This document shows positions 1 through 64,000 of a stretch of 64,000 nt of DNA, piece by piece. The stretch comes from Octopus sinensis (lineage: Eukaryota). Positions within the stretch are counted from its first letter, which is position 1; every line of letters starts with the position of its first letter. Position numbers and translations under genes: made by a program. The notes below the pieces were generated by a model. The model saw nothing but the letters and a program-made list of their open reading frames with translations, did not search any database and was not told the origin of the DNA. The DNA lies in contig NC_043011.1 of the NCBI RefSeq assembly GCF_006345805.1, positions 31,694,464 to 31,758,463 of the forward strand, read 5' to 3'.

Positions 1-2858
1 CACTGTGTTTCTAAATTCCACTGATTCTATTCACAAATTAGGTCATCTTAATGTTTTATAGACACCCTCAATAACACTCCAGCCTTGAATTCTGTTGTGA
101 CACTTTTAAGTAGTTGGATTACAATTAACATGCCCAGAATTGGACCCACATAGATTTTGAATTCCTCTGTATAAAAATAATAACCTGAATATGCCTTTTT
201 TTTATATATATATTTCCCACACCTGAATTTATAACTTCCTTTCATAAGTCATTCATCCATATCTAATTCCTGCTTTCTTCACCACACCTCACTATACAAT
301 ACAGCTCTTGTCAAATGCTTTACTTTGTTAGACTCTGCATTAATGCTTATAGACATCTAATCCCTAATACTGAAATGACAGTATTAGATTAAAATTGATA
401 TTCTTTCACACTAATCACATGGAGTGGTAAGGGGGTCCATTTCCAATCATAGTTTTCATCTCATTGTTTATATTTCTTGATTATTTATAACAGTTGATCC
501 AATGCCTTGTATCGCTGTGTACATTACGCTGATTCAATCAAGTTTATTTCCTCTTCAAGTTGGCTTTGAACATAGCAGCAGAAACATCCTGTTAAATCTT
601 GGTCGTCCGTTGGTCACCCAAGGAATATATATATCTGATTGAAAGTGAACTTTCAATTGCTATGTTTAAAATACATCAATTTTAATCAATGTCATTTGGT
701 AGGGTTCGGATTAAACTCCTAAAATATTATTAAAATGTTCTACTGAAGTATAACTGCTGAGTAAAAATTGACAGCTGCGGCAGTAGCATTGTTGCTATAC
801 CCCAGGCCGATGGTGGGGGTAGGATGCTTAAGTCCTTCAGAAAGAAGTACAAATCATTATATTGGATTATATTTTTGTTGATTTAAATTTATTGAAAGCT
901 TAACTTTACAGTTAAATACGAATTTTTAGAAAGACCTATTTAAATTTCTCTGATCTACATTGTAACTACAATTGTGTTTTAAAATATAAATCCAAAGAAA
1001 GTTTAAAAAAGTTATAGTATTTGTTTTAACTCATTAAATCTTGCTATGATCAACTTAACCTTTCAACCCTCCAGGGTCAATAAAATAACATACCAGTCTA
1101 GTTTTGAGGTCGATGGTATCCACTAACCCCTCAGAATTGCTAACTTTGTGTCTAAGAAAGTCCCTCTCAAAATTGCTTACTTCTTGTCTAAATTAGAAAC
1201 CGTTTTGATGCCATCTTATCAGATGGCAGTAAACTAAGGCAAAATGCGTTGAGTGTTGCGTCATGTGCTACACACGAACAAGAAGGAACATCTTGTGAAA
1301 CTGAATTGAAATGTTATTGTTTATAGTACGGCAATTGATTCCTTCTAACACAATTGTAAATCAACCTTATTTTCACGCTTTTCTCCAATTCCAAAAATAT
1401 CGATCGAAATATGGTGTATAAACTATAAAACTAAACTACCCCTTCTCTTTATTCAAATTACTATCAACTGTAACTAATGCTAAATGCCGAGTTTTTAACA
1501 GCATGTTTCAAGAAAAGATAATCTGTGCCTTCGTAGATCATTAGTTATCTCCCTTGCGTTACATCGCGTATTGTTTTTTTCAATATTTTGCGTATTTGCG
1601 ATCAAGGTATATACTAACTTGAATTGATGTATAAATTGTTTTAAGATATTTTTTAAAGTTTATATCTATATTATTCATTTTGAGTTACATTGCATCAAAT
1701 GATGTTGATGGTGCTAATAAAATAAGAATATTAGGTGTTGGAATAATGATTAGATATGTGACTTTTAAAATGTATGATATAAAATATAAAGCAATGAATA
1801 TTTAAAGTTTGTAAGAGCTACTAAGATAATTCATTACTACCATTTATGAAATAATACAAATACTGCAATCTTAGGCACATCTCAGTTCTCCACTGTGCTT
1901 ATGTGAATGCATATTTAAGTAATGTCTATAGCAAAGAGGAGAGCAAAGATTTGGAATGACAGATTCATGAAAATGTTACTTTATTGTTTAACATTATATA
2001 ATTCAGTTTATTCTGATAGATGTTTTCGCTCCCTGTTGACCAACTGGGTTGTTTAACTACAAGATTACTATAAAACTAAAGGGGTGAATATATACTTTTC
2101 ATTTTCAATGATTTGATTTTCCAAACAAACATGCATTTTATGGCAGATTTATGCTACTGTTTTTAGCTTCGGATTTTCACCAGTTTAGATGTCCTAGATT
2201 TTATCAACTACTTCATGTCCTCTTCTATCCAATCATGCTCCATCTTCGCAATATACCAACATATCCCCACACCCTTTTCTCAGCCCATCTAAGCCTCTGT
2301 TTTAAATATCCAGGTGACCACATTCACTCTTAGCTCTGACACTTCTGCCCGTGATTTTGAGAGCCACATTTCTCATGTTTTGCAGGAAGACTCTAATATC
2401 TATAAAAATAGCAGTTTTATTTTTAGATAAATCTCTGCAGCATTTCTTATTGAACGGTTATTTTCCCCCTAAACTCTTATTTTATTTTGTGTGCATTTGG
2501 ATAGAAATTTAACAAGAAATATATATTGGGAGGGATATATAAAATAACATACACAAGGCTTTTGAATTTATGCTTTTCCAAATATTCTTGCACAGGATTT
2601 TTTTTCTCTTTCTTTGTTCAAATGTCTCCAGTAAGTTAAAAGTTGTTAGATGTTTAAAATGGTTTTAACCTTGAAGGAAAAGAGATCTTCAAATGCCACA
2701 AAGGAAGAAAATTTATGAATTAAAAGTTATTGTTAAACTGAAGTTATCATCTTTCAAATCCTGTCAAGCCATACTGTACTGAATTAAAAATTTTGTGTCA
2801 AGTAGCTAATTCCTTTCTTGTATTTTCTCTCACATTTTAAAGTAATTGGTGTGAAAAT

Positions 2859-2860
<2 letters not shown>

Positions 2861-2926
<66 letters not shown>
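2861..2926. repeat. (AT)n microsatellite, representative of many in the window
   Basis: Pure (AT)n. Other tracts: (TA)n near 7330, 16825, 22921, 24440, 43213 and 43705; (CA)n near 10285 and 32486; (TG)n near 15935, 47229 and 51857. Confidence 0.99.
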
Positions 2927-2928
<2 letters not shown>

Positions 2929-5199
2929 ATCATCCTTGCACTTGTTTAGTCCACTACTGGATGAATGCCTCTTCCTGGACATGGTGTTCTTTCAGTTATA
3001 TAATTTGGTATTCTATCTATTGTCCTTTCTTCTAAATGCATGTCCAGTGAAAAGCCATTTCAGATTTTCATTTTCCAGATAATATCTGTTAAACCTGTTG
3101 TATATAAATGGCAAATCCTTTGAACATAGACAGTTGCATCCCAGCAATTTCTATGTTGATGTTTTTATGTGTATTCATTTTGAAGAAATATTCTGCATTA
3201 AGGAAAAAACATTTTTTCAATTGTTGTTTGTGAGTTAGAATTGTTAAGAACTCATTTGTAATTTTTATGATTAAAGGAAAATACTTTTTAGATGAAAAAT
3301 CTTTAAACATGCAAGAATAAAACTTTACAGATCACATCAAAGTTATATATTAAACTTGGGCTTTAAATATTGTAGTACTGGTATAGAATGAAGTATTTTA
3401 TTGTGGAAAAGCAACTTTATATATATTTTTTCTCTTATTACAAAAGAACTGGTGAGAAATGTATGTATTTATATATATATATATATTCATATAAAAACAA
3501 TAAAATAAAAGTTACTTTGTTGAGGATATGTTTGAAAATTGGTCTTTGGAAGGCACAAGGAGACCCAAAGAATGATGCATTTCAAATGAATAAACTGTAA
3601 CTTAAGTAAACTAGTTCAGGATTATCCATTAATTACAAAACTTAGACTGGTCATGTGTCCCTACACGTGAATTGCTTGGGTGAAGTTTTTAAGAGTGAGG
3701 GGAATTTTTAAAATTTTGATTTGAAGTATTGCTAGTAAAGGAATTTTATTTTCAAATATAGTCTAATTGCTATCACAAAATATTAGATTATTATTTCTAA
3801 TTAGCCTTTACTAATCTGTTAATTTGTTTATATAGGATGTAGCCATAGACTAAATAATAAAATAAATTGCTGTCTTTAGTTATGCCCAACAGAATGGTAA
3901 ACATTAAATATATTCTTAACTTTGTAGGATATCACACACTATAATGAATTTGAAAACTTTGCAACCAAAACATTAAATTATTTGGATGTTTATTAGTGTG
4001 GTTACTATAGAAAGAATTCAAAACATTAATATCTTTTGCTATAGTCTGAAACTGTGCCATGGGTAATTAAATTTTGAAAATAGCTTTTAGTAGTAAACAA
4101 TGCCTATTATCTTATTGTTTTTAATGTGGCATAACATAGCAATGGAGGAGGGGTGGTCTCCAGGTCCTAAACTGTATCAGACTTAACTAGCTGGAACAGT
4201 AGCATAGTATGAAACTTGGTTTTATAAATACTATAAGACTTCATTCACTCAGCAGGAGATCTGTCTACACTGCTGGAATTTTTCTTTTTTCCCAGATAAA
4301 ATAATAACATGAAATATTAATACTTTTGATAGAAGATAAATAACTTAGCTGCAAATATATTCCACTTTTTAAAAATATATTTACTACTAAATAAAAGTTT
4401 CCATTTAAAAACAAAAATTTACTTCAGATTTTGTTGTGTTAATTTTATGGAATTTAATTTCTTTCTTTAAATTCATATTAAAAATTAAAGCATTTAAAAA
4501 CATTTGATTTTCTTCTATACTTTTTTTTTTCTTTTTAATATCTGTTCCCTTCTCTTGATTGCTGCTATTCTCTTTTAGAATATCTATCTCTGCTAGCCTT
4601 AGTTACATCTCTGAATAGATTTCTCACTTCAGCTTTTCCATATGGTCTCAATCATAGACCAAACTCTCTGTTAGCACTTAACTTTACACCTAGCTCATAT
4701 TTCACTCAGGGAAATCCCAATTTCATTTAGGGGTGTTCAGCTTCAGTTGCTTTCTGCCACATATGTTCATAAGTTCTCTAATCCATTTTTACTTACTCTA
4801 AAGGACTATCTTAAAATATTTCAACTTTGTTGTATTCATTCATGTATGTGGTTGTTTGAATTCACATCCTTATGAATAGGATAACTTATTCTCTTATATT
4901 CCTATACTGTTTTATAATTAGGTTTATAATTTCAACTTTAAATAGGTTTACTGAGACTTATTTACATAATTAGGAAAGACTTTTTATGTTTTTATTTTCA
5001 TTCTACTGTGAGTGTCTTGACTGAAGTTTGCTTCTGGTGTGTTGCTAAACATCTGTGTCAAGTTGGTTGTTACCTACTGTGGTTGAAATTGGACCAAACC
5101 TTCAGAATCTGCTGATGATACTTAGATTTTGGAATTCTCATATTCATGGGAATATATCGTTGTCTTTAAAACTGTGTGTGATGACTATTAACTTTTACT

Positions 5200-5463
5200 A
5201 GATGTTATCTCTTCTCTCCTTCTCCCCACTAACTCTCACTTATTTTTCTCGCTCTCCCTCTTACCATCACTAACTCATTCTTATGCTCTAACACTCTGCC
5301 TCTTTTTCTCTCTCTCCTTCCTCTGCCCCCCCCCACTCTCCCTTTCTCTTTCTTTCACTCTCTCTCACCTATATCTCCTTTGCTGGCAATTTAACTGTAG
5401 CAGCAGTGCTTGATTTAAGGACAGAGAGGGTTGCAGCTGTCTGACATTGCACATTTGGTGCCA
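5200..5463 (+). promoter_or_regulatory. Putative internal (Alt) promoter / 5' UTR: CT-rich tract followed by E-boxes
   Basis: Long CT-rich tract at ~5200-5380, TATA-like TATAT near 5370, CAGCTG at 5434-5439 and CATTTG at 5452-5457. Promoter function is inferred only from position upstream of the candidate Alt ATG. Confidence 0.35.
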
Positions 5464-5493
5464 ATGTACTACTACTCCAGACCCAAGTTACAG
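5464..5493 (+). CDS. TCF12/TCF4 (da): Candidate alternative first coding exon (Alt-type N-terminus) MYYYSRPKLQ
   Basis: ATG TAC TAC TAC TCC AGA CCC AAG TTA CAG|gtgtgc. The phase-0 donor matches the phase-0 acceptor of the VYSPS exon. An in-frame TAA at 5416-5418 has no ATG between it and 5464. The peptide resembles the vertebrate Alt ending MYYYNGK(A/T)|VYAPS. Confidence 0.65.
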
Positions 5494-7301
5494 GTGTGCT
5501 TCATTTCATGCTTACTGTCTAAATGTTTTCTATATGTTTGTTTATTTATTGTTTACTGGGTCTCACAACTATAGCATGACTGACTACTATCATTTTTTTT
5601 TTTTGTTCTGCTCTCTTTCCCAGAATAGAACCAAGGAAATTTGTCTCAACAATAAAAAAAAAATAAGGGGCATATTTGTTTTCCTTCTAGTTTTTAAAAC
5701 TAACAATTAAATAGAAATAGTTAAATACTATCTAGTATTTAATTATTTTATGTGGTTCAACAGCTTCTACTAAAGTTTTGAAATCTTATACCACTTTATT
5801 TCCAATTCTGATGTTTTAACAGGATTATAACACATGGGCATAATCACAGTGTACTTTAGTAAAATTTGTCCCTTAATTAGCTTCCTCTACTTTTTGATAA
5901 AGTATAATTCTGTTCAACTGTTTTAATATTTGAAAGATGACCAAATGTTTGAACCTATTCCTTCTTAAGAAATTAAAAATCTTAGGAGAAAAAAGTTTGT
6001 TTTATTTACATTGACTTTATTATTTCATGATTTTATTTTACTTTTCTTTTTTACCAGACTATGGTTAAGACTTTAATGAGGTTTCTAATTACTGTATATA
6101 ATAAATACAAATATATATTTATAATATGGATGGATCTTATATTCTGCTGGTAGTCTAAAAGAGTAAATATTTTGGCATAGGTTTATATATTTTATAGAAT
6201 TCTCACTTTTAGAGTTAACTTTTTATATCTCTTTCCTGCTGATTTGTTGAAGCCATATTATCAACTAATCTAATCTTTTTATTAGTTCATTAGATATGTC
6301 TCAACTCACTAGATAAAATCTCCTGGATCCATTTTATTGAAAAATACTGTGTTATTTTTTATGATTTTAGAAATTTATATTTGTTTAGAATGAAAAAAAA
6401 TTATCCCCACAAACCCTAGCAATAAATAGATTATTCTCTTTCTAGTCAATGTGTTTTATCAATTATATTCTGACCAGTTGGGCCTGCCATGCTAATAGGA
6501 ACATGTTTGGGAGTGGAGCATGTCTTAGATCCCTCTACCCTTTTCTCTGGCTTCTCTCTCCTACTTCCCCATATAAACTTCCTGTCTGCATGCTAAAGAT
6601 TTCAAATACCCTGAGTTTCATCAATAAATATTTTGATTTGAGCTTTCTAAACTTAATACATTAACCAGATAATTGAATCGTCTTTATTTGTTTATTAGCT
6701 TGGTCATGTTTAGAAGTTAATTAGCTATTATTTATTGAGGAAATTACTTTATATTTTAATTATTAAAATGATACTTGCATGTGTATACATGTATGTGTGT
6801 GTCTATTTACACACGTGCCTGTGTAAATGTGTGTGTGTGTAAAATACATATACTTTCCACAGAGCATATTTTAATTCAGCTAGACAAAGTATTTTTCACT
6901 GAGTATGCTCCATAACTAATTAAGAATTAATTCCAGTCATGACAAAAGTCTGTATGAAAGCAATAAGGAATGGGAGACCATAGAACATGGCAATACATTG
7001 TGCCTGTGTGTGCATGCACACATGTGTGAGTGTGTATGTGAATGATCTTATAAGGGGGAAAAAAATGAAAGAAAAGAAAAAAACACATTTCTATTCCAAT
7101 GATGATTTTCTTATGAGTGATAACATTTCTTTAAAAAAGGATAGAAAACTTTGGAAGTAAATGAGTGTAATCAAATAAGATGAAATGTAAACAAACTGAG
7201 TTCTTGATTGTGTGAGAGCCAATGATTAAATGAATATCTACATTTTGTGTCAGCTAATGTGTGTGTGTGTGTGTGTATAAATATATATATATATATGTAT
7301 G

Positions 7302-7355
<54 letters not shown>

Positions 7356-7452
7356 AATACTTCAAATATACCGTAAATGGTCCTTTTACATACCGAATAC
7401 TGCTTGGTCGAATTGATTAACAATTAATTAATTCTACCCTTTTTTACTGACA

Positions 7453-7484
<32 letters not shown>

Positions 7485-7490
7485 TATATA

Positions 7491-7721
7491 TAGGGTTAGC
7501 CAAAAGTCACCAGACAGTAAATCAAAATTACATAGATACTATCTATAATTCTGTATTGACTCAAATGGAAAATGTGTTGCTCAAGAAGGACTTTAGTTTG
7601 AACACTTTATCATGATGTTTCATATTTAGATGTTTAGTAAATTCATTCAGTTGTTAAACATAAATAAATCTTGGAATTAAATGGTTTTGATTTACCATTA
7701 GGTGACTTCTGGCCAACCCTG
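7491..7721. mobile_element. Tc1/mariner-type MITE, 231 bp
   Basis: TIRs tagggttagccaaaagtcacc / ggtgacttctggccaaccctg, set in (TA)/(TG) microsatellite. Confidence 0.75.
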
Positions 7722-10280
7722 TGTGTGTGTCTGTGTGTATATAAATATATAGTATTTCTAAATTGAATTTTTCCCTGTAAGTTAGGAATAATATTCCCTC
7801 AAATAATAATAATTATATATATATATATCATACATAATTAATAATAACTTTTTCTACCTTCCATATATGATGTTGTTTAGTTCTTATTTGGATCTCAAAG
7901 AGTAAACCGGTGATCAAAGATATTCAAGCCAGGCTCATCTTGTCATTTCTTTTTGAGAATAGTGTACCCCACCATCTTCAGTTGTGTGTGATTTGAGGGA
8001 GATTAGGTAGCTATTTTTAGCAGACTATGTAATCTCATAGATTCCTTTGTTCAGTTTGGAAAAGGTGTTGCCATCTTCACTATTAAACAACAAAAACATT
8101 TGCCTTTTTGTTTTTTATATATTCATTATGTGACAGCATATTCTTCAAAGCCACCTAAATAACTGACACATGCACACACAGTGAAATAAACAGTTTTATA
8201 TTTTGGATAATTCTTTCTATTTAATTAATTCTGACAGCATTAGCTGTTTGCTATTATTAATGAATGTGTTGCTCAAGAAGGACTTTAGTTTGAACAGTTT
8301 ATTAGTGGAAATATAAAAAAAAAAAGAAGCAATATGTATATTTTCCCCCAATTTTGCTTTTGATTCTTGATGAAATTTAGCTCATGATCCTAAACCATTG
8401 AGAGAAATGCTGCTACTTTTTGTAAAAATACTTTTGACCCAATTTTTCCTTTTCCTTTCTTTTTTGCTTTGACCAAGTCTATACACCCCATGCTCCATCT
8501 CTTGTCTCTCCCTTTAACACACAATTCACCTATTATAATTTAATATTGGTAGAGTATTGATGGCCACACCCTCTCCTTCTGTATATAAAATAAAATAAAA
8601 CCGTAGTTGTTTTGTCTGTCAAAAAAGAATTAATAACTTTTCCTAAATTGTTCCCCTATGTATTCATATTTGAAGATATAGAATTAAAATAATTTTATAC
8701 TTAAATGCCAGGCTTTACTGACATTAAAAATAAAGTTTGTGTATGCTTAGGCTTTAATCCTGTCCCACCCCCACTTCATACCCACAACACTATATTAATA
8801 TTTCATAAAATGACTTTTCCTTCCATTTTTTAAAAAAAATGTATAAAAGTAAGGATTTGTTATAATTCTAGCTTTTTTCTTGTATTTTTAAATGTTTTTT
8901 GCTCAGGTCTAATTAATTTAGTACTAATTCAAAGGGAGGGAAAAAAACAATTTCTTGTATCAAGTTACTATTATTATTATTTTTATTTAAAAATCCTTAT
9001 TTAAAATCTTTCATTTAGCAAGTGTTAGCTTTGTCTTGTTTTTTATCCTCTTCTTTTTTTTCTTTCTTAACACTATTTATGTTGTGTTTGTGTGAGCATG
9101 TGTGAACACACACACACTTGGGATGAACTACAAATATAATAAACCTATTGCAAAACTTAATGTTTTTAAACTATTAATAACTGTTCTTGAAATAGAGAGA
9201 GAGAAAAAGAGAGATGTACCCTAACTTATTACTGATGTAGATTTTTTTTTTTTTTTGTCAAATTATCCCTTCTCTCTAGAATCAACACAGTATGCAATAA
9301 TCTAGTTTGTAAGTTGACACAAATCACATTCTTAACCTAGTTTAAATCCTACTACTGCAAGTCTGTGAATAGACTGGCTTGTGCTGGTGATACCATGTAT
9401 GCTGCTGCTGCTGAATTTTAAGAAACCAACTTCTACTACCAGACAAAGATGTTATTTCAGCTTATGCTGCCTGAACCTCTACTCTTAGTTTAGCTTGTTT
9501 CCCACATTGGCCTAATAATCTTGGCGTCTCATACTAGGAGGAATACCTGTCCATTCATGAAGGCTTTTTTACTATTCTTTCAAACAGCTAAGTAGATAAT
9601 TGATACCAAGGTTTACTACGCTCATTATCATCTCTCATCTCCCATCATTATCATCACCGACAGCAATGATTAGTTTATGAAAGTTACTTCATGATAATGT
9701 GAATTAATTGGAAAAGTTCTTTCTCTCCTAACTAATGGATTATAGCTGTGAGTGGTCACTTGTAGCTGGGTTCTCAATGTCTCTGAACATATATTGGTCT
9801 AATTTGTTCACTTTGGATCTAATGACCAGCTGAATAGTTTGATTGATTCACTTTCGCTCATCTTTTGAAACTAGTTACAATGTATTGTACAACATATCCA
9901 TTCTATAGAACCCTTATGTACCTCCCTCCCAAAGGAAATGTAAGTATAGTATATTTTTTTTTTTTTTACTGAAAAAATGTTTTTCTGGTTAGATTTATTT
10001 AGTTTTCACTTATATAATATTTTATTTTGAACTTAATGAAATTAAGGAACAGGGGCTAACTTGGGAATTAGCTTGTTTACAATTTAGGTAGTTATATAAT
10101 GTTATTTTCTGAGGTAGTATGGTTAGTTAATTATAGTAATTTCATGATATAATTTAAGTTATACAATGTTGTCTTGAGACAGTAAGTAATTTATATATCT
10201 ATTGTTTATTTGGTAAATATAATTGACTACTTTCATCTACTTCATAACTAAATATCTATTTCTCTCTCTTTCACTGTATG

Positions 10281-10323
<43 letters not shown>

Positions 10324-11033
10324 TCAGACAAACCAATTTAATAATACTTGCCCTTCTTTAGTGTGTATATATGTGTTTTTGCAAATTTCTCTCTTCTGTC
10401 TTTATTGAACCTGACTTGGACCTCTCTACTTGTGGCCATCTCCATTGGATGCTATATGGATTTATTTGGAGTTAAGCACCAAAGGACTGACTGTTTTTCT
10501 TTAACTATCTCTTATATTGGATATTCATTTACATCATCTTGGAACTTTAGTGAACTGCCCTAATGTCCAGTTTGATTTGATGTATAATTTACCTTCAATA
10601 TTTCCAAATTGGACCTACTCTTAAGTTTACATATTGGATATCTACATTGGATTTTACTCGGAGTTATTGAAACTAATTTCTTGCTTTTTATATTAAACAA
10701 CTTGCAAGTGAATATTTTTACCACATAGGATTATTTTCTTCTCATATTTTTGCATCGGCCTTCAGCATTACACATGGAGCTCAGTTATTTAAATTTATAA
10801 ACCAGAATTTTATTCGTTTTTGCAGTTTCTTTAGTTTTTTTTTTTTTTTTTAATAGCCTGTGTTCAAATTCTGTCTGAATTGACTTTGCTTTTCCTCTTT
10901 CTGTGTTTGGTGAAATAAGCACCAGTTGATCTTAATCGATTATACTCTCCATGAAAAATACACTTGTGCCTTGGTTAGAAATTGTTGTTATGATAAAAGT
11001 TAGATATTGCTGCTGTTATTATTATTATAATTT

Positions 11034-11840
11034 AGGTGGCGAGCTGGCAGAATCATTAGCACGCTGGACAAAATGCTTAGCGGGATTTCACCTGTCACTA
11101 TGTTTTGAGTTCAGATTCCACCGAGGTTGACTTTGCCTTTCATCCTTTCAGGGTCAATAAATTAAGCACTAATGAAACACTGGGGGGGGGGTGTAATCGA
11201 CTAGTCCTCTCCCCACAAATTTCAGGCCTTGTGCCTATAGTAGAAAGGATTATTATTACAATAAGGCGGCAAGCTGGCAGAATCATTAGTATGCTGGGGA
11301 AAATGCTTAGCGGTATTTTGTGTCTTTGAATCCTGAGTTAAAATTATGCTGGGGTTGACTTTGCCTTTCATCCTCTTGAGCTCAATAAAAGAAGTACCAG
11401 TTGAGTACTGGGATCGATGTACCTCCCCCCAAAATACTGACTTTGTGCCAAAATTTGAAACCATTATTATTATTAAGGCAATGAGCTGGCAGAATTGTTA
11501 GCATGTCATGTGAAATGCTTAGCAGTATTTCATCCATCTTTATGTTCTGAGTTCAAATTCCGCTGGGGTCAACTTTGCTTTTCATCCTTTCAGGGTCAAA
11601 TAAGTACCAGTTGAGTACTAGGGTCAATGTAATCGACTAATCCCTTCCCACCAAATTTCAGGCCTTATGCCTATAGTAGAAAGGATTATTATTATTATTA
11701 TTGTTGTTGTTGTTGTTGTTGTTGTTATTGTTATTATTAAAAAAGGCTGTGAATGACAGAATCAGTAGATCTCTGAACAAATTCTGAATTTAAATCCCAT
11801 TAGGGCTTCATATTGCCTTTCATCCTTACAAGGTCAATGA
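11034..11840 (+). mobile_element. Head-to-tail array of four tRNA-type SINE copies (family A) separated by (ATT)n/(GTT)n tails
   Basis: Repeated gagctggcagaatc.ttagc ... ttctgagttcaaattcc ... gactttgcctttcatcc ... gtaccag, starting near 11034, 11262, 11475 and 11742. Further family A copies lie near 1055, 13040, 26110, 41905, 42380 and 50885 (minus). Confidence 0.85.
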
Positions 11841-14565
11841 AGCAATTTGTATTTAATTAATTACACCATTCTCTAAATTTGTGGCGTTGTGGCTCTGTTA
11901 GAATTTACTACTACTACTACTGGTGGTGGTGGTATATATATATATATATTTTTTCCCTTTCTCTCCCTACTCCTAATAATATATTTAAATCCACAACATA
12001 GTTTCATTCTATGAGAACAAATGGTTGCTAGGAACCCAAGCAAGAGAGAAAAATGAAATAAATTTATAAACAATGATAAATGATATTTATTTAAGTTACT
12101 TTCTTTTTATCCTTAAATAATTTTATCTCAATTTTTATCAAGTTAGATCTTTGTGAGTAGTTTAAAAAAAAAAAGTTTAATGCTCATTTAAAGAAACTGC
12201 TTAATTTAATTTCAGTACAGTGCAAAAAAAAAAACAAAAAAAACAATGCAAAAAAAAAAAGGACAGCTCATATTTGTTCCTTATGTTTTTTCTTTTACTT
12301 CAAATTTATTAATATCTTACCAAGTTTGTTTCAATAACTTTCTTGAAACAAAATTTTTACCTTGAGTTGCTTTTAAAAGCAGATGTCTTTATTTTCATGA
12401 AAACAAAAAGTAACTTTTAAAGTAACTTTGGTCAATTTTACAAATATGACTCAGTGCAAATTTATTGGCATTATCATTTTAAAATCAGGGACCAGTTTTA
12501 AGTGATTTCTTTGTTTGTTTTTGTTCTAGTGTCTTTTTGTATAATCTTATTTTTGTTTTGTTTATATAATTCACAAGATATCAATGTGTATTTTATTCCT
12601 ACTTCATTGTGTATGTATTGCGTTAGTGGTAATTGCTGTGCTCTTGTTTTATAGCTCCAATTCAATTGTTATATGCCAGGTCAGTTCAGCCAAATGACTT
12701 TCCAGCTATGACTATCCAGTTTTATTTTTGATGGAAGATCAAAGTGTATCATCTTATGTCTTCTATTTTGTTTTCTTTAGGGTGTGATTTGAAGGAAATG
12801 TAACTGCTGTTTCTAGTAGGTTTGAATGACCACATGGAGGATCTTGTTGGCTTATTGTTTTGTCACAGTTGTTCATAATGGTAGTGGTGGTGATGGTGGG
12901 CTCATAATGTAGCAATAGTTTCTGGTGGCTTTGTTTCAATTCCTTGTTGGAGTAGCTTCATTTACTATGTTAATGTTATTGTGAAAGGCATGAGCATTCT
13001 CTACCTCCTCCTCTTCCTCCTCATCATCATCACAGTATTTGGTAATGGTTGAGGTTATAGGATGTAAGGCTAAAATGCTTTGTAGTGTTTAGTTTTCCCC
13101 TTTTCTCTCACAAGTTTCAAATCCCATTAGGGTAAACTTTGTCTTTCATTATCCCTTGAGATCAATAAGGCAATATACTGTTGTATCTAGTCAAGAGAAA
13201 TCTATGAGTATTATTATTACTATTATTCTTGGATGTACTGCTTCTTTTCTCTTAAAAGTTACTTATAACTCTTGGAAGAAAAACTGTAATCAGTTTCCAA
13301 GTTTTCCTTTTAAAATTTCATTTCCAAATTCTACTAGTGTTGTTCGTTTTTTACAAAAAAATTTTTTGTCTTCTGATAAGACAGCAGTGGTGGTATTATA
13401 GGTGTAATGTGGTCATGGTTATGATGATGATGCTTCAGGCCTCTGGGTTCCCAGGATGTTGCATGCTTTCATAGCAGACATAATATTGCTTTCTTAGGCA
13501 AGATGCTTAAAGCTATGTCCCCAACATCTTATTAAGGGAGTGATGGTTCAATGATTCTGTAATGGTGTTGTCTAGAAATTTCTTGAAGCTGATTAATTTG
13601 TTAAGCTCCTATACCTTCTACAACCCACCTTCTATAGTAATAATCAGATTGTTGTATTTAATAAAAACATTTAACCCTTTGGCATTTAAACTGGCCATAT
13701 CCGGCCAGGATATTCTACCTGTTTAATGCTCAAACTGGTCATATCTGGCCTCTCACACTAGGGTGTGTGTGTGTTACTCAGGATGTTGTATATGTATAGA
13801 GACCCAACAGTTTATAAACATCTAAAAAATTACTGTTGAGTCTGTATACATATATCACATGGTTGGTTATATGCAAGCATTCTCAGAAAGGATATTCTCT
13901 CCAGATTTCACGTATAATTAGTAGAAATATACTTGCAAGGCTATATTTACATCAATTGTACAAATATGTGTGTGTGTTTGTGTTTATAATGTTTTTAGTC
14001 TTTTTCCAGTTCTGTATATTTTTATCAATGTATGTGAATGTGATTGTGTGTGTATTACTTTTTTGTTTTTCTATCTAGAATCTGTAGTTCAGTGGGAGCA
14101 CTACTGCACTTTGTAAACTGGGACTGTAGCTTCAAACCCAAATATTTGAACTTTCATCTGATATGAAACTAAATGATTTAGTAAATCATGCAGATTAAAG
14201 ATTTACTAGCATAGTCATACTGTAGCAATGCAGCTTTGGTTTCGTTCCATAGTTAAGATTCTTTCCTTTTTGACATAAACATAAAAATAATTAGTAACAA
14301 GGTAGAAAAAAACAATAAGTGTATAACAAAGAATATAGTTTCCAAAGATGTTCTCTCCTGAGATTGCAACGAATTTTGCACCATTTCAAGAGCCAAACAC
14401 AAATGCATTTTTAAAAAAAAATGAAAAAGAAAATAATGTATTTTGTGGATCTCTATAAACTGTTGACATTGTTTTAGTTTTCAATATTACATGAAATTTC
14501 CACAGACACTACTGGTAATCATGAAATTACAATTCTCAAAAAAAAATTTTCTTTTTCTTTTGAAG

Positions 14566-14653
14566 GTTTACTCACCTAGCCCAGATGAGTACCGTCAAGA
14601 TTCACCGCAGTATCCGTCTCCAAAACCAAGTATCTATGAGTCCTATATGTACG
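14566..14653 (+). CDS. TCF12/TCF4 (da): E-protein exon VYSPSPDEYRQDSPQYPSPKPSIYESYMY(D), 88 nt, phase 0 to 1
   Basis: ctttttcttttgaag|GTTTAC...TACG|gtgagt; aligns by eye to TCF4 [23 protein letters not shown]. Confidence 0.93.
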
Positions 14654-14748
14654 GTGAGTACTTAATATTTCTTTCTCCATTATTTTACAAATCAAAATTT
14701 TGTGGTTAATAGCTTGCTTCCTTTCCTACCTCCCATTTGGACCTTTAA

Positions 14749-14968
14749 CCCTTTCGTTACCAACCCGGCTAAAACCGGCTCTGGCTCTGAGTACAAATGT
14801 CTTGTTTTCATAAGTTTTGAATTAAAATCTTCCACCAAACCTTAGTCACAATTTATGTTCCTAACACTAACTTAATGGTAACTAAGTTATTTTTCTGAAT
14901 TCTTTGTTATATTTAAAGTAATTGAAAAAAACACTGAGCATCTTAAAATAAATATAGTAACAAAAGGG
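14749..14968. mobile_element. piggyBac-like MITE (family P1), 220 bp, TTAA target duplication
   Basis: TTAA|CCCTTTCGTTAC...GTAACAAAAGGG|TTAA; related copies near 15150-15355, 20865-21080 and 42903-43123 (reverse orientation). Confidence 0.85.
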
Positions 14969-16200
14969 TTAAGATGAACTATATGAACATATTTAGGCAT
15001 AGTTTACTTAAACCCTATATATAAGACTCATTTTATTCTTCTTTGAAGTCTATCAGAATAACTCATATTAGGAAGAGCTGATCTACTTTACTGCTATTTG
15101 AAATGTGTTTACAAAGGAGATTATTTTTACTTCTTCGTGAACTCTGAAACATTTCATCCTTTTGCTACCAACCTGCCTGAGACGACCCTTATTTCTACAG
15201 TACAAGCTTCCAGTTTTAGAGTAACCTAAATTAAAAACCTTTCATCAGAATTCCATGCTCAGTTATATTCTAAACAGCAGTTTAATAATGACAAAATAGT
15301 TTTACTTAATACTTGTTTATTTTAAAAATGATTTTGAAATACAGTAGCAAAAAGATTAAATCTATATTTTTTTCATTATTATACTGCTGTTTTTACAGCA
15401 TAAAATATCAGTGAATGATGCTATTTCCACAATATTTTGTACATTATCATTTACAGAAAGTTTGTCCCTCTTATTTTTAAAAAAATAAACTTGCCAGATA
15501 TCCCATCAAGTGTGCACATGTATTTTGCTTCAAATTCAGTATTTTACTGGGGCATTTAGTTGATTTTTTAAATATATTTTTTGCACAAGTCTAAATTGGA
15601 ATAAAGTTGTTTAAGATTAGAAATGGTTAACTGAAGTTCAGTTAGAATGTATTAGAGCTTCAGATAGTTTCAGTGAAGTTCTTAATCTTATCAGTTTATA
15701 ATTTGCTACTTCACAATAGATCTACATTAATAAACTTATTAAAGGTAGAGTTAAATTTAATGCAAATTTTCATTATTTTGTCCTATTATTTTTCTCAAAG
15801 ATCAGAAGTAAAGGAACAGTTGTATTTAGCAATATAAAGTTTGGTGCATATATTTAAACACATTAGCTGATGTGAATATTTAACAGTATAAAATGTTAAT
15901 CATTGTAAATAGTTTTTCATGCTGGCTTTTCTCTGTGTGTGTGTGTGTGTGTGTGTGCGTGCGTAAATATATATGTGTATATAATACTTGAAATTCCATG
16001 AAATGTTTAAAACTATGACTGCGGTTTTTGTTTTAAGGAAAGATTCTTTTTCAGGATGATTTACTTAGTTTCTAATTAGCAAATTAATCTGAAATTACCA
16101 TATTTATTTGTGCATATGTTGCACTATTTTATACTTGATTTTAAATGAAACAAGACAGGTATTGCTCTGATAGGTACCAGATGTATTTACAAATCTTTAA

Positions 16201-16419
16201 CCCTTTAGTGTTTAAACCAGCCATATTTGGCCCAAATATTTTATCTTTTATGTCCAAACCAGCCAGATCAGATCTCTCATGTGTTCCCTACAATGTTATT
16301 CTAAAAATGCAACAATCATATTATTGAACTCTCAAAGCTACGAGATAATGCATAATTAATTCAAAATAATGTGAATAAATAAGCTTTACGTTTGACAGAA
16401 AAATCTGAATGCTAAAGGG
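16201..16419. mobile_element. piggyBac-like MITE (family P2), 219 bp, TTAA target duplication
   Basis: TTAA|CCCTTTAGTGTTTA...GAATGCTAAAGGG|TTAA. Confidence 0.85.
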
Positions 16420-16832
16420 TTAAAAGCAAAAAGCATTCCGTAAATGAATGGTACAGCTAAATTGATCCATGTGAAATTTAGGAGCTGTTTTCTTGGTGTA
16501 TAAATTCAAGTATTTTTAATTCTCATACATATCTTAAAATTTTACTGCTTTGTAAAATATTTTTATTCTGATAATTGATATGTCAATCAATTTGATTCTA
16601 CTTCCATTCTCATTGTTTCATTTTCTTAGTGTAACACAACCACATGGAATACTTACTGATCTAAAGTTAGGTTTAGAAAGCTTTTTTTTTTTATATAGCT
16701 ACAAGCATCATAATAATTCTAATCCCATTACTGTTTGTTGAATCTAGCCTTCAGTACACACACACACATGCACCATGTTTGAAAGACATAAATAAGAATG
16801 CGTACAATACAATTATATGGGAATAAAATTCA

Positions 16833-16863
<31 letters not shown>

Positions 16864-18451
16864 GACACATTTTATTCTATGTATAATCCTATGTTGACTT
16901 CAGCTGGTAGGTTATAGCCAGTAAAAGATTAAGATTCTCTGTGTGTTTCAACAACTGTGTGTGTGTGTGTTCATACACCCAAAACTCATATAAGCATGTG
17001 TGCAATATATATACTGAAAGATATTCATAACATTCTTGGTTTTCATGTTGTTGACTGCTGCATATTTTTTCTATCTGTTATAAATATTTTCATTCTTGAC
17101 CCTTCCATTTCTGCCAACAGTAGTTATTGTGGTGGCTGTGATATTCTATTCTAGGTGTAAATTCTGCTCTGAATGAGATGCTAAAGTATTAAATATACGA
17201 TATAAAAAAATGATATATTATTAAACCAATCTATTGTTTTGTTTAACTTTGATCTTAATTTAAATAAGTTTCTTGAGATTAGAAATGATTACCCATTGCA
17301 AAATAATATATGTACCATTTGTTAATGTTTAATTAGATTTAATTATATAACTTCTGATAGTTTCTGTAATATTGTTGATCCTGTTAGTATATGATTTGCT
17401 ACTTAACAACAGAGCCACATCAAGTCTAGTGAAGTTGAATTTATTACCGGTAGAATTAAATGAAATGTAAATTCTCACTAATTTTATTTATTTATTTCAA
17501 AGCAAATAAACCAGTATATTTAAATAAGTAATGCTTGCTGTGTGTGTGTGTGTGTGTGTTTAATCATATATGCTGGGGTATATATTTAACAACATAAAAT
17601 ATTTGCATACTTGACAGTATAGCAGTAGATTCTCTGGTTCATTACATTAAACACTAATGTACTGGGCTTGTAGATATATGCTTAAGAGTAATCCACCGGC
17701 CCTTTACATTAAAAGCATCATAAACTCTATCTTGTATATCTGGTTTGTTAACTCAGTCCAAATTCATAATTTAATTGGTGTTCCATGACCATCTTTTTTT
17801 TTAACGCTGTCATAAAATATGGTTTCCATTTTAAAGGCAGTAAGAAGCTTGAAAAATACATCAGCAGTTGAACAACCAAGTACAGGCTCCTACACTGGAA
17901 TAAAAAAAAAAAAGAGAATAAGTGTGTGTTTATATAAACATACATACATGTGTACAACATTAAAGAGATTTCTTATTTGATATGGTTTTACTTTTACAGC
18001 ATAAATTTTAAGCTTTTGGTCCAAATATTCAGTATTTTTGTGCTCTTTGGTATCAACAAAATTATGAAAATATTGTCCCTAATTGGTATTTAAGTTAGCT
18101 GGTCTTTGTAACTCATTTTTCAATTTATTATTTTAAAAATTTCAGCTTAGACTAAGTCCCAACAATTACCCATTTTCTAATTAAACTTTTGAATTAGTGC
18201 TGTTCATTGAATTTAAAATACTATATTTGCCAGTCTGTAAGACACACTCTTGCATAAAATAAACCCTTCCTTTTTTTATGTTTTTAAAGAAAAAATGTAA
18301 TGTTTCATTCTCTTGGTATCCTATCCACGATACAGTCAAACCTTTTGTTACATTTAAGAATTTTTAAAAATGCGTCTTAGATACCAGCTTGGACAATATT
18401 TAATGTTTTAGAATTGAATTTAAACTATTTAATGTTTCTTTCTCTTGACAG

Positions 18452-18597
18452 ATAATCCACATAGTTCTAGCGACCCATGGTCTCAAAATAATGGCCTTCC
18501 TACATCCTCATACACTTCATCAGTTCTACACAATAGTAGTTCCCATCATTATAGTCAGCCATCAACTTACAGTGGCATGCATCATACCCATGACATG
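18452..18597 (+). CDS. TCF12/TCF4 (da): E-protein exon (D)NPHSSSDPWSQNNG...HHTHDM, 146 nt, phase 1 to 0
   Basis: tttctttctcttgacag|ATAAT...GACATG|gtaagt; conserved SSDPW motif. Confidence 0.93.
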
Positions 18598-19278
18598 GTA
18601 AGTAAATTATTTTGTTTTCTCTTGATTTTGTTCATTTCTCTCTAAACATCAACATAACCCAGATATATGTATAAGGGTTTGTGATATTATGTAGTTTGAA
18701 AGTAAGCAAACCTTCATCAGACATATATCAAGACTACAATAGTTCTTTGATATGTGACCAGTTAACCAATTCCGATATTAAATCAAATTCCAGCCTGATT
18801 AATTCTAGATTAATGGTTAAGACCAGTAGAGATGGTCATATATTCTACTGAACAATTGACATCAGAAATTTCATTAGGTCTTAAAATTCATTGAAATAAT
18901 TCAATTGTTTCTTAGAACACAGTCAAGATGAACTTACTAATACGAGAAACTTGTTACTGTGTATATTCTTGTATGTACATACAAGAATGTGCCTTATTTT
19001 CCATCATTGCATTAACTGTAGTCTCTCATCCTGAACATACTTTCTACCAGAAGGTCTGTAATATTCATCATCATTGTTCTGAATTACTGTTCTGCTACTG
19101 TTGCTTTCAGGACGCCACGTGATCATCACCTTCCCTTCTTCATCCATGTTATTAAGATAACTTATATCTTAACACTATTTAATCTTTCTTCCTCTATCTC
19201 CAGTTGCCCCAGCAAATTAAAATCCTGTTACTTTATACCTGGGTTTCTTAGTGTTTTTTTTTCTTCTCTTTTCTTTTC

Positions 19279-19310
<32 letters not shown>

Positions 19311-21261
19311 GTTCATTATACCCGCCTACAGCATTAAATAAATTTTAATTGGAGCAGATGGGTGGTTTGGAGGAAAATAAGGCTGAGTAAGAAATCTCAG
19401 AGGAATATTATTTTCATTTGTTATCTGCTTGACTGCTTGTTATGATAGTTAATATTAGGGAACTATTGTGAGGCTCTTAGCACGAAAATTGAATGTTGCT
19501 ATCTTTCGGCATATAAAATATCAGACTGGTTGGCTGGACAAATTATTTCATCACTTAACAAAATCAGCCATATATTGTTCTTCTAATCCTTAACTTTATT
19601 GACAGATGACTAGTTAAGTAAATTTAGACTACATTGTGTAGTCTGCTTTTAAGGATGATTAACATTATAGATTTTCTATTTCTCATGTTATAGGTTTAGC
19701 AATTTAAATTTCTATATGTTAATACCATTGATTATTTCATGTATCCACCTCACGCAAGTATAAAAAAGGGGCAATAGAATGACAGAAATCATTGTTGTCA
19801 TTACTTTTATCATCTAATTTCAGTTTTCTGGCTAATTTAATATCTGCCACCATGAACAATTTTGCTTGTTCTAAATTAAGATGAAGAAAGATGACACAGT
19901 TCATCAGGTCAAGTGGGTTTATAATGAAATTTAACAAAACATTTGTGAAGTTTACATTTAAGGCCCATGATTTCATGATAGTAATATAGAATAGTAACTA
20001 AACATTCATGATTTCACCCACAAATAGATTTTAAATACGTCAGACCATAAAAAATATAATTACTTTTTTTAGTTCCTTTCTCATATTGCCTGTATACTGT
20101 AGATCATCTGCGTATTAGATGCATTTAGGCAAACCATGACATTTACCCTCGATAGACTTATTAGTAAATACATTCCTCAAGAGATTTAGGCAAGATGTTT
20201 TTAATGAGTTTAGTTGTATATTTATGAATTTAAATAGTGTGAACATAGCATAAAAGGCTGTGAATTAGGGTAAAGTGTCTGCACCAGGATTCAAAGGAAA
20301 TAAATCAAAATAATGACTTGTAGTAAACATAATAAGAAATTTGAGACTTGGTAATTTGTGGGACTTAGCAGCATAATTTGTTAATGCTGGAGGCATTTAT
20401 TGGATATGAATTTGTGTCACTCTTAACACTTTAATCTTTTCCTTAGTTTGATGTTTTATTTGTTTAATTGCCGTCATGGTAGTTAAATATAACTCTAGTC
20501 ATACAAAACAGTATTTTTTCTTAGAATCAGTCTGTTTTATTATTTTCATTGTATTGATTTTGTGCTGAACATATATGGAATACATAATTTGTTTTTTTAA
20601 AAGATGCTTTCTATTACCTGTGAAATAAATGCAAGATTAAAAAAAATTTTCTTCCTATAAATAGCTGATTTCATGCTCAGTATCTTGGATAAATGTTTTT
20701 TATGGCAGCCCCAAAACCAACCAAGCCTTAGGAATGGATTTGGTAGATGGAAACTGAAAGAAGTTTTTGTATATGTGTGTGTGTGTTGTCCTTGTTTACA
20801 TTTGTTATTCTTTGAAAATCATGAACTATAAGTGGTGATGTTGCTATAATTTTTTTCCTGTTAATCCTTTTGATACCAACCTGCTCAAGACTGTCCCTAG
20901 TTGATACAAACTTTCTATATTAAGTGATCTAAATTAAAATCTCCCATTAAAATTTCATGTTAATTTATGTTCCAATTAGTAACTTAGTAAATGATGAAGA
21001 TATTTTAGTAAATTCTTTATTATTTTCAAAATTAATTGAAATAAAGAGGGTGTAATTCAATAAAAATATGGTAACAAAAGAGCTAATGAATTGTCTCCTG
21101 GATTTTCACCTTCAAAATCATGTGAAATAAGTGATCTCTTACTAGTAAAACAGTAAAAGTTAGTGACAGAAAGGGCATCCAGCTGTAAAGCAATGCTTTG
21201 ATAATATCCTAGCATGGCAAAAAAAAAATTGTGTTTATGGGCAGTGGGCCAGGCTGTTTAA

Positions 21262-21480
21262 CCCTTTAGTATTCAAGCCAACCATATCTTGTCAAAATAT
21301 TCTACGCTTTATGTTCAAACCAGCCATATCTGGCCTCTCGTGCCTACTCTATAATGTCCTTCTATAAATAAGCAATCACATTATGAAAATCTCAAAGCTA
21401 CAAGATAATCCATGATTAATTTAAAACAATGTGAATAAATAAGCATTACATTTGACAGAATAAGTCTGAATGTTAAAGAG
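21262..21480. mobile_element. piggyBac-like MITE (family P2), 219 bp
   Basis: TTAA|CCCTTTAGTATTC...GAATGTTAAAGAG|TTAA; internal sequence homologous to the 16201 copy. Confidence 0.8.
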
Positions 21481-22458
21481 TTAATGGGCTAATCCCTGGA
21501 ACGCAAGCTAACATTAAAAGAGGTCAAGTAGTTCAAGAGTATGCCTCAGTCACATGATTCTAGGTGTTTCCACAAAACCTTATGTGAGAAAATCTTTAAG
21601 CTGAACACTGTATATTAATGGAACATGACTGAACAAAAGTCCCCTGTGGTGTATAGTGCCACCTGAGTTGACTTTCTTTCGCACTAAAATCATCTTTGCA
21701 TTTTGACTCCCACGTGGTCAGTAAATTAAGTACCCATATTGAAGGTCTATATTATGAAGGTAGTGCTCAATTCATAGCAGTTCAAAGACACTGTAAAAGA
21801 ATATACAAATAGTTGTATGGTTAGGAAGCTTGCTTCCCAACCACATGATTTCAGGTTCAGTCCCATTGCATGGCACCTTGGGCAAGTGTCTTCTGCCATA
21901 GTAGTTACTGTCATGTGTGTACATGTGTGTAAGTGCTTGTGCCTCCTAAAAAAGAGAGGGAATACTTTTACTTGTTTCAGTCGACCATTAAGGTCTCAGC
22001 CACAAAATCAGTGACTTTCTATGAAAGCACACAAAATCATGAGTTAGTATGCCATCATGGAAGATCACCAGTCTTGCTTATATCATTTCATGATTGATTA
22101 TAATTTTTTAACTTGGTGTGTTAGTTCGTACACTGAAGGCACAGGCATGGCTCTGTAGTGTCCAGTTCAGTCCTGCTGCATGGCATTTTGAGTTAATGTT
22201 TTCTACAACAGCCTTTAGCCTACAAAAGCCTTTACGAGATGATTTGGTTGGCAGAAGGTTTAAGAAGCCTGCTCTGTGTGTGTGTGTTTGCATGAGTGGA
22301 GTGAGGATTATTTGTGCCTCCTTGTCTTGAACATTTGCTTGGTAGTTGTAAATGAGCACCATCATCGTACAAACGGTATTGTTCATTTCCACTCTTGCAT
22401 GGAAATGTGTCTGGCCATGGGGTAATATTATCTAGAACACAGGTGAGAGTTGATGGAC

Positions 22459-22540
22459 GAGCATTCAGCCATGGAATATCTGCATCAGCAAAGTGTACAT
22501 CTGTGTCATGCAATTTTGGAAAAGTAGGCATTAAGGTGAT

Positions 22541-22594
<54 letters not shown>

Positions 22595-22681
22595 TAAAGA
22601 TCACCTTAATGCCTACTTTTCCAAAATTGCATGACACAGATGTACACTTTGCTGATGCAGATATTCCATGGCTGAATGCTC
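22459..22681. repeat. Perfect inverted repeat: 88-bp arms around a (TA)n core
   Basis: 22459-22546 is the exact reverse complement of 22594-22681 (checked base by base); the 47-bp spacer is almost pure (AT)n. Confidence 0.97.
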
Positions 22682-22916
22682 TTCTGAGATCTTCTGAATG
22701 CTCTTACTGAGATCTCCCTTTTTAGTAGAAGAAATAGCTATAACTCTTTGACTGCTATTTCTAAATTCGGTATGTGGTAAGGCAATTCGTTGCTAAACCC
22801 TTTATTGCTTAGTATTACTTAAATTTTCCTCGAATGAGGCTTTTACATGCCGAAGACTACTTGGTGTAATTGATAATTATTCCAAATTAATTAATTTCAC
22901 CCTTCATTATTACGGA

Positions 22917-22978
<62 letters not shown>

Positions 22979-24440
22979 ATTTGAAAGAAAAGCTGTTCCT
23001 TATTTATGCACATACACATAACCATGCATGCATGTAAATCCCTGCACAGTTTCTGCCTTCCAGACTTGCTTTACAAGTCATTGGTGAACCCAAGGCTCAA
23101 GTAGAACACTTGCCCTTGATGTCATGCAATGGAACTGAACCCAATTTGTCAATAAACACACACACATGTGTGTGTATTTGTAGGCATGGTCTAGTGCTTA
23201 AAAAGTTCATTTTTATAATCATTTGGTGGGTAGAAACTGTGGAAGTTTGTTAAATGGACATTTAGTTTAAAAGGCCAGCCTTGTCACATACTCTATCTTG
23301 CTGATTCTGCCTGAGAATTAGGTTATGGTTTTAAAAGGAAAATACTCAGACATTATCTCCATAATTCAGTTGAACAACTGAAATACTTGAAACCATTCGA
23401 GGATCCATTTATTGTAGTATGTATGCATGTACTATTACAATACACTTTTTGTGACTAACACTAATTAGAAATCCATGATCAGCTCAATCTATTACTGTGA
23501 ATTGATTTGTCGTTATAGACAGGTATGTGCACAGACAAGTACATATACATATACACACAATATACATGTTCACATAAGCCTAAGTATACATTTATGTTCC
23601 TTCAGCTCGTACATGAACATATACTATACTTGCATGTGCTTACAGTCACATACATACAAATTTAACCACACAACCAGATGTAGACGTAGAATACACATAT
23701 ACACACACTGTCATGTAAGCATGAAAGTAAGCTTATTCACACATGCAGGTTGAGTAATGAATCCAAGTGCAAGCAGTAACCATTTCGGAAACTGCGTTTG
23801 TACTAAAGCAAACATACTTATACACACACATATGTATTGACATATTCTCTTTTTACGGTTGGTTTGTTCATTCATTTTACTCAATGACATGAGCCAATAT
23901 ACATGGCCCTTCAATAATGCTACAAATAGCAGCTATGTTGTTCTCAAATTACATTCTACTGTCTAGAAAAGGGGAGATTGGACTCATAATTCTCAGTGGG
24001 GTGTGCTCTGTGTCTGGGAAAGGAGTGGGATGGTCATAACTGGAATGCATTTCATAGTGAATATGTTTGATCAGGTATGATCAGGAAGTACACAACAACT
24101 GAAACAGCCACAGACCAGTGAGGTATCTCCATGGTTGCTTGAAATGTTACAAATGGCAGCCAAATCTCTTCTGGTCAGTGCTGCAATGCCTTTTATCATA
24201 CATATGCTCATTCAGAGCCTGGGACTAAACAGCAATAAAGTCTCTATGTAGTTGATCCACCTGCAAGAAATAGCAACTAAAGCTTAATAAAAAAGAGAGA
24301 TTCACTAGAGAATGTGAATTCTGATATTTTGAAATAGATGGGTTGGCTGGATAACTTTCATCAATGGTCTTCTCAGTCAGAGCTGACTTAGGTATATGTG
24401 CATGTATATATCAGTAAGTATTATATATATATACATACTT

Positions 24441-24490
<50 letters not shown>

Positions 24491-26869
24491 TCTTGGTTAC
24501 ATGTGTACAAACTGACTACATCAACAAACACACATGCAAGAACAAAAGGAAGCAACTCTAATGTTTTGGATGTTGCTTGTGTTTTAAAACAAAATATATA
24601 TATATATATATATATACCCTTTTTGTGATTGGTTCTTTTTACTCAACGACATGGGCCAATGAGGAGGCCCCTTAACATGGCCATTTGACAAGTTGCAAAT
24701 AGCAGTCATGTAACTCTCAAATTACATCCTACCGTCTGGAAAAGACATATTGGAATAATGTGGTTCTCAGTACATGCTCTGTGCTTGGGAATGGGATGGG
24801 GTGGTCACTGCTGGAATGCTTTTCATCATAAGTTCAGTCTAAAATGATGCTAACCTGGGGCTAAACAACTAACTAATGGAGCCACTTTATAGTCAATTAC
24901 ACCTGCTAGAAATAGCAGCTAAGCTCAAATCACACCCTACTTGTCTTCAAAAAAAAAAAGGAAGCGTGCATCAGAATGTTAGTCCCTGCTATACAATTTG
25001 ACAGATGTTTATTGTTGGAAGGCTTTAATCATAGGTCTTCTCAATCAGGTCTCATGGAGCTAAATAACAACTACAAATGTTTCAGGCTAGCAAAGAATCC
25101 TCTACAGTTATGATTCTCAATCTTTCTACTATCATTAAACATCTTCAGCTTGATGTGTTTGGCCATTTATTTCCTTTCTCTCTCATGCAAAAGTATGCAT
25201 TTAATAATCAATATATATAAACGACTCTACCTCTGTTAAAACTCATTTACAAACAAAAATATCCTTCTTAGCAGCAGTTTCTGCACACATGCACATACGT
25301 ACATCTTAATAACTGGGTATTTCTTTAATTGCCATTGCTACTAATAGTTTCACCCTTCAGCTAATTAATGTCTTTTAATCTAACTTTATTTGTTGATTAT
25401 TAAAACCAGGGTCTCAATAAAATCTTTTCTTATTCTGTTAGAATTTTAAGTGAAGCATTCCCATCAGTTATGCTTGTGTTATATTACTATGTATATTAAT
25501 TTCAGTTGTTATGTTCATTTGATCTAATTAATATATGTGGGTCTATATTTGTCTGTGCGTTATCATTTTATTTTAGCTATTTAATGTGTACATATCTTAA
25601 AAATGCTTTAAAAGTATCTGTTTATTACTCTTAGGATTTGTGTGTGAATGAATTTATAAATGAAGGGTGGACACTCCGATTTAATTATTTATTTTTCCTT
25701 GAATAATCATTGAACATTGAAAAGAATAAAAGTAAAGAAAGTAGAAAATAGACACAAAAGCAAATGCAATATATATACATATATACATACATACATACAT
25801 ATATATATATATATATTTTCTATAGGGTTTTTCTGTCTCTACTCATACAACTATTTTATTTCTTTATGTGCTTATCGATTTATTGGTTACTTAGATACTT
25901 ATGTAGGTTTCAGTTTATATTGGCCCGTGCCATGACTGGCTATAGCACCACGAGGAGAAGACAATTAATTGTAATTTCATGTTTGTGTGTGTGTTTCTGT
26001 GTTGACATCTGCTGGTGTAAAACTGAAGCCGAATCAAAAATTGTATATTTGCATATCATTAATTATAGATTTGTAAGGTTACGAGGTGTCAAAATCATTA
26101 CCATATGAGGGGAAATGGTTAGCAGAATTTCTTCCGGCTCTTTACATTCTAAATTCAAATGCTTCTAGTGGTGACTTTGTCTTTTATCTTTTCAGTGTCG
26201 ATACCAGTTGAGTACTGAGATCAATGTAATTGACTTTCGCCCTCCCTTCAGAACTGCTGGCCTTGTGCCAAAATTTGAATAGCAGAGGAGTAAAATAAAT
26301 ATGTGACTAAATTAGTAAAGTCACTATAATTGACTCGTAGTCCCTGGTGGTTGATGCCCAGTGTGGCTTCGGTCCAATGGCTAAAACTAATGAAGGGTTA
26401 AAAGAATGTCTATTAAGTCTCTTTTCCCATGCTTGTATAGCTGGTTGGATCTTCCGCAGCATAGAATCTCACTACCACCTATTTCATTCTTTTGTCATCA
26501 CCTTTATCAGGTTCAGCTTCCTGTGATAGAATTTCATTGCTTTTTCTCTTCTTCCATGCCCTCCTTATCTTACTCTTGGAGCCTTTAGATTTTAACAGCT
26601 TAAAACCCAAATCTAAAGGTTTCTAGCAGAGACGCAGATCTACATAGTGCAGAGTGTATAGTTTAATGAATTCAGTACTGATGTCAACTTTGCTTTTCAT
26701 TTTTTAGTAAAGTACCAGTATTTGACTTCAGTGAGGCATGAACTCAATGCAAGAAGCCAATTCAAACTGCTCTGCAGGCTTTACTTATAAAAAAAAAAAT
26801 TTAATAACAGGATCAGCTATTGTTTGTAACATTGCACACATGCATGTTGACACACACGCACGGCCAATT

Positions 26870-27250
26870 TCTTAACCGTGCTGGTGGCATGTAAAAAGCA
26901 CCATTCGAGTGTGATTGCTACCAGTGTCGCCTTACTGGCACTTGTGCTGGTGGCACGTGAAAAAATATTTGAGCGAGATCATTGCCAGTGCTGCTGGACT
27001 GGCTCCAGTGCAGATGGCATGTAAAAAACACCATTTGAGCATGGCCGTTGCCAGTACCGCCTGACTCGCCTTCGTGCTGGTGGCACATAAAAGCACCCAC
27101 TACACTCTTGGAGTGGTTGACATTAGGAAGGGCATCCAGCTGTAGAAACTCTGCCAGATCAGATTGGAGCCTGGTGCAGCCATCTGGTTCGCCAGTCCTC
27201 AGTCAAATCATCCAACCCATGGAAAGCAGACGTTAAACGATGATGATGAT
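26870..27250 (+). mobile_element. SINE / non-LTR 3' end (family C) with internal ~65-bp repeats and a (GAT)n tail
   Basis: ctggtggcacgtaaaaagcacc repeats, ggaagggcatccagc, catggaaagcagacgttaaacgatgatgatg. Other copies near 46975-47230, 49670-49990, 50320-50490, 51965-52125 and 56228-56415 (minus). Confidence 0.8.
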
Positions 27251-27689
27251 TAGTAAAGAAAACTACTATACTTGTGAGACAGATTAATAGGTGATCAGTG
27301 GACTTCCAGAATAACTATCTCCACCATGGAGAAAAGTACCAGTAAAATTTTACCAGAATAGGACATGTAGTTGATGGGCAAAAATGTAAGGAGTGGGGGT
27401 TATTTTGGACAAAAAATTCTTTCATAAAAGGAAACAGTCACCCAAATCCTTGCCTATTTCATTCGCCATGAAGTAATGATGGCTATTTTGAAAGTTTGCC
27501 TGTCAACTATTAAACCCATCTCATGAGTGTTAATAGTTCATTTACTAATCCTTAAGAAAATTATAAATTGGCTCTCAATAATAGGAAAATATCTATTTCT
27601 ATTAGTTTTCTCCTAATTGATCATATTGACTCCAGTGATTATTTTAGTGTGTACATACGTATGTGTGTGTGGTATATATGAGATAGTTT

Positions 27690-27810
27690 TCATCTGCCAG
27701 ATTCTCTCACAAAACATTGGTTGGTCAAAGCCTTTAGTAGAAAATACTTGCTGAAGGTACTGCACTGTGGGACTGAACCTGAAAACATGGTTGGGAAGGA
27801 AACTTTGAAA
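27690..27810 (-). mobile_element. tRNA-headed SINE (family B), reverse orientation
   Basis: Reverse complement of gtggttaagaagcttgcttcccaacc...ggttcagtcccac...cttgggcaagtgtcttctactatag. Other copies near 21815 (+), 20705 (+), and 23030, 35420, 42145, 44270 (all minus). Confidence 0.7.
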
Positions 27811-29960
27811 TCACATAGTCATGTGTGTATATAAGCTTGAAATACCACACTTGTTATTCTGTTTCACATCACCTGTTTGTCGTGCAACATTGATATTTCA
27901 GATTCTTCTTATATAAGACTCCACTATATGTATTAAGTACTTTTTCTCACATTTGTATATATAAATGTATTTATAAGGGTATAATATATATAATGTGGCA
28001 AAGTCATGTTCGTCATTTAAGAACACTTAAGGCTTTTATATTCACTTCTAAGTCTCTTGCTCTTGTGTGTGTGTGTGTGAGATTTTCAGTATTAAGCTGA
28101 TTCTTTTGAAACCCTTAAACTAAAGTTTATGTATTTGTGTTACTGTGATATCTACACATGCACATGTTTACATTTTACTGGTTTCAAATATATTCACACC
28201 TTCATCAATCATTGTTTCAAAAATGGGTATAAATAGCTGAATTATTCCAAATTATTCTCAAACATAGTAGAATGTGTTTCTCACTTTTCTTTTTCTTCCA
28301 TGTGCAAGTTGTCTTTATATCTACATGTTTGGTTTTCTTTAAAATGTCAAGAACATTTTAGCTGTTCTTTTTTTACTAGGTCAAAATGATATAAATGCCC
28401 TCTCTTTCTCATGTATGTGTTTATATATAATGATTTTTATTTCTGTGAAGCCGCTAGTATTAAATCACAAATATGTTTACAATTTTTAAACACTGTTGTA
28501 CAGGTAAACCTCATAAGATATGTGATTCACTTTATGTATCTGTTCATCAGCCTATTTAAAAATTGTAAACACATGCACACACTTCTCTACAATAACATTT
28601 ATATATATTATATTACAATAACATTGTGATTTGTTTTTGTTTTGTTACTTTACTTTTTTTTTTTTTTTTTACTTTTTTTTTCTTTTTTTTTTTTTTCAGA
28701 ATTAAAAATTTTGTGTGATTTTGTTGATTGCTTTGGTTTATTAATCTATAACAAAAATATTTAAAGTTTATTGTTGATCTTCTTTTAGTAAATCTAATTA
28801 ATCTTTACTTCCTAGTCATATATCAGATATCAATCTTGAGGAGATGACTTCCCTCAGCAACTTTTACAGGGGTCAAGCTACTGTCAGGAGCCTGAAGGAA
28901 ATCAGTTCTTCTGAAGGAAAATCTTAGCTTCCTACTCCCATGTGGTATCACTCAATCTCCATGATAGGGAAGGAATTAGTTTGTTCAACACAAGTAGCTA
29001 GCTAAGCAACAGCTTGGGTTTCTTTTCAAATAGAATGCTGCTGTTAATTCATTCTTTCCTTAACCTCCCTTACCCTATGTTTTTCTAACCTATATTAGGT
29101 GGTAGTGGCAAGCCTTTCTTTAAAACTGGCTTCAGAAACAGAAACAGAAAAAAAAGACCATTTCTTGAATATGTTTGTGTTATATATCTGTGTTTGTATG
29201 TTGGTGTGTATGTGTACACATGCATGCTTAGATATATACATATATATATATATATCTTTACACATATACATACCTGGAGTGTTGAAAAAATTTAATGTTT
29301 AGTGCATTACTTTTTAGAACTGTAATTCTACTACTAATGTGTACAAGAGTAATTAAATACATTTTATTATATAAACATATTAAATTACTTTTCCTTATGG
29401 TCTTAAATATCAAGTTTTTTTTTTTGTTGTTTTTAATTTTATGATCATTTATTTCCTGTTGGTTCGCCATAGTTTCTTCTGAAATTTATTTGATTTTCAT
29501 GACCCCAGCAAACTTGGAACTCTGTTTCCTATACTCCCCAAAACTGTAGTATATTCATTTATGTCTAAAATTTATTCTAAATGCCTCTGACTTCTTTGTT
29601 TTCTAAATTTACATTAGATCTGGTAACATGTTCCCTAATGTGATTATGTAGATTTGTTTTAATTAGCAACTAATAAGATTGTTTAGAATCTCAAGTAAAA
29701 GTTTTAATAAAGCAGAATTCATCCTGAATATTTTCCTCTCTGAACATTTACTTTGACAACAATTTCCCCTATACACCAGAATGGACTTAAAGAAAAACCA
29801 GTTTTGCCAGCAGAAACGACTTGTCCACTTTTAAACATTTTCATTTTTATTTATTGTTTATTTCTTGCTTTGTTTTTTTTATTGTTTTTTTTTAATTGCA
29901 TTTTAACCAAAAATAATTTTAGTGACATCTTCAATAAAGTAAAATTTGTTTATTTTTTAG

Positions 29961-30185
29961 GGTTACCATACTGTTTCCCCAAATCATGAAGCTATGCTAT
30001 CATCAGGTCTTCCTCCTATGTCAACATTTCGCAGTAGTGGCAACACGCTACCTACTGTGCCTCCTGTGTCATCATCCACATTTTCCAACACTTCACCTAC
30101 AGTGAATGGCTCTGATATTATGCAGGCCTCTCGTAATCAAGGAACTACACAAACAGGAGACACATTAGGAAAAGCATTAGCCTCT
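29961..30185 (+). CDS. TCF12/TCF4 (da): E-protein exon GYHTVSPN...LPPMSTF...[11 protein letters not shown], 225 nt, phase 0 to 0
   Basis: tattttttag|GGTTAC...GCCTCT|gtaagt; LPPMSTF and TGD(T/A)LGKALAS motifs as in TCF4/TCF12. Confidence 0.96.
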
Positions 30186-32483
30186 GTAAGTGTTCCTTCA
30201 TTAAGTCAAGTCATTTATATAATTAACTCCAAAATAAACTAATTAACTTAGATACACTAAAAACAATAAAAGTACTTATGGGAAGCTGTAGATGAGGTTA
30301 ATTCCCTAAGTTCTATTAAAGTTATTCTTTCATTAAATTACATGATTCACGTCATGTACATTGTAAGGTAGTGATACTTGAAACCATAAAGTTAATTAAA
30401 TTGGCTGTTCTGCTCTTTAATGTAAAATGTATTTGGAATATTTATTTACAAATTATACAGTGATTTACATGTAACAAATAAACATCCTGATCTGAAATAT
30501 CTTTGCCATTACAAAAATTTGTGCTACTGTTGGCTGCAAATATTTTTTCAAATTGCTGTAATAAATTTTATATATTAATAAAATAAACTGCTATATTTAG
30601 ACCCAGTAGACTATTTTATTGGCATAGGTTGATCAGATTTGCAATTTTACAATATTTTGAAAATAATTTAAATGACTTTTGTTTAGATGATCTACTATAA
30701 AATGAGACTGAGATCAATTTTTTTATTTTCGTTTATTGGTGCCAGTGAAATATGCTCCAAAAGCATTTGCACAGTGTTTCAACTCATTATCTAATAAACC
30801 TAACAATTAGTATTCTAAAGTGTTAGCTAGAATATATGACTCTATGTAATGGGATTATTCATGTTATTTCAGTTGTTTTAAATTTAGTTTTGATGACTTA
30901 GTTTATTTTTATATATATATTTTCGTTGTCTCAATGTTATCAAAACTTAGAGCATCTGACTTACAATCTTTAAACCTCAGGAGTAACAAGTTGACCACAG
31001 CTTTCTAGTATTTAGTTTTTTGGGTTTTTTTTTTTTTTGTTTTGACTTCAAATCTAATTGTGAAGAAAATTTTAGATATTATTTTATACAACTACTTTAT
31101 ATTAAGAAAAAAAAAAAAAAAGAGGCTGTGCCTTGAATTTCACAAGGGTGTTACATACTGGATTAGTCATGTAATAGTTGTTGAGAAAGAGGCACCAAGT
31201 GGAGAAAGAGAGACTTAATTTACAGCGTTGTTATTAGAATGATAATTGATACAGAAGTGGGCCTCTGACTAATTGGCTTAAGTCTTATATGATATTTACA
31301 TTATCTAAGATAACAAACTGTGAATAATCTAAAACAACAAGTTTAGTGTCCAATGTTTCAGCACACAACTTCTAGCTCTAGTAGCAGAATATAATTTAAT
31401 TTATTAATTGTCAACAAGAGGTTTCTCCCTCCATGTGAATGAAAGACTGTATGAAATATGAAAAATGTGGAAGAATTGTGGTATTGAGTAGATAGTGAGG
31501 CATGGGCATTGACTGTAGATGATCTGTGGAGACGGGAGAGTAACGAGGCAAGCATGTTTTGTTGAATGTATGTTGTTAGCTCAGAGATAAGTTGCAAGCA
31601 CAGCTAGGCATTAATGTATTATTAGCCAGTGAGTACATGAGAGACAACTACACTCTTATAAGTTATGTGGTATAGTGGACCAGTAGTGGCTGGGTGAAAA
31701 AGTGCTATCTGCTGTCAGAGGAGACTACCCGTGATGGGAGAAAAATGAAGAAAAACATGGAAAGAAGAGGTGGTGTTTGATCTCAGAAATTCAGGAAAGT
31801 AGGCTTTCAGGGGAGATGACAAAAGATTGAAACAAGGTCCAACTCATGCAAGGCATGGAAAAACAGATGTTAAAACATTTGTGATGGTTTTGAAGATCTC
31901 CGCTGAGTTCAAAAAACTGTCCCCTACCTCCTCTTTCTTCCTCTAATTTTTGTTTGTCTGTAATCCCTTTTATCAAATTATTATTTGACATCTTAAGCAT
32001 CTTTATCAGAATACTATAATTAAATAGCATGTAAATATTATGATGTTATGGTTGCTGATCAGTTTGATTAATAAATATTTTAATTTATGTATTGAAGAAG
32101 TATTATATTAACCTTAAACCGTACACTTTTGAAATGTCTCATACTGATCATTAGAACTGGCATCAGGACCCCAAAAATTGTCAGCAGGCAATCTAACTTG
32201 TAGTGTGCTTAATAGAAGAAAGAAGGAAAAAAAACTTAATATTTTCATATTTTACTATGAACTAAGATATATATTTATTTAACCACTCTACCATATGGAG
32301 ATGTAATGGTGATGGGTGGTGAGATCTCATTAAATGTGCAGTAAATGGGGGAGTATATTTTTAGGGACAAGCAAGTATATGGCGCATAACTATGCCATTA
32401 TCTTAAGTTGCTGCAGTGTGTGCCATATGTTACATACAGATTAGATGCAATAATATGTATGCCTTGCAAAATCTACCATTCAG

Positions 32484-32518
<35 letters not shown>

Positions 32519-32949
32519 CATGCATGTATTTGGTGGTGTTGTGTGGGTTCACATGTATATGCATGTATACATAGATTGATAAGGCAGATAGAGAAACGGT
32601 ATTAGCTATCCAAGGTACGAGTGTTGGTCTACATATTGACTTATAATCTGAATTCATTCTGTACTAAAGAGCAAAGTCGGACTACATGGAATGGAATAAC
32701 GTGTTCGTGTCTGTCTTCAACAGGGATTCACAAAGCTGTGTTGATAATTTTGAAACCAGTATAATGTAAATATATGTGCATTTGCAGACATTACAGCAAC
32801 ACACTGATAGGGTTCTCTAAAGGGGTTTAAGCTAGAATTCTGGTTTAGTCTGCAAATCATTTCTACCATTTTATATTGTCCTCTGAAGAATTTAAATTCT
32901 CTTTTCTTTATTGTTTTTGTTGTTATTTTTATCATCATCATCATCATTA

Positions 32950-34730
32950 TCATAGTGGATTGGCAGGAATGATTAGAGCATGGAGAAAATACCTTGCAAT
33001 ATTTGTTCCGGTACTTTCACTGAGTTTGAATCCTTCCTAGGTCAGCTTTTGCTTTTCATTCCTTTGGGATCAGTAAAATGAAGTACCAGTCAAGTACTGA
33101 GTGGTAGCAACTAACATCCTCCTTTCAAAATTGTTGGCCTTGTACAGAAATGCCGGCAGAATCGTTGGTACACTGGACGAAATGTTTAGCGGTATATTGC
33201 TCTTCGCTACATTCTGAGTTCAAATTCCACTGAAGTCGACTTTGCCTTTCATTCTTTCAAGGTTGATAAATTAGGGACTAGTAAAACACGGGGGTCAATG
33301 TAATCGATTAGTCCTCTCCCTCCAAATTTCAGGCCTTGTGCCTTTTGTAAAAAGGATTATTATTATCATTATTATTGGGTTGGTGGCTTGGCAGAATCGT
33401 TAGAGCTTCAGAAAAAAAAATGCCTTGCAGTATTTATTCTGGCTCTTTATGTCCCAAGGTTAACTTTACCTTTTATCTTTCCAAGGTCGATGAAGTACCA
33501 GTCAAATACTGGAGCGAGCTGAGAGTTGATGTAATTGATTTACCCTCTCTCCTCAAATTTACTGGCATTGTGCCCAAATCAGAATCACTTATTACTATTA
33601 TATTACTATATTTTAAAAGGATTGACGTAACTCTTCAGAAAATTTAACAGACAAGGCGAATAGTGCAATGCAATTGCAATCATCATCATCATTTAACGTC
33701 CGCTTTCCATGCTTGCTTGGGTTGGACGGTAGATATTTTATTGGTTCAAAATACAAATGGAAATTAAATTCAAAGTTAAGAAACACTGAAACATTCAAAA
33801 TTAAATCAGAATTTAATTTTGAATGTTTCAGCACTTCCTTGCTTTGAATTTAATTTTAATTTGTATTTTGAACTTGTAAAAGACACACGGAGTGCCGAAA
33901 TATTGCTCAACCAATAAAATATCTATTGCAATCGCATCACACTCTTCGTCTTGTCTATCATTATGATGATGATGATGATTATTATTATGGTAGGGGATTG
34001 ACAGAATCATTAGTGTTTGTTCTGACTCTTTACATTCTGAGTTCAAACCTGCTGAGGTCAACTTTGCCTTTCACCCTATCAGAGTCAGTAAAGTACTAGT
34101 CCAGTGGTTCCCAACCGTTTCACTACCAAGGACCCCTTTTATTTAAATGAGTTTTTCCATGAACCCCTTTTAATATGCTTATCCTTTGATATATTTATGA
34201 AGTTTTAAATTTAGTTCACAAACCCCCAGTACTACCTTTGTGGACCACAGGTTGAGAACCACTGTACAAGTCTATTACAGTGATCAATGGTATCAACTAA
34301 TAACCCCTCTCCCTTCATTGTTATTGGTAGAATTTTTAAAGTGTCTGGTGGTATATATTCCAGATCTTTACGTTCAGAATTCATATCCAGCCATTGTTAG
34401 CTTTGCTTTTCATCCCTCCTGGGTTGATGAAAAGTACTGAGATTGATTTGATTGACTAACTGCCTCCCCTAGATTTCTGGTCTTTTGCCTATTGAAGCTA
34501 TTGTTACTTCCTCTATTACTAATATAAATGGCAAAATCAGGCACTGAATGGATTGCCTTCTTTATGGTATTTAGTTACTTCCCCTTTGCATTTTGAGTTC
34601 AAATCAATCTGGGAGTGTCTTTGGCTTTTCATCCTTTTGACATCATGGAAACATGTACTAGTCGTGAACCAATGCTGATTTAATCAACCATTCCCTTTCC
34701 GCCATTTTTGTGGTCTTATGCCTCTATCAT
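32950..34730 (+). mobile_element. Second cluster of about six family A SINE copies, one interrupted by a hAT MITE
   Basis: Repeated ggcagaatc.ttag / gttcaaattcc / ctttgcctttcatcc motifs separated by (ATT)n or (CAT)n tails. Confidence 0.8.
34102..34264. mobile_element. hAT (Charlie-like) MITE, 163 bp
   Basis: TIRs CAGTGGTTCCCAACC / GGTTGAGAACCACTG; 8-bp flanks tactagtc / tacaagtc (7/8 match, hAT-length TSD). Confidence 0.88.
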
Positions 34731-34813
34731 TATCATTGTCATCATCATCATTGTCTTGTTCATCATCATCATCATCATCATCATTTATTATTATTTGCTT
34801 TTCTGTTTTCTAG

Positions 34814-34892
34814 ATCTACTCCACAGAACATACTAACAGCAGTTATGGCTCGAACCCTTCCACTCCAGTATCATCACCTCCTCCTATGTCAG
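34814..34892 (+). CDS. TCF12/TCF4 (da): E-protein exon [26 protein letters not shown](G), 79 nt, phase 0 to 1
   Basis: ttctgttttctag|ATCTAC...TCAG|gtaaaa; matches TCF4 [23 protein letters not shown]. Absent from the ORF track in this frame. Confidence 0.95.
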
Positions 34893-35879
34893 GTAAAAAT
34901 TCAAGTTATCAGGAGAAAGCATTTATGGGAAATATTGAGTACATTAGATCTAAAGGTTCTATAATATATATATGTCCTACAAATGGTATATATATGTGTG
35001 TGTGTGTGTGCGTGTGTTCACCATTTTTAGGACATTAATATGTAGTGTACACATATACATATTAATTGAATAAGTATATTAATAATTATTATATCATTTG
35101 TTAATGACTTTGGAGAAGTTATATGTAATGGGAAAGAATAAGTAAGCAAAGATATCTTTTTAAAACTTGCCGTATGAATATTCTTTCATCCAACATAGAT
35201 GAAACTGGAAGTACTGTTTATCCTATAAAAATGAATTGATACAGTTATATATCATCGTCATCTTTTAATATCTATATTTCCATGTTTGCATGGGTTAGAT
35301 GGAATTCAATGAAGTAGATTATCTAAAGTCAGATGCCTTTCCTGTTGCCAACTCTCAACTGTTGTCAAGACAAGGGCATACACATGATGGGCTTTTTTTT
35401 TTTTTTTTTTTTTTTTTGATTTTCCATCTATCAAATCCTCTCAAATAGCTTTGGTCAGGCTGGGGCTATAGTAGAAGCCAACTGCTCAATGTACTGAGCA
35501 GTGGGACAGAACCTGACATCGCCTGGTGGAAAGCAAGCTTCTTGACCATACATCCATGCCTACACCTATACAGTACAGTTTAAAATATCTTACTAGATAA
35601 AGCATTTTGAAACGACAGGACTTTAAATGCTCTTTGCACTTCACTCTGTCATTGAAGGTTGTCACCATCTTGTTTTCATCATCATCTGGCAAACTTTTGT
35701 AAAGACAAAATCCCTAACAGGTTTGCCTTTAAAATGTTGTGTTGGTATCATGAGATTACTTTCTCCGGTGGAGAGAGAAAATTATATAGAAATCGCCTTC
35801 CAACTGTTTTGATGATGACTAGCAGAAGTAATTTCTATAGTACTTGTAGGAGACGCTTCAAGTATTTTAATAACACTCC

Positions 35880-36010
35880 TTGTTTATCCAGAATGGGACC
35901 AATGAAAATGAGGATGCACGTAATGGGGTTAATACTATCATCGTTCAACATCCAGACTTTTGGATGTGGATATCTGTGGTAATGCAGAAACTTTCAACAA
36001 CAGAGTGATT
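35880..36010 (+). mobile_element. Possible MULE transposase remnant
   Basis: Frame reads GTNENEDARNGVNTIIVQHPDFWMWISVVMQK, loosely like the MULE RTNN..EGWHN..N....HPNIW.FI segment. Flanks are stop-ridden; similarity judged by eye only. Confidence 0.25.
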
Positions 36011-36668
36011 TCAAAGACATCAAAAATATGATGTCTTTTAACCTCAAAATGTTTTGTCTTGAGTATTTTATGCTGAAATTTCAGCCATATAAATAATTTC
36101 TTGTCTATAGTGAGTGGAATAAAATTGTTTGATAAATATCTGTACATTACAGCCTTATTAATTCTATCATCTTTCATAAACAGTACTTCTAGATGATATT
36201 CCAAATATTTTAATTACATACAAACATCATTTAGCCAAATGAGAAGCCCTGAAGAAGAGAAGGTGGATTACTATTATCATTCAGTATCTTGACAGATTAA
36301 TGGCAATTTCAATGAGATTGTCTCTCACCTTTGGGGAAAAAAAAGTCATATGTTATCAACATCATTTTATCAAAGAAAACCTATTTACGGATTTTTGTTT
36401 TCAAGAAAGGTAGCTGAATGAAGAAGGCTTTGTTAGATACTTATGTGACAGCCTTAAACAAAAGAGCGAAATTCAAAGAATATTAGGAGTCTTGAAATTT
36501 AACAATGCTTATATCTAGGGTTTGGAATGCCAAAATATCAGCTTTATTGACTATTATAGAAAAGTAGGAAACATCGTTTGATACAAAAGCGTACTGATTT
36601 TATTTGTTGATTTGTGCATGAAATTGTTTAATAAAGCTTGTTATTGAATTATTTTGTTAATATTTCAG

Positions 36669-36748
36669 GCCCAACTAGTCACTGGCAGCGACCAAGCACT
36701 CAGAGCAGCACTACCTCGCCACATTTTGACAACCATCTTCATTCATTA
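36669..36748 (+). CDS. TCF12/TCF4 (da): E-protein exon (G)PTSHWQRPSTQSSTTSPHFDNHLHSL, 80 nt, phase 1 to 0
   Basis: atatttcag|GCCCA...TCATTA|gtaagt; W...SP....LHSL pattern of TCF4. Confidence 0.93.
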
Positions 36749-39700
36749 GTAAGTGTTTGCATCATTTTCTTCAAGTGTTCTATTGAAATCTTCCAAATAC
36801 TGCAGCTGATCGAACTTGTTTGTGAAAGTTTGTATATAATTCAGTGTATACTTGTTATCAGATTGCTTTCGTTTCAGTGGTGAAATCAATTTCTAACTCT
36901 CAGTTTTATCACTATTAGATGTCAATATGATGGTTAGTTTCTACAAATGATTGCTTCAAACTCTGTGATTGGCATTGGGTTGTAGATTCTGAGGCAGTCC
37001 ACTTTACATTTACTTAAGTCTATTTAGCTGAAGCTATGGATTTTATGGCAGACATCAACTTGTAAAAATACTTATTCAGTGTGCGGAGTAGGGACATATG
37101 CAAGTGTTTAATTTTGTACACCAGTTCATCCCATGCAGCATGCCAACACACATACACTCATACATCCTCACACACTTATATACACCAATAACTGTAGTCA
37201 TGTGGGTCAATATATGAGATATACATACTTCATGGGGAATGAATATGAGGTATACAGGCTTCGTGGGGAATCAAGCATGTTAAACTCTTAAGATAAACTT
37301 TTGCTGTAGGTTCTTCCACAATTCTGAAGGATAAAAAAAAAACAATATAAAGACTGCAATGCATTTTTATCGTTGTTTTACTCATTTTAAAATTAAACTT
37401 CGTTCAATACTGTGGTAAACTGTTGTTTTTATCTTTCATTAAAGCTACGCTATAGCAGGGGAGAAAACAAGAACAGTCAGAAGGTAGGCTTTCTATTATG
37501 TTATTCCGTGTTAAATTTTGCTGTGAATGTGTGTTGAAAACATCTCCAACTGTAGTTGTCTTGCTTCTACAGCAGCACCAGGTTAAGCAGTAGCATGGTA
37601 GCAGAAGATAGACTGCATGATTTGATTGGTCATTCATTTCTCTGAAAAAAAAAAAAGAGTTACAGTTGATAGAATTATAATATATTGAATGGTTAAATCA
37701 AGGAATGATTTGGTAATCTGGTGCACCAGTGCTTAATATATTGCCTTGTATTTACAAAGAAAGTCAGCATGATCATAAAAAAAACTGTGGAGATGTTAGC
37801 ATGCTATAAACATAAATTTTGTTTTGTATTTTATACTCAACATATATCCAGTTAGTGTATTCATTTTTTTTTTCTTTTACATTAAAATGCACTATAAATT
37901 CAAAATAGAATCATAAAGTTAGAATGGCTAAAATATCCCTAGGTGGGAAAGTTTATGATAATATGTATTATTAGAGGGAAAACATAGTGGACAAAGTGTA
38001 GATGGCTTGATATTAGTTTCAGAAAGTAAATGATTTTAAAATCTGTCTTCAACTTTGCTGTTAGTGCAAACCACTGTTAGAGTTACATGAAGTTTCAGGA
38101 ACAATCCTTAAATTGAAACTTTAACCCAGCTTAGAATAGATCAACTTTGCACTGGGTAAATAGTTGGGTGAAATCTGAATTGGAGTGCACTGGCCTAGCA
38201 CACAAACTAAAATGGTCACATGCTGTCAAACCAAGATTGAAAGTGTAGCAATTATGATAATTGAGTAAAAATACTGATGATTTTGATATTTAGCATTATT
38301 AAAACACTAATTTGAGATAGTGTATATTTTCTTATTTGTTCATGGCCAAATGCACGAGATAAGACTAAAACATTAGGCATTTGCAAGTTTTGAAAGGTTA
38401 AGTATTTTGAGGCTAAGTAATTTTTCATGAAATAAGTTTGATAGCTTTTCAAGAAAGATCTCTTGTTCAGCCATCTAGATGCTGTTATGGTCTTCATGTC
38501 ATTGGTCATATTTTTTGTAAAATTGTGTAAGTACACAGCAAGACAAGTGGGTCAGGTCTACAACTGGTTCCTTAACTCTGTGTATTTGCAGTTGATGCTA
38601 TATTTGTTTCATATAATTTTTTCGTCATCATCATCATTATTATAACATAGAAAGTTGGTGAGTATTATAGAAGTAAGCTCTCAAAAAAACTAAATTTTGT
38701 GATCAGCTATCAGTTTCGTGTTTGACTACAATGAAATTGTTAATGCTTTGACAAAAGGCATGAAGGTCACAGAAATTCTGGCTTGTGTCAGTGTTAGAAA
38801 TCTTTATAAATTGAACTGGAGAATTAGATTTTTGAAAATAATGCCAGAACTAGAGTAGTGGACTGGAAGCTTTTTGGTATCTACTTCCATGACTCACTGT
38901 TCTGAATTGAAATCTCTGAAGAGCTACTTTTACTTTGCATTCTTCCAGAACTGATAGAATGTTTATCATTAATATTCTGGAGTCAGCTCTGTTGACTACA
39001 AGATAATTATCATCATTATTCTTATTATTATTGTTGTTCTTGTTATGACAGATGAGGTGATTTTATGGTAAGTTTTTAGCAATGCTATTGTCATTGTGTT
39101 ACCCTCTCCATTTGCCTTGCAGAAATCTAGCTTACAACTTTCATTGTGTAGTTGACCAGAGCAAGCACACCCGAATCACTTCCTTTGAGAATTTGTGCAA
39201 ATTTCAGAATTAGTGATCTTATCTAGCTCATGATTAAGTACTATCTATAATATTGCCATTCTTCCACACTTAGCAACCTTAGTATATATCATGCTTTGTA
39301 GCTAGCTAGACAACTTTCAAATGACATTAGCTGTGTTCTATGCATATATATGGACATATATTTTATGTGACTTCCTACACTTGGTGAAGTAATTGCTGAT
39401 AAAAAGGATATCTAGCCATAAAGACTACACAAAAACAAAACGTCAAAAGTGGACTCGACAAGCAACATCACAGGCAAACCTCCAAGGAGGGCAGCACATT
39501 CAAATAAGCTCTGATGATACAGAGTACAGAGAACTCTTTAGTCCTCACATTCACATAGGTACCCTCTGTCATGTTGATGGCATGATAGAAAGCACCCAAT
39601 ACTTTCTGTAAAGCGGTTTATGATAAGATTGGCATCCAGCCATAGAAAATTTGATTAATATGCAAACCCTGTCAATCTATGATGCAACTTATGAATTCCA

Positions 39701-40669
39701 AGAGCTGTTTTAGATCAGAAAAATCCTTTAATCTTTTTCTGGGGACAACCTCTTTTGTGATTGTGGCCTAATAAAATGCATGAAGTCCACACTGTAAGCA
39801 CATGCACCAACATAACCCTGTGTTTTTTTTTTAGTTTGTTTTTTCTTGTTTCCCTTGTTACAAATTGCAACAAGAAACCTACCCAACCCATACCAGCATG
39901 GAAAACCAGATGTAAAATGATAATGATGATGATATACATACAAGTGTGTGGGTGTATAATACAGCCACCCATATAAATATGAAACTTGAGTAGGTAAAAT
40001 TGATTTTGGGGGCTAAAGTATCTACGATCCGATCTATTTACACAAGTGTTTTATATATATATATATATATTTTAGTAATATTCTTCCTTTTTAATTGTAC
40101 TCATTTAAAAAAAAAAATCTTCATGTTTCAGGCTGAATATATATAAAATATTTAGATATTAAATGTCAGATACATCAATATAAATATCTCTTATCCATCT
40201 TTCTACAGTCAAACACCCTCTCTCTTTCTCTCTCCTCTCTCTCACTCTTCCTCCTCTGTTTTTTCTTCTTTCTTCTATCACTCGCATTATTGTGTTATTT
40301 CATTATTTTCTTTTATATCACCTTGTTTTTGTTTTTTATTTATTTATTTTTTTATCATCATTGCTTTTTGTAAGATAACACTTCTGACTTTGTTGTGTCT
40401 TGCAGCAATACCTGTTATTGTCATCAGTAGTAACAAAAAGTTTTCTGAGTTGCTTCAAACTACCACAAACCTCAGCTACTGAGTTCTCCCTGCCTTTTCA
40501 GCTTGTCCTCTCTCTCTCTCTCTTTCTCTCTTTTTTAATGACTCACTGTTTATATATCAGACTAGACTTCAGAGCATTTGCATCCATGATCAGCTTATGT
40601 ATTTAAAGTGTGTGCTGTTTTGTCTGGCTGCCAAGAATATCATTAAACCTTTTGCTTCATTTCTAACAG

Positions 40670-40723
40670 CAAGCAGCGGCAGCAGCAGCAGCAGCAATGC
40701 TTAAATATATATTCTACAAAGCT
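40670..40723 (+). CDS. Speculative cassette exon QAAAAAAAAMLKYIFYKA (54 nt, phase 0-0), or terminal exon reading to TGA at 40739-40741
   Basis: Good acceptor ccttttgcttcatttctaacag and a frame-compatible start. The donor GCT|gtattc is weak and there is no homology support. Confidence 0.25.
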
Positions 40724-42902
40724 GTATTCCTGTCTCTCTGAACTTATCAAACTCTCAGCTAACAATTAACTCATCAACCTTCAAGATTTACTCATATTCT
40801 CGGCCCTCTCAGTAAATAATGTGTGTTTGTGTGTGTGAATGTGTGTGACTGTGTGTACACATACCCATAAAATGGTGTTGGAGCATTTATGAACTGTCCT
40901 AATTACTCATGATTTCACTTTATAGAAGAAGTGTCTGCTATTTGCAAACTCCCATCATCTCATTTTCTTGGTTGTTCGTCTTAGTGTTGCTGGTGATGGT
41001 AGTGGCAGTAGCAGTTTTGTAACTTAACTGTTTTGCTGCCATTGTTTCTTTAAAAGCATAAAACCCTAGGCCGTGCAGGCTTCGTTATTGTTGCTACTGC
41101 CGTCATCGTAACTGGTTTTCCATGCCAGCTTCATGTAGACAACAATTTGAAGTATTTCATCTTAAGACTTCCACCCGTTAGTTTACTTTTACCTTCACTT
41201 TCCTCACAATCACATGTATTTTCTTCATTTCTATACATATCTAGTTCGTTCAGCAGTATTTACATAGTAAAACTTTTGAGTTTCAGGATATTGACCTCGA
41301 CATTTAACCACTTACCTACCCGAAGCATTTTCATAAGTTTCTATTCAAACTTTCACTTAGCCCTTTTTCATGCGATCTAAGTAATATAAAGCTTTCCTTT
41401 CATAAGTCACACATTACCCTGGTGGTTGAAAAAAAAAAATGGTAATATGTATCTTATATATGATTCATGGATGTCAGAGAAATATGTTGTGTGTATCACA
41501 TCTGATAAACAAGACAGGCAAAGGGTTAAACAAAGGCTCACATTCAGGATTCTATTTAACTTTCAGTGACATTACAGTTGTGAGGCAGATGAATATTTGG
41601 ATGGTAAAATTTATTTGAACCTAACTGCCATTAAACTACAATACACACTGTTGGCATATTAAAGCTTTTAGACTATGTTAAGATGTGTATTGAGTGAAAA
41701 TAGTTTTTAAAAAATCAGTTATTTCAAATTACAGTCGCATGCATGGCTGTTTGAGAAGAAGAATAGACCTCAGTATTTTTTTCTTTTTAAATTCTTTTAA
41801 GCCTGTCAAACTGTTAAGTTTCGAGCATATAAAGGCATCAACATTGGTTATCAAGTGGTGGAAGTGGATGGGGGACAAACACCGGCACAAAGACTCACTC
41901 ATATAGATGCTGGTAGAAACGTTAGCGCGCCAGGCGAAATGCTTAGCGGTTTTTCATCTGCTGCTGCGTTCTGAGTTCAAATTCCGCCAAGGTCGACTTT
42001 GCCTTTCATCCTTTCGGGGTCGATTAAATAAGTACCAGTTTCGCACTGGGGTCGATATAATCGACTTAATCCGTTTGTCTGTCCTTGTTTGTCCCCTCTG
42101 TGTTTAGCCCCTTGTGGGTAGTAAAGAAATAGATATATACATATGAACGGTGGGCTTTTTTCAGTTTCCATCTACCAGATTCACTCACAGGCTTTGGTTG
42201 GCCCAAGACTATAGTAGAAGACACTTGTGGCTCTGAACCTGGAACCTGAAAGCAAACTTCTTATCACGTAGCCACTCCTGTGCCTATATTATCATTAGAT
42301 AGTTACAGTGATTTTTACCATATTTTGTTGACATTTCTTCTCCTTGGTGCTATCACAGATGTCATGAAATAAAGAGGTAGGTGCTGAGTGGCTGAGTTGT
42401 TATGGCGTCAGACAAAATACATTGCGTTATTTATTCTGGCAACTTGCGTTCTGAGTTCAAATTCTGCTGAGGTCAACTTTACTTTTCATCCTTCCCAATC
42501 AACAAATACACCAATCTAGGACGAGTAGACTGATAGAAACCTTTAGTGTGTCAAATGGTATAATAATAATAATAATTGTGGTATTCATGCCCTTTATTTT
42601 TCTCAGTTGCATATTCTTCATGGCTTACATGGGTGGCAGACAATTTGCCACCTTGAGTGCCTACCTTTAGCAGAATCCACTCTGTTGCAAGCATTTGGGA
42701 AGTCTTCAGTTTCAAAATGCCTTCTTCTCTGTCTCTCACTCTTGGAGTCTCTGTAGAGAATCAAGGGCACTGACCAGAGTTTAGGGTTTGGACTGATGCT
42801 AATTTATAGAGAGATAACATTACAGCTTTGAGGAAATGACACAAACACACACACACAGCTGGTTTATGCAACCATTCTTCTATTGAAGATGGTACTCATT
42901 AA

Positions 42903-43123
42903 CCCTTTGTTGCCATATTTCTGTTGAGATGCTCTGTGTTTCTTTCAATTAATTTTGAATATAACAAAGAATTTAGTAAAATTTCTTAGTTATCATTAAG
43001 CTAGTGTTAAGAACATAAATTGCGACTAAGGTTTGGTGGAAGATTTCAATTCAGAACTTTTGAAAACAAGACATTTGTACTACAAATCTAGAGGCGGTTT
43101 CAGTTGGGTTGGCATTGAAAGGG
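42903..43123. mobile_element. piggyBac-like MITE (family P1), reverse orientation relative to 14749
   Basis: TTAA|CCCTTTGTTGCC...GCATTGAAAGGG|CTAA; internal sequence is the reverse complement of the 14749 copy. Confidence 0.8.
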
Positions 43124-43180
43124 CTAAGAAGAACATCCAGCTCTTAAAGCTCTTACACCATCAAATCCACACTTGAATGG

Positions 43181-43235
<55 letters not shown>

Positions 43236-43697
43236 ACTAACATGATCTTTTCAAATCTCATGTATTTTTTCCAAATCCCTCTATACATATTTTATTAGAA
43301 CGTTTTAAACTTCTTGCATGTATGATTGAAGAAGAAAAGAAATAAAAATGTAAAGAATTTGTGGCTTTTGTTTGCATGACATCAAATTGGATTCTTGTGA
43401 AAAGTATATTTTCTTGAAGTTGTAATTGTCGCTGTTTGATCTTTTCCTGAATCCAAATGGTTTAGTGAAACTCTGGTGGAATAAATATCACTAAGATTTT
43501 TTTAAACACTGGTTTCTCTCACTAATTATACATTAAACAAAGAATTTGTGGCTTTTGTTTGCATGGCACATTAAAAGTTTTAGACTATATTTAGACATAT
43601 ATTGGTGTTAGGAAGGGCATTCAGCCACAAAACCATATTGAAACAGACACAGCAGCATGGAAAACAGGCATTAAATGATGATGATATGTATGTATAA

Positions 43698-43743
<46 letters not shown>

Positions 43744-44706
43744 TTCTTGATATGGTGTGATAGTTCTAAATGATGTCACTGACAGAAGCAATGTCATTCG
43801 TATCCAATATTCTGCTAAAACAGGTGGGGGGTTTGGAAGGACACCTGGCTGCAGAAAAGTTGTCTCGATAAACTCTATTCAACCCAAGAAAGCATGGAAA
43901 AGTGACCATTAAAAGAATGGTGTGCATATAATATCCATATACATAGAGCTGGCTAAGGCAAGAAGGCACACTCTGAAGCACGTACTTCTCTTTGCATACA
44001 AAATTTATATTTCTAACAGTCTCGCATTTAAAATAGGATATGTGATGTTATCTGGGGAGGGCAGAAAGAGAATCTTAAGGAATGTATACTGATTATATCC
44101 AAACTGGTACAGCTGACAGAGAAACCAGAAACATAGGAATCCAAAGAAAATTTCAATTAATCTTTTACACCTTTTGTGTCAGCAAAATGCTCTGCAATAC
44201 TTGCTTAAATTTCAGAAATTAAATCCATATTTAGAGCAGTAATATATTGAAATGTGAAAATACTCTCGCACAGTCTCTGTTGACCAAATTTTACCCAGGA
44301 AACATTGGTCACCTCGGGGCTCTGCAGTGAGCATGAACGCAAAACCATGTTGTTACAAAGCAAACTTCCTAACCATACAACCATGCTATGCTGTTAAGTA
44401 GCTTGACCCAGACAAATAGCAAACAATAATTATTACTTCATCACACTGTGTATACTGCTGAAAACAGTAGCACATTAGATTGTATTTTATACCTTAGAGT
44501 AATTGAGTTTGGTCTCTTTGTGTTCAAATTTCAGAGGTCAACTTCTGCTTTTTGTTTCTGGATATTTAATTGCAAATGAATACAGTTGGTTTTATTGACT
44601 ATACATGCTACTCTCCAGAAATGTTCTTCATGCCTAGTTGGAAGGAATCATTAAAAGGGTAAATTCTCAATTAATTAATGATGTAATTTTCTTTTTCTCC
44701 AAACAG

Positions 44707-44946
44707 CTAACTAGGATGGAAGAACGTTTAGATGATGCCATATTGGTTCTACGCAACCATGCCGAAGGTCAACCAACTCCCGGTATGATTCCAGGTTTGA
44801 CAGGAGGTCCAAGCAACATAATGCAACCACCGCCACATTCCAATGGGACATCAGCTGGAATACCAGGTGGGCCAAATGCCAATATACCTTCTTACCATGG
44901 CCTCTCGATGGCGGTGGCAGCTGCTGCACACATGGAATCCCATATG
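44707..44946 (+). CDS. TCF12/TCF4 (da): E-protein exon LTRMEERLDDAILVLRNHAEG...HMESHM (AD2 helix), 240 nt, phase 0 to 0
   Basis: ctttttctccaaacag|CTAACT...CATATG|gtgaga; the RLDDAI.VLRNH motif is the E-protein AD2 core. Confidence 0.96.
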
Positions 44947-46411
44947 GTGAGATATAGTTTGCTTTTCATCTTTTATAATAATATTTAGCAAAAAATGTTG
45001 ACTTTGCTGTTTATTACCCAATGTTTGTATTATTAATATTATTATTATTTAATATTTATTTTATTAATTTGTTTGAATATGAGGGAGAACATTGCTGGGA
45101 CGGGGGTTTAAACATTTATTAATGACCATTGTAAATTTGGATATAAATATATATCATGAATCCTAACTCTTTACGGTTATAAATATATTAATTACAAAAC
45201 TTTACAACAATAGATTCATTAAAAGTAATAAGCCTAAAATTTTTGGCCAGATTCATAATTTCCTGTCTTTATATCAGTTACATTTTTTTTTTCCTGTTAA
45301 AAGCAGTTAAAGCTTATACCCTCCCCTTTACTTTTTACATATGGCTTTTATTAATACTTACCAAGTTCTCACAGATGGTTTCTATGCTCTTTTACCAAGC
45401 TAGTTTGTGAATGTTAGAACTTGCCACTATGATGTTTATTTTGTAACTGGCACAGTTAGGAAAATAAATACAGTTCACCAATGGGAACAGTGAGCCAGCT
45501 AGGCATAACAAACAGGAAAATGTCAGTGCTCGAGTAAGTTGGATGAAAGCTATAAAAAATGTGTGTATGATGCTTAATGCTATGTTGACCACATGGCCTC
45601 AAACTCTATATAGTGTTAAATGATTACCAGATGCTTATTTTAGTCAGAAGAATCTTGAATTTTCAATGTGAAGTGTTATTCAATCTTTTTGATGTTTCTG
45701 ACATTGAGTGGTTTGTTCTTTCCATTAAGTAAATTTGTGTGCGTGAATGTATGTGTGTGTGTGTCTGTGTGCACGTATTCATGTGTGTATCTGTGTGCAT
45801 GCATGTGTGTGTCTGTACATGCACTTACATGTGTGTGTTTGCTAATTTTTCTCATTTATGTAACTTTACATTGGGTTAGGTGCTCGCCAAGGCTCTGGTC
45901 TGTAGCCCGTTGCATTTTCATTCTCGTAAAGCATGTGTCTGATTCTCATACAGAATATTAAATTTCTGTCTGTTTATAGTAAACAAAGACAGAAACTCAA
46001 TGCTGTAAAGACAGTGCAACTTTTAAGTGCAGAAAAATGATATATATGTTTAATGCACTGAAAAAATAGACAAATAAAGTGAGGTGGGTGCTTGCACAGA
46101 GCAGAAATATTTTTTAAAAAGCACCAAGCATGGTGTTTAGTGTTTACATGTTTAGCATATTTGGTTGTCAAACATGGAAGTGAGTATTGCAAACTCATTT
46201 CAAGCTGGTGGTATTTTTCCTTCTTTTATTCATGACCATTTAGCAGAAGGTAAATGTTTGGTGATTGCTAAATACTCCCCCACCTCTGTCTCTCTCTCTC
46301 TCTGTTTGTTTTCTTAGTCTACAGCATCCCTCTGTTGTCTGTTGATGATGTTAACAGTTGTGATGGTAATCTCAAAGATGCTGAATGGGATATGCACTGA
46401 AAGTGTCTTAA

Positions 46412-46623
46412 CCCTTTAGCATTCAGATTATTCTGTTAACTATGCTTGTTTGTTCACATTGTTTTGAATTAATCATGCATTTTCTTGTAGCTTTCAAATT
46501 TTGTGATTTGATTGTTTAATTTTAGGATGATGTTTTAGGGTGTGAGAGGCCAGATCTGGCCTGTTTGAACATAAAACATGTAGAATATTTGGGCTGGATA
46601 TGACCAGTTTGAATTCTGAAAGA
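46412..46623. mobile_element. piggyBac-like MITE (family P2), reverse orientation
   Basis: TTAA|CCCTTTAGCATTCAG...GAATTCTGAAAGA|TTAA; further partial copies near 13676, 48595-48820 and 56100-56472. Confidence 0.75.
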
Positions 46624-47547
46624 TTAACTTATTGACAACAAAGCCTCTACACATACATGTCTGTATTTCTGAAATGAGTTATGTATTTATTAGACTGTTG
46701 ACTTGAGTTTTTTTTTAGCCTTCGATCTGTATTGTTTTTCATTCACTATATTTGCTGTCTCTTATCGAGTTACTGTGGTTGAGCTCATAGCTTTATTTGT
46801 AACATATTGTTTCAAAATTTTGTACATTGGAACATGATATTATTCAATTTTTAGTGAGAGATATATACAGATATATATCTTGGTACTAACAGAGGAGTGG
46901 TTTACTGTGCTTGAAAAGACACATCAAGCTGAGTAAAAGCATGGTTGCCCTTACATACAGGTTTGTCCCTTGCAGCCCTCTCCAGGTGAGCATCCCTAAT
47001 CTTACAGGCTCGTAAGTGCTGGTGCCATGTAAAAAGCACTGGTACCGGTGCTGCGTAAAAGCACCCTGTACGTTCTGTAAAGTGGTTGGCTTTAGAAAAA
47101 GCATCCAACCATAGAAACCATGCCAAAACAGATATGGAACCTGAACAGTCTTTCAGCTGGTCTGGTCAGCTTCTGTTAAACCATCCAACCCATGCCAGCA
47201 TGGGAAATGGACATTAAATGATGATGAGGTGTGTGTGTGTGTGTGTGTGTATATAAAATAGTTAATAAATCTTATGGAATCAATGAGAGAGAGAGAGAGA
47301 GACAGAAGATGGAAGGTACAAGAATCTTTATTGATCACTACAATCGTAATAAGTTGTGTGAATCAGTTTATTTTAATGAGGTACCTCTTGAAATCACCTG
47401 AAGAGACATATCTACACCAAAAGATACACCCAAACCAGTTGTGAAGTATCCTACCTGCAAGGGATCGATGCTAAATGGGTCAAACCAATTGTAGTCATCA
47501 ATATTCTTGTTTCTTTCATTTTCCACCTCCCTCATTAAATATATATA

Positions 47548-48580
47548 CAGGGTGCAGTGAATAAATTGCCATCTAAATTACGCAAAAACGAAAACATCGC
47601 TGACATCTCATCTCGATAGCTATATTTACCAAAATTACATAAAAATATCTTGAAATTCTAAAGAGTAAATTTATTCAATAAAATTGCCATTGGCTTCAAC
47701 CACAGCCTCCAGATGACTTTGGAATCTCCTGTAATTCTTCTGGATGGTCTCCTTGTTTTAGTTGGTGAATGCTGCTATAATCCTTGCCTTCAGTTCATCG
47801 TGTTACAAGGAATTTTGTTGGTCTCTTGCTCAACCGTGCCCCGCATATAATAATCAAGGAGGTTGCTGTCTGGGAAATTAGGTGGCCATATGTTAGGGGT
47901 GATGTGGTCATAGAAATTGTCTGGCAGCCATGACTGGGTGCTCCTTCTGGTGTGGCATAGTGTAGAGTCCTGTTACCAGACATAGAGTCTTCCAGCAGCC
48001 ATTTTCTTGACACAGGGCAGCAATACCTCCTCCAGGCAGTTGATGTAGGCCTCTGTGTTGAGTCTGAGGCCATGTGGGAAGATGAATGGAAGCATAACGT
48101 CACTATCACTATTGATCACTCCAAACACCATGATGTTGACTGGATGTTTGATTTTTATCACTCTCGGTATATATTTGGGGGACACGGCAAGCCAACGGTT
48201 GTTCTGTGTGTTCACCATCTGATCCTGGTAGAAAATTTTCTCGTCTGAGAAAAATCAAAGCATGGTTGGAGGGGATGTTTGAGTTTGTTCAAAAGCTTTG
48301 TAACACAGTCTTTCTTCTTGTCCTTGACTTATAAAAATTGGCTCTTTGTCATCTTGTATGAGGAATACCAAATGTCTTCATGCACTACTTGCCTGATAAG
48401 AAACTCAGACACTCCCATGGACCTGATTGACTTGAAGGGATCATTGTCAATCATGGCCTGGATCTCACCAACAAATTCAGGAGTTTTTTCTTCTCAGAAC
48501 GATTAGAGTGAATTTTATGAGCTGCCATACCTTAATAATCACCTTACATTCATCCAACTCTTTCCGAATCCTCTACATTG
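47548..48580 (-). mobile_element. Fossil Tc1/mariner transposon, DD37D (maT-type) transposase pseudogene
   Basis: TA|CAGGGTG terminus at 47548. Minus strand reads ...MVFGVINSDSDVMLPFIFPHGLRLNTEAYI..LE.VLLP...W*QDSTLCHT...WPPNFPDSNLLDYYMRG, with 37 residues between the second and third catalytic D. One in-frame stop and upstream frameshifts; second TIR not seen. Confidence 0.85.
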
Positions 48581-49496
48581 ATGACACCTAGAAACCCTTT
48601 AACATTTAAATTGGTGATATGTGGCTTTAGTGTTCTCCTTGTTTTATGTTCACACTGACTAGCTATGATCTCTCACACTTGCCCTACAATGTCAGTGTCA
48701 TTCTAAAAATAAATAGCCACATCATTGAAATTTCGAAGCTATAACACAGAATTGATTCAAAACAATGTGAATAAATAAGCTTTACATTTGGCAGGGTCAT
48801 TTAAAAGCCAGATGGTTTAACATGAATTTGGCTCAAATGATAAAAGCTTTTGTTGAAATGGTCGCTCAAATGACTGCCTAAGACTTGGAGTATAGTATAA
48901 CTATCAGTGAATATTGTACTGAGCAGTGTGACCATCGAAGCACATTATATCCTGTTTATCAGTTTCTATTGGTTCTCAAATTTAATGTCATTGGGTGCTT
49001 GTTATAAAGCAAAATCTCAAGATGAAATTTTTTTATCCTGTTAGGAATTGTCTGGGTATTATCATAACAAGTTTGTCGCCTTCAAAGCAAATATCTCTCT
49101 GTATTGTTATCCTTTAACCCAGTATGTTGGCTTCTGTCATTTTCTGAAATAGCTACATCTAATACAACACAGTCTTATATTACCAACAGTGGTCCTACAT
49201 ATATATATATGTTTTCCCCCACCCTCTCTCTCTCTCTCATTTTCTCTATCCCATAATAATGATACACTGCTACAACTAATGAACTACCATTATGTAATGT
49301 ATAAATAGAATAATGGGAAATTTCAAACATTTGTGTACATTAGTAGAAAACAAGCTAGCTGTAAAGAAGTGTTTCAGTCTCTAAACCTAGTTAAATTATC
49401 TAAATGGAATTTATTTAATAATTTTCCCCCTCTTTCTCTGCATAGATGCATATGTGCAAATACACAAAGATTCATGTATTTTCTGTTTTATTTCAG

Positions 49497-49569
49497 GGAA
49501 GTCATTCTTCGCTAGAGGGTAGAGGACAAGGTGGTTTATCAGCTGTCCCAGATCAGAAACCATTTGATG
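49497..49569 (+). CDS. TCF12/TCF4 (da): E-protein exon GSHSSLEGRGQGGLSAVPDQKPFD(A), 73 nt, phase 0 to 1 (3' end uncertain)
   Basis: ttctgttttatttcag|GGAAGT...GATG|gtttgt. It supplies the phase 0-to-1 bridge needed between the 44946 and 50632 exons. Low sequence conservation; alternative phase-1 donors follow 49518 and 49530. Confidence 0.65.
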
Positions 49570-50631
49570 GTTTGTATTGTCAGTTTCATTCATTGTTTTC
49601 TTAATTTTAATTTATAGTTATACTTGCCTTTTGCTTTTTTTTTTTTTTTTTTTTTTTCTTGTCTTGCAAGGTACTTAGTGACCCTGTCAGTAATGATGCT
49701 ATGTAAAAAGCACCAATGCTGGTACCTTCTAAAAAGCAATGGTGCTGGTGCCATGTAACATGCACTGATGCTGGTGCTACGTAGCATGCACTAATATTGC
49801 TGGTGCTACATAAAAAGCACCCAGTACACTCTGTAAAATGGTTGGAATTAGAAAGGTCATCTGGCTGTAAAAATCATGCCAAAACAATAATTGGAGCTTG
49901 GTTTGACTCCCAGCCTTGCCAGCTCCTGTCAAATCCACCAACCCATGCCATTATGGAAAACACATTAAATAATGATAATGACGACAATGGCAATTCTTAA
50001 TCTACTCTTCAGCCCTACCCAATCTTTACAGATGTTGCCTACTTCCCATCTCCCATTTCTCCATCTCTTGCTCCTCTGTTCACTCTTTGCAAGCCCCTCC
50101 TAGTTTTTTTTTTTTTTTTTCCCCCATTCACTTCTGCTCGCCTCGTACCTTGAGGAACCACCTGGACTCCTCATCACCACTATTTATATTTATGTCTTTG
50201 CAACTCCAAAGCTCCACCTGAACATTCTTATTTGCCATTACTCCTCTACAACAAGAACCTGCTCTTGTACCTTACCCACTTCCCCTCAGGTTTTGTGAGC
50301 TGCATTCTGACCTTATTTGTGCTGGTGGCACAGAAAATAAGCACCTAGTACATGATGTAAAGTGGTTGGCTTAAGGAAGGGCATCCAGCTTTAGACACCA
50401 TTCCAAAGCACACTGGAATACATTGCAGTTCTTGGACCCAAGAGACCCTGTCAAACCATTCAACCCATACTAGCATTAAATGAAGATGATGAATTCTGTA
50501 CTTTGTTTCTTTTTTTTTTCTGTTTTTCTTTTTTTGAACAAGTGTTTTAATCATTTAACATTATTTTATTTTTTTAATTATGGTCTGTCTTAATTTTTTT
50601 TCGGTTTTTCTCCCCGCAACTTTTTCTCTAG

Positions 50632-50788
50632 CATCATCTGGTAATCAGTCCTCAGAGGGGCCAACGATTAAAGTTGAAAAATCTGACAAAATGCAGTCCG
50701 ACACAGAAGCTTCAAAAAGTGATAGCATTACATTGGAAAAAAATAGCTCACCTGGGAACTCAAGTGCACCCCCTTCAAAACGAGCTAG
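50632..50788 (+). CDS. TCF12/TCF4 (da): E-protein exon (A)SSGNQSSEGPTIKVEKSDK...PPSKRA(R), 157 nt, phase 1 to 2
   Basis: tttttctctag|CATCA...GCTAG|gtaagt; IKVEK resembles a psi-K-x-E SUMO consensus and PPSKRAR is NLS-like (both inference). Confidence 0.9.
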
Positions 50789-51724
50789 GTAAGTTCAAGA
50801 TAGCTTATTAATAATTTCAAAGATGTAATTGCTAGGCAAGTGATTTGATTTAGGACTGTGACTTGAAACTAAAACAATTACAGACTTACAAAGTTTGGCA
50901 CAAGGCCAGCAATTTCAGGGAGCAGTTAAGTCTATTACATTGACCCCAGTGCTCAACTGGCACTTATTTTTATTAACCCTGAAAGGATGAAAGACAAAGT
51001 CAACCCTGGTTGAATTTGAACTCAGAACATAAGACAGATGAAATGCTGCTAAGCATTTTGCCCAGTGTGCTTGAAGCTGTTGTTAACTTAGGCATTTTAT
51101 TATAACATGTCAAAAGTTTTGTCCAACTGCAACTGGTTTGAGGCAAGGTTGTTGGTCAGCATATATATCTCTAAGTTTTAGGGTTATAAATTTTATAGTT
51201 GGTCAGTTAACTTGGTATTTGGTTGTAATTCACAATGTCAAAGGAGTCCCCACTGAAAGAAAGAGGGAAGAGAGGATGTGTGGAATACAACCGAGTATTG
51301 AGTTAACTGATAAACTATAAGCACCGGGCATTGACAAATCAGAACAACTGACCTACATGACTGGAAACTATATATTCTGACCAACAACCTTATCTCAAAC
51401 CAGTTGCAGTGGAACTATGTTAATGACCAGATCACAATTGGTCCTATGAAAATTTTGATTCCAAATATTAAATGTTTAAATGAAGTTAACAATGTTTGTG
51501 TGTCTTTTGAATGGCTTGATATGTGTCTTCAAATAAATTAATTGCTACTTATTTCCCAATACTGAACAGTTTCTTTTACCTCCTGTGTCATAACCTTAAG
51601 ATTTTAAATAGAAAAATTAAGTAACATTATGTAAATGTATCATATATAATTTATCTAAAAGAAGAAAGAAATTTTGTTTAATTTCTGTTTAATTTAATCT
51701 GAATATATTTTTATATATTTTCAG

Positions 51725-51754
51725 AAACAAGTTGTTTCCGGAAAATCCTGATGT
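51725..51754 (+). CDS. TCF12/TCF4 (da): Candidate 30-nt micro-exon (R)NKLFPENPD(V), phase 2-2
   Basis: tttttatatattttcag|AAACAAGTTGTTTCCGGAAAATCCTGATGT|gtacgt; open and frame-preserving between two phase-2 junctions. Confidence 0.5.
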
Positions 51755-51854
51755 GTACGTTTCTTATTTTTCCTAACTTTTTTTTTCTGCAGTTCTTTCA
51801 AATCTGTGCCATACACAAATTTACTGAGTGCTCATTCCTTTTGTTTATAAACAT

Positions 51855-51892
<38 letters not shown>

Positions 51893-53826
51893 TTGTATGT
51901 GGCATTTATCACTTGCCATGCACAAAACTCTTTGTGGCCTTTGTGATACTTCTGTATCTTCCTGCTGATTAAATATTATGAAAAAAAAACACACACACAT
52001 ATAGAAAAAATGCACCCAGTACACCTCTGTAAAGTGGTTGGCATTAGGAAAGGCAACCAGCTGTATTTCAGCACAGCCATCTGGCTTGTCGTTCCTGTCT
52101 GACTGTCCAACCCATGCTGCCATGGAAAAATTGTTTGGATCAATTTGTAATTTTCTGTTAAAAATTCACATATAGTTATCAAATAATTTATAATAATGTT
52201 TCAATTGTGTTATAGAAAAGCCATGCCAGCATGGAAAACGGACATCACTGATGATGTTAATGAATTTATTATTAATTTAATGAAAGGAATTGCAGCAATT
52301 GAAATATTAGTTTTGCTGCAAAGTGAAATATGTCCAAGCTGAAGGAGACATTTGGTGGTTGTTGTCATAAAATGCAAAAAGAACTCAATGATGTAATTGT
52401 TTGCCCAAAATAGTCAAATCTCTCCTAGTGTTATGTAAAAGTCATTCAAGAGGACTTCTACAAGGTAGCAGGTTCCTCATCTCTGAAATGTCTCAAAGAT
52501 ATAAGGGCAAAAAAAAAAGTTTGGTTTCTGAAAAACATCCAACTTCAAAAGAAATTCTTGTTTTAACAAATGAAACAAATGTATAAACTTGGTTTGCTCT
52601 TTTAAATGTACATCTCTTTGTAAATATAAATATGTCTGGTCACAGAGAAATATTACCTTGCTTGGAAACAGGTGAGGGTTGATGACAAGAAGCGGATCTG
52701 ACAGTAGAAAATCTGCTTCAATAATAACCTTTGGACCCATGCAAGTATAGAAAAAAGTGAATGTTAAAATGATGAATGAATATAAATATTCTTTTTTCCT
52801 TTCCTTCTTTAAACTTTTCAAGTTTATTAATGTATTTATTCACATGCTGATGAAGAACAATCCATTGCTGTGAATAACTGGTTTGATATTCTGTAGGGTT
52901 TCACTTACAAATAGATAGATCTTTAAACCTTTTAGTTACCTAATTTATTTATTCAAAATGTGTTTCAACTGATTTTAAAGATATTTAAGAATTTGCAAGG
53001 ATTTAATAATCTAACTTTTGCATCATTAAGCTAGAGTTTGGAAAGATTCTTACATAGAATTACAGTTGAACATTTAAATTGAAGTATAACACTTAGAAAC
53101 TGTCTTATAGTATAAAATGCAGAGTCTCATGCTGGATGCTATCAAAATTAGGGTGCTGGGATTTACAAGTTGTGAAAATTCCAATCCAGTTGTGGGATTA
53201 ATTGAAAATATAAGTTACATTGCAGTATTTAGATTTGTCCCTCTTGATTCCAATTTCAAATCTTGCTGGTTCAATGCTAAATGTCCCAGTAATACTATGC
53301 TAATGTTAGTTTAAACTATTGTGTGGCTTCCTGTTGGAGCTTAATTTTGACCTAATCAAAGTAGGTTTTGTTTTCCCTTTAACTGATAATTACTGGAGAA
53401 AGTGTTATATTTCAAATATAGAAAATGAAGGGATATTTTAAGATGATATGTTAATGTAGTGTCACTGGGATAAACTGATTTATGGGGAATGTGAAACCTA
53501 TAAGCCCATATTTGTAAAAATACAGAAGTTTATTAAAATTTTGGATGAATTTTTTTCTTTTTTCAGTTTTGTGTGTCTTTTAATTGTTCTTGTTAAGGAT
53601 TTAAAATATTTCTTCCTTACATTAACTTTCTAGAATTAATTTTGGCTATAACAAATATTTTGTTTGAAAGTGGTGGATTTCTTTGTTTGAATATTGTAAG
53701 CGATTAAACAGTAAAGTGACATTTGCAGTTATCTTTATAGAAAGAAAATGTTGCAATTAGTGTTTTATACAATCATCTATATTTATGCAGTCATCTATAT
53801 TTTTAAACTTTTGTTATCTTCAATAG

Positions 53827-53910
53827 CAGTGATGGGGATGAAGATGACTCACCCGAAGCTAAAGCTGAACGAGAAAGATTGCGCAGACAAGCAAATAATG
53901 CACGTGAAAG
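53827..53910 (+). CDS. TCF12/TCF4 (da): E-protein acidic + basic-region exon (S)SDGDEDDSPEAKAERERLRRQANNARE(R), copy 1, 84 nt, phase 2-2
   Basis: ttatcttcaatag|CAGTGAT...GAAAG|gtattg; matches TCF4 [26 protein letters not shown]. Missed by the ORF track, which shows another frame. Confidence 0.96.
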
Positions 53911-54141
53911 GTATTGTAGTTATTCCTCTGTTGTGAAATAGGCAAAGTTTATTTAGACATAAAGTTGTAGTTACTGTTTCCTGAGTGTTGCTGTAATTTA
54001 CATGAAACACGTTAAAATTTCCATTCATTGAATTAAAGCTGTTCCATTATGTTTGTAAATTTAAGGAAAATGGAATCGTATTTGTTAACCTTATGAGCCA
54101 TGCAAGTTGTTCTCTGCCCTTTTACTTTAAACTTGAACAGA

Positions 54142-54250
54142 CATCTGTGCACATGCCCAACTGTTTTTTTGCAGACAGCTGTTTAACTCGCCCAACTGTT
54201 CTTCTTATAGACAGCTGTTTAACTTGCCCAACTGTTCTTACAGACAGCTG
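54142..54250. repeat. Minisatellite (about three 33-36 bp units) carrying 8 CANNTG E-boxes; second copy at 54986-55094
   Basis: CATCTG 54142, CACATG 54150, CAACTG 54158/54193/54229, CAGCTG 54176/54212/54245. Confidence 0.85.
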
Positions 54251-54670
54251 TTTTAGAAACTCACCTTGCAGAAACTTGTCGGAAATCAAAGTAAAAAAGA
54301 AATAAAAAAAAAAAACAAAAAGAATGTGTGAACATTCACCATTCTTAAATTTTCAGCTTTCTGTAAACAATGATTTTTCTTTTTTTTTCTTTCTTTTTTT
54401 TTTTTTTCAGTTTTGTGTGTCTTTTAATTGTTCTTGTTAAGGATTTAAAATATTTCTTCCTTACATTAACTTTCTAGAATTAATTTTGGCTATAACAAAT
54501 ATTTTGTTTGAAAGTGGTGGATTTCTTTGTTTGAATATTGTAAGCGATTAAACAGTAAAGTGACATTTGCAGTTATCTTTATAGAAAGAAAATGTTGCAA
54601 TTAGTGTTTTATACAATCATCTATATTTATGCAGTCATCTATATTTTTAAACTTTTGTTATCTTCAATAG

Positions 54671-54754
54671 CAGTGATGGGGATGAAGATGACTCACCCGA
54701 AGCTAAAGCTGAACGAGAAAGATTGCGCAGACAAGCAAATAATGCACGTGAAAG
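54671..54754 (+). CDS. TCF12/TCF4 (da): Second identical copy of the basic-region exon inside the tandem duplication
   Basis: Same sequence and splice sites as 53827-53910, offset by 844 bp. Its existence in vivo is unverified. Confidence 0.55.
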
Positions 54755-56227
54755 GTATTGTAGTTATTCCTCTGTTGTGAAATAGGCAAAGTTTATTTAG
54801 ACATAAAGTTGTAGTTACTGTTTCCTGAGTGTTGCTGTAATTTACATGAAACACGTTAAAATTTCCATTCATTGAATTAAAGCTGTTCCATTATGTTTGT
54901 AAATTTAAGGAAAATGGAATCGTATTTGTTAACCTTATGAGCCATGCAAGTTGTTCTCTGCCCTTTTACTTTAAACTTGAACAGACATCTGTGCACATGC
55001 CCAACTGTTTTTTTGCAGACAGCTGTTTAACTCGCCCAACTGTTCTTCTTATAGACAGCTGTTTAACTTGCCCAACTGTTCTTACAGACAGCTGTTTTAG
55101 AAACTCACCTTGCAGAAACTTGTCGGAAATCAAAGTAAAAAAGAAATAAAAAAAAAAAACAAAAAGAATGTGTGAACATTCACCATTCTTAAATTTTCAG
55201 CTTTCTGTAAACAATGATTTTTCTTTTTTTTTCTTTCTTTTTTTTTTTCCCCATTGCTGGAAGTTACTAGTTAACCCAGCATGCTTGTGGCATCATTTTT
55301 GTATTTTCTATTTAAAAATAAACCATTATTATTATTATTATTATTGAAGATGTCGCACAGTATCCAGTGTCGTGATGTTGTAGATTGAAGATATTGTGTG
55401 TACTTTATTATTGTTGTTGTTGTTGTTGTTATTATTATAGTCATTTAAATACTAACATAATTTTCAAATTAAATGTAGATTATTACTTATTTCCATGTGC
55501 GTTCATGATGGAACAGCTCCTCAGGATGATATTTTTAGTTTTTATCTGTTAATTCTATTTCTAATATAAAGATATTTTCATGGCTGTGGAATGTTATTTG
55601 CTTATTTTAGCTGCAAGAGGGGAGGGTGGGGCAATTTTTTTATGTCACAATTTTAAAGTTTTTACCATTTATTAGATTATTTACTTCCTCTTTCTCACTT
55701 ACTTTTATGTAAAGTTTGGGTATTTTGAGATGATTTTGCTGAAGTTAAATTATATTTTATTTCATTTACAATTGATATTTTGTATAGTTTTTCTTTCATT
55801 TTGCATTTTGGTTCTTCATATTCTAGGAGGCTTTGTTATTGCTATTTATTCCCATTTCATATTTACCACCAGTCTTGTGACTTTACTGGGGAAATGTTTT
55901 TATTCTTTGTGCCAAAAATAGGTAACTGCATTTGTGCAAAGTTTTGAAAAATTCAACTGTTAAAAGAATATTTTTTTTTCAAATTCCAAGAAATTATTTT
56001 CTTCCTAAATTTGGGTCCTTAGTTGTCACTTGTGTTTCACTTACCGAGTTTGATTCACTTGAGTATTGCTTTTGTTATCAGAATCAAGAGGCTGAGACCT
56101 TGACCATTTAGCATTTAAACTGGCCAGATCTAGCCTTTCACACTTAACTACTATGTCATTCTAAAAATAAACAATAACATCATCAAAAATCTCAAAGCTA
56201 TGGGATAATATCTGATTTAATTCAAAA

Positions 56228-56415
56228 CATCATCATCATCATCATTTAGCGTCCGCTTTCCATGCTAGCATGGGTTGGACGGTTCAACTGGGGTCTGTGA
56301 AGCCAGAAGGCTGCATCAGGCCCAGTCTGATCTGGCAGTGTTTCTACGGCTGGATGCCCTTCCTAACGCCAAACACTCCGTGAGTGTAGTGGGTACTTTT
56401 TACGTGCCACCCGCA
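56228..56415 (-). mobile_element. Young family C SINE copy nested in a P2 MITE
   Basis: (CAT)n tail followed by ttagcgtccgctttccatgctagcatggg...; CpGs retained. P2 MITE halves lie at ~56100-56227 and ~56440-56470. Confidence 0.8.
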
Positions 56416-59141
56416 CATTAAAAAGGGGGGGGGGGGTGCATTACATTTAACAGTATTCTGAACGCTAAATGATTAATAATAGTTTCAAAGAAGTTAACAA
56501 CTTTACGCACAGGCATCAACCAGCCAATGACAATGGTGATAATTTTACAGCAAACTATTTGGAGCACAAATTACTACTACAAAATTATCACCTGGTGATT
56601 TGTTTCTGTTACTTTTGAGTTCACAACAGATCTAGCACTTACTTCCAAAACAGTGATTATAGGAATAGAGGAGGGTGTGACTGTAATTTTTGGATAATCA
56701 TTAAAGCATGGAACATATTTTAATACCATGTATTTCAGAAAATATTTTAGATTTATTTTGTGCATCTCTTAAAAAATGAATTATTATTTTAGGATTTTCT
56801 ACAATCACTTTTCCCTTCTTTTATATCAAAATAGTTTGTGCTATTTCTTATTCTAAAAATAATCTTAATATAAACATTTATGAATGGTACTGAGTCTAAC
56901 CCATAAATTCAGTTGATTGAAGTGCATCATATAGTAAGCATTACTCACTAAGTGACTCATTTTTAAAATCTGACATGATCTGGATTTTTTAGCCAAGATA
57001 ATTGTCTTGTTTGAGTGGAGAAAAAATGGATTTTATCAACATAACTTGAAAACAAAACATTTGATATAGATTATGATGGTCTAACCACATAGTTCAGTGC
57101 TTCTCAAATAGCTGGTTCAACACACTGGAGGACAGTGGAAAATTTTATATGGGTACTAGGGACAAAAGGAGACAGCAGGGTACAATAGGTTTTTTTTTTT
57201 TGTGTGTGTCTTATTTAAATGTAATATTATGATTAGCTGCCATAACGACAGCGACAACATCACTAGCAATAATAACAGACCTTGCAGTGTGAATGAATAA
57301 ATAAGCAAAATCATATATATTCCTTCAATGCTTAGAGTACTAGCATCTAGGAAAGTGGTATTGTGGTCAGTAGTGACCCATGTCAAACTACTACTCAGAA
57401 CTAATTAACCCTGATCTGATAGTACATTTATATGGAGTGGCGAAGCATTGCATAATGTTAGTAAAAGAAAAAGAGAAAAAGGTTCAGAAGCACTGATACA
57501 GAGTGTAGGTCTAACTGGAAACGAGAGCCTGAAACAGAGAAAACTATTAGAGGGACTATGAGAACATATCATATGTGGTGTGAAACATGTGAGTTAAATA
57601 GTCTCAAGATTTGGGAATTTATCTTGTACAAATTGTGGTATAGACTTGACTGTGAAGTCCAGTATTTATTATAACTTCCAGGGTTAGGCTGATTTAGGAC
57701 CATATTTAGTCTGGTTGTTGTTTTTTTCCCCCCCATAATAAAACCTTGTAAATATTATGTGTTAGTAGTATACATATAGCAAACTAGAGCAGCATGTGAA
57801 CTGAAATGAAATGTGATGCAGAGGTAGCTTTGTCAATAAATTAAACAGTTTGAGAGGTAGTGTCACTAAATACTGAATGATAATAATACAGATGAGTGCT
57901 TTCCAGCATTTCCATAAATATCAATAAACTTGAAAGAACATACACTATAATGTACATCTTTTTCCCTCTACATATACATTATTTTTCACTTAGTTTATTT
58001 ATTGTATGAAGCCTGCTGAACACTGACTAATTGCACTAGTGCGAATATTGTTGCAGTTAGTGTTTTGCTGGAATACATCTAGACGCTATGAAAGGTTAAT
58101 CTTTAATCACTTGTATCTTTTACATCGAAACTATTCTCCATTTTTTTTCTTCCTAAATTGAGTTTAAAATTCCTCTATAAAGTGCTAAAATTCATTTATG
58201 CCAGCAAATTTCTTCATGTCACTTATCCTTTGATCTGTCTTCAAAAGTAGCTCTATGTTAATTATTTTACCAAATTATAGCAATCTATTTCGAAGACTGC
58301 AGCCTCCTAGCTGTTTTTTGTAGAAAATGTCATTTGTGTATTTTACTTACTATCCTTACATCAGTTTTGTTTTAAGCCTATTACACACACACAAATACAC
58401 AACTGTGTGTGTGTGCGCAAATTATTTTTTGTGCTGTTCATAATGACATGGATATTCTGAAACTATTCTAATGATATATGCTTGCATATTTCATATTGCA
58501 GTTGTCTTGTTATTCATCCAATTTTTATGAAATAGTTTCAGAACATCCATAACTTATTTTGAAATTTATGAATATCGCTAAAAATAATTTCTTATGATTT
58601 ATCGTAATTTTTGTTCTGTACTACAAAAATCATTTAATTATATTTTCTAACACATGTTAGCAGTTGCCCGATCATTCAGCCTCTTTAGACTTGGAATAAA
58701 ACCTACTCCTTCATTTCTTCTACCATCCAAGCTTTGGGTTTACTTATATCTGAATTAGTGAAACTGTCACTTAAGTTGCTCTTTGTGAACTCATTTAGCT
58801 GTCATTGGTATTATTTGTTCCATTTCTTTTTCCCCCTGTTCAGCTTCATATACATTTGTAGCTTCCTCTTGGTCTTCTCAGTTTTGCACTCAGTTAAGCT
58901 TTGAAAGTAATTTGAGTTGTTTTGGTTGTGGGCATACCATTTACCTTGGGTTTCATGTACAGTGCACACAGACAGAAATCAATAAGTAAACAGTTTGAAA
59001 AGAATTTTTTTTAAAATCAAAATAGTACACTAACAGAATTCTGAATTCCGGTAAGCCAACCAAAATGCAAATGTTGGGATGGTAACGTCATTGTGAACAT
59101 TCTTTTATTTCTGGACATTTTCGTTTTCTTTTGTTATACAG

Positions 59142-59287
59142 GGTTCGAGTACGAGACATTAATGAAGCATTTAAGGAGCTGGGACGTATGTGCTCCTTAC
59201 ATCTTTCAAATGACAAACAACAGACTAAATTACTGATCTTACAGCAGGCAGTCACCCTGATCACAAGCTTAGAGCAGCAAGTACGAG
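59142..59287 (+). CDS. TCF12/TCF4 (da): E-protein HLH exon (R)[48 protein letters not shown](E), 146 nt, phase 2 to 1
   Basis: ttttgttatacag|GGTTCG...CGAG|gtaggg; typical class I bHLH helix-loop-helix. Confidence 0.98.
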
Positions 59288-59879
59288 GTAGGGACCCTTT
59301 TATTGTCCTCAGCTTTCACCATAACATACTTAGTCCACTTTTGCTAAAGTTACATACAAGCATTTGATGTTCTGTTTGTTTGTCTGTGTGTGCATGTGTA
59401 TTTCTCAATGTTTATGAGGAAAGGGTAAGTATTTTTGTTAATTGTGTTCAATTAATAAATTATGGTGTCTGAGCATGTGCTTGTGTGTATGTGTTTGCCT
59501 CCAGCACTAGAATAACTGTTGCCTAAACAGGCCGAATGTCAGTCAGTCACACCAAATTGTCAGCATCCAAAACTGCCATGCCCAGTTGTCTCATTCTGTA
59601 CTCTCTAATTGTAGATCTTGATCAATGAGAACATGAAGTTAAACTCCAGCATGTATCCCTATCTGTAATCTCTCAGCTCTTCCTCTCTTGATTTCCTTTT
59701 ACCTGGCATCTGCCTAGGAAGGATTTCATATTGAGGTTGACTTGTAGAGTGGGAAGACAAAATCTATTGCTAGAATATTATACATATATTAAACACACAC
59801 ATTTAGCTCATTTTACTCAAGGTCAATCAAACTGATATGGGATTGTGATGGCCCTAAATCTGATAAAATAGTTTTTTAA

Positions 59880-61282
59880 CCCTTTCGTTACTATATTTCT
59901 GACCAAAATACACCCCTCATGAGTTTCAATTAAATTCTAAAATAATCATGAATTTAGGCTTGTTTCATTAAATAACTGTAACTTTTTTACTTATCAACAT
60001 ATTAATGTGATATTTGGAACATAATTAAAGAAAGGGTTCTTAATCAATTCTATTGCATAACTTTTGTCTCAAAGTGACTTTAATTACAGGTAAATCCAGG
60101 TAAATTGAGCAAATGGTAAAAATATTAAAATTTTGTTTAAACATCACCATAGAAAATGAATCATCAGCTAATATTCAAATGGGTATGCAACAAAATTTTG
60201 ATAAAGAAGAATTGTGCACATCACTAGATCATCAGTTGAATTTAATGCACAACAGGTGTACCATAAAGGTGGAATAAACTGAAATACTGGAATCCACCGC
60301 AAGTTTGACCGAACTAAAGAAATCGGTCAAAAAATAATATACGGCCATGGTTATGGTATGGAAGTGATAAATTCCAGACCACATCGTTCCCTAGGCCATG
60401 CTGACTAACATTATTTTCTCTGTATAAAAACTAAATCCACAGCAGTACTCAGTATTTTGCTTCACAAATTTTCCGAAATTTGATCCCCCATTTTGTGTTT
60501 TGTTTACATTCTGCATAAATTTGTTTCCGCATTGATCGCTTCAAACAATAACTTTCAGACCACATCGTACCCTAAGCCATGCTGACTAACATTAGTTTCC
60601 CTGTATAAAAACTAAATCCACAACAGTACCCAGTATTTACTTCACAAATTTTCCAAACTTTTGTGTTTGTTTACAATCTGTGTAAATTTGTTTCCGAAAG
60701 TGATCGCTTCAAACTAGCATACTGAAAAAAATAAAAGTCTAACGGTTTCGCTTCCTAAGAAAAACTATAGGTAAACTATCTCCCCAGAAAAATTGCTAAT
60801 AAAAACATTTTTTTTACTTCATTCCGATGTAAAATTGTCTTTGCTGTTGCCATCGCCGCTTTGTTTCTTTGGAAGGCGCTGCTTTCATTTTCGGATAAAA
60901 AAATATCATTCATTATTTTGTACACCACGTGCTTTAGTACCTATTTCATTCTTTTTCTCGATATCTCCCTATTTTCCGTTGAAAAAGCTTTAAATTCGGA
61001 ATCAATGCTTGATAACATGAAACTCCTATCCATTTTCAAAGTTGAAGAAAAATCGATGCCGAAAAACATGTGGAAAAAAATCTCCCAAAATTCACTGAGT
61101 TGAGATATCACTTCAAGCAATGTCGGATACTATAACTTAACTAGTTACAATGTGAAATCACATGTTTTAACGAATGTACCAACGAGATTTGGGTTCAAAT
61201 TTACATTTAAAATAATAGGTTCTCATGGCCGGGTTGGTATTATGAACCAAAAAATTTTTCGGCCGGGTTAGTAACGAAAGGG
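59880..61282. mobile_element. 1403-bp non-autonomous piggyBac-like element with internal direct repeats
   Basis: TTAA|CCCTTTCGTTACTA ... TAGTAACGAAAGGG|TTAA (14-bp perfect TIR, same terminus as P1 MITEs). Diverged direct repeats at 60375-60546 and 60556-60714. No transposase ORF. Confidence 0.9.
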
Positions 61283-61476
61283 TTAATTAATTTTTATGTT
61301 ATATTAAATATACCATTTCCTCTTTCACAATCTCTGGTGATAGATGGAACATTTAGTCCAACTAAAAGACTAACCAGTAAAGAAACTGATAAATGACCTG
61401 CATTGTTTAGTTACTGAACAGAGCAACAAGTTGCAATAAGCTGGTGACAGGCACATAGCCAGCTGATTGCAACTGG

Positions 61477-63450
61477 CAGGGGTGCTATCTTGATAGCTGG
61501 GGGTACTGAACAGAACTCTAAAAACCATACCGTTTGTAAATTTGATTCCATTTTCTAAGAAAATTCACAACACAAAATAAAATCAGGTTACATTTATTTA
61601 ATACAACTGCAGTCTATGGTGACACAATGCAAAAAACTTTGAGAAAACCGTCCTTGTCCATAATTGATTTAAATTTCTTAAGAGAAGCAAGTATCACAAG
61701 GTTTGATTTTCATGGGTGCTTCATATTTCGTCGAAACATAATCATAATTCGAGTTAGTGTCACAAGTGATGATTCACATGTGGCTGTGCTGGACCTAAAT
61801 GTTATAGATAAACATTTGGAAAGGCATCCTATATGATATGTAAAGATCCCAAAATATCCAGCAGTGTCATCATATTTTGTTTGAAAATGTATGCTTTAGC
61901 CACAGTAAGTTCAGACAGCAAGGCCAATTTATCACAATTAACTAAATTGCTCAAAGGTTTTACGGTATCAAAATCTAAAAATGTCTCAGAGATTGGTATA
62001 GTAGACTTGCCAAGGAAGAATATATGCTGTTGTTTTGCTCTGAAAATCTGCTATCTAGGTCTCCCAAGCTTTCATCAATGGTGGCAAAATAAATTTTGCG
62101 ATTAAAGGTTATCCAGTCATCTTGTGATGGTACAAGGGCTTTGGCAACATAATCTGAAAAACATTAGGACCAACAATCTTGGAGTGATTTTCTATAACAG
62201 AAGCAATGGCACTGAATTGACCCAACCACCTATGCTACATAAGACATGGCAATGTAAACCCTTGACTGGTTAATAAAATTATGAAGAATATTAATGGTGT
62301 CGAAGAACATAGCTAATTCCGGAATCTGCTTTATTATGTTAAAACCATGACAAGATGCAACTGATGATTAAGACAATGAACATAGAGTATATGTTTTTCA
62401 AGTTGATTCTGTATTTTTCTTTGAATGCCACCTATTTTGCCAGGCATCCCAGGAGCACCATTGTATCATTGAAGCAACATACGCTTTGGGTCAGTGCCAA
62501 GGTTGGTTAATTCCTTAATTAACAAGTCGGCCAATGTTTCAGCATCATAACGTTGAGTAGTTGGCATGGCAACTAAGTTTTCCATAACCCTGTCATTTTT
62601 CAAGTATTTAATAGCAATTGCAATATTTTCAGTATTACTCAAATCATGCGTTCCATCACATTTCAGCTTAAAGTAAGAAACATTGGAACATTTTATTCCA
62701 TCGACAACAAGGCTGATGATATTTTGCATTGTTGTTGAGGTATAGGTCGCATTTTTTTGAATCTTGCTGTAACATCCTATTAGCTTTGAGTCTTTCTTTA
62801 ATGTGTATTGGAATAATTTCATACAAAGACCACAAAGTTGCATCTCACCTTTCAAATAAAGATTAATTTTTGTTTCCTCAAAAAGGCAGTTCGTTTGCAC
62901 AAAGAAAATGCACAATATCAACAACTGAATTGATATAGTAATGGTTTTTGCTCAATTGATCATTTTGCAAAAGTCTTTTTTTGAAAGAGAATACTCTAAC
63001 CATGGATGGCCAGTTTACCAGCTTGACGAGAAGTCATGTTTTTGATTTCCATAAATCTTTGGATCAAACTTTGCTAGAACTGGCTGCATTGGTTGGCAGT
63101 TGACCTATCGTAGGTCATCCAATGAGGGTGTCAAAGACTCTGCAAAACTAATACTGCCTTCCTTGAGCTGTGAAATTTCTTCATTTGTAATTCTCTATTG
63201 TTTAGCATTAGATGAATCAGATTGGAAATTCAGCAATGATTGCTTCAGTTCTCTTTTTTGGCAGTGATTCATTATTGTACCAACACTCCGTAGTACACTG
63301 AACTAAAGGTATGCTTCGTTGAGTGATCTTACACTAATGTCGGTTGAATAAAAACTATTTAACACTTTATACTGATCTCTATATATGTAACGTCAGGGTA
63401 GGTCTTTTGTGGAATAAGAAACCAAGTTTTATGAATTTTAGGGTCAGTAC
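61477..63450 (-). mobile_element. Fossil hAT-superfamily transposon (ZMYM1/DUF4371-like transposase pseudogene)
   Basis: Minus ORF 62466-62924 contains LKCDGTHDLSNTENIAIAIKY...DAETLADLLIKEL. Past a stop it continues YNGAPGMPGKIGGIQRKIQ...HILYVHCLNHQLHLVM, like the hAT YDGA..M.G...GV...HC..H.LHL motif. Upstream reads DIVHFLCANELPF*G. CAGGGGTG terminus at 61477. The left boundary is firm; the right boundary is approximate. Confidence 0.85.
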
Positions 63451-64000
63451 TCTGGTTCTATATTCAGGTCAGTCACCAGACTTTGATGCTTAGAAGCATG
63501 AAAAGATTTCAATATGAACTTTCGGAAAATTATTCCATGAATCTTCTCGGCTGAAAAGGCCTTTCTGAATGTAAGCGCATCATGGCCCTCCTGAGTGGTG
63601 ACATAGGCTACATAATTCTTCTTCAAATTTTTAGCTAAATTCTGGCAATTTCTGTTAGCTTTATCAGCTACACTGCACGTTTCACCCCAATTCCCAACTT
63701 TTCTGATAACTATAGTTGTCATTAATCTGTTTGTTCATGTCCATGTCTCTTCAGATCTTCATTTATTCCAAATCTACCTTACAAGCTTTTATTGCAATTA
63801 AAAAGATGCATGTATAAACATCACCTTAGATCACTTCAGCACTACTCTAAATTCATTATTGCTCACATCTATACAAAAATTATTACAACGCTTTTCCCAA
63901 AACTGTTTACACCAAATGGTTAGCTTTACCTGTCTTCAGAGTAGTCCCGAACCAAATCTCTAAACAACAAATTAGAAGCGATGCAACTTAAGCAACCAAA

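Follow-up and report, generated by a model that had tools for sequence, protein, structure and literature searches.

Introduction

The closest described systems to the one reported here are the Alt forms of the vertebrate E-proteins, that is, HEBAlt from TCF12 and E2-2Alt/TCF4-A (ITF-2A) from TCF4, which begin at an Alt first exon driven by a promoter of its own and give a product without AD1 (PMC3346973, PMC9385190). In the mouse, a truncated construct (MET2) that starts at the methionine of the MYYY motif retains Alt activity (PMC9385190). Both vertebrate Alt exons are found in the same intron, the one before the exon that begins with VY(S/A)PS, join that exon in phase 0 and encode 23 residues, among them three consecutive tyrosines (YYY), a motif that is linked to JAK-dependent regulation in mouse HEBAlt. 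An Alt form outside the vertebrates is already published, namely for sea urchin, where Schrankel et al. (2016, Dev Biol 416:149) reportedly described SpE-Alt as an Alt form of the single invertebrate E-protein gene, and the publicly available gene models of annelids, a snail and a scallop already include homologous N-termini.

Here we analyse a stretch of DNA of 64,000 nucleotides (hereafter, the window), for which an original prediction, made from the letters alone, had proposed that the segment 5464-5493 of the plus strand represents a mollusc Alt exon reduced to a 10-residue YYY core. What we consider modestly new in our results is that protostome and vertebrate Alt domains can be linked at the level of single residues, that YYY falls outside the common core of the domain, and that a small conserved element with an E-box lies upstream of the Alt exon.

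Results

The plus-strand gene is, by its sequence, an E-protein gene of the TCF4/TCF12/daughterless type, as had been predicted: exons could be mapped from 14566 to 59287, the spliced product carries a C-terminal E-type bHLH (Pfam HLH, 1.4e-10) and the AD2-type motif (RMEERLDDAILVLRNHAEG; conserved form LDDAIxVLRNHA), and its top database matches, among 6057 matches to E-proteins, are all TCF4/TCF12 orthologues. The closest proteins (45-52% identical) are those of annelids, gastropods and bivalves. The database searches brought up no cephalopod protein; the window holds most of a lophotrochozoan E-protein gene, which looks molluscan and may be of cephalopod origin. The exon map is based on tblastn and splice-site inspection, with human TCF12 and TCF4-A sequences serving exclusively to locate exons and all comparisons that carry weight being made on database sequences.

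The first exon common to all isoforms spans 14566-14653, encodes VYSPSPDEYRQDSPQYPSPKPSIYESYMY(D), and has the phase-0 acceptor (ttttgaag/GTT TAC TCA CCT AGC) that the original prediction had named; its homologue in a closer relative (locus L006, below) is at 10127. It is followed on the same strand by coding exons at 18452-18597 ((D)NPHSSSDPWSQNNGL...HTHDM, also matched in L006), 29961-30185 (GYHTVSPNHE...TGDTLGKALAS), 34814-34892 (IYSTEHTNSSYGSNPSTPVSSPPPMS), 36669-36748 ((G)PTSHWQRPSTQSSTTSPHFDNHLHSL), 44707-44946 (with the AD2-type motif, RMEERLDDAILVLRNHAEG) and about 50649-50788 (SSEGPTIKVEK...PPSKRA, the 5' boundary being approximate), all located by tblastn, and then by the basic-region exon at 53827-53910 ((S)SDGDEDDSPEAKAERERLRRQANNARE, tblastn) and the HLH exon at 59142-59287 (beginning with (R); tblastn and Pfam). 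This list may be short by one exon between 44946 and 50649, and the last coding exon (ERNLNPKAACLKRREEEK) lies beyond the end of the window at 64000. No AD1 or other canonical N-terminal exon was detectable in 1-14565; hence, the window starts inside the intron preceding the VYSPS exon, and its first 14.5 kb were correctly recognized before as the intron that houses the Alt exon in vertebrates.

Searching the window with the Alt peptides of lophotrochozoan gene models returned one strong match, at 9880 (tblastn with the annelid Alt peptide, E=5.8e-9 over 9880-9933, MYCTTYPFYRTLMYLPPK), which tblastn, candidate ranking and comparative loci together define as a plus-strand Alt first coding exon at 9880-9939. 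This exon is 60 nt long, encodes the 20 residues MYCTTYPFYRTLMYLPPKGN (ATG TAT TGT ... GGA AAT/gtaagt, phase 0), has A at -3 of its ATG and an in-frame TGA at 9844 (12 codons upstream), and is situated 4.4 kb downstream of the flagged segment and 4.6 kb upstream of the VYSP exon, which it joins in phase 0. The intron allows 203 mini-exons that run from an ATG to a phase-0 GT. Of these, the 9880 exon is the best match to the Alt peptides of annelid, scallop, snail and chicken alike, with a score of 78 vs. 27 for the runner-up in the annelid case. The in-frame TGA and the lack of a frame-compatible acceptor mark it structurally as a first coding exon. It coincides with no Rfam family, long ORF or tandem repeat, and the window holds no further copy. 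The intron also contains TA and AC microsatellites (7276-7354, 7453-7492 and 10284-10322), and the AC repeat, which follows the Alt exon after 350 nt, produced spurious translated matches (THTHTH) to snail loci.

The same arrangement of an Alt exon upstream of a VYSP exon is present in four comparative loci. In Lamellibrachia (L001) and Bulinus (L003) the annotated coding sequence starts with the Alt exon (ending GCC/gtaagt and TAT/gtgagt, respectively, both in phase 0), which precedes the VYSP exon by 4.0 and 6.2 kb; in Solemya velum (L005) it is found at 42590-42649, in phase 0 and 11 kb from the VYSP exon, and in the closer relative (L006) at 3774-3833, 6.3 kb upstream of that exon, being unannotated in both. 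All five Alt exons, including that of the window, have a purine at -3 of the ATG. At the protein level, direct homologues of the 9880 exon, joined in phase 0 to VYSP or VYPP, form the N-termini of 'Transcription factor 12' of the tubeworms Lamellibrachia satsuma and Ridgeia piscesae (…MFCTTYPYYRHLVYMPGKLGA/VYSPNP), of the model of the snail Bulinus truncatus (MFTSSYTYPMYPPPFVYLAPGSQSKGNY/VYSPGP) and of isoforms X2/X3 of the scallop Mizuhopecten yessoensis (…YRPYPNMYPPLGLCRPTKV/VYPPQ). In contrast to these models, the exon is unannotated in Solemya velum, in L006 and presumably in the window's species. The Solemya model ('hypothetical protein ScPMuIL_003115, partial') is canonical only, lacking the Alt first exon (MYCAYPFYRPLGMYLPTKIS/GTAAGT) that is clearly present in its 32.5-kb intron upstream of the VYSPN exon. 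In Candidula, no Alt exon was found within 10 kb upstream of the VYSP exon; the Aplysia contig covers the 3' half of the gene only. A profile of invertebrate Alt plus VYSP peptides, run against a set of 5.8 billion proteins, returned three genomic ORF fragments and nothing else.

Between the window and Solemya, 14 of 19 aligned Alt residues are identical, seven of them through different codons (e.g., Arg AGA/CGC and Leu CTT/TTG), and the flanks of the exon show background identity. The L006 locus (ENA ERZ21867824, ctg116342l) is a 182-kb contig with an E-protein gene and a GC content of 31%, whose exons are 78-83% identical to those of the window at the DNA level and whose VYSP exon is 26/30 identical to the window's. 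Its Alt peptide, MYCTTYPFYRPLMYLPPKGN, matches that of the window at 19/20 residues, with eight synonymous differences and one non-synonymous, and DNA conservation (83%) extends from 14 nt before the Alt ATG to 8 nt past the donor, that is, over an island at 9866-9947 of the plus strand that corresponds to L006 3760-3841 and is bordered by intron that does not align. Such an excess of synonymous change, coupled to conservation confined to the exon, is what a translated exon under purifying selection is expected to leave, and these comparisons, which span a near relative, a bivalve, an annelid and a snail, show selection on the Alt peptide. The window, Solemya and Bulinus seemed to share a CTTTGG-like motif located 50-70 nt before the Alt ATG, but this candidate was dropped since L006 has a TA microsatellite there.

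In a multi-species alignment these Alt peptides are collinear, end to end, with the vertebrate MYCAY(P/T).PG.G..SLMYYYNGK(T/A). The 9880 exon shows the homology of the whole domain (M-[YF]-C-x-Y-P ... L-[MV]-Y ... K), sharing the M-Y-C-x-Y-P start, the L-M-Y...K end and approximately the size (20 vs. 23 residues) of the vertebrate exons, and differs from them in having FYRTL instead of VPGMGxNS in the middle and Y-L-P instead of the YYY phospho-motif. Opposite the vertebrate YYY, the window, L006 and Solemya have Y-L-P and the annelid has Y-M-P, which means that the JAK-responsive triple tyrosine is not a common feature of the Alt domain; it marks the vertebrate members rather than the wider family. 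Based on this homology and on the shared position and phase, we consider it very probable that 9880-9939 is the orthologue of the vertebrate HEBAlt/TCF4-A Alt exon, i.e., the dedicated Alt first exon of this E-protein gene, and that the flagged segment at 5464-5493 is separate from it. We infer that the exon has its own promoter, with a transcript start just upstream of 9880 and a splice from 9939 to 14566 that would give MYCTTYPFYRTLMYLPPKGN/VYSPSPDEY..., and any function of the exon has the same inferred standing. Like its vertebrate counterparts, the resulting isoform is predicted to lack the AD1-containing N-terminus (encoded by exons upstream of the window) and to retain the AD2-type motif and the bHLH.

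The flagged segment itself reads as had been described, with ATG TAC TAC TAC TCC AGA CCC AAG TTA CAG at 5464-5493 of the plus strand followed by GTGTGC in phase 0, and with an upstream in-frame stop, the nearest being the TAA at 5416-5418; the base at -3 of the ATG is C. The encoded mini-ORF, MYYYSRPKLQ, is in the correct intron and in phase 0 with the VYSPS exon, and its donor (CAG/GTGTGC) scores on par with the real donors of the gene. It is located outside repeats, tandem repeats, long ORFs and Rfam families and has no further copy in the window. Its likeness to the Alt domain is restricted to MYYY(S)R, the M-Y-C-x-Y-P half being absent; among the 203 candidates it ranks 32nd to 70th against invertebrate Alt peptides and does well only against vertebrate ones, via MYYY. 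The junction peptide MYYYSRPKLQ+VYSPS had no candidate in the 5.8-billion protein set, and an MYYY start directly before VY(S/A)PS was seen in 0 of 202 retrieved E-protein sequences. An early link between the flagged peptide and the annelid Alt peptide ('HLV…P.KL') was abandoned, the 9880 exon as the true homologue giving a better explanation of it. Directly upstream of the segment lies a CT-rich tract of about 180 nt (5200-5385), which gives low-complexity matches to the CT tracts of snail loci and is not kept in Solemya.

How often such a pattern arises by chance can be judged within the same window, where ATGTAYTAYTAY occurs in two copies vs. 0.22 expected. The second copy opens the ORF MYYYNTLF/gtgact (23427-23450, phase 0) and served as our chance control, having a weak donor and no homology; given its position in a later intron, between the exons at 18452-18597 and 29961-30185, where an Alt exon is impossible, MYYY patterns do occur by chance on the plus strand. 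In first-order Markov simulations, the probability of at least one MYYY in a 14.5-kb intron was 0.046, and that of MYYY plus an in-phase GT before a stop was 0.018. That is, the combination of MYYY and a donor is uncommon but not, by itself, compelling.

The flagged segment does, however, coincide with a conserved block (5450-5496 of the plus strand; hereafter, block 1) that consists of the core CACATTTGGTGCCAATGTACTACTACTCCAGACC (5450-5483) and CAGGTG (5491-5496) and matches Solemya L005 at 35777-35811 (28/35 identical) and 35827-35832 (CAGGTG). In the alignment, the window reads CACATTTGGTGCCAATGTACTACTACTCCAGACC, a gap of nine positions and then CAAGTTACAG/GTGTGC, and Solemya (35777-35832) reads CACATTTGGTATCAATGTTCTACATTCCCAGACCCCTCAAACCGCTCTCACAG/GTGCGT; the components of the block are CACATTTGGT, an ACATT-N7-AATGT inverted repeat that spans the ATG, and CAGGTG, which is a canonical E-box. 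In an unbiased comparison of the two introns, block 1 was the best non-repetitive match and the Alt exon was second, and for the pre-defined segment the Smith-Waterman score was 21 vs. a null mean of 13.1 and a maximum of 20 (100 simulations). Block 1 is upstream of the Alt exon in both species, by 4.4 kb in the window and by 6.8 kb in Solemya, and in both it has an ATG, an open frame and an in-phase CAGGTG, with 30 and 39 nt, respectively, from ATG to donor. The top rank and score, the common ATG, frame and CAGGTG, and the same order relative to the Alt exon argue that the flagged segment is not a chance ORF.

The part of block 1 that is kept is its nucleotides rather than its peptide. Conservation of the segment had been put forward as a check of the original prediction, and it is borne out for the nucleotides in the Solemya intron but not for YYY, with MYYYSRPKLQ standing against MFYIPRPLKPLSQ, which starts with MFYI. 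Aligned codons show four amino-acid changes and one synonymous change, five of the six degenerate codons that are conserved are identical, the best-kept part, without a single difference, is the 10 nt upstream of the ATG, and the -3 base is a pyrimidine in both species (C or T), as opposed to the purine of the five Alt exons. The change within YYY, the identity of codons at an evolutionary distance where synonymous sites are saturated, the upstream conservation and the -3 pyrimidine together argue for a constraint that is not on a peptide. This conservation concerns two species, the L006 sequence ending 3.8 kb upstream of its Alt exon, and in the annelid and snail loci the 10 kb before the Alt exon do not contain block 1. 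A scan of metagenomes with the 20-base core pattern gave one random match, with a stop after YY and without CAGGTG. An RNA structure was ruled out as an explanation, the block folding no better than shuffled sequences (z = +0.5 and +0.8).

Discussion

The proposal of an Alt-type first exon in this intron, in phase 0 with the VYSPS exon, is upheld by our results, while its placement at 5464-5493 is not, given the homologue at 9880-9939. The 10-residue version of HEBAlt/TCF4-A cut down to its YYY core does draw on the resemblance of MYYY(S)R to the vertebrate MYYYN(G/R)K, a well-scoring phase-0 donor in the correct intron, and the activity that the mouse MET2 construct keeps when starting from the MYYY methionine (PMC9385190). 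Nonetheless, the mollusc Alt domain is full-length, with 20 residues that are under peptide selection 4.4 kb further downstream in the same intron; lophotrochozoan Alt domains have Y-L-P or Y-M-P where the YYY core was thought to be retained; and the low rank of the flagged peptide against invertebrate Alt peptides, the MFYI of its bivalve counterpart and the 0/202 count all point the same way. We therefore regard the reading of 5464-5493 as the mollusc Alt domain as extremely improbable.

What block 1 represents is a more balanced question. We place roughly even weight on its being a putative cis-regulatory element of the E-protein locus that includes an E-box, a proposal that rests on the two-species alignment and in which taking CAGGTG as an E-box rather than a donor is our interpretation. 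Intronic E-box (CAGGTG) enhancers of bHLH genes offer a likeness, in that block 1 combines a conserved CAGGTG with an inverted repeat within an intron of a developmental transcription factor; in contrast to those enhancers, block 1 is known here from its letters, and the hexamer is equally readable as a CAG/GTG splice donor. Reading it as a donor leads to a second, independent and minor alternative first coding exon, M(Y/F)Y..RP...Q/VYSP, beside the Alt exon, comparable to the several first exons that vertebrate TCF4 has in this intron. The conserved ATG, a frame that both species keep open to a good CAG/GTG donor, its phase 0 relative to the VYSP acceptor, and ATG-to-donor lengths that differ by 9 nt, a multiple of three, would all fit such an exon, as would other short N-termini on the same exon in vertebrate and snail models (e.g., MELFYFCNAAA/VYAPS and MMSRDGERDFIELKPVS/VYSPV). 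The -3 pyrimidine, the four amino-acid changes vs. one synonymous change with identical codons where the Alt exon shows synonymous saturation, the peak of conservation upstream of the ATG and the lack of any database protein with such an N-terminus count against it, making a second first exon unlikely, though a contender. Less likely still in our estimation, and doubtful, would be a broader scenario in which molluscan genes have two internal first exons (Alt plus a micro-exon M(Y/F)Y..RP..Q located 4-7 kb upstream and common to this lineage and protobranch bivalves), with the micro-exon having converged on the vertebrate MYYY in this species and providing a third class of N-terminal isoform.

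Two further explanations carry less weight. The flagged segment might be a chance ORF whose likeness to Solemya is also due to chance, consistent with the second MYYY and in-phase GT at 23427 in an intron unsuited to an Alt exon, with the single random metagenomic match to the core pattern, and with the best scores of shuffled introns in an unrestricted intron-vs-intron DNA search (18-24), which bracket the observed 21. Yet the best real match fell on a segment of about 60 nt that had been named beforehand (its position alone amounts to roughly 0.5%); the match keeps the strand and is collinear with the Alt exon, and an in-phase CAGGTG follows within 7-16 nt in both species. We hold coincidence to be very improbable. 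It is also conceivable that block 1 belongs to an exon that is internal or non-coding (a 5'UTR exon or a cassette with a stop), using the AGs at 5399-5406 behind the CT-rich tract: the 180-nt polypyrimidine tract (5200-5385) is accompanied by a ttaac branch-like site and three AGs, and an exon at 5401-5493 would measure 93 nt and contain the in-frame TAA at 5416. Neither the tract nor the acceptors are conserved in Solemya, however, and splicing 5493 to the sole AG upstream of the Alt ATG (exon start at 9875) would, as read from the sequence, break the frame, so that we hold this possibility to be very improbable. Of these readings, the putative regulatory element is the one we favor, and as a small conserved E-box element upstream of the Alt exon it offers a candidate regulatory site that is directly testable.

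For the Alt exon at 9880-9939, the comparison shows that molluscs and annelids have an Alt first exon homologous to the vertebrate one at residue level, and this homology indicates that the design with two promoters (Can/Alt) is older than the protostome-deuterostome split. The ancient parts of the domain would then be M-Y-C-x-Y-P and L-M-Y…K, with YYY not among them. In terms of annotation, a 60-nt first exon has been overlooked in at least one published mollusc gene model, that of Solemya.

Finally, the 3' part of the gene has features of its own. The basic-region exon is found twice in the window, its exact second copy being at 54671-54754, within an 844-bp tandem duplication (53550-55244) that is 99.9% identical, with identical coding sequence, and whose origin is either a very recent duplication event or misassembly; a transcript with both copies would carry the basic region twice in frame. 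Two diverged tandem copies of this exon are also present in bivalve models (scallop X2, Mercenaria and Solemya). The window has a single HLH exon, of a vertebrate-like type, and annelid and oyster models (P0001 and P0003) have two alternative tandem HLH exons, an arrangement that recalls E12/E47.
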